A DNA stretch of 63,329 bases, the filler included, from Perkinsus chesapeaki ATCC PRA-425 (Eukaryota > Protista > Perkinsozoa), in assembly GCA_013115145.1 (NCBI GenBank). It is 9 parts of 9 records of this genome, joined end to end, with 100 filler letters (N's around TTAATTAATTAA, not from the genome) between each part and the next. Parts side by side here need not be neighbours in the genome. Positions count along the whole stretch, not along the records: positions 55,928 to 61,369 come from JAAPAO010001159.1; 8 more parts are not named here. One strand, 5' to 3'. Positions 1 through 63,329 of the stretch are shown here, one piece after another. Each line of letters starts with the position of its first letter. The stretch's first letter is position 1. The position numbers and the translations under genes were made by a program. The notes beneath the pieces were generated by a model. It searched no databases, was not told the origin of the DNA, and worked only from the letters and a program-made list of their open reading frames with translations.

Positions 1-1449
1 GGTCTATCCAAGAGCACCTCGGTGAGGTCACTCCGGTGGCTCAATCCGATGTACGCAGAACTGCATCTGTGTACATCGAATTTGATCCGCATTCTTTTCG
101 TCTATGCAAACGACAAAGCTCATCACAGACAATTGCCAACTCAAGAGTCACAAGCTAAAGAGCAGAAAAGTGGGTTCGGTGTAATTGGTTATATATCACA
201 CAGGCGCATCTTCCAGCATTTTCAACAAAGATGTTTGTGCAACAGTACAAAGCGCTATGTATGTGGGTCTGCTACCCCGTGTCTCACTGGCTGCCGATAT
301 TTCATTCATTCACCAAAGTTTATACTCTCCCATTGCAGAGCAAGCCCCTTGATGAACAGGCATCACGCGGCTGGACATTCTGAATCATTCGAGGGGCTTA
401 CACATTTGGTGTCTGAAAGGGACACTTTCAAGTGTTTGATGATTGACAGACTCGGAAACAAAATCCGAGTAGTTATTAATGATAATAAACCTAGTCTTGA
501 GTCTATCGGAAGATGTTCAAGGAAAATTCGCTCCCAAATGCAGGTTCAATACATGAAGATCCTGTAAGTTGGACCGAATCTAATTAAACGATTTAGTCTA
601 AGAGCAGAGTTCTCCCGTCTATAACGCGGTGAAGCTTCGTCTTCTAATTCCTGAGTTCCCGGACCTTTCACGCCATATGGGGGTTGCTATTGGCGGTGAT
701 CCGATTTGATGATTTATTTATGAACCTCCGCACAGTCTCCGCTTCTCTACCCAACTATGATGACCTATTCGATGCTTGTGTACGAAATGGGTGTATCATG
801 TCTCCCCGGTGATGCTGAGAGATTTGTTGATTACCGCCATGCTGCCGCGCAAGGGCCGTAAATGACACTGTCATTATGAAAGTCCCCCCCGCGCCGCCTT
901 CTTTCACGCCCCAATAGGCGTAACCGCACTATTCTCGAAACTGGAACTCGATGCCGAAGTGTTGAACACGAATCATCTCAATCTTTCGTATGATAGCTGT
1001 TGACTGCGTCTGTTTACCTCGTTCGCATAGCGTAGCCTGGCGTACGAGTCTACATCGCTCTGGAACGGTCGGATGCTTACTCGTTCTCTAGGATGTCAGT
1101 ACGAGAGAGGCGGGCGGGGCTTGTTCTTGTCCGACTTGGAGCCTCTGTTGTACCTTAAAGGGAAATGGCAGCGCAGGCGACAAGGTTGAGCATTCTAGAA
1201 TGGTTTCCTATCAAATCAGCACCCATTCCTTACCTGCAAGTCTGGGCCACCTTGTATGTGCTGTTGCAAGAGTTGAAGGTGTCATGAAAGACTCCCCGCG
1301 GTCTTTGGTGCCCCTGGATGGTACGCTATACCGCAAAGACTGCACTCCGAATTCGTCGGTTGTCACAGTAGGCCTATGAGCCGAATAATCAGTCTGAGAA
1401 GTGCGAGAAAAATAACAGGCTGGCATCGACTCCAGAGTCTACTTTTACC

Positions 1450-3400
1450 AAAGCCACGCAGAGCAATTTCTTACTTTCCGTTTGCTAGTAGCTGACAGCT
1501 GCGAATACCGTCGTGGATTGCCAAACTCTGCCCACACTCTTGCCGCTGACTGTTGTGACCTCTGCGCGCTGAACAATGATCCCCGATCCCAGGGTCTTCG
1601 TGCCTCTCCCAGGACCTTACCTAGTAAGGTCATCGAGGCCCGTTGCTGACCGCCGTATAGTTCCGTCGCGCCCTCCTCGACGACCGTCATCGGCCAGATA
1701 TTGTGTTCGGCCCTTCGATCCTAAACGCTTTCAACCTTAGCAAGTACTTCCTTTGCCTTATCCCATCACCTCCCGCCAGCAATTCTGCCATCTGTTCTCG
1801 TAGACCTTCATTTTCCAAGCGTAAATCTGCGTTCCGTTGTGCCATCTGGAGTATGGTCATATTCGCCCTCTCAGTAAGAGCGTTCAGAGCATCGTTGCAA
1901 GGTCGATGAGGACTGAGATGTTGTCAATGCTGAAGCCAGATCTGTCATGTCTTTGATATCGTAAACAGTGACAGCAACCCGATGGAAGCTGTAGAATGAA
2001 ACCTTCCTTATATTGCTGTAACAATAACCGATGCCAGCACATTTCTCTATGTAACGATTTTTTTTGTTCAACCATTACTCAGAGCCTAATTCTAATATCG
2101 CAGTGGTTGATGAGGCATTACAAAGAGCTCACCAAGAGCTTTAAGTTGGTATCTTACTTCACTCGTGACTCTCACGCGCCAAAAAAATATGAGGCGTGGG
2201 CGCTTCTTTTCGCATCACCCTGTATTTGCGTGGGCTTCAATGCTAATAAATCCCATTATCGCACGGGCAAGCAATAGTGCCTCAATTTGGTGCTACAGAA
2301 TCCTTCGCGAGATGTCTATGATGAGCCCTGGTATCCTTTTTGCCTATTTTTACTATCTAGTACTCGGGAAGGTGGATCGTTTCCCCTGATCAATCCTACT
2401 TGGTATCCTGTTCACTCTCAGGTATGGTGGTCGTCGTCTTCTTGAGTCCGCCACGCCCACTCGACAACAGGACATTCTCCAGATTGAGCTTATCAAGAAC
2501 GTTCTTCAGATGTCTCATTTGTTTAATCAACCTAACGCGTACTAAATACGACCCGCTTGCATTCAGTCCCTCACCGTGCCTTATCCTTCCTCTCCTTTTG
2601 TATCTGTTTCATAAGGTCAAGCTCTCCCTTCTCGGTCCTGACGGTAGTCCATCTCGTAGATGTACTTGGTCCGCTGTCGGGTACGCTCGGAAGCGATCGA
2701 TTCCACTTGAGAGCAAAGTCGAAGTATATTGCGCAGCAACGGTTACCTTCTCTCTTGTTCTGATGAGCCCCTCCAAACACTCCTGAATTTCCTTGGCTAT
2801 CGGATCGGTACTCTCTTCTTCAGAGTTGTTTCCAATCTCAGCACATATCCCCCGAAGGCACGATGTGACGGACTAACAGGTGCAAAATAATAAGTGACCC
2901 CAGGAATTCACAAGGTGGGCTCCGGACTCACCTCAAGGTCTTCCTCGGGTAACCTTCGTCCAAGAGAATCATCCTTGATATGAAGACCTGCAGGACCAAC
3001 GAGCTAGAAGCAAGAAGGCCGACGCAGAGCACGTGCCTTGCATGGCCCTCGATGGCTCATCAATGTCGGTGAGGAACTCCGCCTCGGCCAAGTCGTCAAG
3101 GTTCACGTTGCCGAAGAGATCTACCGGCAGGAGGATCAGCGGCGCGTTCCCATCTCGGCAGTTTGTAATTTACCATTTGTGCTATCTTTCCCTGTTTCGG
3201 TCATACAGCAGCTCAGTTGTAGCGGAAGGAGACAGGAAAACAATCTCTCACACAAATCGTTATGTACTCAACTTTGCCTGAATGAATCGAGCAATCAGAT
3301 CTTAGTCAGTGATTGAGAGCGGTATGAGCATCCTGCTGGGCCAGGAGGGCTTGGCCCAGACTGCGAGGCACTCCAGTGACGCTGCGAGCGTGCAAGGTAG
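1450..3400 (-). CDS. Multi-exon gene, coiled-coil-rich protein of unknown function (boundaries approximate)
   Basis: Minus-strand exon-like segments with GT/AG edges, e.g. DLMKQIQKERKDKAR|gtgag followed by LIKQMRHLKNVLDKLNLEN; ALTERANMTILQMAQRNADLRLENEGLREQM; DGNAPLILLPVDLFGNVNLDDLAEAEF. No family recognised. Confidence 0.45.
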
Positions 3401-3626
3401 GGGACTGAGTTGTGCCTTGTCACTACGACATGATTTCGATCACCCAGGCTGTTCTGTTGGTTTTGGATACGTCCACTAAGCAGATTACTCACCACTATTG
3501 TGGAATTCAGGAACTATTGAGAACCTCACACCAAGCCGTCCACGCACACCAAACATGCAGCCCCCCCCCCGGTCAATTGACAACAGTAGAACAGGTACTT
3601 AGTGAAAATTCCAACAGTGGATAGCC

Positions 3627-6600
3627 TCAGCTTTGTTCTCGTGACCAAAGGCAGAAATCCTTGAAGGCAAGCCCCTTGTAGCTGTAGAGCGGAATGTACC
3701 TAATGGATACACTCCGAGCTCGGCAACTGCTCATTTGGTGACCTACATGCTCCGCTGAGGAGACCGCGATGCACCAGCGTCGAGCATGGGCTCGCAAACT
3801 AGCTTCTTCGTGAACTCCACAGGACTCTGCTCGCCAACGAAGAAGTCTACAAAAGCATCGGATTGAGGGAGGCGCTAAATGGATAGAGGATGGGGTTACC
3901 GCACGCCGACGGGTCCCTGTATGTCGAGAGCTCTTCTTTATTCATGTCATTGAATTCTGGGTGAATTTCAGATGTCGTCGTGAAGTGTCTGGGTAGCTGG
4001 CCATGAAACCCGGCTCTGAAACACAGATATTATCAGCACGCATAATAGCATTGAAATTACTGTTGCCCTTTCTTGTTATAAAATTTCTTCACCAAAGGAC
4101 CATATCCCGCAGACTCCTCGATGCTGGGAGATGCGAGAACTAGCAGAAAGTTGATCAGATTTCCTGTCGATTTTCTTTTCTTAGCCATATATCTGGCCCA
4201 CTATACACTAGAGCAAACATACAGGAAATAGGTGATACTGCTTTTACGGATTTCCCGTGATGGGAGCCCTCGACTGCTTAGGGCCTTCGCGGATTGCCCG
4301 CGTACTAGTAGGACATAAAGATAAAGAGATGTTCAGTTTTTACTCATTGGTTTGCAAGTTGATCGAATTAAGTAAATCCGAGACTATCACTGCCAGTCAA
4401 ATCCTTAAAGTGATGCCAGCATAAAGATGCGCAGCGGTAGCTCACTTTGTAAACTCCAACCTCGCTCCCTGTGGCATGAAAAAGTGTGAGTAAGATCGGT
4501 ACCAATCATCACCCATACACACCACAGCTTCCGGCTGCCTCGCAATGATATCGTAACTGGAAGTCCATTGCAATCCATACCGCTCCGCTCACTGCGGCTG
4601 ACCTTTTCTCCCACACCTTGGCTGGTCCGCCGTAATATAAGCGCAACGCCGCTATGCGACTAGCAGAAAGCAGGAGAACGGCGACGACCGCTGCTTTAAT
4701 GCCGTATCGACGGAGCTTCGTGGTGCACGTGAGATGCTTGGACTGCTTAAACCTGTTGAGATTGTGATAAAATTAAAGACAATTGATCCATTCTGTACGC
4801 GTATGATGGGTATGCTGACTCTAAAAAGACCGCTGCACAGGCCACAATACATGGATATATCTGAATAACAATCAACGATGAGATAAACTCCAGCACCTAC
4901 CGGGTAGAGGAAGCGCTCTTCCTTATGTGCTAGTTTCGACATCACCACGAACCAGAATACCTGCAGAAGAAGAAGGCTACATATCCGGAGAGAGCTGTGG
5001 GGGAGGAGGACGACCATGGGGAGGCCTATTGGCAACCATCTGCCAATTTTGTGGTCAGCGAAGTACCACAGGGAAAGATACGAGGCCGGAAAGCAGAGGT
5101 TGAAGTTAAGCAGGCCATTGAGGATATAATAGTACCTACTAATCACTTTATTACCAATATATTACCTCAATTGCAGCACCTCAATACATTTGTATATTAT
5201 NNNNNNNNNNNNNNNNNNNNNNNNNNNNNNNNNNNNNNNNNNNNNNNNNNNNNNNNNNNNNNNNNNNNNNNNNNNNNNNNNNNNNNNNNNNNNNNNNNNT
5301 TTTTACGCCACTTCCTCAATACATTTATATATTATTTTTACGCCACTTCCTCAATACATTTATATATTATTTTTACGCCACTTCCTCAATACATTTATAT
5401 ATTATTTTGATGTCACTTCCTTCTACCCCGTTAAGGGCTTACCAAGGCTCCACTCCATAAAGTTGGGAAAGATTCCTCACAGAAAACCCGAAATTGTAAA
5501 GAGCAATATTCAGTGGAGCTAAAACGAGCTTGCCATAGTAGTGGTAGTCCACAGCAACTGACAAAGGCAATCTGAAACAGCGGTCCGGGAGGCTCTTACT
5601 TATCAGTCCGCAAACCATCGCCAGGCCCAGCAGTCCACGGGAGATAGTGTAGAAAATACCACGAGTGTATCTAACAGTAGCTCCTCAATGGCCTTCTTCA
5701 TCAGTCAACGAGCCTTACATCACCGATGGCACCATTACCAAGTAGATGGCACTGGCGAAGGGCCATGCTGTCGCGAAGGCACCAAATAGGGATACGAGAA
5801 TGCAACCGAAATCATCTGAGGAAAACATATCTCGGGTATGTTAGTAAGAACCTAGTTGAAGTCGCGCAGTCCGTTGCTTAGCGGTTGGCTTAGCTTTTTC
5901 CGTGGAATTCTTATTCAGCACGGAATGCCCATGAAGCAATCCGTGCCGGTGCCTTAAGGAAGGGTTTACAATAGATACTCTCCTTCCTTCTCCATTCCAC
6001 CGAATGGTTTATGGACCGTAAACATGTATTTATTCCGCAGTTCATCAGCAACCCTTACGCTTCTTGAAATGAAGGTAGTTGGCCAGCATAAAACAGCACA
6101 TGAAAAACTGAGACGGTAGGACCGCCGGGGAGGCTTGGAACCTAACGTCGCGTTGATGTGAGTATCTTGTGTCAGTGTTACATCCCAGGAAGGACTATGC
6201 TCAACCAGAGATACAGCGCGGCGGTGGCTTGGCCCCACATGGATCGAATCATCTTGGAGAAGCGATACCTATACAACAACTACGAATCATTCAGATGATG
6301 AATGCCCACAACTCAGATTTGATCCGAAATAGTGACAATGTTACGAAGAAAGAGCGAACTAAAGCTCGCCATAGACTAATGAGTCCTGGTAAGGGACGGA
6401 ACACTACGGCACGGCATGCTTCTGCATGCCCCGACTCCAATGCCCCACGAGCTCTTTGATAGTATTCCCATTCGATTGAGAATCTAGAACTTCGGCAAGA
6501 ATTTTGCAGCTAATGAAATATTGGTACCCAGAGCCATACCGAATACTGCGTACAGGAGCTTAAGTAGCAATATACTCAATAACATTTTATAACAATATGT

Positions 6601-8062
6601 AAAAAAGTTCTACTGCACTTCACCTTTACCAGCTAAGCGTCGTCTCGTCTTCACCCCCACCTACTCGCATGATGCACAGAATGCTGCATTACAAGCCCTA
6701 ACAGCATAGAATACCATCGGCTTGGTAAACCCAGGTATAAGGGAGAATATATGTGCAATAGTGGCATAGATTGAGGTGTAGACGTAAGACCTCAGACCAT
6801 ACTGTGGACTGTATTCCCATGTCTGAAGGGCTGGACGGCCGTAGGACTGACAAGGAGGAGCGGTGTAACATGTGATTAGGAGCAGCCAAAACAACAAGTC
6901 GTTGAGGAGATACACACAGTACGTGTCATCTAGAAATGCGCGCCAAAGGCGGGCAAATTTTTCGCCAGCTAGATCGAATTTCGCCTTATTTCCTTTTCTG
7001 TCGAGTTCTACGACCTCGATTACCCATAAATCCAAGCTGTTTTCGTGCCGGAAGACGCGACGTGCTTTTCCATGGTATATGCAAATGAGGACAGTATTAA
7101 TATACTGATTAGCTATATACAGGACGAGTTCACTCCGAATTGTACTGTCCAATATAATTTACTATATTGCATCAGTGCGATCTTATTTTCCCTTGCAACC
7201 TCTCGATAACAAATCCAAGAGAAGTTTGAAGCATCTTTTCATTCTATTGCACAAGTGTAAGGAACGACTAATGTAGTTTATGGTTTAGCAATATTTCCCG
7301 ACATATCACAGTGAGAAGAGCGGGGAAGATGTACAGTGCAAGGAAGAAGGAGGAGGAGGAGGAGGAGGAGGAGAGGGTAGCAAATGACTACTGTGCCCAC
7401 GAGCCAGTTTACTGCCTTGGCAACGCCCAACAAGTAGTTACATGATTAATAGTATGCAATATGACAAGTAGCTTGTGCGTAAAGTGGAGCTTTATCTTCA
7501 GTAATCCGCAAAGTGAACACTTTTCAGATTTGCATGCATATGTCGTATCTCTCGTATATGTGGTGGTGTAATGAACCATATTGCCATATTTTACAGCCAA
7601 ACTCCAGCTTATAATCGTATAAATTATTTCCACTGTACGACTAGCGACATCATTCACAATTGGAGTCATTTTGTGCGTTTTAATAGAACAAGATTGAAGA
7701 CGTAAATCGGTCGAGTATCCTATTGGGTTATATTGTGTTATCGTTATATCTTCTTCATTGTGAGGATCTTACTGCATTAATACTCAACACAAAGATACTT
7801 GCAATACCACTCTACCTGAATATGTCATTACACATTCAATAAATTTATAAATCTGTGTACAAATGTTCATACTCTACTTACCGCCGCACCGTCTCAATAC
7901 AACTCCATACAGCGCGGCCCCGCTACTCACCTGTAAATGTATTGGTTCCCAATAATTGAATGTCTCATCACAATCATCAATGACAGCATATCTGGCTGCT
8001 AACAATCGAGCCACCAGTAATACGACAGCACCAGTTTTGAACCACCAATCGTGACGAAGCAT
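3627..8062 (-). CDS. ALG9: Alpha-1,2-mannosyltransferase ALG9 (multi-exon)
   Basis: ALG9 motifs occur in the correct order across exons: DDCDETFNYWEPIH (~7930), LQTWEYSPQYGLRSY (~6800), GMFQASPAVLPSQFFM (~6100), AWPFASA (~5760), HKEERFLYP (~4910), VCMGDDWYRSYSHFFMP (~4500), FNDMNKEE (~3940), MLDAGASRS..MYIP; TGA at 3627-3629. Confidence 0.9.
5160..5410. repeat. 35-bp AT-rich minisatellite in an ALG9 intron, spanning an N gap (5201-5299)
   Basis: Unit cgccacttcctcaatacatttatatattattttta at 5306, 5341 and 5376; a related copy lies before the gap. Confidence 0.9.
7348..7373 (+). repeat. (AGG)n microsatellite in an ALG9 intron
   Basis: About 8 tandem AGG units. Confidence 0.85.
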
Positions 8063-8164
8063 CCTGCAAGCACTCTACCAACTCGCTAAACCACAGCGAT
8101 AACTCAACTCCATCCAGGAACGAACAACAAGCAGCACTGTTGGTAAAATAACAGCACATAAGAT

Positions 8165-9818
8165 TCATGCGTTGCTAATAGGGACGTGGACCTCCATCTC
8201 AACACTGTTCCCTTTAAGATTCTCTCGCATTTTCTTCAAGTCATAACGAACGCCATTAACCTGAAACAGCAAGCCTCCTGAGGGACACAACTCGCTGTTA
8301 GCTTACAGCTGTGATGTAGGAGCCTTCCCTCACTTTGACACCAGAGGACTGGGTTTCATTCCACTTGTCTAGGAGCTGTCGACGGACAATGCTTATCACC
8401 TACAGCGAGATTCTACTAACTTAACAGCGAAGACGGTATTAATGTATGCATGAAGTTGTACAATACACCTTCAATGCTCATATTAGAGATCATATGGCTC
8501 AACATTTTTTTATTTTTTCCTGGCTCAAGAAGAGTCATGCTGATGAAACGTGATTGGATGATATATCGCAATATGAGGGATCCAAGCATGCGACACACAA
8601 AATGCATTTTTAAACGACTTCTAATTTGGCAGTCGGTTAATCACGGAATATAACCCCTACAACAGATAAACCGGTAATAACTGCTGTTTTTCATGACCGT
8701 TTCGCCAGATTCAATCAATTCCGAGGCGCGTGTAAGACTGTCTCTGACCACGACAATGACAACATACGAAATATCACACTTCATCGATTACCGCTCTTGA
8801 CCGGTCGGTAATATCACATTCGAAATAATGTGATATTATTGCATACCTCAAGACAAGCAGGCGGCTCTGAGCCGCATTCGCCTGGAGGTGGCGGCTGATT
8901 GACAAACCCAAACTTGTCTCCTTCGATGCTCTTACTCAACTTAACGATAACCATCTTACACAACGGTGCCGTGGGGGGCTAACAGACAAGAGCTTTGTAT
9001 CTCGAAAACGTGCGCCACGAAATTACCAGTGGGTGTTTGTTGTGCTTCGACGGTCCATTCTCAGGAACGTTAGCCTTGACGCCTGGAGTGCTCATCACAC
9101 GAATCGAAAGATTAGGGTCTGGACCTGAGAGCGGCAAATACTTTTGAGGAAGAGCGGAAATCAATTAAGAGTCAGCATCCGCATTGGAGCGTCTTGAAAG
9201 CTGCATTATAGCTACTGCACGATAATATGAAGGCAGCCATAATACAATACCAACATGTAAATAAGATAGATAAATCATAAATCATTTTAAACTACTTTAC
9301 GAAGATCAATCATAAATATCCAGATATCAGTAAATTAGGGCAGAAGAATTACGAGCGGAAGAGTTTCCAATGTTAAATAGTAATAGAGCTGATAATATCG
9401 AATATATCGATACCATAGCTCGTCATTATTATACAAAACATATATCGAGATATAATAAAAATATAAGTTGAATCGAGAAATATTTCGCGAAACTTTGAGC
9501 AGGCTGCTGTTGCCTGCGCATTAGCGAGGAGATGTTCCAATACCCACCTTCGTAGAATGAAGCCATTGTATTTTGTGGAGTCATCGCCGCCGCTGGCGCC
9601 ACACTGGACTGGGCCGACACATAACCCCTCCTGGGCAAAGTCGAGTTTACACTGGCAGCCGCCGACATTGATTCCCTGAGAAGATGGAACCGTCCCGAAT
9701 GCAAGATATTTACACCTTACTTCGCTGAAGAAAACACTTCCTCGGCGATCGTGTCCTCCTCGGCAGGGCCGCACATCGCCCTTGTTGGCGCTGCACAGAT
9801 GGAGAAAATACCCGACAT
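8165..9818 (-). CDS. PDZ-like domain protein (multi-exon)
   Basis: Exons MSGIFSICAAPTRAMCGP..., VIVKLSKSIEGDKFGF..., VISIVRRQLLDKWNETQSSGVKVREGSYITA|VNGVRYDLKKMRENLKGNSVEMEV...NA* joined at canonical GT-AG sites. The pattern matches a PDZ fold (GF loop; I.AVNG). Confidence 0.65.
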
Positions 9819-11420
9819 GGAACTCCCAACCGGAGAAGTGCTTGAAAAGACCAAGAAAATGTGAAACGCAAGAGCAAAGTATCATTCATCGAGACTCGCA
9901 TGCTTGTTGACATGATCAATTGCGAACAGCACAACAGGCTTTGAGGAATCCTCGCATCTTAGCAACTGTTAAGAATAATAGTAACCGCCTCCACATTTTC
10001 CGAGGCCGGAGAATCCAGGAATTTCCTCTCAACGCGATAAGCACTTTTAAAACGCAGGGCTATTTTTCCAGACGTTCCGAAAATCCTGACCAGTATCCGC
10101 AGTTTCTTTCCCCTAGCACCTAGGGGCACCAGGGAGGAACGTCTTGCTTGCCCCACACATATTTCAGCAGTCGATTGATAAAAAAATAATTTTCACTTTC
10201 ATCACAAGGAGCGGCCCAAGTGAGCTAGAAAGTATCTTTCCATCACCTTACAGCCCGAACCGCTCCACCACCGTTCCTACGCAGTTGCTCCGTGTCAAGA
10301 TCCTCCAGACTAGTAATATTAGTTATCGTCCCTGAAACCAATAATGCCGTTGACAAAGTTTAAGGGAACCTATTCCTTTCAGCCAAGAAAAAATTTCCGA
10401 AAAATTCCCATTTTTTCCACAGTGCGACTTGGAATACTTCAACCGACCCAACTCTGCAGGTCCAATGAGTACCTATCCTCTCCATCGACCCTGGTACTGC
10501 TTGAACCTGCTTCATCTGCCCTTCATCCAACTCCAACCTTGGTGTCTGTATGACCATACCTTACCAAATAAATTTCCCTCTAGACACTGTACTTCACCTT
10601 ACATCTGCTATTTCCCCCACCATCACCTTCACCCCCCAACTGCTTCTTTACATGCTTCTTGTACCTACGGCCCGGCTACATCTCATCGCCTCTGGAAAAA
10701 AGCATCCCCGCTCGCGCTGCTCGTAGGTATCGAAAAGATGAGCTAATGCATTCACTGTTTCTCCCTAGTAAACTTGCCCTAATCCTCCCTACCAGAATGC
10801 ATCTATTTCCTTAACCTGGTTCCTATCATTTGGATCATAAACCAATATCACACCATCCCAGTCCATCTGTATCTAACTACACCTCATACCACTCCCTTCC
10901 CCCCCCCCGCAGTAGACCCATACTAATACCGGCCAAAGAAATGCGTCCCCCGGTGCTGAGAAAGAAGTCCAAAGCCCAGCAGTGCACACGCTGCTCTCAC
11001 ATATTCTCTTTTCATTTCGACCCCGCCCCACATCTCACCGCACGGTAACACTTCTCAAAATCCTCGGCACTCCCAGAGACATCCCAAAGCTCCACAGCGA
11101 CTAAAAAAGGTAGAAAGACAACAACACGTCACCTCAGACTACGTAGGCATTTCGAAAGGATTTCGCTTCGCCGCGGACGATCAGCGGGAGAATGTTAAGT
11201 TCAACCGAGAGCTGAATCGATCCCGATTGACATTTCACCAGTAATACTCTGTACCAGTGGTACAGTACCACACCAATTACTCGCCAAAGTTTCGGAAATG
11301 CAGTTGGACTGGACGGCCAAAGTGTTGGTAGTAACTAGATCTTCGGTGCGAAGGGCCGGAGCTCGCTTGCATTGTATATTGATAGTCTGCCTCATTCAAG
11401 GCATCGAGAAAAAGCGAAAA

Positions 11421-11495
11421 ATGTTTGTTGTGGGATTCGAACCTTGGTCACTCAAGTGAAAGCCACGAACGACCGCGCACTGCAATTTAAGCTCT
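11421..11495 (-). pseudogene. tRNA-Glu(TTC)-like degenerate sequence or tRNA-derived SINE head
   Basis: Minus strand reads ...gttcgtggCTTTCACttgagtgaccaaGGTTCGAATCCcacaacaaacatttttc: B-box, Glu-type anticodon loop and T-run are present, but the stems pair poorly. Confidence 0.35.
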
Positions 11496-12484
11496 GCTCG
11501 CTCCGCGAACTAAACAATTAATCATCAACAACTCAAACGTCACTAACAAGGAACCGATGGTCGTCCCCTTATAACCGTTTCATATCTGACCTTGTACTTT
11601 TAGTATGTATTACTATATGTTCAAAGATTGTCACTCTTCTCATTTCAGAACAAAACTCTCAAAATTGGCCGAGAAATAAAATTTTTCGCGATTTGCCTAA
11701 GGAAAATGCACGGTCCTTAGAAGAGAGCCCCCTATAACCCTACCCTGGGCCCAAACTCACCACCATCATCAGTTTCAAACTCCAATATCCTAACTGCAGT
11801 AGTAGGAGAATACTCGTTGCTCAAGGCGCCGGCCACCTCCGCCAAGGTCTGATATCAACCGAAGACCGAACGTTACAGCTGGGGAGGAAAGGGATTTAAT
11901 GCTTTCTTTTAGTGTAGGAAACACACATCTCCCTCTTCGGTGCTTCCGAGTGTAAAAAAACGCAAAAACGAAAGAATTCAAAAGAACCTTCCTGAAAGTT
12001 TCCTACTCTGAAAACAGCAGGCTTGAGAGTATAAGCCCACCCTCCTTGACTTTATAAAATTCTCTTTCGCTATGAATGCAGCTACCCTGTCATTGACTGC
12101 CCTATTACATTTGCTATAGCACTCTTTCCAGCCCGCCTCGGCCCCAACACTGCTATCTTCATATTAACTACGACTTGAGAAAAGAGCGGTATGACCTTTA
12201 TACCTCCCCCTAATGACAAGCTCAACATATAGTATATTGGATACGTAATGGAACAGCAGCAGTATAAGCAGTAATAGGTGGTAAAACGTTAGTAACGGAA
12301 AGAGCGATTTAGTGCATCGCTCCGCTGTCCCCCATCACAATATCGTCATCAAGACCTGATAACACAGAGTAACATTATTACCACAAGACAAATTATAATT
12401 AATATTCCCCCCTCATACTCTCTCTAGGCGAATGTACCACTATATACTACTTTCTCCTATCCTATAGGTAATAATAGAAAGCCA

Positions 12485-15400
12485 CTACTCTGGCCGTAGT
12501 TTACCCATCATCGACCCTCCAGCCTTCCCTTTATTACTACCAGATGATGTAGCACCCCCCTCATTAACACCAGCCTGTTCCCTCAACTCCTCCAGAGTCT
12601 CCCCTCTAAAGACCCACCGTCCAGACCTATACCATCCAATCACAGCCTAACAACCCCCGCTCCAACCCACTTGAGATCAGCGAACTCCTTAATAAGTCGC
12701 CGCACTGCATGGTCAGTAAGCGTGCACTTCTTCCCGGAAACTCGCTCAAATTCATCCGTTATCTCCTTCTTAGTAGCACTATCTTTGATACGGTAAATTG
12801 CCATAAGCACCGATCGATACGTATCAATCTGATACCACCATCCCCCACCTGCAACCACCCGACTCCCACCTCCTTATGACCAGTTGACGTTAGTATCCAC
12901 TTATCCCTTAACTTCATTCCTCCAGCTTGCTTTATGGCATCTAGTGCATTGGCATCAGTTACAATATCTTGGGGATACCTAATCACAACAACACCACACC
13001 ACCTTCAAATTGGCACCTTCCTCTGGTAGTATGGTAATTCCCTCAACACCATTTGCCGTCAAAAGCTAAGTTTCCTGATACCCGATATATATGCAGTTCA
13101 CTCCGTGCTAACTGTTATCAATACAAAGATCAACTTTGTCACCCTTTTCACACTGGGAGTTATCAACAACAACGTTATACTTAAAAAATACCAGCACATA
13201 TTTGGGAAATTAATCCACCCTCTCCAGAGATGGAAGCAACGAAGTGAGATACTCTATAAATTTGTGAAGTGCGGCAGCCTGCTCTTTTATTATTACAGTG
13301 TCTGCAGTAGCTTTCTTATCTCAGTAACATTAGCCACAGCTTTCCCTATCCTCTCTTTCACCTTATCAATAGCATTACTCGTCAATTTGAGGGTATTAGC
13401 AGAAGAGGGGGATGATGGTGAAGATGAGCCACCTAAAACACCAGCAACTGAAGAATAGACCAATCACACGTTTATCAACAACGAAGGCCATCTTGCCGTC
13501 GAGTGATGCTATCAGACATTATCTTGCGACATAGACTATGTCACGTTTACCATTCCGATATAGTCATGGATATACTGCACTCCAATGTATTACGTTGACT
13601 CTCTATCGCGTTGATATCTTTATAATTAATTCAATTAATTCTTTATCAGGTTAACCAATCAAGCATTGGTTGTTTGTTGAGCTAATTCCAACCACTAACC
13701 ATGCATGCGTGATGCCATTCTCAATATACTTTTACAATAAAACTTTCTCACACAACTACACACCGTTGAATATCATGACTCAAAACTTCCTAAAACCTAC
13801 ACTCATTTTGAGAAAAATTCATTTATTCTTTGCCTATCCCATAAAGAGTTGATGAATAACAGAAACTTCAATTTAGCCTCCAACCGAGCATCGTCCATAG
13901 CTTTATAAAATCCCATCACCCCTTTCCCCTATTACTCTGCTGCATCTCCTTTTCCTTCTTCCACTTAGTCCTCAACTCCTAAACAACAACATACCCGAAT
14001 TCACCTACTGCAATGTACCATCAGCCTCGCTTCGGCCTGGTCATGCTGTCGCTGCGTAACCTCAGGATGCTCCTTGCCAAATTCATCATCATAAGGAATA
14101 CGCAATTGTAAGGAACGTGTTGAAGAGTTGAACACACAGATGGGCTTCAATACCTAATTAACACGAGTCATCTTTAACCCGAATCGCAATAAATAATAAT
14201 TAACTAAAACAGGTCGCCTTCATACCTTACAAACTATACAATATACCGTTACTTGTATAATACCGCTATATAATATATAAACATCATCGTACATAAACAC
14301 ACATACAGTCCGACGCAAAAATAGAGAATAATCCGTACTGGATTTTTCACACACCACCCGAGTGAGAAATCGAAATAAAAGGGAATACTCTATTTTACTG
14401 CATCTCGCCGTGTATATGAAACTTAATAGACGTACTTGATATATATCTACTCAATACTATTGATAATACATATAAACTTTAATCACTAAAATACAAGCTT
14501 AATAGATGATGCCCTCATAGGGACACACCACACAGAATGTGTTAATAATTCATTATCCTTATCCCTCCCCCCATTACCTCCGCTATCTCCATATCAGTGA
14601 AGCCAGTAGCTGCCTTCAAATGCTCAACACCAAATGGTCGTTTAGTGCTCAATAACAGTAACACCAGATCACGAAGATCATGGTACTTCGGAGCGTGATT
14701 GGTAAGCCTGGAGCTTAACACCCATACACCCCTAACCTGAGTAATAACCAATGTCCTTCGGTCCTCTACAGAAATTTACAGACCGCGGTCAAACAAGACA
14801 AGTGTCCATGTACGTATCAACCTATTATCAGCGCCAAAACAGGTTTTACTTAATTACAAAACACAGATAAGCATCAGACCGCAATAAAATGCTAAATAGG
14901 ATACGGCGCTACGAATGCCTAAATCTAGCCATAGCTTTGAACGCACCCGTTTTCGCCCGTTTCACTAACTCCCTGTATCCGTACAATACATCCCTTTAAT
15001 CCATCACCCTCACTAAGTGCTATTCCCCCTTTTGATAGAGTACCATCCTCCTCCCCCTATTACCAATACAGAGCAGTTCTCCAAATGTGATATAATGGCA
15101 TTATCAGCTAAGTTGTGGCGAGTATTAACAGGCAATAGGTTAACCTGAAAACAAAGTGATATAACCGTCTATACTAGGCACTATCCAAAGACAAGCGAAA
15201 CTGGATCCTGATTATTGTGCAACCTGTCCCCTTCGAGTCGATGGGGGAATGAACGGAGAGTCAAACTATAAAAGTAACATATTGACAACAATATTGAAGG
15301 TAAGCCACTTACGGGAGCCATCACAAGATTGCCCCCATAAAAACCCATTTAAGATTCCAGCCTAACCCGTAGTACAATCTGTTTCGAGTAGTTGGCCACC

Positions 15401-18319
15401 GATAACTTTTTCATGATAGTCTCAAGCTGCTGGTTAACATCCAGTCTACCCAAATCGCCCCACTCATCCTTAACACCGACCACGTTACCACAAAGGGAGG
15501 TAAGGTACCTAATAACAGAAGGAGGCAAAGACATTTAAGAAGAGCATCAATAGTATGCTTCAATAGGACTAACGGGAGAAGTATGTCTTACGAAAAGTTG
15601 GTATTATCATTTTCCTATGTTGGATTTTGCTGTTCAACAAGGTGAATGGCAGCTAGTCATGAATCCAAACACAAATGACTTCCACTAAAGGTATTATTAA
15701 AGACATGCACGCCACCGAATGCGTTGGTAAGGAAACAACTTCTTCGTGTAAACCCGATAACCTTCGCACTACCCAGTCACAATTGCCAGCCCTACATTAT
15801 AGTCCAGCCTAACTAATGCCAGATTCAGCTAGATATGTTCCCATTACATATGTAATACTGGTTGCCCGTATGCCCCCATTATATTATTACGAGTCCTGAT
15901 CCTTGACATGGAACTTCAATTCCATAGTCCTCCTCTCCCTTTTAGCCCTAGCATCTATATCCTCCCATTGCTTAGCGCTCTCGCTAACTACTGGTGTTAA
16001 GAACTGACGCTCATAGATATCAGCCGCCTAAGCAAACACAGACAGTCATTTCTGATACAATTTCCGTAAAAACACCTAAACTGAACGACTTTGTCGTCTT
16101 CTAACCGAATACCGAGGTTGATAAAGACCCATAAGATGCTAATAGCTCATTAGTCAGCAAGAGATAATACCAATCACATCAAGCCCAGCAACGGTACTAT
16201 ACACTCGAGACATTACCACGAGAATCATCTGTACATATCACTTATATTAATTATAATATGTCTATAATGATATCCACAGAATTCAACAAAAAACGTAATT
16301 AACTACGAACAAAATTCGATAGGAGTGGCTATTTTTCGACTACCTCAGGCGAATCAGCATCATAAAAGTCCAGTTCCTTCCATGGACCCCCTTCATCCTC
16401 TGCTCTATCCTTTCCTTCCTCACCTTCCTTTTCATCACCATTACCCTCTGGTTTAGCTCCCAGGCTATGATCCTAATCAACATAACCATATAACACCTCT
16501 TATCGAACAAGCGATAATAGTTTATCCTTTATAGGATAAGTAATAACGGCAGAGTCGACAGTATCCAATAACAGTAAAATGCTGCTGATATAAACTTGTT
16601 TGCTCCCATCAGTAGAAATTACCCTACAGTCATTATCCCTAACAGCACTTAATTACACTGCTAAAGCCCAACTGTGTCCCCGGCGTTCGATAATATAAAT
16701 TCAATCTTACTTCCCAGATTCCACAGTTCCTTATTACCTGTCTTAAGGCTGTCAGCAATGATTGCTGATAACGTTGTTTAGCTCCCATGGAGGTAGCTCC
16801 TCTTGCCAAGCTAGTACTGGCCGATATCACTTGTGATTTTTTACTACTTGCCTTTACTGGCTCCATCAAGGATTCTGAAAAGCTAGATATTGAACCCAAA
16901 TATAGTAACTAACGAAATGAAGCTCATTTTTCTATTTCCATTCAGATGGAAAAAGCTCCGTAATAAAAGTGAACACTCAATCAGCATGGTGCGGCAGTGA
17001 ACGCTCTATCTGAATCAAAGCTAATGATTTGATTCCCGCATCTTTCTCAATAAGATCTGCAACCTGACGATCGACAAGTCGGGAGTTTTGCTAAAGTGGT
17101 ATCGAAATGCCATAGTAAAATAATAAATATGACCACCATTCCTGCACTTTTCAATAAATACCAATCAAACGGGTACATTACTTTCCTCATTGTCAGCAGC
17201 TTGTTTCCCCCGTATCTTAGCCGCCATAGCTTGTCGCTCCTGTCTATCCTTATCAACATGGGTGAAGTCAGGACGTAATTGACAAAATGAAGCTAGAGGT
17301 GTCAGAGTTAATTGACCAGAGTTAACCGCACCAACACAGTAGGTACCTGAAGATGCACTTTACCGTATATCTACCCGGGCATGTACTCCCGTATGACTAT
17401 ACTGCAGTATAAAGGTAACAATTTAACCTATTTCACAAGTACGCGCTCGCGGACTTCACAAAGTGGATTGAAGACTATGTGATACGTAGGGCTAGGATCT
17501 TCACTGAGGTTTCACGGAGCTTCTCTGTATATACTATTTCACAAATTATAACCAACGCTCCCTATGTGTATCAAGAAAAAGAAAAGCTGATAAACCAAAC
17601 AACGAGTAGAGTCCAATCACAGTGTTGTACTTCCCTATTATTACATGACTTATTGGTAACCGTCTTTGCCATGAGAACTTGCTCTCTCATAGAGCTATGA
17701 GTAGCAGTCTGATCAAACGTCTCTGAGTCATCATTAAGCTTGTATCGCAGTCTAAGCTTCTTCTGGTCATCCCGTAGCTCCACACGCTCCAAAAAGCCTT
17801 GGTCCCCATATGGACGGTAAACGGGTCGCAGAGGATATCTAGGCAAGTAACGACAGGAATAGGCCAACCTCGACTATTAACGGAATTTGCTGTTAAGTCG
17901 TTCCAAATAGTATTTTGCATCTTTCCGCGAGGATTTACATACATTATTTTTACATTCATCCACAGTGACCCAAGTTGTTGAGCGGTGAATGGAAGGGTTA
18001 CTGCTATATTAGTAAAATAATTAATTAAAAATATTCTATAAATGATTAATAAAAATTGTTAGGATTGTAAATTGCTACATTTGAGGTAGCTTATCGGTAT
18101 ATGACGTCGAATAACGTCCATCTACGTCGTGTATATTATGACCGCATAGAAGAAGGCATTCCGTTTCCGTTACTACTGTAATAGGTACATCTCCCCAGTG
18201 AAGTCTGGTGGGTCCTGCATTCTATTGAGGAAGACTGGTATCTCATGTACCACTTCATCATCGTCCTCATCACCATCAGATGATGATGCTGCTGGGCTCA
18301 TCACGACATCTTGAGGCAT
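12485..18319 (-). CDS. POLR3E: RNA polymerase III subunit RPC5 (Rpc37/POLR3E), multi-exon; 3' end approximate
   Basis: Exons EVVHEIPVFLN...MYLLQ|YPLRP; TYCVGAVNSGQLTLTPLASFCQLRPDFTHVD; GPWKELDFYDADSPE; LGRLDVNQQLETIMKKLSVANY; VRGVWVLSSRL...LRDLVLLLL; LRIPYDDEFGKEHPEVTQRQH. These follow known RPC5 blocks in order. Confidence 0.85.
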
Positions 18320-18507
18320 GTCAAAAGGGAACCAACAGCAATTAATCTGCCTCCTATAAAGAAGGTAACATTTTCAACTTTCCCACAGTCACCAAGCGAT
18401 TTGTTAGCTTCCCGTACATTTATTTTATGTAACTAGTAATGGCTTCTCTCAGTGCACAGTAGTTACATTCTGAACAAGTAATCCGCACCTCGTGCTGATC
18501 GCTCAAA

Positions 18508-18524
18508 GTCACGCGCCACGAAAT
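18508..18524 (-). promoter_or_regulatory. Candidate cis-element ATTTCGTGGCGCGTGAC at the centre of the RPC5/nhaA divergent intergenic region
   Basis: Exact 17-bp match to the intronic copy at 29153-29169 on a different contig. The function is inferred only. Confidence 0.45.
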
Positions 18525-18693
18525 TGTCCCGAACTGCGCAATTGGATTTTGTTAGCACTATCCATGTTAATGTATCCGTTGTGAGGGTTGAGTTGACATA
18601 TTAGTTTCCTGGACGACGATACATGTACTATAAGGATCTTGAAAATTACTTGAGGCGTTATTCTGACCTGAAAAGTATCTTTGATTACTAATA

Positions 18694-21230
18694 ATGGCAA
18701 GTGAAGAAGCTACAATGGACACCTTGAAAGATACTACTCTAAATCATGATGATAGGATACCAGAGATACCTCATAATGAAATATCAGCTGAACAGGTAAC
18801 CTTTGAGAGAATCATGGTAAAGTTAGTTATATAGGTAGATTGTTTACCTCTATAACACTGGCATCTGTCCAATATCATACCATATAAGCATTATTGAATA
18901 TTAACACTAACATATAGCGGGTTTAACGATGTCCACTTACTAATAAGGACAACATATTATAACGTCTCTTCTATTTTTACTATATAGGAAAAGTCACATT
19001 TATTTATCCATTTCCAATTGTCGAAATAGTCTTCATTCGTTGGTAGATGTAATTACTATCGTAATGTCTCTATCTAGGCTCTCATTACTGCCCAACTACA
19101 TACAGTATCATATAGTGTCAATATATCACAGAGCTGACTGTCCGTGATATGTATTGATAAGTCAGGTTGCTATGTATCGGTGCTACACCGAGCACTTGCC
19201 ACACTACGGCTTTGTTAAGCCTGGAAATGCACAAGAAGAGTTAGAGATGTCCCCTAATAGGCTTAGCCCCGAATTCATAGCAGAAGAGGTTATTCGGGTT
19301 TTCGGGTTTCGGGTTTTCCGATCACACTACTTTTTACAGATAGAATTTGGCAGAGCTCATACCCAGCCTATAAGCCTATTTGAGCATCGGCGGAGACATG
19401 TCCATCACAATCTAAATAAAAGGGATAAGTTCTTTCGAGGACATGATGAGAAGCTACATGAAGGTGGCGACTCAGCTACTAAGTAGTATAGGGTTTAATG
19501 GACATATTGAAAGTACTCCTAACTTGCTTATATGTTGGCGGCCTACACTATTGCGAGATCTGATTAGTAAAAGCGCAGACCGTATTAACTCGGCATTGGC
19601 TTTTACTAATCATATCTTGGAATGGTGTGGTTGAGGTCAGTGGCTAGTGAAAGAGCCTGTATGATAGACACTACTGCAACCAATATGCCCCCATACCCAA
19701 CAAAAGGCTGCTTTTGGTAGCCTTCTCCTTCTCCAAGCTTCCCTCCATGTGTCTTGACTTTTATCTTTGTTCAGATACTTCAGCTCAAAGCGTCATTGGT
19801 ATCTTTACATCAGAAGATTGGTTACTATATATTTTGTACCGTTACAACTAGGTGTTATTACTGGCTTAATATGGGCTAATATAGACTATGATAACTACGT
19901 TTATGTCTGGGGAACTAGCGATGATGAAAGTGTAGATCTAGGATTCACAATAGCTCATCACCCGGTAACCTCATACCACGTCATACCGTATTTTCCTCAA
20001 CTCTTCATTTAGGTAACCCTTCATTTTATATTAAATGATATTTTTATGGCTTTCTTTTTCGGAATTGCAATGGTTGAAATTGTCCTTGCATTACTACCTG
20101 GTGGAGCTCTGTCACCGATCTCCAAGGCAGCTGTCCCTTTAATCTGTACTTGCCGCCCACCCAATCACGTTTGCGATCTTCCCTCAGGTACACTTGGCGG
20201 TATCCTCGGTCCAATCGGTGTCTTCTTCTCCCTAATGTACATCCAGAAGGCCGCCGGTGCCTTCGATAACAGCGAGTTTGCTTTCTCTGAGCTCCTCGAG
20301 GGCTGGGGTGTTGTCGTGGCCACCGATATATCTATCGCCTGGCTCGTCGCCACACTGGTCTTTGGCAGCGCCCACACAGCTATTCGGTTCCTCCTCGTCC
20401 TCGCGGTAGCCGACGATGTCGGAGGCATGCTAATCATTGCCTTCTTTTACCCCTCCGAACATGACAGCAATCCATGGTATCTTTTCATGTGCGTAGGAGC
20501 TTGCCTGGTTGCCTCCTTACTACGATTCTTTAAGTTCCGTCACTGGCTTTGGTACATCTGTCTCTCGGCTCCATTGGCCTGGTATGGTTTGTTGGCATCG
20601 GGTGTCCATGCCTCTTTAGCACTATGTTTGGTCGTGCCCTTCATGCCTAAGTACATTTACCTTGACGGTGATGCCTCTCAGAACGTGTCCGAGCCTACCA
20701 CAGCAGCGTCGCCAGTCGAGCAGCAGCAGGAGGAGGGGCCTCCCAACACTAATCACGGCGAGATGGTGATTAACGGCAAGCGAGCGGTCGAAGGGCCCTT
20801 GGAGCGCTTTGACCACGATTGTTCGTTCTTCGTCCACTGCGGGTTGCTCTTCTTTGCCTTGGCCAATGCTGGCGTGCAATTCACTAAGGATGCTTTCGGT
20901 TGGATAACATTCAACGTGGCCATCTCGCTGATAGTTGGCAAGTGTATCGGCATATTCTCCTTCGGCTCTATTGCACTATTCATACCTCATCTCACCTTAC
21001 CACACGGTATGGGCCATCTGCATTTATTCCTAGTGGGCGTTGTCTCTGGCGTCGGTCTTACAGTAGCGCTGGTAGTCGCTCATGCAGCTTACACACAGCG
21101 TGAGCTCCTTGACCAAGCCAAACTGGGGGCGTTGCTCTCCCTACTAGCAGGGCCTATAGCGATATCATTAGGAATGCTCCTCCGCATCCCGAAGGTCTCA
21201 GCTCCACCGCCCACTGGGCCACCAACCTAA
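18694..21230 (+). CDS. nhaA: Na+/H+ antiporter of the NhaA family, intron-containing, with an N-terminal extension
   Basis: Motifs HFILNDIFMAFFF, ATDISIA, LAVADDVGG (DD pair), PLERFDH, FALANAGV and LIVGKCIGI. Introns at 19965-20012 and 20146-20187. Upstream exons are inferred at ~18694-18796, ~19220-19290 and ~19340-19482. Confidence 0.85.
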
Positions 21231-22033
21231 TTACATCTTCCCAGCATTTGGAGTTGCCTTGCCAACTATGGCAACATTGACATTATTAATTTGACGGCTC
21301 TATTCTGAGACCCTCACCATGGTGTCCGTACTATTGTCTCGTACATTTCCTGTGTGTGCTGTGTCATTTCCGTTTAAACTTTCTTAGTAACGATTTGGAG
21401 ACTTTAGTTGAAGTAGTCACAGTATAGCACGAATCAATCTACTTTAGTAAGTGAGTGAAAGACATGTAACATACGATATGTAAAAAGTTTAACCTACTAC
21501 TTCAAGTACTGGTACTGGTTCGCTGTAATCTCAGGATTACGTTACAGGTCATCTTTCAATTGCGCTGTAATAGGAGGCATGTAAGGTAGTTCTCAATGCA
21601 GATAATACCGCATTTATAGTTCTTGTTGAAATCAAAGCACCAGGCCCGTGCCCGCTCAGCTACATAAGCTGGACGAGAAGTGGAAGACAAGATGTATCGA
21701 GCATGCCTATCGGTTGGGGGAGGGAATTGCTTGCGACATCCAAGCGCGGTTAAGCCTTCACGAGTTCATATGACTTTCCTAACAAGGACACGCAGAGATA
21801 CAACTGTAGACATTTAAACTTGCCGCGCCACCTCACTCCTGCCGTAGCGCCCGCCAACAACACCACCTGGACGTCTCGGTCGGAGGCTTTTCAGGCATCG
21901 CCCCATGTCTCGCATATACGAATCCAGATTCGCCGTCTCGAAAATTACATCTGCCGCACTTGCAAAATAATACAGTCGATCCTTACTCACTTCTTGGGAC
22001 AAATTTACCGATACTCAGTATTAAAACTTCCGT

Positions 22034-24658
22034 ATGACTTTCTCCCATCGCTGCTGGTCACCTGTCATCCTGTGGCTGTCCTTAAACGGCGGTGCCGCTC
22101 AATCCACTAGCAGTGACCATTGTGCACGCCTTAATCGCCACAGTGGGCATACCATTCTTGAAAATAGGACTACCGACGCACAGAAGGACTACCTGTGGGG
22201 AAGGGCTGATGACCTGAACGAGTGCCTCAACAGCCTCACTATCAGCAACATTTATGCTCTGTTTACTCTCCACAACTTGAAGTACGGTGTGGCAGAGTCT
22301 TATGCTTTCACAGACATCGCCGACGGCCTAAACCGCTCGATTGAGAGCAACACATGTGGTTTCAAACTCCACGATCTTGGCGACGTTGACCTCAAGGGTT
22401 TTATTGACCGTCAGATGAGGAATTTCTCTGACACACTGAACACATTGAGCAAAGAGGGGCAGCGGCAATTTCTCAATATGACAATTGAGGCAGCTCCTTT
22501 CCACTTTGCCATACAGCGCGAGTTCAATCGTTTGAATGATGCACACACTATGTATATCACACCTTTCGAGGCGTTCTACTATGTACTACCAATTCGGTTC
22601 AACTCGCATATGGACGGCGATGAGCAAGTTGTCACTATGAAGCTTGTTGATTATTCCTTATACTATCGACCTCTTCACAATACATCTATTGTCCATCAAG
22701 ATGGGGACGTTGTCACGAAGGTTGATGGTAAACCTGTGCTGCAGTGGATGCAAGATATGGTCGCCAATGATGGCCCCTATGCTGGCATATACCAGGGCAT
22801 GCTGCAAAGGCTCAACAATCGTTTCTTTGTCTCGGAATATGTGGACCGTAGGGCGCTGATCAATCCGCCACCGACAAAGCCTCTTGAGCTCACATTCGCT
22901 GATGGATCCACCGAGACCATTCACTGGCTTGGCAGGTTGAGTGATTACAGTAAGGTCGCTGGCCCAGGAAAAGATGCGGTGTCAACTCACGTCTACAATA
23001 TGTTGACCAACACTAACCTAAAATTCACAAAGGCCATTGATTTCGAGATGGAGTTCTACTCTCTGAGACCAGAAACACTTTGGCAAGCCAGTAGCGCCGC
23101 TGTGCCTTCCATGGGCAATACTGACATCGAGTTCATCAATGCTGTCCTCGAATCGACCACACGCAGCCCTCTGGAAGACAAGCTCCGTGGTGAGCCGAGC
23201 ACTCGAAGTATCACAGTAACCGACTGGATCAAAGGCCATGGCTACAGTTTCACTCTCGCCGGTGACGCAGTTGTTGTGTCAATCCCTGATTTCGAGCCAG
23301 TGAAGACGTTGGACACTGACGAGGATGTGGCTTTAGCCCTCTATGCTGGCTTTTACGAAGTTCAAGACTACGCCCGCCAGCATGGTGTTACCCGACTGCT
23401 CTTTGACGTTTCCTCCAACGGTGGCGGATTGATCATCTCCTCTCTGGCTTTGCAGTGGTATGTGGTCGAGTCAAACGAGGAGATTTGCTCACCAGTTGTC
23501 AAGCACATGACAGAAAACTGGCGCAAGTGGGTTTCTTCCTTCGGTGAGAACTACAACCAGGCAATAGACGACTTCTTCGCCAAGAATCCTCTGTTGGTTG
23601 GAAGCGGCGACTTCATTCAGCGGAAGTTCCAGAAGCTTTACGATCTGATAGACCATGCCAAACAGTATTTGGACGTCGCATTGGTTAAGGAGGATGACCT
23701 GCTGAGGTTGCGCAATATCGAAGATGCGATACTGTCTCAAAGCTCTTCTACTGCGCGAGCTGATCTCTTCAAGGACTTCCTTGAAGGGAGGCAGTTCCTA
23801 ACATCTGACATCGGTCAGCAACTTGTGCCAGAATATGGATGGTACCTCTTCGACAACACAGACATAGTCGACTATTCTACGGGTCAAAACTTCACTCCTC
23901 CTCTCTCACAGTACCAACAAGTTCAACTCCGTCATTGGGGTAAATCCTCTAACTACTCGAAGCCTGGAGTATTCTCATTTTGCAGCAAAGTACTCAACCA
24001 GATGCTCGAAATCGTTCCTGACAGCTACGATAGGAAGTACTGGTCTGAAGTTTCCTTCGTCACTGACGGTAACTGTGGCTCGGCTTGCTCCATGTTTACC
24101 CAAACTCTCCAGCTGTCTGGTGCAGCCACTGCCTTTACTTTTGGTTCCCTGGCTGATCAACCTATGGACGTATCGTCTTTTGGAGGCGGCAATGTTCTTC
24201 AGTACGACGATATCGCGCCTATGCTAAATATCGCAAGTCACTTGGGCAACTGGGCAACCTTCGGCAGATCCGAGTGGTCACAGATTACCAGAGAATCTTG
24301 GGTTAATAGGCCCATGCCCTTCCCTACTGCAGCTCAAGCTTCGTACACGTGGAACATCGAGCTTGCTCAGCAGCTCGGGCCCAACTCATTGCCTCGCCAA
24401 TTCTACAGAATCCCCGGCCATAAGCATTTGAATATGTGGGCTCGCAATCTTAGAGAGAGGGTCAGCGTCCACGAGACTATAGCCGATTTCAAGAGCTGGG
24501 AGAGTTTGAGGGCGAACCCCCAATTCAAGGACTTCGGTGATTGCCCTGCGTATACCCCTAACCCCACGCCTGCCCCATCAAGCTTCTCTCCGCGGGGGTC
24601 TATGGTCCGCTCAGCTTTAGTGAACGTAGCGGTATTCGTATGTTTTGGCATGCTTTAG
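22034..24658 (+). CDS. Intronless S41-family (tail-specific/CPAF-like) peptidase, probably secreted and GPI-anchored
   Basis: 874-aa ORF with an N-terminal hydrophobic signal, LLFDVSSNGGG, VTDGNCGSACS (putative catalytic Ser), GGGNV, then a Pro/Ser spacer and a hydrophobic C-terminus. Confidence 0.75.
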   Translation: MTFSHRCWSPVILWLSLNGGAAQSTSSDHCARLNRHSGHTILENRTTDAQKDYLWGRADDLNECLNSLTISNIYALFTLHNLKYGVAESYAFTDIADGLNRSIESNTCGFKLHDLGDVDLKGFIDRQMRNFSDTLNTLSKEGQRQFLNMTIEAAPFHFAIQREFNRLNDAHTMYITPFEAFYYVLPIRFNSHMDGDEQVVTMKLVDYSLYYRPLHNTSIVHQDGDVVTKVDGKPVLQWMQDMVANDGPYAGIYQGMLQRLNNRFFVSEYVDRRALINPPPTKPLELTFADGSTETIHWLGRLSDYSKVAGPGKDAVSTHVYNMLTNTNLKFTKAIDFEMEFYSLRPETLWQASSAAVPSMGNTDIEFINAVLESTTRSPLEDKLRGEPSTRSITVTDWIKGHGYSFTLAGDAVVVSIPDFEPVKTLDTDEDVALALYAGFYEVQDYARQHGVTRLLFDVSSNGGGLIISSLALQWYVVESNEEICSPVVKHMTENWRKWVSSFGENYNQAIDDFFAKNPLLVGSGDFIQRKFQKLYDLIDHAKQYLDVALVKEDDLLRLRNIEDAILSQSSSTARADLFKDFLEGRQFLTSDIGQQLVPEYGWYLFDNTDIVDYSTGQNFTPPLSQYQQVQLRHWGKSSNYSKPGVFSFCSKVLNQMLEIVPDSYDRKYWSEVSFVTDGNCGSACSMFTQTLQLSGAATAFTFGSLADQPMDVSSFGGGNVLQYDDIAPMLNIASHLGNWATFGRSEWSQITRESWVNRPMPFPTAAQASYTWNIELAQQLGPNSLPRQFYRIPGHKHLNMWARNLRERVSVHETIADFKSWESLRANPQFKDFGDCPAYTPNPTPAPSSFSPRGSMVRSALVNVAVFVCFGML

Positions 24659-25213
24659 CGAGCTTTATTGATTGAACCTCAACTTATGAAAAGAACAACT
24701 ATGTTCTCATATCCCCTAATTTCCATAATCCGTGGCAGAGCATCGTTGTGGTGTTACCACGTAGGAAACCGTAGGTACCTCCATTAAGTTGTTCAAAGAG
24801 AGCTTGTTGTGTAACTCAGTACAGAATGAAGAAGGGTAGATGGCCACCAGATAGTTAAATTCGAAAGGCTGGTTCACCTGCGCTGGTAGTAACCCAGTGT
24901 AGCTTATTCAGGATAGTCAAAGGATTGCAAATGTGTATGATAAATCACTAAGCATGGCGACTGTGAGAGAGTGCTCATTTGGTGAGTTAATTTCGTTCCA
25001 ATTTACGAGAACAAAGGAAAACCGCGGCTTTGACTGAGTATCGCAAAACAATCGTAGATAGGTACGATACCTATTGCTATCATCCCCGCGTTCAAATGAC
25101 TCTTAACACAAAGTAATATCAACTAAGTAACTCGTTCCTAGACAGATACAGATATATAATTTAGGGGTTAATGGATCACATAAAGCGGTGGTCTTACCCT
25201 GTTAGAAAACACT

Positions 25214-25410
25214 TTAAAAGGCCTTGCCGTTGACCTGATGAACAGCGGAGCCGTCCTTGAAATAAGTTGCGATCTGCTTGGCAGCAGCAAGACCAGCCTT
25301 AACATTAGACTCAACAGTCTGAGCACCCATTTTCTTAGGAGTAACAATAAGCTGCTTCTTCATCTGATCGGGACCAATCTTCTCTCTCAATTCATCCATC
25401 TTGTTGAAAC
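25214..25410 (-). CDS. serA: D-3-phosphoglycerate dehydrogenase, type IIIK-like, C-terminal fragment (cut by contig end)
   Basis: IVTPKKMGAQTVESNVKAGLAAAKQIATYFKDG...VN: TPKKMGAQT replaces the usual TPH(I/L)GA motif; there is no C-terminal ACT domain before the stop. Confidence 0.75.
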
Positions 25411-25510
25411 NNNNNNNNNNNNNNNNNNNNNNNNNNNNNNNNNNNNNNNNNNNNTTAATTAATTAANNNNNNNNNNNNNNNNNNNNNNNNNNNNNNNNNN
25501 NNNNNNNNNN
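25411..25510. other. Artificial contig linker N44-TTAATTAATTAA-N44 (first of eight)
   Basis: The six-frame stop linker recurs at 25455, 36532, 46835, 49572, 52152, 53818, 55872 and 61414. Confidence 0.97.
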
Positions 25511-25625
25511 TAGAAAGGAGTTTGATAGGAAATATGTTACTAGTGATACGGAGTAGGAGATATAATAGAAAGGAGTTTGATAGAAAATATGTTACTAGTG
25601 ATACGGAGTAGGAGATATAATAGAG
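25511..25625. repeat. 55-bp tandem repeat at a contig edge
   Basis: tagaaaggagtttgata...ggagatataa at 25511 and 25566. Confidence 0.85.
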
Positions 25626-25699
25626 AGTAGTTTAATGGGAAATATGCTACCCATTTTTTTGTCGTATCCATATTTAATTTTCCTTTATAACTGCCTTCT

Positions 25700-28600
25700 T
25701 TTGTCAGCCTCTCGTAAATGGTGTGTCACACCAGTCGCACCATCGTGCGCATCAAACGATCTCACAAACGTGCCGGCCTTCAGCGTCAAGCTAAGAGCGC
25801 GGAGCGACAATCCCATCGGCCCTGGGAATATCATAAGGAGTAAGGAATCTTGCTAATCTTGCTCGGTCTTGCAGTTTCTCAACGCAACTTATTCAGTATT
25901 CCTCCACCCTCTACTGACGTGGAACATACAGTCCAATCCACAGGCAGCTTGCACGCCGTTCGAAGGTAGCGTTTGTGGTTCTGGAGGAATCATCAGCGCG
26001 GCCGCGGAGTCGGTTTCGGGAGGGGCGGTTGTTGGGGAAGGCGGACAGGATCATGTCAATGTAAGCTCTGCGTTTTGGTGAAAGAAAATAGGTATGCCAA
26101 TTTGTGGTGGATTTATGGTCTGTGAAGCGGTTGATCGATATTTTTTGGTGACGATTAATTTGGTATTTCACATATACGCTTTTTGGTATTCTTCGGAATT
26201 CGAAAATGTATTAATCCCTTTGCGTGGGATATAAGAGTGGAGTTGTGACCTTAAGCTGCTGGCATCTGGCAGAAGCTGGTGCTCGATTTCTCGAGGATCT
26301 AGAAACTTACAGAACAGTTGAGATGTCCCTGTTATTGGCTGTGGTAGCTTCCGTCGCAAATTGCCGTAATTTGGTATCTTTCAATACCCATGATTTTCTT
26401 TGCTGGTATTTCAGGTGGTGAAGCTGACCATTCCAGCGATATTCGATAGCATCACTGATGTCATTCAACACACAATCCACCTCGGCAATCTGAGACTTCC
26501 GGAAAGTGGTTTCTTCCCGGAGACAATTACAGCCGAACTGCTGCGCCAAGAAGGCGCCGGCCCACAGTAAGCTGTCTAGTGCACGCATCAACCTAAGATT
26601 CTCATTCTTCAGTTACTGGAGCTCAGTGGCGACTGGGTCGTCTAAGGTGTGGATAAAACCTACGGTGTCATCCGTTAGTATCGTGGCGCGCGCCGGTGAT
26701 GGGAACGCGAAGCCATTCAAAGGCGACACCAAAAACGAATTGTATTTTCGTATAGTGACGGGCTTCAACGTGTACGCGGCAACGAGGGGGGATGTTGAGC
26801 TCACATTCGTGCTTCCACCGGGGTAAGAAGATACCATCATCAACAACTCGGCCCGCATTTTATTATTTCAGGTATAAGTGCGCACAGACTGGCAGCTCGT
26901 GCGCTGGGTCTTGCATCTCGGACAATTACTGTCCGGAAGATCTATCGATCTTCAAGGATCCTCAGACCGGGGAGTATCTGGTGCCATCGTATAGAGGTCA
27001 AGTTGGTCAGGAAGAAGCTGATATTGTTAACGAGGCGGAATGGAGTACAACTGAAGCTGCAGGTGGGTGCACAAGAGATAGTTGTTTAGATGAAATCATA
27101 GATTGTTTCTTGAAGAAGCAATCTTCAATCTTGTCTTGCAATCATTCTTAATTACTAAAAAGTAGGGAAGATATTAAAGGGCTGGTCTTCAGGTCAGCCT
27201 GTGGCGGTTTTTAGCAGCGGTGGAATGCCTAATCAATTTAGAACGTTACAATCTGGGCTCATCTAGATTGACCACTTTCGGTCAGAGGGTCTTGGTCTCC
27301 TATCCAGAAGAGAATGGTCACTAAGACGTGATGTTATTCGGCGGACTGCAAATGCTTACCTCAGCCGGGCCTGAGAATCCCCTTCCCAAATTGATAAGTT
27401 TTTTTTTCAATTGTACAGTGTATTATGCCTATGAGCTTTTCTTATAAGTTCATTATTATAAGGTGCTGTTTGAAAAAGAGCATGATGCTACAGTATTTGT
27501 ACTGCGGTCTACGCCCTGAGCCCCTTGTAGGCGCGCGCGATCAATCACAATATCAAGAATAGGTCGGCTCCATGAAAGTAGCCCTTCCAGAGCCTGCCGG
27601 GCTCAGGGCGTAGACCGCAGTACAAAGTACAATATCCATTCATCGTAGTGTCCAAGATGTCTGTATAATTGTTATATTCACTTTCAGGTGTAATAGATCA
27701 GCCTAATTATGTTCCAGCATCATGTCGGTTAACATTCCAAAGAGATATGATTCTTTACGGCAGTTCTGTGGTGTACATGGGAATAACAGTGGACAATCCA
27801 GCAGCAGCATTGCAGCAGGTGGGAAAAACGACAGCGGCAGGATTCGAACCTGCGCAGGCTGAGCCTAGTGGATTTCGAGTCCACCTCCTTAACCACTCGG
27901 ACACGCTGTCTGATGATTTTCTCCTCTGACAATTTCGCTACCTGATTGCCGCGCGTTTTCAGAGCGACCCCAGTAACGTGTGGAAGTTCGAGGCCCACCA
28001 AAAAGGCAGCTCCCCGACCTACGATGAGAAGGCGAAGCTCTTCACTCTAACTCAGCCATCAACCGCCTCGGCGTTTGCACCAGTCGAAACCCCCACTGAC
28101 TTCAGCGCCAATGTCGCGGTGCTCGGGAAGATGTCCGAAGAGGTTATCATACCGACCAACTTCGCCGCGGGCGAGTGGAACGAACTTGAAATATTTTTCA
28201 AAACCGAGCAGGAATGCGGCACAGCTGCAGACGGAGCGGCGCAGGTCTGGGTGGACGCCCCGGCTGGCTTTGACTTTACTAAGTACTGCGCTTTGCTGCC
28301 ATTGGACAACGACTACTTCGTGCCGGAGCCGGTCATACCGACACAGAGACTGCCAGTGGGCACCAACATCGAGTGCTTGGGCGCGGCGACACTCGGAGGA
28401 TCGTCGGGCTCTGCTGTGTATAATCGGGCGAAGATCACGACCATCAGCAGGATCTTGGGAGGGCAGTTTTACGCCTTCAGCTTGCAAGTTCACAACGCAG
28501 CAACGTACGTGCACAATGCCAAGTGGACTATCACCACGTACACCAAGTCGAACTCGCCATGCGATCGAAGCTTCTACAACGTTCGCATGAATCCACATGA

Positions 28601-31600
28601 TCCGGCGGATGGCTCGAGTCTGCCGTGGGCGATCTACCAGCAGGGGATGCCCGGTACGCACTTTGGGGTTCGTCTGGCTGATTTGAGACCGGCCGTGCTC
28701 GAGACGGACGTCGCCACGGACATCACTGTATTCCCAATCATTGTGCAAAAAGACACGAAGGAGAACTTCAGAATCACAGCCCCGGGAGGCTATAAGTGGG
28801 AGTTCACGTCACAACAGTTCAAGTAAGCGAGGTAAAATGGTAAACATGAAACGCTTCGCTCCGCTCAGATACAAAACTGCTCAAGTAGGCCTAGCCAATT
28901 CAGAGGTGGTCGAGGGAACTGACGCGGATCTCCCCTTAACAACTATTCCGAGCAGACCGATTGTCGAGCCGTTTAACGAATTAATTGTGGCTTATTTGAG
29001 TAGCAATCTCGTAGCCGGTCGACAATATGGAATCAAGACTAAAATACGAGTACCACGTAACACACCGACGGCAAGCTCGAACACTTTTATTATCGAATTT
29101 GGATTTGACAAAACGACTTTGTCCGGCCGCTCCGAGGTGAGGGCTCACGAGGATTTCGTGGCGCGTGACGGTTGTGTTTCTGCTGTTGCAGGCGGGTGTG
29201 ACGAATTCGCCGCCGGTGCAAGCGTTGATTAATGGAGAGGTTACTTATCATACAAGTGTGGCAGGAGCGACGGATAACGAGCTTTGCTTTCGGATACAGA
29301 CGATCAGCCCGATAGTGCGGTAAGTTAGTGTGTGGTCTCGTGGCCTAATGGATAAGGCGTTGGTCTTCGGAACCAAAGATTGTGGGTTCGAGTCCCACCG
29401 AGATCGTTTTTCTTATTTTAGGGGCGGTGGTATTGTCATCCAAGGACCATCCGGCTTCATTTTCCAAGAGAACTGCGTCACCCTCGCCTCGCCTGGATTC
29501 ATGTCCCTCCCGACCGACAGCTATTGCCGATACCAAATTGATGAGACTGCCCAGGACGTCCCCGTGGTGACCATCACCGCAGGAGTCAGTGGCATCGGCG
29601 CTAATATGTATAAGTTCTGTCTGGCGGTTGAGAACCCGACCACGGCGAGTGACACTGCTGGTTTCTGGACCTTCCACAGTTACGAGATTATAAGTGAAGA
29701 AAGCTACCTTGATTACTCCACACAGGTGAGCTGCCGCTCCCGTTGGGAATTAACCGAACTACCGTTAAGAGGAATTTTATGAACTGAATGACGAATTATG
29801 AAAGCTTGGTTTGAAGTGCTAGATCATCAACGGTGTAACCTAATCTCATTTGACCGGAGCTGGTCTCGATGTCTTGGAGAGTTGTCTGATGTGACGAGAC
29901 TCTGTTATTCGCCAACGGTGGTTACCTATGTAGCTCTGGATGCGGTGTGATTTCCAAGTTCAACATTATTGGCAGCATAATTCAGCATAGTGAAATCAGC
30001 GTCGTCGATGTACTTGAATAATTCCTAGGGGCATCACTGTAACTTTACTCCATCTTAATTTTTAACGGATGTCTGCGTGATTCCTTAGCTTTGGTATGCA
30101 CTTGAATGTCCCGCAGGTGCCCGGGTTCACCATCAAAAGGCCGATGTTCGCCTATCACCTGGTGGAACAGCGACGACGTGAAGTGTGTGGTGTTGGGTCG
30201 GTCTCTACTAATTGCTCATTGGAGGATTTCAGCTACTGGCTCACAGGAAGGAATGATCGACCAGGTGAGGGTCGAAAGCTATGGGCTTATTTTATATATA
30301 TAACTTGGGGACAGCTAGCCACAACGCAGGCAGGGTAGCTACAGCTCACCACAGACTAGTCTGGGAGGAGACGGAGTCCTTCTGCCCCTGATTGGGATGC
30401 CCCAGCGCCGCCCACTATTCGCGCCCCCGGTTGAATAACTTCTCACATTGATATATATATATATATATACTTTCTGTTATAGCACATATCGTTTCTGTGA
30501 ATGCTGCCCTCTATTAATAGGTTACATGCCAACCTAAAAACACCAGCTGCTGCTGCTGCTGCCCTTCTAGAATGACCCACGCTCTTCTTGTCACTCATCG
30601 GCTTTGAGATATAAACCTTTGCCGCCTCCTATGACAGATCGTCGACCGTGGATAGGATTTCACGCGCGCCCAAAAATTGTCTGTGCCTTTTCAGATGTGG
30701 CGAACCAATTGATCTTCTCCTTTGCATTAACCGAAGACAGTGTTGACGGCGAGCTGGTAGTGATAGCACCGACAGGTTTCGAGTTCGATTATGAGTGCGA
30801 AGTCGTCACAGATTCCTCACGGGTGAAGACAGTTTTTCTTTGACACTTTTCGGAGAATAATTTTCTAACGTAGGTTTTCGACGCGACCAAGTCGGCTGAC
30901 GATAGCACTCTGCCTGCGGGCTACACCCAGTCATACGAGCCATGGCCAGACCCGCCTTTCGGGGAGATCACTAGATGCACTGGCGAGGGAAACGTCGCGC
31001 GCGTGGAAATTAATGAGGGTCTGACAGCAGAGAAAAACTACGTTTTCCGTCTGACGGTGTTGAAGAATCCTACGGGAACGCCGCAGTGGAACAAGTGGCT
31101 GTTGGAGTTCGGCGATGAAGCCTCGGAGCCTATTGGCGGATTTCCGGTGTGGGCCTTCTATTACGGGAAGATCACAGCGAGCGATACTAGCACCAGTTCG
31201 GGGGATTTGCCAACGAGGAATCTCGTGACGATTAATATAGGGATAACGAATAGAGTGCCCGCAGGAGGGCGTATTAATGTGAGGGAGATGGTGGGCTATG
31301 ATAGTGCATTGTCGAATGGCCAGACCTTAAACAGGGATTGGCGTTTAGGTTGAATTATAATATCTTTAACTATTACCCATTTCAACAAATGACAGGTCAC
31401 TATTGTGGAGCATTAATCTATTTATCATATTAGTACCAAATTTAATACTATCTCATATCACTCGGTATTGCGATGACTTCCTAATAAGTTCTCCTGAAAC
31501 GCAATTGTGGTATACGAACTTTCGACCGGGTGGGTTTGTGCTCAGCTTCCCAACTTTCTCAGATCCTGGCTCCAGCAGGGTTCCTGATAGATTCGGAGTG

Positions 31601-34600
31601 CGATGCCACCGTGACTGTGAGAGACACGGGGATCCCTATAGATACTAAATGCCAAGGAGCATCGAGACCATCTAACGAATGCCAGCTGTTGGTGAGTGAC
31701 GAGGCCTGGTATCGGCTCACGCTTTCGACTGAGGAGTAGTTAGAAAGTTTATACGGATAGAGTCGTATAGTAAGATCAGATGTCAGGCCGCACGGAAGGA
31801 ATAGTCCATTTCTGGTCTGGAATGTGATTAAGAATTTCCTGTTGTATCTCCTGAGGATACACAACGGGAGATACTCCTCCGCATTAGGAAATCTTCTTTA
31901 TCACCGAATGACAAATTTCTGAGATGCCAGCCAACGCTCCTCTGGATGGGCAGTGAATTGTCGAGGTTTGGGAAGCCAGTCTCCTTTTAGATTCTCTCCG
32001 ACCAGGAGCTCAGCGGTGGTACGATTTACCAAATACTTCTCATGGTCACGAACCCGAGTTCTGTGTCGCCCGCTAAGTCATGGACGTTCCAGTCGTACGA
32101 GAGTGACGCTGTTACTTCGACTCTGGACTATGCCCAGTTCACAGGTGAGAGCTGGGGTTAATTCTGAGAGGCAAAGCTCTGAAATATTGGTCGTTGCCGT
32201 CCATAGAATGACTGTCATGTGAATGACAGAACGACACACTGTCACAGAATGACACAAACTGCATTCTTTCCAGCTGGAGGATGCAAAAAACGGCGAGGAT
32301 TTTGCGGAATTTCTTCGAGGTTACCACCACTGGGCGACGTAGATAGGCGACCACATGCATATACGAGCACTGTTCTCTCCGATATGCACTGACAAGTAGA
32401 GACATGAAAACATTCAGCTCTTTACAGTGGGAAAGCATTGTTTTAAGGAGCTGTGGAGAGAGGATAAGAGACACCCCTGATCGATACCTCTCAGTGTCAT
32501 AGGGCGGAATTGTATCTTCGTCTGGTGGTTGGAACAGTGCCACTCAAACGGTGTCCAGGAAAGCAGCGATTCTTCCTGTCTTTTTTGTTAGGATTCGGAG
32601 TGAACCTCCTGGCGACGACCTTCAGCATGCTCTCGGCGTCCTCGCGCAACGGCCTTACAGAAGTCCAATTCGAATTCCTGGTGTCCCTGCCTGACCGCGT
32701 TGTGGCCGGCGATGAGATCGTCCTCCTGGCGCCCCTCGGTTTCGAGCTCAACAAGATCGGTGAGATGATAATATTTTTTCGAAAGGTGGAATCTCTCTTC
32801 AGGGAAGCAGACGTGCACTGACTACGCGTTAGTTCCGCATATAACTGTGCCTCCTGTCGCGTTGGACAGAAGCCCACCGGTTTGCTCGGCCAATAGGATG
32901 TCCTGGACGGTTCAAGACGGCACCTTTCCTGCTTCGGTAAGCATTTTTCTTGCTGGTAGGGTGGAGCGCAATGATGCTGGAGAAGAATTATGACATAAGA
33001 GAAGAAATTTTGGAAAGACTATATTATAGAGATACAGTAGATTATATTATTGATTATATAATGTGTTGATTGCGTACTTTCCAAGCTAGCGCGCATTTCA
33101 ATTCTTAAGATGCTTATGATCAACTGTGCGCCTTTGAGATAGTGCTGATTGCTTTTATGGGTTATTCATTTAATCAAGATGCTCCTCACGACTGCATTCT
33201 TCGGATCCCTCCGTTTCTCAGACTTACGTCCGCTTCACAGTGTCGTCGATAAATCCAGCAAGCACACCGGAAGATAACACCTTCCAGATCAAACACTTGA
33301 GATCGAGTGGGAGAGAAGTCCACGCGAGTGCGGTGATGAAAGGGTAGGTCTATGTGTCTTTCGTGAACACGTATTTTACGGAGACATCGTGTCCGAGTGG
33401 TTAAGGAGTTGGACTTGAAATCCAATGGGCTCCGCCCGCGCAGGTTCGAATCCTGCCGATGTCGTTTTCTATCATACTCTCGAATTATTCTGCTAGATAC
33501 AATATCGTACCCCAACTAAAAGACGTTAAGGTCTCACTAGTCGAGCCCTTCGTGAGAGCCACCAGTGGTTACTGTAAGCATCACGGATTTCGTGGCGCAG
33601 TGACAACTTCGCACAGGCACTGTTATGATTGAATTAACTCCTGTGACTGTTGCTAACCTGGTCGTCATTAAAGGTCATATTACTGACCGCACCGACGCCT
33701 ACTTTGGCATGACCAGTGTAACACTGCGCATGCCTCCTCCTGACATCCAGCGAGACGATGCCATATCGAAGAGAAGCCTTTGGGAAGTTACTATATCCTC
33801 ATCATTGAAGAGCGAAGTGGACTTCCTCTATGTCCTCGAGAATGTGCAAAATCCCACCGAGATAGGCGTTTCCCTGTGGGACATCACCACCTATTTGGAC
33901 ACAACTGAAATCGAGCAAAGGAAGGACGCCAAACTCGACGCCGAGGGGTTCGAAGTTCTCGGGAGCATACGAGTCTACTCGGACAGCAGAGTCGATCCTC
34001 GAGTTTACGGAGCTAAAGATTCCGTGATATATTTCGCCTTGAAGAGTAGCGTTGAGGAAATGCAAGATTGGCAAGATTTGTTGTAGATTCTCATTTGATA
34101 CCAGCTGGCTCGATCTTGGAGCTGCACGCTCCTCCTGGATATGTCGTGAAGAATGAGAGCTTTGTGCGACTTAGTGGTATTGTGGAGCTTGACGGTCAGC
34201 ATGGCCTCGACCCGGTAAGCTGATAGTTACATTAAGTTAGAGCTTTCCCGAAGCTCAACATGATATTCGACAGACGAACTTGCTATATTATGCCGCCTCA
34301 TTGCGGTCGAAAATCTACGAAATGCTCACAGTGCGTTTGTTTGAGTTCTGGTCTCCACCTCCGGCCTGTGTCGCACTATGTTCGTGTCGGTAGTGCCCCA
34401 TCTGCGCGCTGCTCATGTTCGAGACCTTGCCCATCAGGCTTGGGATCATCTTTAAGATCTCTGAAATCCCTTAGTTGAGCTTTAAACGGGAATGGCCACA
34501 ATTGTGGGAGTTGCGAGAGGGGATCGGAGCTCTTGAGATTTCCTCATTGCCTTTGCCAACGTATTCAGGCGACAGCATTCATGTACTGCTTGATCCTTAA

Positions 34601-36133
34601 GCAGTGCCCAATTAATATATCAACTCAGTTGATTCAGTTATGCGTTTGTTATCCAGTTGATTCAACTGGATGACGCAAACGCATAAATACTTTAGAGCTC
34701 TTTGGAGCTCATCCATCAGTCGACTAAGCCTTTCTCCTTCTTCTACTTCCCCTTCACTCAGGCCCCTACAGGCTCTTCCGCCTTTGTGTACAGAATCCCT
34801 CTTGCCGCTGACATCACCGAGGACAACGAGTTTGCCTTTACGATCACGACAGATCTTCCGGAAGTCCAACTCAGTAGCAATTACTGTTTCTTATTCTACA
34901 ATTATGGCCACATTTCTCAGGTCAAACGAGCTGGCTGGTCCAAGCGATTTTCGAGGACAAAGTTGTCGCCACGAATGACTTTGGTTTCCCAGGCTTCGCT
35001 CTGGTCGGGACGCTACCGTTCTCGGTCGTACCCGGCTTGCAAACGCCAGGCGCCGAGATCACCCTGCGGGTAAGATATTTACTAGCTCATTTTAGATGCA
35101 TGCTACGAGGCTGGAGGAGATGTTTCAAATTTCGCCTGATCGCAATGATGACAATTTGCGAGTACTTTTTCCGCAGCGAAATGAAATTCCGCCATGAAAT
35201 TCCTCGATGAACAATGAATCTGGTCCCGGTTGTCCAGGAACAGTGAGAGGGTTGTTGGTCTTTCTTGGTGGAAAGTATCTTCTCTCTCATATCCTTTCCA
35301 GATATCTTTTTCCCTGGCGGCTGCCCTCCGCGGGCAGACCTACGTCTCGCTGGAGATAACAGCGCCGCTCGGGTTCAAGTTCTCGTCGGGAAGTTCTTGT
35401 CTGAAAAGCTCATCCACCGAAGGCAGCGGATCGGTTTTCGGAGGTTGCGTCGGAAACAATAATCTGGCCACACTTAGCACGACGAGAAATACACTCGAGC
35501 AAGGTGAGGAATTTTGTGGCGCGTGACGAATTATGCAATGTTTCATCCGATGAAATTAAACTTCCATTCTCAGAAATATGGTCTGCAAAATCGTCTCGAA
35601 TCTTGTCTCAGTTGGTCTTACTAAGTTAAGCTTAAAGCCTCGCCCCCACAGTATCACCATGTGAAATGGAATCTTCAATGACTTCGTTGGCGTTGGACCG
35701 TACGCGCTGGGAAATGCCAGAATCAATTTTTCTTTCGCGAATTTCCCGTTACTCACTGACAGACGTACGCGATGGCATGCATGGAATTCGGCAGCATTGC
35801 GAGTACGCCACTCGAGCTGGAGTGATGAGTTGGTCTTTTCTCAGGTCAAACGGTCGTTGAAATGGTATGTGTGAATCCGGACGTAACGCCATCGAACAAC
35901 TTCTGGCGACTGGCCCTATTTCTGGACAGTGACGGTTCCCTTTACAGGAACATACAGACGGAGGAAGGATACGAAATTAAGGCCATGGAAGCTTAGTAAG
36001 CTGATGATTGACTTTCGCGCGCCACGAAATTGATTTCAGTTACCGAGGGAACAATCGGTTGGGAGTGAGCGCCCCGGGATTCTTCACGTTTATGCCGGCG
36101 AAGGAGATTCTTGGACCTATTCAAGTTGATATA
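25700..36133 (+). CDS. Giant multi-exon protein made of repeated beta-rich modules; unknown function; truncated at both ends
   Basis: More than 25 exon-like blocks with frame-consistent GT-AG junctions where checked (27688-27818, 27963-28822, 28869-29136, 29192-29319, 29422-29725). Recurrent motif [ILV].[AG]P.G[FY].F...C (VDAPAGFDFTKYC, IQGPSGFIFQENC, VIAPTGFEFDYEC, LAPAGFLIDSEC, ITAPLGFKFSSGSSC) and NP...W.[FIL].[TS]Y...GF. Confidence 0.75.
27491..27632. mobile_element. MITE-like element (Tc1/mariner-type ends) in an intron
   Basis: Perfect 28-bp inverted repeat at 27496-27523 / 27599-27626. The outer ends are flanked by TA (27489-90, 27633-34), and the left end begins CAGT. Confidence 0.7.
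27829..27910 (-). tRNA. trnS-CGA: tRNA-Ser(CGA), antisense within intron 27819-27962
   Basis: Acceptor stem gacagcg/cgctgtc, anticodon arm gtgga-ctCGAaa-tccac, long variable arm, GGTTCGAATCC, followed by a T5 terminator. Confidence 0.95.
29334..29406 (+). tRNA. trnR-TCG: tRNA-Arg(TCG), sense within intron 29320-29421
   Basis: Acceptor stem ggtctcg/cgagatc, anticodon arm ttggt-ctTCGga-accaa, GGTTCGAGTCC, followed by T5. Confidence 0.95.
30451..30469. repeat. (AT)n microsatellite, intronic
   Basis: About 9 AT units. Confidence 0.8.
33383..33464 (+). tRNA. trnS-TGA: tRNA-Ser(TGA), sense within intron 33344-33496
   Basis: Acceptor stem gacatcg/cgatgtc, anticodon arm ttgga-ctTGAaa-tccaa, long variable arm, GGTTCGAATCC, followed by T4. 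Confidence 0.95.
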
Positions 36134-36316
36134 GTAAGTGCTTGGTGTGAATCTTATTATCCTCAGTCTCACCGATTCGTTACCATTCTATCTCTTGGTG
36201 TTGATCTGTTATTATCATCTAGTGTTGTCGTCAACAACTTGTTCAGCAGTGTTACTGAGGGGTTGCTACGGCAGATTCCTGATCTCAGTAGAGCCTGCTG
36301 GATATTTATTTTACAT

Positions 36317-36487
36317 ATTAAAATGTTATTATATAATGTTGTTCGATTATCCTTTATTTTTACACTAGTAAAATGTTTTTATATAATCTTGTTCGATTGT
36401 CCTTTATTTTTACTCTAGTAAAATGTTATTATATAATGTTGTTCGATTGTCCTTTATTTTTACACTAGTAAAATGTTATTATATAAT
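36317..36487. repeat. 50-bp AT-rich tandem repeat at a contig edge
   Basis: aaatgttattatataatgttgttcgattgtcc... at 36321, 36371, 36421 and 36471. Confidence 0.9.
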
Positions 36488-36587
36488 NNNNNNNNNNNNN
36501 NNNNNNNNNNNNNNNNNNNNNNNNNNNNNNNTTAATTAATTAANNNNNNNNNNNNNNNNNNNNNNNNNNNNNNNNNNNNNNNNNNNN

Positions 36588-36978
36588 TACCGGCGCGGTG
36601 ACCACTACCGAGGCCGCTGAGACCAGCACTACCGGCGCGGTGACCACTACCGAGGCCGCTACTACTCAAGTGACTTCAACTACTGCTAGCACCTCTGGTA
36701 GCGAGAAACTCGAAGGAAAGTTCTGTGGCACTCTCTACGGACAAAGATTTTCCGTTGATTTCGAGGAGGGACATGCTACTGTAAGCGTCCTTGGTGAGAG
36801 TGCTGGTGCTGATTACACTGTTGATGGGACTAACATTGTCTTCTCTAATTATGATCCAATGCTCCAGAAGTTAATGGATACTTTCAACATTAAGAAGATT
36901 GAAGGTACCATCGTAAACTCCAGCGAAGTTCACATAAAGGCTGACTTCCTTATTGATACAACTCTTACAAGCTGTTAA
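36588..36978 (+). CDS. Thr-rich mucin-like repeat protein with a small C-terminal globular domain (5' end missing)
   Basis: A 42-bp/14-aa repeat (TGAVTTTEAAETST) at 36589 and 36631, followed by ~95 aa KFCGTLYG...TLTSC* ending TAA. Confidence 0.7.
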
Positions 36979-38129
36979 TAATAAGGTATGCAAAATCCCC
37001 ATTAATAACGAGTAGAAATGCTTTCCTTATCAAGTTTTCCCCTAGTGTCTTTGACTCACGTCATTTTCTAACGAGCCTTCTGTCATTCTGACCATTTCTC
37101 ACATTATCAATAAAGTTTTAGTTTTGTTGATTAATATCTGGTAAAAAATTCATCTGTTGGGACGCCCTCCTCAATTTTCGTCATGTAACTAGTTCGTACC
37201 ACTCATAAGGAGCGGTCGACGGCTGCGCTTCAATCCTTCTGATGGATTCTCCTTCTTATCCAGCTGGACAGTATCCTTGAGTAAAATAACAAGCGTAAAT
37301 CGAGGGGCCTCCTGAGTTGCCTCAACAAACATAAGACGTCACTGTCTTGTATGTATGTGCGAATGTCTGGGCGGCAAAGGACTCCGGCAGCTTGGATGGC
37401 TAACCCACTAAAGGGGTGGGTGAGCGGATGAACACGGTGTGCCATCTCACCTCGTACCACCGAAATTCGGTCCTCATTGAAGTGATCCACATAAAGCTCA
37501 TCGTGTTGAAAAAGGATAATCCTTTAATCGTAATTGCGAAATAAATTCCAAGCGCATGATTCGCGATAGCGCCATCAAAACGCGTAAAATGTTATAACAA
37601 CTGGCCTGACATTTCCCAACCCTACCCTGTGGCAAGCGTATCCCGTCTATTGACATTTGCTTCTTTCAGCTGGATCTTGGGAGCAGTTCCTCATTAAGCA
37701 GTTAAATAAAACAAACCGCTCATCGGAGTTTTCTATCTCGCCCATCTAAAGGCGCAAGTTCTATCCCCGCGTATGGCATTTTTCTTTTTCATAAATTATG
37801 CTTACAGGCCAAATTGAGTATTTTGAATCTTATCTTTTAACATATTAATAATTCCAAGTTGATGTAGCGTGGGTTACCCACCTTTGTGCTTTGTCTTACA
37901 TCCAAGTGGACCTGCTCCCGATCGTTGGCAAATCATATGTTAAGGGCATCAATACTATGCCCTCTTGAGCTCAGGAAAGCGCACCTGGCAGAAAGATTCT
38001 GAGGAGGTTAATTCAAAGGCCTTTCCGTTGAACAGTTTTTATGACAATGCTGCTCCAGCTGCGAACCGGCGAGTGCTGCCTACGATCATCGTCCATTATG
38101 AGCCGGCTTGTATCTACTAGGGGAATGCG

Positions 38130-39100
38130 TAAGAGAAGCTTCTCACCCAGTGCACCTGTCTATTATAGGTGCCCGAGCTCGGCCGTCGGAAGCCTCCCAA
38201 AAGGTATTTACTGTAGACAACCCAGTCACGTCTAAGAACTGGCCACCCAATGTCAAACAAGAGCCTATAACACCAGAGTCAGGGTGACAGTCGGTTGTTA
38301 TTGCCTAAGTCATACTGTAAGGTACTGTAAGACACTTATGGAGCACTTGAAGCTTAAAGAGATAGATGATATGAAAAAGAAACGGACATTTACGGTACTA
38401 TTGTAAGCTGTTCGTGGGCTACTCTTATACGGTTACAGATGCCACGGATAACTCTGGGGGATCTGGTGGAAGTTCGGTATGAAATAAGTCGGAGCAAAAA
38501 GACCTTTGGTACGTTCCAGGTAGGCATGGACTGGCTTCGACAAAGATTGCCACTCACTAAAGGGCTCTCTGAACCTTTATCAACCTTTATAGGGTTATGT
38601 CATTCGAACGGCCAATAAGCTACTGGATAGCACCTTTACATTGAAGAACTCCTACGATGGGATTACTGTGGAGCAGACGGTACTAGCTGGGAAAGGGGAT
38701 TGGGAGCTTCGGATTTACTCTGCACAGTTCCCGCGATACTCGCCTCGATTGCTTGATGTAAGAGTAGTAAAATCTATTGGGTCCTATGAACGGGATAGGC
38801 TTGATCGTCGGCCGCGTAATCGAAATTACAGGTGAGCTGAGCTGTCGGTGCACTGAGTAAGTGCTGGGCTATTAGGTACCAGTGGTGGTACTATAAGAGG
38901 CATATGTACTCGGAGGGTTATCAAATACGATGGCAGGCGATACCACAGAAGTTTGGTACGTCATCGATGACTAGTGGTATTAAGGGGTCTTTGTTAGGTG
39001 TTATGAGTTTAGAGCCCCGGCTTGGGAGAGAATTAGCCCTATTAAGGCGACGCTACAATATGATGAGGCTGGAGGCTGGCCTACCACCGTAAATTGCGTC
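38130..39100 (+). mobile_element. Heavily decayed non-LTR (LINE) reverse transcriptase remnant
   Basis: Degenerate motifs in RT order across frames: SAPV..LP (~38150), CLSH/KVL (~38300), TDA (~38435), KTFGT for KAFDT (~38500), LLGV..L (~38995), EAGLPP (~39070). Many stops and frameshifts. Confidence 0.45.
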
Positions 39101-39649
39101 TTAGGTGGTAACATTGTTGAGAATGAAATAGATACGTATGGGCTGGACCATACCAAATACACCAGAGGCTTTCAAGGGAAGGTAAAGCTGAACAGAACCG
39201 ACGACAGTTGCTTTACGCCTATGATGAACGGCGTAAGAGAGCCCTTAAGAAGAAGCTGCAGCGTATGAAAGTCAAGTAATGCCTTGGGAGAACTTGCCTG
39301 TCTTATGGTTTATGGCTTTGCTGAATGTCAGATGGGGAGTGTATAAGATTGATAAGGAGCCTAGGGTACCGGCAGTGGACAGACTTATGTCCTATCATCC
39401 ACTTACGCCACATAATTTACCCAAATAGAGACTGCGACATGGGACTATGTGTTTCTGAATTTATTCGCTGTTATGTTTAGTCGGTCAATTGGTAGACTGT
39501 GGTAGGGGGTGGCGAATCAACCTTTGCAGAATCTTCCGAGGGTCAACCCAGTGATATTTCTGCACAAAATCTCTGCATATATACTTTAGGCTATTGCCAT
39601 TGTGAAATATCGCCCTTTCCACTCCCTCGTTGGTAGCGGATAATTATCA

Positions 39650-41860
39650 TGCCCGATGCAGCTTTAACAGCTGCTCTAGTACCTCACCACCAAGATAACA
39701 AGTGCTCAATCTTTGACACATCAGTAAGAACATTGTCCAGCGCCCACATTTCAAGCATGGTTTGTAGGACTTGGGCAACGGTGTTGGCTTCCGCGATGCT
39801 GCTTGGATCTCAACAGCATCGGCAAGATCTAGTGCCATGTGAGTGGACAACACGGTCCTCTCGGCAAAGCGTCATTCGAACAGTCATCATGCGTATAAGG
39901 CTGGCTCACATAGCCTTCAGTTAGCTGATGGTGCTACGGCCAAGGCAAACGAGGAGGAAGCTCTAGCGCGAACGATAAGTCATTTACTTGATAGTTATAT
40001 GACAAGTGAGAAACACTCTGCATTCGTAATCACAAAGGTGCTCTCGCACCCTTGATCACGGCAATGCTTGCTTCAGCGAAGTGTCGTCTGTTTGGCGTGC
40101 TCGAGCACAAGCTCCTCATCGCGCGACAAGACGCGTCGCGCGCTGAGAGCGATATGGACCCGAATGGGATAAATAGGAGCCTCAATCTCGCTGGTGAGAC
40201 TCACTTCACAGAAGCTGTGGGTAGTTAAATCAGTCTAGTGTAGCTAAGGATGCGAGTAAAGCCGCCGATGACCTTCATCGCCTGAGGGACTACGAGTTCG
40301 GCCGATTGTCTTCCATTGAGGATTTGTTGCATCGCAGTCGAGAGCTGACAGATAGTGTACGGAGCCCTCGGTTAGGAGTGCACTTATCAAGGCTCAGTTC
40401 TCAGTTAATGCGAATGGTGAGGAAAAGCATATCAGAATCATCGATTGCGGCCAATCTCGTTGGAGTACCGGATTCATCACAAAGCCTACAACGTAACGTT
40501 CTTGCTGGTTACAGCTTTGACTAGCGCGCTGTTGAGGGCTTTGGCAATTTTAGCCAACACGCGGGTGATTCCGTTTGACGTCATGAAGGTGTTCTCCAAG
40601 TGCTGAGAGGACAGCCGCTAGTTGCTCAGAAAACTCGAGCGATAAGTGCGCTCGCAACTGATAGGAAAAATGAGATAACATTGAAGAGTGAATTCGTCGT
40701 GGAGCCGCAGAAGCCGTGGGGTTAGAACATTGTTTAGTGTCAGCAACGGGGGCGAATCTCAACGCGAACGATCGAGTTCTGACAGCCCTGATACACAGTC
40801 GACGTTTAATGGAGGCTGCTGACCATTATCATGCAACGGCTAATGTGAGAATAGCTCCGCGAGAGGATCTCGATTGTGAGTAGGCGATGATACTAGCACA
40901 CAGCCCAGCAGCCAAAGCCTCAGAACAAGCAACCATCGCTGATAGTGTAATGCATGCTAGAACAGTTGCTGTGGAGGACGGTGTACCGGCGAAAGAGCTT
41001 GAAAGAGTCAGAAGGAAGTTCAGTTGGGACGCCAAAAGTGGGAATCTTCAGGCGGAAGCTGCCTTGCGACACGCGGTCGAGTTTGCTAAGATTGGGATAC
41101 ATTCCAAGAGCATCGAGCAAAAAATTCTTCAAGCGATCTACGCCAAGAGCGGCATAAGGTAACGAAGTTCTGCTCCCTCTGGCCTCGGCACAGACCGCTT
41201 AGATACGCAATGAAGGAAGTATCGAATAGCCTTACACTGCAGCAACATTATTCTACAGCGCCAGAGTCCATTGCATCCAAGGCATGCCGACTAGCAGCAG
41301 CTTCGGCACGAGAAGTTCAGCATCTCGCTGAGGAGGCAGACATGGTGACGAATCCATCATTCATCTCCATGGGAGCCACGACTAATCGCCTGAGCGTATC
41401 CAAGGAAAGATAGGACGTCCGGCAGACCTAGTATATACGCTCTTTTATAACCGTTGTAGGCTGTCCTGTACCGATCTTCATTTTGGCTACCACTTGTACC
41501 TCTTTACTGCTCTTCATTTTGGCTACCACTTGTACCTCTTTACTGCTCTTCGTTCTGGCTACCACTTGAACCTCTTTACTGCTCTTCGTTCTGGCTACAC
41601 TTGTACGTCTTTACTGCTCTTCGTTCTGGCTACCACTTGTACCTCTTTACTGCTCTTCGTTCTGGCTACCACTTGTACCTCTTTACTGCGAATTGCTAGC
41701 TCGAGCTCCTTCCTCTCAGCACGCTCGAGATGCTCTTCATGCCCTGGACAAGTATGACGCCATCGGTCTTCAAAAGCACGTGGAATCTCAAATAGCAGCC
41801 GCGACTAAACACCAAAGCTGCAATGGCGTGTGCGTGGCAGGGTTCATTCGTGATGATAAC
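39650..41860 (+). CDS. Probable multi-exon gene, helical protein of unknown function
   Basis: Exon-like blocks such as DASKAADDLHRLRDYEFGRLSSIEDLLHRSRELTDS, KELERVRRKFSWDAKSGNLQAEAALRHAVEFAK and ARDALHALDKYDAIGLQKHVESQI. Exon structure is unresolved. Confidence 0.4.
41476..41689. repeat. 36-bp minisatellite, about 6 copies, probably intronic
   Basis: ggctaccacttgtacctctttactgctcttcgttct at 41485, 41521, 41557, 41593, 41628 and 41664. Confidence 0.92.
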
Positions 41861-43499
41861 TTCTTCAAGTCCAAGAATTCAAGATATGCATTCCTATGAG
41901 ATATTTGTACGCATGCTCATTGTCATATAAGTCCTTAAGCTGTAAACTGCTGCCGCTAGCTCAAAGCTCAGGCATGATTCTAACACCGTTGTTATCACCT
42001 CAGTATCTCGGCACTTCCGGCCCGTTGGGTTGTATTATGGTCGACCCGTCGCTGGTTCGAGTGAAACAGGGTTCATGCCTTTTATAGGGTTCCAACTCTG
42101 TAAGTCCTTCGAATCCTACATAGCTTCTCGACCACCAGAGTGGATTCATCAAATCCACAACCGTGGCAGACACGCTTCGCTACCCAATACTCTGAGCATG
42201 CCGCATTGCTTGTACGTCGGCAATCTGTTTTACTCTCTGCCCTTCCTCCCGAGCGGTGGGGCGCGGGGGCGCGTCAACAGCGATAGCTGTGCGCCGGGGG
42301 CGCACACTACCAGCGGAAGCTCGGCACATCGCTCGGGTGGGCGGGAGGTTATAATGATTAAAACTTAAAATAACTGAAAAGGGGTGACTATCCCGTTGTC
42401 ACCTCTGACCGCGCATTGCAGCACTCACTAGCCGCGCACAGCGCGGACACAAGAGCTGTCTCCGCATGCGGTCGTATGGCCCGAGTAAACTGACCCAACA
42501 AGTTGACCACGATTAGAGCGAGCCAACCACGAGGACGAAATCAAATTTGGATTGAAAATTCAGCGCTCCTTCAGCCCGAGACGCGCTGTAGACAGACTCG
42601 ACCTAGTTTCGAGCTCGGCCGTGGTTCGCGTTCTGACGCTCGAAGGGCGCTGACCGTTCGATCGAATGGCATTACGTTTTCCAGTGTACGATGCCGCCGC
42701 CGCAGCCATAAGTCACTCTGCTCCCTGACCCCCTTATCGGAACTCTGAATTCAATCCTCGAGGCTTCCCCGTGCTGAGTCCAAACATCATTTATAGCGGC
42801 GTCGATGCCGTCGGGGTCACTTCTATAATTGGCTTTATGTTATCTAGTGATCCCCAGAGTGGTCGGCCTGTTGGGGTGATAAGAAGCATCGGACACGGGG
42901 AGACACCAGCTCTTTCAGATCAGTCGAAGAGTGCCACTAGTGATCGACATAGATGATATTCTGTCAGGTTTAGGGAAGGCCACACAGTGTTTGCATAGCT
43001 AACCGCCGAGGGGTTCTAGGTGTTATTAATTCATTTCTAAGAAGCGAGGGGCAAACATAAGGTTTCTGAGTGTAAAAATGAACTTGAAGATGGTGTGCTG
43101 TAAATACGTTGTCCGAACCCGTTGGTTTGACCTGCGTATAGTTAGACACAATGGCGATGCTGCGGCATAGGCATATCTTAGGCGGTATTTATGCACTTGC
43201 GAGGAGCTTTACCTATTTTCACGCTACATGTTTCCACCACCACACTTCCCCACTGTCCACCCCATAGGACTCGCTTCCCCAATGCAGTCACCTTACTTCG
43301 GCGGCCCCAGTGCCTTCCGTGGTGCACCTCTACCCGGCGGACCGTGAGAGCATTTCTATCGATAGGTCTGTGAGATGGTATCTGCCCTTCCGTTCAGAGC
43401 GGGCATCAGAAGCCTCACCCCCACGGGTCTCCGCCTGCCCAGCGATCCTTCGCAGCAGCTCTTCCAAACAAACTCCAATAACGTGCGTTCTATGACACC

Positions 43500-45950
43500 G
43501 CCGCCTAAGCGGGTCGGGAGTGGAGCAGTGATTGTCAGACAGGTCTCGCATGTAGAAGTTGATGATCGATTGATTAAGGATGTGTAGGTGAGCCATCCAG
43601 TCAGCTCCTCCAACGATTTGGCTGGAAGTGGTACGAAGGCGTCAAAGCCACCAGCTCCTAGTGTGAAGGTAAACCAAAGTCGAAGCTGTATTATTGATTT
43701 CACTCTTTACTGACAAGTCTATTCCTGCTCACTTTCTAGCTGGCTTCATTGAGTACACGAAGCAACGCTGCCTCGAACTGTGTAGTCAGTGATATCGTCA
43801 CTCGCTCCTCATTCAGGTTGAGTCGGCCGCCGCAGGAGCAACTGAGCATCCTGAGAAGACAGCTAGCAAGATACTAAAACCACCGTCGATGGATGATGAA
43901 CTGGTAGCCTCAGACCCCTTCTGATCATTAATATCTAACCAACAGGTTAGGAGAGTACGTCGCCTGGCCCAGCGTAGTGCCCAAGCCGCTGTGTCTCGAG
44001 CCTCTTCCAATGATTCCCGACTGAGCCAAGATCATATCGCCAACGGGTAGATGATCGACTAGTCTAATTGGCTCAAATTCGATACATGTTGGTAGATCAA
44101 TGATATCGGCTTCTGCCCAGCCACTACCACCCAAGAGCTACAGCCATGGTGGCTCACCAGCGAGAGCTGACTTGTCTAATAGTCGGGATAGGTCACCTCG
44201 TGTGGGGAACAGATGTACATGCTGTATGTGAGGTTCGTTCTACTCAGCTTTCTTAGCCTCGGTTGGAGCATCGGTACGCGCATCGTTGAACCAGCAGAAG
44301 CAGATAGCAGAACTGAAGGCGCAGAATCAAAAGCTTTCGAGAGATCTGGTGTGGTGGGCCTCGATTCCTCGTCACGCATTTACCAAATTCTCATTTGCGA
44401 AGTGGTGAATCGAACCATTTGATCGCTATCAGTCGAGTCCCTGGGAGACGTGCATTTGACTGAATTCAACAAACAGCCATTGATATTAATGTCTCTCTAG
44501 GGTGGACCATGCGGAATAGATCGGCATTACACCTAGCATCACATTGATACCAGTAGCGACCCTCAATTGCAGGTTAGTGCCCAACAGGAGCTTCGGCAGG
44601 CTAAGTCTAGTATTATGTTGCTTGAAAGGGAGCTCCGTGCAGCTCGAGAAAGAATACAACATGTCGAAGATGACAAGCGAACCCACAGAGTACTTCGTCA
44701 ACCTCGAGCGCCCTAATTCTTTTTGGTTATTCCAGACTCGATCGCGATCACCGGCACTGCAAATGAAAGAACAGAGCAAACTAACCGGCCAAGATGTGCA
44801 CCAAATGCTCATGCAGCAAGTAACAAGTATTCCACCCACTACCCATCTCTCCCCGAGTAGGTAGAAAATGCAGAACACCTTCTTGCGTCCACCACCGCAA
44901 GTGTCGCTGGCGATGGCAGCCCGTCGTCTGGGCTAGCCCCTGACACTTTAAGCGCTGTTGACTTACACAACTCGGCGGAATGGTTGCAAAGGTAAGGGTA
45001 AGACCGCCAGCAGTCGCATTTGCCCTTTCTATTTCCAGCATGGGAATCGCTGCATCCAGTTCTGAACATTCCCTTCCTTTTGTATACCGGAGCTCTGTGA
45101 GGGCCGATGCCATCTTACTTGGCCTCGTGGAGGAGAAGACAGGCTCAATTCTCGGAAGGATCAGTGGTAAGCTCAACCTATCATTTGAAGCCTACTGAGC
45201 TGCACCACGTGCTCATTATAATGCCTTTTTAGGGGTGCTTAGCTCTCTACCGGTCGCTACTCTGCGAGATGCTCCCGAGGAGTTCCTGCAAGACAGCATG
45301 TCGCAGGTGGCAATCCTTGGTGGTAATGGTTGTTGTTATTTTCATTCTACATTTCCTGCAGTCAGGTACAAACGCCACGATGGTGTTATTACTGTACAAT
45401 ATGGGCGAGGAAGGGTCTGGCAGATGGATGTTTGTGGCACACATGGGAGAGGCTAAGGCAGTTCTTGCATATAGGAAAAGCACGCCGGAGAAGGGCGCAT
45501 TTGCGGTGAGCCCAGCGATCACCTTCCAGTGGTAGGCTTCCAGCCTACAATCGCCGTATTGAAGGAGCTGCCAGCAGGCTCCCGCTGTTTGTAGTGCAGG
45601 TAGTTATTATTAGGTTACATGTTTAACCAAAGATCGGCCAGAAGATGGAAGTGTAGCTGTACAAGGATACCAGCTACGCCCAGGTAGCAGGTCGCAGAAG
45701 ACGTGGAACTTCGCAAAGTTAGCCGACGTATAGTGTTCTCCATAATGTAGAGGATGTCCCAAAACTTTTCAAATGAGAGTTTCCAATGGAGTGTTATGTA
45801 TCATAGTGCTAACACCCTTGAGAGTCAATGGTATCGGCTGTTTCTATATAGAATTATTGCTGCTTGCTGGGTGGTACGCAACGGAATTTTCCCGGGTGAC
45901 CTCCGATTCTCGAATCTGGATGTATTATTGATGGCTTCCTGGTGTAGGTA
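43500..45950 (+). CDS. Multi-exon gene(s): coiled-coil segments followed by a PP2C-like fragment
   Basis: QQKQIAELKAQNQKLSRDL and QQELRQAKSSIMLLERELRAARERIQ; then SGTNATMVLL...MFVAHMGEAKAVL (45360-45470), which resembles the PP2C SGTTA...YVAN/HVGDSRAVL block. Confidence 0.45.
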
Positions 45951-46890
45951 CCGATGTTATGTTGATGATCGCGTCCAGTGCAGTGGCTAGTCAAATGACT
46001 AATAAACAAATGGCTTTTCGCCTTCTGCGTGGCGGCCTTTCGACAGTGGAGGAGATAACAAGCAATTCTACAGTAAGATTATGATTCTGCGTGGTGCAAT
46101 TGCGTGCAGGCAAAGGCTCCATGTTCGATGATAGCCATGGACCTCACCGTGTCGGAGTAATGTAGCCCAATAATGCTGCAATCATGCTATCGATGGAGGT
46201 GTCTCTTCCACGTATCTTTGTTTTTGTTTAAAAGTATCTTATCGATATTCCCACGTAGAATACAAGCATCACCAAGAAGTTCCGTACAAATAGCGCATGC
46301 CCCTCACAACGTATAAGACGTGAACATGCTTACTCAACTGAGAGATGATGATGGACACACGAAAGTTACGGAGCAAAGATGAATATACCGATCGGGCTTC
46401 GATATGATTTCGCCCCCTTACAAAGGCCATCTACATTCAAGCAAATACCCCTGCATTGACGGTTTTAATCGCATAGTGCTACGCGTACACACTGTTAGTG
46501 TACACCAATCAGCTGCGCCGCACTGGTTTTGTGATCACACCGGCATTCCTGCATCACGTGCGGAGAGAGAATATTATCTAGCTAGTCAGTGATTTTAACT
46601 CGTCATTCTTTTGCAAACTCTTATCGAAGAGATCTCCCGTGACATTGGTGAGCACGTTTGAAACTGGCTGCGCGGCGCTTTTATCGATTATTGCGGCGTC
46701 CGCTACTCTCTCTTCAGTGTTGTACTAGCAAGTGCCGTGACACAATAGTTGTCCCCCTGTCCCGATTTTCGGTTCTAACACAACTCTGTCNNNNNNNNNN
46801 NNNNNNNNNNNNNNNNNNNNNNNNNNNNNNNNNNTTAATTAATTAANNNNNNNNNNNNNNNNNNNNNNNNNNNNNNNNNNNNNNNNNNNN

Positions 46891-49527
46891 TACTGGCCCA
46901 ACAGACCCTGCTGCTATCCATGAGGAAGTCGTGGAGGTTGAGATGGAGGAGGATAATGATAATGGCCCCAGGTGGTTGATGACCGTTAACAGCGTGGATC
47001 CTATTCGTGGCCTCCCTGAAGACTCTTCAGCGCGTCCCTTGTCCGTTGAGGTTGAGTTTAAATCGTCGACTGTTACAAGTGAGCCATTCCGTGTTAAGGC
47101 CTTGTTGGACACTGGTGCAGCTCGGTCTTTTATTCGTTCATCGGCGAGGGAGCGTGTTCCACCTAGTTGTATTATCGAGTCTAGGACAGTTAAAACGAGT
47201 GTGACGGTGGCCAATGGGTCAGCTATGTTATGTAGTGAAGCTATTTATGTAGTTGTATGTACACCGCATAAGGCTGTTGGTTTGTGGATGCTAGTGGCTG
47301 ATGATTTATCGTGTGATCTTATTCTGGGTATGCAAGCGTTACGTTCGCTGTCGCTGATGGTGTACTTAAGTGATGATGAGATTCTGTTACGAGCAGCATT
47401 GCCTGTTCAAGCTGTAAAAGATGTCGTTTCGAATGTTTTGTTAGAGCAACAGATCCATGTAATTGATTCGCCTGTTGTAGAAACGGGGGTCTCGGAGTCT
47501 AGCCAGTTACTGAATTCGGACGGATTTTTCGAGTTGTGTTCGCCTGATGCTGTTTATAATATTGAGTATCCACTGGAGAGTGATCTGTTAAATGATGTTT
47601 CTTGTCCATCTCGGAGTATCCGAGAGAGTGCATATGATGTTGAGGCTCCTGTGTACGGGGATGAACCTCCCGGAGATATCCAGTCTGGGGGGATTCTAAG
47701 CGAGGCTGATCCTGAGGTAAGTGTGCGTGATGAGCAACCAGTGAGTTTGCCTGACGAAGAATCGACTGTATTCGAGAATCGTACTCTGTTTCGTGGCTTA
47801 ACTCCTTCTTGGCATCATGGTGTTAACGGAGTGGTTAGTATCGCTTTTCGCTATAGCTATGGGGTACCGTGGACTTCATTACAGTTACGAAATGATTTGG
47901 CGAGGTCCTGTTCGTTGCGTAGGAGTTTTGACAAAGATAGTGCTCTTGTTCGACGATTAGAAAAGATGGGATTATTATCTGCATATTCCTCGGTATTTGA
48001 GCGTTATGAAGCTGTTGGTGCCATTGTTCGTTTGAAGCCAGGTGAATACCATCGAGTGTCAAGTATTATCGAGCATTTCCCTGTATTGAACCCCAACTCG
48101 CAGTCGTCACCGGTTCGCCCTGTTCTGAATGGATTACACTACAAAGGAGTTATTGGAAGTGGTCAAGGTTCTCCAGATCGATCTGCATTGGCCCGTAGCA
48201 GGCGCGGGATACTCCCGTCTATCTTCACGTGGCGTGCCTTCCCCTACGTGGCTATCTTGNNNNNNNNNNNNNNNNNNNNNNNNNNNNNNNNNNNNNNNNN
48301 NNNNNNNNNNNNNNNNNNNNNNNNNNNNNNNNNNNNNNNNNNNNNNNNNNNNNNNNTGGATCTTGAATGTGCCTTCTATATGTTAGAAAATGATCCGGCT
48401 AGTCGTTATTGGTTCTGCCTGGTATGGAGAGGTGAAGTTTATCGTTTGCGAGGGCCGCCAATGGGCAGTCCTCATTCCCCAGCATGCTTAAATGATGCTC
48501 TCAGGAGGCTTGTGTCCCTGGCTGAACATAAGCTGCCTGATAATGTGAAGGATGTGATCTCCCATATGAAGGATGATGAGGGGTCTGCGCAGGATTTTTC
48601 GTTGTATGTGTATATGCGACCTTACATGGATGATGTGGTAATTGGCTCTGGTTCCCGTGTGGGTCTTGAGAGCGGCCTAAACGCGTTTCTGGGAGCCTGC
48701 GGTGTTCGTGGGTTCAATTCGCAGGAACGGAAGCGTCAGTTGGGTCCGCCACCACAGGGACAAGAGTCTCATGTGCTAGGGTTAGATTGGCTTTCCAGTG
48801 ATCGTTTGCGTGCTCAGAAAGCTAATTTGCCTCTCCCGCCGATGGTTGTGGCGGAAGTAGAGGGTCGCACTGTTAGCAATGTTACTTGTAGAGATATTTT
48901 GGCTGTCATTAATGCGCATTTTGACCCCATAGGTTCGCATAGTAATTTGTTGTTAGCTATGAGGTACACTCTACGCTCTGAAATTAGTAAGGGCTTAGGG
49001 TGGGATGACTTTGTATCTCTTATCACTTATAGGGAGATTGAACGGTTGATGCAGCTTTTTATTGATGCCCCTACTATACCACGATTGCTAGTAGCATCTC
49101 TCGCTGATTTAGGTATAGTTTACTTGTTCGCTGATTCTAGTATGTACGCTTTTGGTAGTGTACTGTTGACTGTGGGTTTGGTCTTTATTCGAGGCCGTGC
49201 CCGATTGATACCTCCCAGCAGGATGCCATGGAGCATCGTTAGGAAAGAGCTGACAGCGTGCGATGATGTGATGGAATTGTTCACTGAGACTATCGCCCTA
49301 TGGAAAGACACTTGGTTACCGATATCGATCTCTCCGACTCCAATCCTGTACACTGATAGCGAGTGTAACTTCTACCGTATTAGAAGGGAGTTGGAGGCCG
49401 TGAAAGCTGATGGAGTGAGTCATAAAGCTACACTGCAGTTGCCGGCATATGAGCGTAAAACTGTTCAGAGGATAGCGATTACCCTGTATCGTTCTGGTGG
49501 AAACGTCCGGCATATTTCTGGTGCTGT
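46891..49527 (+). mobile_element. BEL/Pao-type LTR retrotransposon pol fragment (protease-RT-RNase H), truncated by contig ends
   Basis: LLDTGAARSFI; EHFPVLNPNSQSSPVRPVLN; DLECAFY; PMGSPHSP; YMDD; LGLDW..D.L; TCRDILAVINAHFDPIG; LFADSS..AFG; RARLIP..SIVRKELTA; YTDS. ORF open apart from the N gap at 48260-48356. Confidence 0.88.
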
Positions 49528-49627
49528 NNNNNNNNNNNNNNNNNNNNNNNNNNNNNNNNNNNNNNNNNNNNTTAATTAATTAANNNNNNNNNNNNNNNNN
49601 NNNNNNNNNNNNNNNNNNNNNNNNNNN

Positions 49628-52107
49628 TCTTCGTGCATCTTGAATCCTAACAAGGCCAGGGCGTTGCTATAGATGACCTTACACACGGCATTATGCCTGT
49701 GTGTGTATTCTGCATGCTGAAGCGCAACGCACGATGTGAGTATGTGGGTTACCGACTCATCGGTTCTCCCACATATGCGGCAGGTTGGATCTCGTTGGCG
49801 CCGGGGAAAGGACCGTGTAGGGATGCAGCTTGCTCGTATGTTCATGATGACGTTCTCCACATGCATGCCCAGCGTTGTGTTAGCGTCGTCAATCCAGCCT
49901 AGAGTAGCATCCATGTCGATACCTTCTGGCGCCGCAAGTGCCAGCTCCCGCCACCATCGTCCTGCCTGGGGTTGATCCTCCAGGAGCTTCTTCCACCTAT
50001 CAGCACAAGCATTACGCAACATGTCACCAGTTATGGGCTGGGTTGTGTCCAGCAATAGATCTGCTGTAGCACGGTTGGCGGCAGTCTCAATCTTCTTCAG
50101 AGGGGAAGTCGCCGGGAGTATGTCCAGTATGTCCGAGAACCGTTGTCGTCGGTATTCCACTCCGCTGATGACCGTCCGCGTCCACATATCCTCAATGCTT
50201 CTCACGCCTCTCCCTCCGTCCTTCCTCCTCATATGGAAGAGGGATGTGGAGGATGAGTGTGATAGACACTTGGATCTTCTGAAGGTGTTGCGGACCATCA
50301 CATCCAGCTCTGCAGCTTGTGACCGGGATATGACTCCGGCTCCACAGGCATACTGGGCAATAGGCAATGCCCACTCGTTGAGAGCGTTGATAGTCTTGAC
50401 AGCTGGCAATTCCAGCTTCAGGATCCTCTTCACACGTGTCCTCAGTTCTTCCTTGATCCTCCTGTAGGTCTCTGGTCCAGGGACAAGAGCTTGTTCAATT
50501 CCCAAGTACTTGTACGTGGCATCGTTCTCAAGGTAGGGGACGTCCTGAAGCTCTGGTGGTGCATTTAGTAATGCATCGTTCCTCGCTTCAGGTACACCAT
50601 TTCGCACTGATAGCCAGGCACACTTAGGTTTCGAGACGCCGAGTCCCGCCTTATTCGACACTCTCGAGAGGATCTTCAGCTTCTCACCAAGTTCACGTGC
50701 TCCTCGACAGTAGATCTTGTAGTCATCGATGATGGCCAGGTGTGATATCTCCGGTCCTCCAGGTCTGGGTCTACCAAAGCAGTACGCCCCATGGGCGTGC
50801 TTCAGTGCCGCTGTGAGGGGTGATGTTGCTAGTATGAATACCAGTACCGATAGTGCATCTCCTTGTAGAAGCCCTCGTCGTACCGGTACCGCTTGTGCCA
50901 CCGTTTCACCCCCCCTCTGTAGTTGCACTCTCCAGTTCTGCCTTGTTGTAGTCAGCCATGACCTGAAGTTGGGAGCTAACTTGTACTTGGCCATCCAATA
51001 GTCCACCCATGCAGGGAGCAGACCATCGTATGCCCTCTCCAGATCCACCCAGGCTATCGCACATCGGTGCCTAGCCTGCCGGATATGGTGTGTTGCTAGG
51101 GAGTCGAGCCATAGCTGGTGCAGACAGCCCATGCTGTGGCTTCGGCCCCCTTGCTGCTCTCGGGGCATGATCAGGGCCGACTTCTCGCAGTGGGTGTAAA
51201 GTGAGTCGTAAATCACCCTGGTGAACACCTTATAGGTCGTCGGCAAGCAGGAAATCGGTCGGTAATGTCGGGGTAGTCGTTGTTGACCTTCCGGGACCTT
51301 CTTCGGGGTTAGGTGGCATCTGGCAGTTGTGAACCAGGCCGGGCTAGTTTCGGGGTTGTTCAGGATCCTCTGGTAGCATCTGGCTAGGGCGGGAGCAATG
51401 AGGTCACAGTAGAGCTTCAGCCACACCATCCTCACACCATCAGGGCCAGGAGCTTTCCAGGTCTTGGCCCCTCTGATTGTTGACGCCACCATTTCCGGGG
51501 TGATGGTGATGGAGTCCATCCTTTCTTCGCTTTCCAGCGCCTCCAGGAAGTCCTCGTGCCACTCTCCATCTTCTTCAATGGCTCTGGCGTCGTCCTCTAC
51601 TGTAGGTGCTCTCCACACTTCGCTCCAGAAGGTCTTCAGTTCCTCCGCTGTTGGGCCTTCTCGATTGCGATCTTCTCCATTGTGGCCTTCTTGGTCTTCT
51701 CCTTCATGTTCCTGACTCCTGAGACGGTAGAAAAGAGCTCTGTCGCGGGCCATCTGGTGCTTGAATTCACGCTGTCTTCTTCTGTGCTTTATAGTGCGAA
51801 TTCGTTCACTAACATGCTCTAGCTCCAGAGTCTTCACCGTTTTCAGGTTGTGCAGGGCGTTCTCAGAGGAGCCATATCGTCTTCGCAGCTTGGCGGTTCT
51901 GTTCCTCAACCTAGTGCTCCATTCTGCTTGGGGGGTTCTCTGCAGCTGACAGATCCATCCAAGTTCTCGGCGAAGTCGTTGTAGGCCTTGCTCTAGTCGC
52001 AATAGTCCACCATTGGTTCTAGGTACATTCCCTTCTGCTTGGTCTGGTCGTCCACCTGTCGGATTGGCCTCCTTGAGGAGCACCTTGGCAGCCGAGTATA
52101 GTGCAGC
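49628..52107 (-). mobile_element. Non-LTR retrotransposon ORF, R4-like RLE clade (RT plus CCHC knuckle), truncated by contig ends
   Basis: WKAPGPDG, YRPISCLPTTYK, EQQG, WVDLERAYD, RRGLLQGDALS, HLAIIDDYKIY, YKYLG, KDGGRG, CRICGRTDESVTHILTSC..YTHRHNAV. Uninterrupted for ~825 codons. Confidence 0.92.
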
Positions 52108-52636
52108 NNNNNNNNNNNNNNNNNNNNNNNNNNNNNNNNNNNNNNNNNNNNTTAATTAATTAANNNNNNNNNNNNNNNNNNNNNNNNNNNNNNNNNNNNN
52201 NNNNNNNGCTTTTACTAATTTGTTCTGGGCTATATTAATTTGGTCTTGGCTTTTACTAACTAGTTCTTAAAATGGTGTAGTGTACGCACACACAAACAGG
52301 TCGTGTGTCACATTCTCTCCTATCTACTGTCCACCAGCTAATGGGCAAAGTAAACGCGAGATCTTAATACCCTCATTAAAATAAAAAATGACGAGCAGAA
52401 TCTATGCTGGGGTACCCTCGGCGACACTACCTGTCGTGAAGTTACTTACGCACTTAATACTCGCGCACGCTAACCAACTGGTCTCTGTCCATACCAACTA
52501 TATTCCTACATACTCCACCTGATACACTTCTTGGTACCACTACTATATATCCTCAAGATAGACATACTGTATCTTCCGCATGGGATTCAGCAAGATTGCA
52601 ACAATATATAAATCAAGACATGGTGTTACATGGCGT

Positions 52637-52731
52637 AAAAGAAATTAAAAGAAACTAAAACAAAGTAAAAAATGAAAGAAAAGAGAAAAAAATAAAGTTA
52701 AAATACAAACAAAGAAAAAAATAAAAGAAAA
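52637..52731 (+). repeat. Degenerate A-rich tract
   Basis: About 95 nt of A interrupted by single G/T/C bases. Confidence 0.7.
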
Positions 52732-53873
52732 CTTGATGTGTATCTGTACTATTGTCTGTTGTCATGTTACATTCTTGTACTGTTATCCTATCACTCATTT
52801 TTACGTGTTATCTCTTAAACTACCACAATATCTAAGACTGATATCTATCTCATACAACACCACTGTTTACTATATCTTCATCAATCGCTTTCACATCTTC
52901 TTCAAGACCTACTACGTCAAAGAGATGGAGTAGACTCTGCCCTACTTACTATGTCAGACATAGTCTGTCTTTCTGCTAACGTATTCTACACGTACCCTTA
53001 TCGAGTTCATCTCTACATTTCCCACATTCCCTAAGAGTTCTCATACTTATTCTACTCACATTTGTCTTTACTCCAGGGTAGTATTATTATCATTGTATTA
53101 TCCTACATTATCCACTGACTCTCACGGTGCTATCACAACTTGAAAAACTACTACTCACTACTTTATCGAAGTTACCACCACCTTTATATTATAATACTCA
53201 TCCTATTATTATGCTACCATCCTGTGTACTAAACCGACTACTAGTACTACGTTGCCATTCGTTTACATGGATATACTGTCTATCATGTACTTATATATCT
53301 GACTATAACAATATGTTGCCATGATGAAGTACATTATTATGTTCATCTCAATTGTAATCGCATGTTAAAATGTAAGCATGTTACTGTACTTGCTGCTTAC
53401 TATTTGCACCTACTCTCTTTCGGGTGAGGAAGCTGTTGCAAATAGCGCGCACCCAGATAAATTATCTGATATAATCGATTGCATTTGGATGCCATTCCTT
53501 CTGCTGTCTCGTGTTCCAGTACATGGAGGAATGACCCCTATTTCACGAGTTGGAGATGTGCACTTTAACGCACATTTCCGGAACGGGAATGGTTCCACGT
53601 GGAACCCCGTCCTAGCGCGCGGATCCAAGTCAGTGGAATGGGAACCTGGGAGATCGTTGCATAACGCAAGTAGTTACTCCAAGTTCGAAAGGGTCCACTC
53701 TCAAGCTGTGCGGACTTGGTAAATAGTGCACTTTAATTGGTCACTGGTCTATCGAGTTCCGCTTGGAAGATAGNNNNNNNNNNNNNNNNNNNNNNNNNNN
53801 NNNNNNNNNNNNNNNNNTTAATTAATTAANNNNNNNNNNNNNNNNNNNNNNNNNNNNNNNNNNNNNNNNNNNN

Positions 53874-54232
53874 AGATCGATCTGTCAAGTATTGCAGCAT
53901 ATGGAAGCGTTTGGATCTGTACGGCTATCTTCTACGTATCACAGTATCTCTTCGCGAGTATCACTGCTCATGTGTCTGCAATGTTCCCAGTGTTCTTGCA
54001 GATTATGCAGAGCGCCGGTGTTCCTATGGAACTCGGTTGCAGAGCTCTTGCGTATACTACACTATCGGGTCATCTCACTCATTATACAAGCTCTACCAAT
54101 CCACCATTCTTCAATTTGGGATATGTCCCATTAAAGCTTTGGTGGTTCCAAGGTGTCATCGTGATGCTTGTCAACTTGGTTGTCTTGAACACGGTGTGCT
54201 GGGGTTATTGGTGGTTGCTCGGTTTCTGGTGA
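53874..54232 (+). CDS. DASS-family (CitT/DiT-like) transporter, C-terminal fragment (copy 1)
   Basis: QYLFASITAHVSAMFPVFL...LTHY...GYV...WW...G...YWWLLGFW* is the characteristic CitT/DiT C-terminus. Confidence 0.85.
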
Positions 54233-54905
54233 ACATTTCTCGGCTTATTGTATATTTGACGCCGTTCAAAGTGCAGGGTGTAATTCTCGCGTACTATTCA
54301 ACTGCTATTCAATTCCCGTTTGGTGTATCAACATCTGTATGTCATTATTGATTGTAGAAATCAATTGAGTACAGCTCGGGCGGTGGCGGTCTTTCCGACT
54401 TCGTTACCTAGTACAAGGCGCTCTTCTAAATGCCGACTATGCTCGGTAGCTGCCTCTACCGCACACCAATTTTACACTGTACTATCTTCTGGATTTATCT
54501 TATCGCTCAATTCCGCTCAGCAGCATAATTGTGTTCTTCCTGAACCTCCAACTTCCATCATCGTGTACGTCGGTAACACGGTTGTCACGATTTATGTTTT
54601 TCCGTGAGTAGCTTTCACGAAGGAGCTGTCATCGGCTTCGTGTTGCCTGCTAGTTGCGTTGGTACCTTGTCGGTTTTCGTTTCGTATGACATATCGGCCT
54701 CGTTGGTGTCGTACAATTCGTACGGTACGAACATTTGCTGGTTTTTATGTGATAGAATTTTTTATTCCGCTAACGTGGATTCAGGATGTGGATTAAGTTG
54801 AGTGGTTCGTCTGTATTAGAAGTTACGATGAGCAGACTCGCAAAAACCCAGAAGTTAGGCGGAATGTGGTTTTCGGATGTAGAATCTATTTCAACTCCAT
54901 AAGTT

Positions 54906-55827
54906 ATGAGCAATCATCCAGACCGTGCTGAAGCTTCCGCACTTCCCTTCACTGTCCAAGAGAAACCCGGCGTTAAGCCGTCATTATTCTCTCGTTTGCG
55001 CCATTGGCATACTTCCGTCTGGCCTGGTGCTAACATACCTGTTGTCCTTGGTATTGTCATATTGGGACTCATCATGTGGTGGCTTGTGCCCCCAGGCTTA
55101 GGCTCCAACACCTGGCAACTGTTCGTTCTATTTGTATGCACAATTATTGCTGCCATTCTCGAGCCAGTGCCTTTATCAGGCGTTTGTCTAATAAGCCTTG
55201 GTATCGTTTCTGTAACAGGTGTCCTAACCACATCCGAAATGTTATCAGGATTCTCATCCTCTGCCGTCTGGCTCGTTATGTTTGCCTTCTTCTTTGCTTC
55301 TGGTTTTGTGGTTACAGGACTAGGTAAACGTATGTGTTTCCTAGTATTAAGATATGCTGGATCTACTACTCTTGGCCTTGGTTATGGTATCTGCCTCTGT
55401 GAATTCCTTCTTGCTATGGCCATTCCATCAAATACAGCTAGAGGTGTTGGTGTTATGATGCCTATCCTATTGCCTCTTATGAAGGATGCCTTCCAATCCG
55501 ATCCTGAACTTGGAACTTCTGCCAGGATAGGAACTTACCTGGTCTTGGTTGAGATTACTGCAAACGCAATGGTGGCCACTTGTTGGCTCACCGGCGGTGC
55601 TTGGAATGCTTTAATGTTGCAGTTTATGAAAGAAGTTGGCGTGGATCTCAACTGGACAAGCTGGGCATATTCACAGGCACCAGTAACCTTGGTCTCCCTT
55701 GTCCTCATGCCCCTGGTTATGCTGTTTCTTGCTAAACCCGAGATACGTAAGACACCGGAAGCCCCTAAAATAGCGAAGATGCGTTTGGAAGAAATGGGCC
55801 CATTATCGATCCGCGAATGGACTATGT
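54906..55827 (+). CDS. DASS-family (CitT/DiT-like) di/tricarboxylate transporter, N-terminal part (copy 2), intronless
   Basis: SGFSSSAVWLVMFAFF..GF..TGLGKR, LGLGYG, PSNTARGVG, TGGAWN. The ORF runs into the contig end. Confidence 0.88.
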
Positions 55828-56319
55828 NNNNNNNNNNNNNNNNNNNNNNNNNNNNNNNNNNNNNNNNNNNNTTAATTAATTAANNNNNNNNNNNNNNNNN
55901 NNNNNNNNNNNNNNNNNNNNNNNNNNNTGTCCGGCATGAGAAGTTTGAGTGAGAGTATATACGCGCTCACAAGAGTGTGACATGCGCATGGTGTGATAGT
56001 CGAAGATAACTCGTTATCGGATGTTAAATATCTCTGGAGTGACCAGGGCTTGCTATTCAAGTGGCTGTGAGCATTTGTGTTTCCACTCATAGCGTGTGCG
56101 GTGGTGGGTGCGAACACAGCACACAGGGCGTGCACATTGCGCGCACGTACGCAAAGATACGCGTTCTCACTTCCGGGCTAAGTCATGCTATTACGTTGTA
56201 GTAATCTGATTCTATTATAAGGGTCTACCCATGTGGTTTTTCGGCAATCCTAGCCTCTCAGTTAGGGGAATTCCTCCTCAGTTTTAAGTTTGTGAGTTTA
56301 CGCTGTCCCAATCAGCCAT

Positions 56320-57522
56320 ATGTCCTCAGTCTCCGGTGACAACCTCTCCGCCATTGCCCAGTCCCAGGGCGACGACGCGTCTGTCGCGGTACCTCCCGTG
56401 GAAGGTGAAGACAGCATGTCAGAGGGTACTTCCGTCGACCCTGGTGAAGACATTCCACAGCCGGCCGATATCCCCGTCAACGGGCCCAATGTTGTGGTGG
56501 GTGACGGAGGCCAGGGCGATCGGCCAGCCACTGCTCTCCCAGACGAGGCCATCGAGTTCCTCAATAACACGGTTGGTGGAGTGGCTGCTGAAGATATTGT
56601 TCGTGTCCTGCGCAAGCGGCGCATCACCTCCCCTGCCATGTTCGAGCTCCTAGACGCGGAGGGTTGTGCGCTGTTGTCCGAGGACCTTGAGGACAAAATT
56701 AACACTCTGGGTTTGAGAGCTCTAGGCCGCTTTTATGCCGATAAAAAGGCTAAGAGACGCCGACTGGCTACGGTTCCCAAGGAGAAGGAGTTTGATGCCT
56801 TACTAAGAAGGCTGCAGGACACCTGCGCTGCCAAATATGGTGGTTTCAGGGTTCCCGGTCGCTTCTTACTACCGCCAGCGTTGTTCTCTCGCTTGCAGAA
56901 GGGTGACGAGGTCGACCTCGACCAGATGGTCACGGGTTCGGCTGCTTCCGGTGACACCAACCACAAGCTCACCTTTGATACGGCTTTGAAGACTTTCAGT
57001 ATAGACGAGGTTGGTGGCAAATCGAGGCCACCGCTGTGCCACAGTGCTGGTTTGGTATTGGCCATGGTGAAGTGGGGCCTGTCTGCGTCACTTTTGGGTC
57101 AGTTGGAACCCATCCATGTCTTGTGCTACATGGCCCGTGTCGCAGAAGCCTGCCTCAACTGTTCTAGCGGTATTTCGGTTATGAAGGCCATTGACTTGGA
57201 TCTCCGCACTGAAGCGCGCAGAGGCGCCAGCACGAGCTCTTTGGGCGTGCAGTTGACCCAGGAGTTTGGAGATATTGTTTTGAGACACTCCGCCGCAGGC
57301 CAGGTGGCGGCTTGTTTCTCGTCTCAGTCCAAGTTTGCTGAGAAGGGGAGTGGCCGTATGGCCAACAGAGGCAACCCTAAAGAGCAGATCTGTCGTTACT
57401 ACCCCCTGGGCAGGTGTTTTGCTGGTGACAAGTGCAAGTTCAAGCACCTTCCGAGCGATGCGCCGCAAGGAAGGAATGGCAACAGCATGAAGGACACCGG
57501 CAAGCCCAAATCGGGTAATTAA
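56320..57522 (+). CDS. Gag-like ORF with a C-terminal CCCH zinc finger
   Basis: 400 aa; CRYYPLGRCFAGDKCKFKH (C-x7-C-x5-C-x3-H); lies upstream of the RT ORF. Confidence 0.75.
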   Translation: MSSVSGDNLSAIAQSQGDDASVAVPPVEGEDSMSEGTSVDPGEDIPQPADIPVNGPNVVVGDGGQGDRPATALPDEAIEFLNNTVGGVAAEDIVRVLRKRRITSPAMFELLDAEGCALLSEDLEDKINTLGLRALGRFYADKKAKRRRLATVPKEKEFDALLRRLQDTCAAKYGGFRVPGRFLLPPALFSRLQKGDEVDLDQMVTGSAASGDTNHKLTFDTALKTFSIDEVGGKSRPPLCHSAGLVLAMVKWGLSASLLGQLEPIHVLCYMARVAEACLNCSSGISVMKAIDLDLRTEARRGASTSSLGVQLTQEFGDIVLRHSAAGQVAACFSSQSKFAEKGSGRMANRGNPKEQICRYYPLGRCFAGDKCKFKHLPSDAPQGRNGNSMKDTGKPKSGN

Positions 57523-57693
57523 CGTTTCTCGGAGGAGTGTCCTCCCAGGAGTTACTGGGCCTCTTTCCATGAGTATTTGCGTATGTCGTCTTCGTCGTTT
57601 GCGACGCCGGCTTGGCGTCACGCCAATGGCGTGTCATATCGTGGGCCAATGTGCTAGTTGATCGTTCTTTTCCCGGAGCATTAGCTTCAATCG

Positions 57694-59940
57694 TTGTGTT
57701 ATGCAGTTACGGGAGCGAGCCCCATTGCACGGAGCCGGGAAACACGTGAAACAATGGAGCCGACCCTGCAGGACATCGTTGATACTGCACAGTCACGGGT
57801 TCCGCCTATGCTCGAGGCGGCCAGATGTTTATCCAGCAGGCATAGGCAGGCCAACGGTCTGCTGCAAACCGAGCTGTTTAATGACAATACCTACAAGGAC
57901 GGGGGTTTTAGTGCTCTGCCAACTGCACCGGCGCATAATGAGAGCTCTGACGAAGTTCTAAGGACGGGCACGGCAGTGGCGGTGACGATATTGGAGGAAG
58001 CTGAGACACACGGCCTGCTCCGCTCTTTTCGGGAGGTAAACGGTTCCCCAACTGCAGAGCAGGCTAGTGCCCTTCGGGGAATAGCGGATCGAGTTGGCGA
58101 GAGTTGCAGGACACGTATCGCCGACCTTTTAAAGGTGAATTTGTCGCCACCAAGCAACGGCAACCACATCTACTGTGACCTTTTGCATGCCTTGGCGGTC
58201 GCTTTCAATGATCCAGACGTCGATTTCCCTCTATTATGTAGCCAAGGGCTGCCCCTGGGCATCACGGAAGGGATACCGCCCTGTCCTCTATACCCCACCT
58301 ACCACCCCAAGGCGCAGGAGTCCTATCCAGTCCCTCGTGAGCACCACAATTACAGGTCTATGAAGGATCCCGCCGCCAGGCAGAGTGTCGCGATGACTCT
58401 CGAAGAGGAGGAGCAGCGCGGTTTCATCCGCAAACTATCACCGGCAGAGGCTGCGGATCCTGGTCGGACGTTCACGCCTCGGGCAGCCATTCCGAAAGGC
58501 GACTCGCCGGACGATGGCTTCCGAGTGATCGACGACTTCCTCCGCTCGAACACCAATATGAGAGCTTCGGTGCCCAACACCAACACTCTCCCGGGGGGCA
58601 CGGACTTGAGAAGAATGGTCGGCAGTTTGTGTGACGAGTTCCCCGACGTTGAGTTTCTTCCGTTCAAGCTCGATTTCCAGGCGGCCTACCGCCATCTGGG
58701 CATCAGGCCTTCGGAACGGAGGCACGTTTGCTTCATGCATGAGGCTCCGGATGGCTCGAAGGAATTCTTCGAGAACCTGGCTCTGCCTTTTGGCCTCAAC
58801 AGTTCGGGATATTGGTTTGTCCGTTTTGCGTCACTCGGCCAGCGTTGCATCGTCACAGTGCTCACGGCTATATTGAAGAGCAGGGGTTTGCCTGTCGCCC
58901 GCGGGGGTTTGCAATACGTCGACGATGGTTTTTGGCTTCTTCTGAAGTGCTTTTACTATGAAGCTGCTGTCATAGTGACGATGATGTGGCACCTGCTCGG
59001 GGCCACGGTAAGTTTTCCGAAGCTCCGAGTTGGGGTTGAGATGGTTGACTGCATCGGCATAACGGTGGATCTATCGGACTCCATGCCCGCTTTTTCCATC
59101 AGGGAGGCCAAAGTTCAGAAGCTTGCCGACATGTTGTCTTCCTTGCTTGCGACAGAGAAGATACACATTAAAACCCTTCGCTCGCTTACAGGCAAACTCA
59201 CTCATTACACTCAACTGCGTCTGTTCTTAAGAAGCTACACCCAGCCATTTTACGCTCTTGAGTCTATCATGGCCAAGAAGAACCTATTCGTGGCGACCTG
59301 CCCACGGAGCAGTGAGATAGGCGCAATTGCGCGTTTCTTTTTGGAGCTCGTGTCCGACCCACGCTCGTTGGCACCGGTGGGACCTTTGAGTTATCGCGTG
59401 CGTCTCAAGGCGATCACGGCTACGGTGATGGTGGACGCATCCACGCGCGCCGTGGCGGGGGTGCTTGCGTTGGGCACGTGTGATACGTCCAGTAGCCCCC
59501 TTGCGAGGGTCAGATATTTCCGTCTCGATGTGTCAGTTGATTCTTTGGGGCCTTGGGTTTGTTTGCTCAAGGATCGGGCCATCCCACAGGAGAGCCGCAA
59601 CGTCTCGGCATTCAAGCTGATCGCCGCGTGTCTCGGCTTGAAGGTTTTAGAGAATATTGTTGGCAGTGCGTCGTCGTGCAACGTTGTTATCTACACTGAC
59701 AGTGAGGTGGTTCGTCACATATTGACGCGGTTGTATTCTCGCTCGCCGGGTTTGGCACGGTTATTACGATGTATGGCAAGGACTCTGGCGAGCTTATCGG
59801 CCACCGCTTTCCTTGTTCAACGCGTTTCATCTGAAGAAAACATCATCGCCGATGACCTTTCACGTGGGGGGCTCCTGCCTCTACCTGAGAGTTGGAAGGA
59901 GGTCGAGGTTAGCATGAAGACCATCGCTGATCAGTGGTGA
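57694..59940 (+). CDS. Reverse transcriptase plus RNase H (DIRS-like)
   Basis: FRVIDD, KLDFQAAYRHL, LPFGLNSSG, YVDD, G.L.H; RNase H motifs MVDAS, YTDS, NIIADDLSR. Confidence 0.92.
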   Translation: MCYAVTGASPIARSRETRETMEPTLQDIVDTAQSRVPPMLEAARCLSSRHRQANGLLQTELFNDNTYKDGGFSALPTAPAHNESSDEVLRTGTAVAVTILEEAETHGLLRSFREVNGSPTAEQASALRGIADRVGESCRTRIADLLKVNLSPPSNGNHIYCDLLHALAVAFNDPDVDFPLLCSQGLPLGITEGIPPCPLYPTYHPKAQESYPVPREHHNYRSMKDPAARQSVAMTLEEEEQRGFIRKLSPAEAADPGRTFTPRAAIPKGDSPDDGFRVIDDFLRSNTNMRASVPNTNTLPGGTDLRRMVGSLCDEFPDVEFLPFKLDFQAAYRHLGIRPSERRHVCFMHEAPDGSKEFFENLALPFGLNSSGYWFVRFASLGQRCIVTVLTAILKSRGLPVARGGLQYVDDGFWLLLKCFYYEAAVIVTMMWHLLGATVSFPKLRVGVEMVDCIGITVDLSDSMPAFSIREAKVQKLADMLSSLLATEKIHIKTLRSLTGKLTHYTQLRLFLRSYTQPFYALESIMAKKNLFVATCPRSSEIGAIARFFLELVSDPRSLAPVGPLSYRVRLKAITATVMVDASTRAVAGVLALGTCDTSSSPLARVRYFRLDVSVDSLGPWVCLLKDRAIPQESRNVSAFKLIAACLGLKVLENIVGSASSCNVVIYTDSEVVRHILTRLYSRSPGLARLLRCMARTLASLSATAFLVQRVSSEENIIADDLSRGGLLPLPESWKEVEVSMKTIADQW

Positions 59941-60139
59941 ATGCTGGGCCTTGGATATTATGGCGTTTCTCTTTCTTTTCTAGCGATCCCCTGCATCTTG
60001 CGTTAAAGTGCGACTGGGGACTTGCTGGTAGTACGTACTGTGGGTGGAAGGGGCTCGATTTGTTTCACGAACGAAGAGTAGCACTGACAGCATGCGATGA
60101 TAGTTTTGGCCTTGTAACTATTTTTCCCCTCAACCAAGG

Positions 60140-61207
60140 ATGGCTGCACGTCGAAGTGCGGCTACCGAGTATGTGCGGCAGGCAATCTCTCAGGGTCGCA
60201 ACCTCCATCATGAGGTGAATGACTTCGTTCGCAGCGCTGTGGCGGAGTCTACACGAAAGGGTTACACGGCAGCAGAGAATTTGTATATCAAGATCATCTA
60301 TGGGCGAGACAACATGGAGGAGTCGATCTATCCATTGTCGGGAAACTTGCTCTTGCTGTATATATACGTGATGTCCAAAGTTGGCTATGCCTCCTCCACT
60401 ATCCGGACTTACGTCTGCGGTCTCAAGTCGCGCAACCTAGAGAATGGATTCAGGCTTAGCAAGATCGAAACAGAGAGAATCCGAAGAGCAGTAAAGGCCG
60501 CCGAGAAGCAGGGCGGTACGAGTAGCTCCGGAGGTATAGGTGTGGTCACGCCGAAGCTGGTTCTGCGTCCTGCTCATTTGCGCGCAGCCAGGAACCCGGG
60601 TGCATCGCGAGACCCATGCTGGGTGGCGATGCTCCTATGCGTCTTTGCACTGCTGCGTGCCAGAGAATGCTTGGCGCTACGTCTTGGTGATTTGCGGTTT
60701 TCAGTTCGGGGAGGCATGGACGTTGTGAAGATAGCTATCCGCAAGAGCAAATGCGATCAGGTGGGAAAAGGTGCTCTCCTGACTGTGGGTTGTGCCAAAG
60801 GCTCCAAGCGCCGTCCGTGTGGTGAGCGTTTGTGCCCTGTGCACAACCTGTATCGTTACCTTACTTTGGGTTGCGCTGAGGGCCGGTGGCAGCGATGCAA
60901 GGAAGCACTTGTGTTTGTTGCTCCGGAGCACATGGGGGAGCCTCTCACATATAATGGCTTTCTGCTGGGTGTTAGACGCCTGCTGGGAGGCGTGACCGGC
61001 CATGGCACGGGGGTTACGACACATGCCCTCCGGCGGAGCGAGGCGAACTGGCTGTGGCAGGTCGGGGTTCCCCTATTCAACATACGAGAGTTTGGTCGAT
61101 GGTCGACAAGGGGGACCCTCGAGGACCGATATCTCTCAGGTGCGACGCAGTCGCAGCAGTTTTTGTATTGTGCGGCGGCGTTAGAGGGTCAGTATAAGGG
61201 CATATGA
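60140..61207 (+). CDS. Tyrosine recombinase with an N-terminal SAM-like domain
   Basis: LLRARE (R), IRKSKCDQ.GKG (K), CPV, THALRR (HxxR), GRW, RYL (Y). Confidence 0.92.
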   Translation: MAARRSAATEYVRQAISQGRNLHHEVNDFVRSAVAESTRKGYTAAENLYIKIIYGRDNMEESIYPLSGNLLLLYIYVMSKVGYASSTIRTYVCGLKSRNLENGFRLSKIETERIRRAVKAAEKQGGTSSSGGIGVVTPKLVLRPAHLRAARNPGASRDPCWVAMLLCVFALLRARECLALRLGDLRFSVRGGMDVVKIAIRKSKCDQVGKGALLTVGCAKGSKRRPCGERLCPVHNLYRYLTLGCAEGRWQRCKEALVFVAPEHMGEPLTYNGFLLGVRRLLGGVTGHGTGVTTHALRRSEANWLWQVGVPLFNIREFGRWSTRGTLEDRYLSGATQSQQFLYCAAALEGQYKGI

Positions 61208-61743
61208 CTGCCACGTGCTTCAGTTGGATAGTTGCAGTCAGTGATGCTATAGCATCCTTCATATACTCATGTTTTCGCTAGTGGTCCGACTTGGGAACGA
61301 GGTGTTGTGTTCTTCCGAGTGTTTCTCCGAATCATGTCCAACAGATATATAGAGGTATGAGAACACTGGNNNNNNNNNNNNNNNNNNNNNNNNNNNNNNN
61401 NNNNNNNNNNNNNTTAATTAATTAANNNNNNNNNNNNNNNNNNNNNNNNNNNNNNNNNNNNNNNNNNNNGGCTAATACATGCCAGTCTCATCAGTCTCGT
61501 CTCATGCTCTTATCGCACGCCACATTTGGGCGAGGATCAAATTACATGTGACACGAGACAGATTACGACCTCACATCGGTTTGCACAACGGTTTCAAACC
61601 CGCCATGATCTGAGCCAATAATCTTCATGGTTCTATTCTCGGACGAATGCACAGCATGGAATTGGGGCGGAATGTACGGAAATACCGTATAATCTTCTTG
61701 GCGGTTCCTATGGTTGACCACGTGTAGTATGACACTTTACTGT

Positions 61744-63100
61744 TCATGTACTCAAAATTAACTCTGCCGTTCCAACGAAAAAAACGGGTTTGGCACACTC
61801 GCCAAGCTTGTGGAGCCTCTCGCTATAGTAGCAGCTCCCAAACCCTGGCAATACCGGGGTAGGTTTAGTTGTAGTAGTAGTAGTAGTAGTACTCGGAGTA
61901 GTGATGGTTGGTCGCTTTTTATACTCGTTCCCCAGCTTGCGGACATTGGTGCCAGGCTGCGTGAAGGTAACAACTTCGCCTCCCGGGCTAACAACTAGCA
62001 AAGTACCAGTAGACTTGTTGACGATTTCCCAGTGATGCTTGATGAACGGGAAATGAAGATGCGCATCAGGCTCGAGCCCGGGTAGATCGAGAGTCATTTT
62101 ACCGGTTTCTTCGTTCAAATCTAAAATATCGTCCGCCACGACAGGGTCGGCTCCTCCCTCTTCCACAGAGAGATACGCCCAGCGAGCGCCGAAATACGCA
62201 TCGCTACCATCCTCATAGGCCTCCTCCTAGATGATGTTCAGGAATGGCATGGTTTGGTTTATAAAGTTGTATTTATACTTCGGAACGACGACGCTGTGGT
62301 TTTGCGCTCTCCCAAAGGCGAACCAGGAGAAGGTCGAAGACACGACCAAGTAAGGGGAGTTGGAGATCATAGTTGAGATTGTGAGAGAAGTTACACTTAC
62401 AGAATCAGCCCGGGGAGATGGCGAGCCGAAGCCAGCCAATTGGGGGAAAATTGAGCAATGACTGGGTAGCGAGGAGCACGAGATATCCCGCTTATACAAT
62501 ACCACAGCCCAACAGTCAGGCTAGCTGCGGAAAAATGTCTCTACCAGTGACGTTTTTGCTTGGAGCATGATGCCTGCTAATCATCCAACAGCTTCAGGTA
62601 AGCGCTTCTTGTACTGGATGGTGATACTGTGAGACGAATGTAACTCGATCCCGTTTGTTTGAAAGGACTCATTTGAGGGAGTTTGAAATGAATTTTCTGA
62701 ATTAAGTCGAGAGAATTCAAACAGGAACCAGCCCGCCGAAGTACAAGGGGCGTAAAAAATAAGGGCCCACCCCTCATAGGAAGTAGTGTCTTCGCGTGAA
62801 AACTCAACTCGAGGTGTGAACGGAAGCCAGAAACCGTGTGCTGGAGGCATACACTGACTGTCACGATTACTCCTGCAGGAGAGCAATCGAGTCGCATACC
62901 CACTTCATAAAAGGCGCACAAGTAGCGATTTCCAATCTTTCATGTGGTGAGTGAGCCCCCTGAAGGCATTTGAAAATACAAAACAGAGAGCATTTGCTAG
63001 TAGCATCTTTGATGCGATACCCTTCCCACCTTCACAGTAGGTCCGATACTTGCACACTCTTTGACAGACGTCAATCGTGACATTAGAGTGCCACACTCTA
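61744..63100 (-). CDS. Multi-exon gene of unknown function with a Thr-rich linker near the C-terminus
   Basis: LLVRLWESAKPQRRRSE|intron 62278-62227|EEAYEDGSDAYFG...PSTTTTTTTTKPTP...LILST*. Upstream exons are unresolved. Confidence 0.5.
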
Positions 63101-63329
63101 ACCCGGCATGTATCGTGTATATCCTAGGATCAGCAACAGTAGGGCATGTGCTTCTCACAACCTGGACACAATGTTACTATACAAGTTACAGGCTGCATAA
63201 TAGAGCAACGTATCAAGAATAGCAGATAGTCAGACGCCGTAAAGAGAACCACTGGCACGAAGTTAGTTGTGTTGTCACCTTACCTTAAGCAGCTCCGACT
63301 CTCTATCGGGCTCCCAGCCGGGAAATGGA

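Follow-up and report, generated by a model that had tools for sequence, protein, structure and literature searches.

Anatomy of a Ngaro-like retrotransposon

The window—the whole 63,329-nt stretch of Perkinsus chesapeaki DNA that was analysed—holds, in the part taken from JAAPAO010001159.1 (positions 55,928 to 61,369), a nearly full copy of a retrotransposon in which gag (with a CCCH finger), pol (reverse transcriptase, or RT, plus RNase H), and a tyrosine recombinase (YR) follow one another. Its features are these, with slashes here and below marking splice boundaries:

55928..55996, no strand: non-element flank, a very high-copy repeat (word depth 9,000-14,000 versus ~140 inside the element)
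55997..56242, plus strand: A1 terminal repeat, the left-hand one among the split direct repeats; matches A1 (3782-3920) and A2 (8368-8613) of the sister locus L002
56243..56319, plus strand: 5' leader, with a GTGAGT donor-like hexamer at 56292-56297
56320..57522, plus strand: gag, from the ORF list; 400 aa if unspliced, ending in KSGN and a stop
57391-57447, plus strand: CCCH zinc finger in gag; Pfam zf-CCCH families at E 1e-4 to 6e-3, under gathering cut-offs
57515..57706, plus strand: proposed spliceosomal intron 1, 192 nt, phase 1; donor TCGG/GTAATT, acceptor TGTGTTATGCAG/TT
57707..59940, plus strand: pol exon, with a conserved N-terminal region, RT, and RNase H; stop TGA at 59938
58915 (YVDD), 59431 (DAS), 59692 (TDSE), 59845 (ADD), plus strand: pol motifs, from a motif alignment with nine relatives
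59941..60139, plus strand: pol-YR spacer, poorly conserved among relatives; the earlier note's intron 2 is 59937-60138
60140..61207, plus strand: YR ORF of 355 aa that has a conserved ATG of its own; matched by Pfam Phage_integrase at E 1.6e-5, narrowly below the gathering score
R (60650 block), K (60740 block), HxxR (61022), W (61094 block), Y (61121 block), plus strand: YR catalytic residues, conserved with eight relatives
61294..61369, plus strand: start of the B1 repeat, cut at the piece end; matches both L002 B copies (8219-8294, 8636-8711)

The best matches to the element are Perkinsus gene models, including a P. chesapeaki model at 95% identity. At its left edge, many contigs break off at 56000-56004 and continue differently, and one DNA contig captures the A2-B2 junction by linking 56242 to 61297 with 25 nt between. 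The piece in the window carries A1 and the start of B1 only; complete split direct repeats in the order A1-[ORFs]-B1A2B2, with the internal repeats 3' of YR, are present in the sister copy L002 and in L010 from P. olseni. The A and B repeats of L010 are 100% identical, and the intron-bearing layout described below thus belongs to a young element. No terminal inverted repeats were found in the piece, whose termini are the direct A and B repeats, and a search for a methyltransferase gave no Pfam match at E<=0.1; nor is there room for one, with pol ending ~20 aa past the last RNase H motif. Split direct repeats without a methyltransferase make this a Ngaro-like rather than a DIRS1-like YR retrotransposon, a classification by structure in a group whose structural features are homoplastic (PMC4157794). 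The earlier note had called the element DIRS-like, which is right at the level of the order and wrong if DIRS1-like is meant.

That a tyrosine recombinase takes the place of a DDE integrase is indicated by the Phage_integrase match and the conserved catalytic positions. Pfam gave no match on the window's pol, RVT_1 being detected in relatives only; RT and RNase H of this copy were called from motifs and from relatives. The catalytic Glu of RNase H is replaced by Lys at 59614-59616, given which the window copy may be non-autonomous.

Two candidate introns in one copy

The earlier note proposed that two introns, 57515-57706 and 59937-60138, interrupt a single coding sequence. Its coordinates and arithmetic are exact: the segments 56320-57514, 57707-59936, and 60139-61207 (1195+2230+1069 = 4494 nt) join into a frame of 1497 aa that has no internal stop and contains the junction peptides GKPKSVTGASP and TIADQWMAARR. 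Both stops also lie where it had placed them—the gag TAA at 57520 within a donor-like site, TCG G/GTAATTAA, and the pol TGA (59938-59940) inside a second, CAG TG/GTGAAT. Downstream of these, the pol frame opens at 57685/57694, and a pyrimidine tract with AG (60120-60138) ends one base ahead of the YR start (...CCCCTCAACCAAG/G ATG). The note had not mentioned that gag and pol share one frame in the window copy, with three in-frame stops between them; the proposed intron that holds these stops is T-rich (33% T, 16% A).

In-frame pairs of this kind are common by chance. Shuffled donor and acceptor zones gave one or more in-frame GT..AG solutions in 67% of trials for gag-pol and in 53% for pol-YR, and the real sequence itself offers 6 and 4 alternative in-frame solutions, respectively. 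One sequence alone therefore proves nothing, and it is the relatives that separate the two sites. Public Perkinsus gene models already draw these introns, and we rejected them as evidence for being unreliable: the pipeline gave six introns to a decayed copy (L011) and placed a different micro-exon within the spacer of the sister copy L002.

Fusion of pol to YR is not conserved

With both introns removed, as the earlier note envisaged, the element would make one Gag-Pol-YR polyprotein of 1497 aa, and intron retention would set the ratios of Gag, Gag-Pol, and Gag-Pol-YR. Several observations favour this reading: the fused frame is open, with TG/G giving Trp at the junction; a GT overlaps the pol stop in all three close relatives (G TGA, G TAG, G TAG); and a phase-1 acceptor, CAG/GTC, is conserved before YR in more distant Perkinsus families. 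Moreover, in one of these families, L005, the YR lacks a start codon and must be a fusion product, and a metagenomic relative, L012, has pol and YR in one unbroken 1517-aa ORF.

Among closer relatives of the window copy, the comparison goes against it. No conserved donor was found at the pol stop among the relatives compared, and those from P. olseni and P. marinus keep neither the donor nor its phase. Two P. olseni copies, one of them young, allow in-frame solutions only with poor donors (GTCGAT, GTCAAC, GTTCGG) and with loss of conserved residues; P. marinus L004 has no in-frame pol-YR solution, and L009 has a single, implausible one. The window's GTGAAT is unlike the GTA of all gag donors and of the three host introns examined. 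The window copy has G at 60139; L002, its sister copy, has A, as does ~half of the read depth across two DNA data sets, and with A at this position the junction codon becomes TGA. Alignment with eight relatives further shows that the YR start Met is conserved in the window's clade while the sequence upstream of it in the YR frame is not. Together with the 53% of shuffles that yield an in-frame pair, these data leave splice fusion of pol to YR unsupported in the window's family, as judged from sequence comparison; of the proposed single polyprotein the gag-pol half survives, and we consider the two-intron reading as a whole quite unlikely.

A probable conserved intron between gag and pol

The gag-pol boundary behaves differently. 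Aligned with the P. olseni element, which shares the gag C-terminus SGN followed by the stop, the donor (ATCGG/GTAATTRA) and acceptor (GTTGxGTTxTxxAG/xTACGGGxGC) are conserved around a spacer interior that is unalignable and 16 nt shorter (192 to 176 nt), and the frame relation between gag and pol shifts. The earlier note had suggested aligning copies to see whether GT/AG positions and phases stay conserved around diverged interiors; this is so between gag and pol and not between pol and YR.

The same signals recur in seven Perkinsus elements that represent four or more deep lineages (pol identity 24-64%; L003, L005, and L007 are mutually related). In all seven, a phase-1 G/GTA donor precedes the gag stop by two to seven codons, and a pyrimidine-rich YAG acceptor is likewise in phase 1; the pol ORF is intact in each. 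Their gag-pol spacers are T-rich and 134-270 nt long (0 or 2 mod 3), with stops in all frames, and three of them are of a length that shifts the frame. In these elements, 0.9% of codons have a phase-1 GTA, so that P is ~0.06 per element and the chance of a shared donor is 1e-5 if four independent lineages are counted and 4e-9 if seven are. Conserved pol coding sequence begins exactly at the acceptor, and five of the seven have no pol start codon near it, the first in-frame Met lying at residue 176-221, inside conserved sequence.

Host introns provide a further point of reference. The neighbouring PHF5 gene contains three bona fide introns with GTAC, GTAG, and GTAA donors and YAG acceptors, and the GT..AG boundaries, signals, and 192-nt length of intron 1 are within the host-like range. 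Perkinsus introns are GT/AG and span 39-1622 bp, most being under 100 bp (PMC3101222), shorter than the proposed intron in any of the seven elements.

If instead nothing were spliced, the three ORFs would be expressed separately or translationally—by reinitiation, internal initiation, non-AUG starts, or internal promoters—and the model introns would be gene-finder artefacts bridging stops, like those invented in the decayed L011. The frequency of chance GT..AG pairs agrees with this, as do the Met 16 codons past the acceptor in the window's pol and the case of L008, whose gag and pol share a frame broken by one TGA only, so that readthrough could serve. Neither spliced RNA nor DNA copies lacking the intron turned up: a protein search with a fragment across the junction of the P. 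olseni Gag-Pol model hit genomic gene models only and no transcript-derived protein; two small RNA runs labelled P. chesapeaki contained no element sequence; and contigs of two DNA data sets, which drop rare variants, contained no intron-less copy. What this reading does not account for is that donor and acceptor keep their sequence, position, and phase across lineages in which neither the gag ends nor the spacer interiors can be aligned. Stops in all spacer frames and the frame shift in three of seven elements rule out readthrough or a single frameshift, and pol conservation starts at the acceptor in elements that, in five of seven cases, have no Met for ~200 codons. We therefore regard an absence of splicing as improbable. 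The removal of 57515-57706 by splicing, which would fuse gag to pol as the earlier note had suggested, is well supported by the conserved signals; most likely, this short intron has to be spliced out for the two to be joined.

A far less probable arrangement has one gag donor and alternative acceptors, before pol or, skipping pol, before YR, giving Gag-Pol and Gag-YR; it may be ancestral in the Perkinsus families, with the YR's own AUG secondary in the window's clade. The gag donor is in phase 1 in 7/7 elements, and the YR acceptors of L003, L005, L006, L007, and L008 are compatible with phase 1. The candidate donors at the pol end of L003 and L005 are non-GTA (GTCCGG, GTTGAA), the GTAG-type options of L006 and L007, 15-26 codons ahead of the stop, would delete cross-family conserved pol residues (L006), and near the stop of L007 there is no phase-1 donor. 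Against the arrangement stand the window's YR acceptor, which is in phase 2, so that a gag-to-YR join is out of frame and ends after 27 codons, and L010 and L004, where the join is also out of frame; a Pol-YR splice explains the equal phases just as well, and the kinship of L003, L005, and L007 leaves few independent observations.

Expression of the tyrosine recombinase

An acceptor-like pyrimidine tract with AG lies 0-31 nt before the YR ATG in the window copy, L010, L004, L008, and L009, and its position directly 5' of the AUG suggests trans-splicing or a subgenomic cis-splice. Both P. marinus and P. chesapeaki are known to use spliced-leader trans-splicing (PMC2868825, PMC3101222). A search of the piece with a dinoflagellate leader pattern found no relict spliced-leader sequence, which is weak evidence. 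The leader hexamer GTGAGT, also present in the P. olseni L010 leader (at 1974) and missing from the other families, was considered as the donor for a retrovirus-like subgenomic YR mRNA and kept as a lead only; donor-like hexamers are scattered through the coding parts too. Most likely, Pol and YR are not fused in the window's family, and a separately processed RNA would serve for translation of YR from its own AUG.

Proposed mechanism

Overall, we favour, with a probability of roughly 0.6, a Ngaro-like element whose gag-pol intron is spliced to produce Gag-Pol and whose YR is expressed separately. Its layout is A1, leader, gag, putative 192-nt intron, pol, ~200-nt spacer, YR, and B1. The intron-retaining full-length transcript would be both the genomic RNA and the mRNA from which only Gag is made, with translation stopping two codons past the donor (...KSGN). 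From some of the transcripts, the spliceosome would excise 57515-57706 (donor G/GTAATT, acceptor CAG/TT, both in phase 1), joining gag to pol and yielding a Gag-Pol fusion. The Gag : Gag-Pol ratio would then be set by splicing efficiency, much as frameshifting or readthrough sets it in other retroelements. YR could be reached by spliced-leader trans-splicing, which is in use in Perkinsus, or by a subgenomic cis-splice from an upstream donor. We infer the occurrence and efficiency of splicing, and the route of YR expression, from sequence.

Relation to known retroelements

In structure, the element resembles Ngaro elements as these are summarised after Goodwin and Poulter 2004 (via PMC4157794, PMC8547959), with gag, an RT/RNase H pol, and YR in that order, no methyltransferase, and A1-[ORFs]-B1A2B2 repeats. 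The likeness is one of structure: the Perkinsus gag finger is of the CCCH type, the host is a perkinsid alveolate, and gag and pol, which in Ngaro elements are contiguous, overlapping, or frameshifted, are separated here by a probable conserved intron. DIRS1-like and PAT-like elements (DIRS1, PAT, TOC3, kangaroo) are also tyrosine-recombinase retrotransposons, and PAT-like elements share the split direct repeats. In contrast to the Perkinsus element, the DIRS group has a methyltransferase domain, and DIRS1-like elements have inverted terminal repeats and an internal complementary region.

The closest functional analogue, in mechanism only, is Ogre, a plant Ty3/gypsy LTR element in which an inter-ORF intron is removed from part of the transcripts, which restores a continuous polyprotein frame. 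That Ogre splices between its ORFs is reported (Steinbauerova et al. 2008, cited in PMC3735527). Ogre differs in its plant host and in having LTRs, a protease, and a DDE integrase, none of which the Perkinsus element has; its splicing was shown by experiment, whereas we infer that of the Perkinsus element from comparative data. Splicing of an element's own transcript also controls which proteins are made, and in what ratio, in copia, BARE1, and retroviral env (PMC3735527). There, however, pol is spliced out and a Gag-only or env mRNA results, whereas in the Perkinsus element splicing would be needed for Pol and the unspliced RNA would give Gag only.

In the literature that we searched, a gag-pol intron is not reported for DIRS or Ngaro elements, and Perkinsus YR elements figure only as a list entry. 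The earlier note's suggestion that the layout had not been described is nonetheless too broad, given the ORF-joining splicing of Ogre, the intron reported in transcripts of kangaroo-1 of Volvox (Duncan et al. 2002, as cited in PMC1636488), and the gene models that draw these introns.

Implications for Perkinsus and its retroelements

Retroelements need far more Gag than Pol, and the textbook routes to this imbalance are frameshifting, readthrough, and protein degradation. To our knowledge, splicing that is required for Pol is known in very few elements, Ogre of legumes being the example. The gag-pol intron of this element from Perkinsus, a parasite of oysters and clams, is most likely evolutionarily conserved, judging from its splice signals. 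If so, the same solution would have arisen, and been stably kept, in a second, unrelated order of retroelements, in a protist. It would also pose the question of how reverse transcription stays limited to unspliced RNA; reverse transcription of spliced RNA might be expected to leave an occasional intron-less copy.

A wider generalisation is doubtful, though conceivable from the sequences compared: that across the genus, Ngaro-like elements use the host spliceosome instead of translational recoding, with a single strong phase-1 donor a few codons upstream of the gag stop and phase-1 acceptors before pol and, in several families, before YR. Retention and alternative splicing would then give Gag, Gag-Pol, and Gag-Pol-YR or Gag-YR, and only unspliced RNA would be copied. 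Were this true, polyprotein production in tyrosine-recombinase retroelements would be programmed by splicing, in a system conserved across four or more deep lineages.

The finding also touches the annotation of Perkinsus genomes, in which such elements are now filed as "C3H1-type domain-containing" host genes with introns. Perkinsus transfection is under development, and since these elements look young, as the 100% identical repeats of the P. olseni copy suggest, they could serve as tools in this genus.

Anatomy and class of the element

The piece at 55928-61369 carries three long ORFs on the plus strand, flanked by members of the element's split direct repeats.

Features of the element in the window
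~55997-56242: A1 repeat
56320-57522, + strand: gag ORF, 400 aa, CCCH zinc finger
57694-59940, + strand: pol ORF, 748 aa counted from the first possible start
60140-61207, + strand: tyrosine recombinase (YR) ORF, 355 aa, Pfam Phage_integrase E 1.6e-5
61294 onward: B1 repeat, truncated by the piece end

Gag matches Pfam zf-CCCH families at E values of 1e-4 to 6e-3, under the family cut-offs; a Pfam search found no match for the pol of this copy, in which the YVDD (RT) and RNase H motifs are present. The top protein matches are all Perkinsus gene models, the nearest being a 'C3H1-type domain-containing protein' of P. chesapeaki at 95% identity, and 79-93% of sampled words were recovered in DNA runs labelled P. 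chesapeaki; the copy in the window is accordingly assigned to this species. The element termini are supplied by L002, a 96% identical, 5'-truncated sister copy with an A repeat 5' of gag and B1-A2-B2 3' of YR. One DNA contig links 56242 to 61297 with 25 nt between, corresponding to the A2-B2 junction. Word depth, ~140 inside the element, is 9,000-27,000 in the flank at 55928-55996 just beyond it, and contigs break at 56000 in large number; a very high-copy repeat abuts the insertion.

No inverted terminal repeats were found in 55928-61369, and Pfam and motif alignment revealed no methyltransferase, pol stopping ~20 residues past the last RNase H motif. The element differs in both respects from DIRS1-like elements, and by the structural criteria separating the two groups (summarised in PMC4157794, PMC8547959) we class it as Ngaro-like. 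All three frames of the window copy are open and alignment shows the YR catalytic residues retained, but the RNase H catalytic Glu, invariant across nine relatives (L002 included), is replaced by Lys (AAG at 59614-59616). This copy may be non-autonomous, dependent on others in trans.

A probable intron between gag and pol

The earlier note had proposed two introns, at 57515-57706 (192 nt) and 59937-60138 (202 nt), that would fuse the three ORFs. Its arithmetic is exact: 56320-57514, 57707-59936, and 60139-61207 sum to 4494 nt, encoding 1497 aa with no internal stops and with the junction peptides GKPKSVTGASP and TIADQWMAARR. An open spliced frame in the window sequence alone is, however, not above chance; gag-pol can be joined in frame by six GT..AG pairs and pol-YR by four, and shuffled donor and acceptor zones gave at least one such pair in 67% and 53% of trials, respectively. 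RNA or comparison is needed to decide the question. Element sequence was absent from two RNA runs labelled P. chesapeaki, both small, and a search with a junction-spanning protein fragment matched genomic gene models only. DNA contigs, which lose rare variants and are thus weak evidence here, included no intron-less copy and retained both spacers.

We therefore relied on comparison, which upheld the gag-pol intron, with signals conserved across seven elements, and not the pol-YR fusion, whose splice pair is not conserved. The set comprised the window and six further Perkinsus elements reached via public gene models, with model introns recovered by exact back-translation. Gene models as evidence in themselves were rejected: L011, a decayed P. 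chesapeaki copy, is given six introns, and L002 a spacer micro-exon. The L011 model is a warning that such annotations bridge defects with invented introns. One of its six introns (model at 82-5786) duplicates sequence flanking that intron.

Pol identity among the seven elements is 24-64%, implying at least four deep lineages. All seven have a phase-1 G/GTA donor 2 to 7 codons 5' of the gag stop, a phase-1 pyrimidine-rich YAG acceptor, and a T-rich spacer (26-37% T, 14-19% A) measuring 134-270 nt (length 0 or 2 mod 3). In four, phase 1 is the sole workable phase, because a single AG follows the last pol-frame stop. Across these elements, 0.9% of codons have a GTA in phase 1, and the probability of one within the final seven codons is ~0.06 per element; the joint chance is ~1e-5 if four lineages are counted as independent and 4e-9 if all seven are. 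Between the window and the P. olseni element (pol 59% identical), ATCGG/GTAATTRA is kept at the donor and GTTGxGTTxTxxAG/xTACGGGxGC at the acceptor, while the spacer interior is unalignable.

Translational recoding would be the alternative means of joining gag to pol. The two share a frame in the window, with three stops between them; the P. olseni spacer is 16 nt shorter, so that gag and pol there lie in different frames, and it contains stops in all three. Stops in every frame together with a variable frame offset mean that recoding cannot make the joint. Nor can pol start by itself: its ORF is intact in all seven elements and its conserved sequence starts exactly at the acceptor, but the first in-frame Met lies at residue 176-221, within conserved sequence, in five of seven, so that pol must join gag.

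Perkinsus introns are GT/AG, 39-1622 bp, and mostly <100 bp (PMC3101222), and three unambiguous introns of a neighbouring host PHF5 gene have GTAC, GTAG, and GTAA donors and YAG acceptors; the predicted gag-pol splice signals fit this host pattern. Taken together, the sequence comparisons indicate that the gag-pol spacer is very likely a real intron (probability roughly 0.8).

Two observations adjoin these data. In L008, a further Perkinsus element, a lone TGA (2721-2723) interrupts a frame shared by gag and pol, and reading through it would have the same fusion product as splicing. A single intron does not suffice to reproduce the annotated PHF5 model beside the P. olseni element L010 (7628-8116, - strand, 110 aa); three short introns (50-56 nt; donors GTACTG, GTAGGT, and GTAATA) are needed for the conserved protein. 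The model's length agrees, but its exon structure looks wrong.

Expression of the tyrosine recombinase

The pol-YR spacer is poorly conserved among relatives, and no donor is kept at the end of pol in those compared. The P. olseni YR acceptor is CAG/ATG in phase 0 (two copies, different isolates), for which the phase-0 donors are limited to GTCGAT, GTCAAC, and GTTCGG, inside conserved codons. No in-frame splice exists in P. marinus L004, and the single solution in L009, a P. marinus-like Logan contig, is implausible. The donor proposed for the window is GTGAAT, versus GTA for all gag donors and host introns inspected. Position 60139 is G in the window and A in L002; with that donor, A yields a TGA junction codon, and in each of two DNA data sets the A variant contributes roughly half of the depth there (85/187 and 113/214). 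These comparisons make a Pol-YR fusion unlikely in the window's family.

The window, L010, L004, L009, and L008 share a conserved Met at the YR start, and alignment of relatives found nothing conserved upstream in the same frame. A pyrimidine tract and AG 0-31 nt 5' of the ATG is a shared feature, as would be expected of an acceptor that gives YR an mRNA of its own. Both P. marinus and P. chesapeaki are known to use spliced-leader trans-splicing (PMC2868825, PMC3101222), which could form the YR mRNA at this acceptor; alternatively, the mRNA might arise by cis-splicing from a donor in the leader. The 5' leaders of the window copy (56292-56297) and of L010 (1974-1979) each contain, ahead of the gag ATG, the consensus donor hexamer GTGAGT, which could be a leader donor or mark a small intron within the leader; the hexamer was not found in other families and is not general. 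In L010, two pyrimidine-rich CAG sites separate it from the ATG. Just 5' of the YR ATG, the window (60105-60119) and L009 (~1772-1786) have in common the block GTTTTGGC(C)TTGTAA, the rest of their pol-YR spacers being unalignable.

In four distant Perkinsus families, a phase-1 YCAG/GTC acceptor precedes YR (L003 2920, L005 6012, L006 3957, L007 3557). The L005 YR lacks a start codon and must thus be a fusion product. Candidate pol-end donors are non-GTA in L003 and L005, and GTAG-type options in L006 and L007 occur only well upstream, within residues conserved across families. Since the gag donor is strong and equal in phase to the YR acceptor in all four, the data fit Gag-YR by pol skipping no less well than Gag-Pol-YR, and in-frame Gag-YR products are possible there. 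A distant relative, the ENA metagenome contig L012, has pol and YR in one uninterrupted 1517-aa ORF (122-4675; pol-like 281-850, YR-like 1074-1434). For the genus as a whole, then, the Pol-YR fusion envisaged in the earlier note is not absurd. The frame shared by pol and YR in L003 is broken by a lone TAG (2845-2847), and its readthrough would produce the very fusion that splicing would.

Comparison with known systems

Splicing between retrotransposon ORFs is documented in Ogre, and a Gag to Pol ratio set by splicing in copia and BARE1 (PMC3735527); the likeness to Ogre lies in inter-ORF splicing, documented there and predicted from sequence here. For YR elements, an intron in kangaroo-1 transcripts is cited in PMC1636488. 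In the DIRS/Ngaro reviews and surveys that could be searched, the ORFs are contiguous, overlapping, or frameshifted and introns go unmentioned, and Perkinsus appears in the searched literature as a list entry only. As far as these searches show, a conserved gag-pol intron in perkinsid Ngaro-like elements is undescribed, though already implicit in public gene models.

The P. olseni element L010 is complete, follows the same plan as L002, and has gag, pol, and YR all intact. Both of its repeat pairs are 100% identical (1801-1939 = 7223-7361; 7016-7165 = 7380-7529); L010 appears to have inserted very recently and is a good active-element candidate. These identical repeats show the intron-bearing layout to be that of a young, presumably active element.
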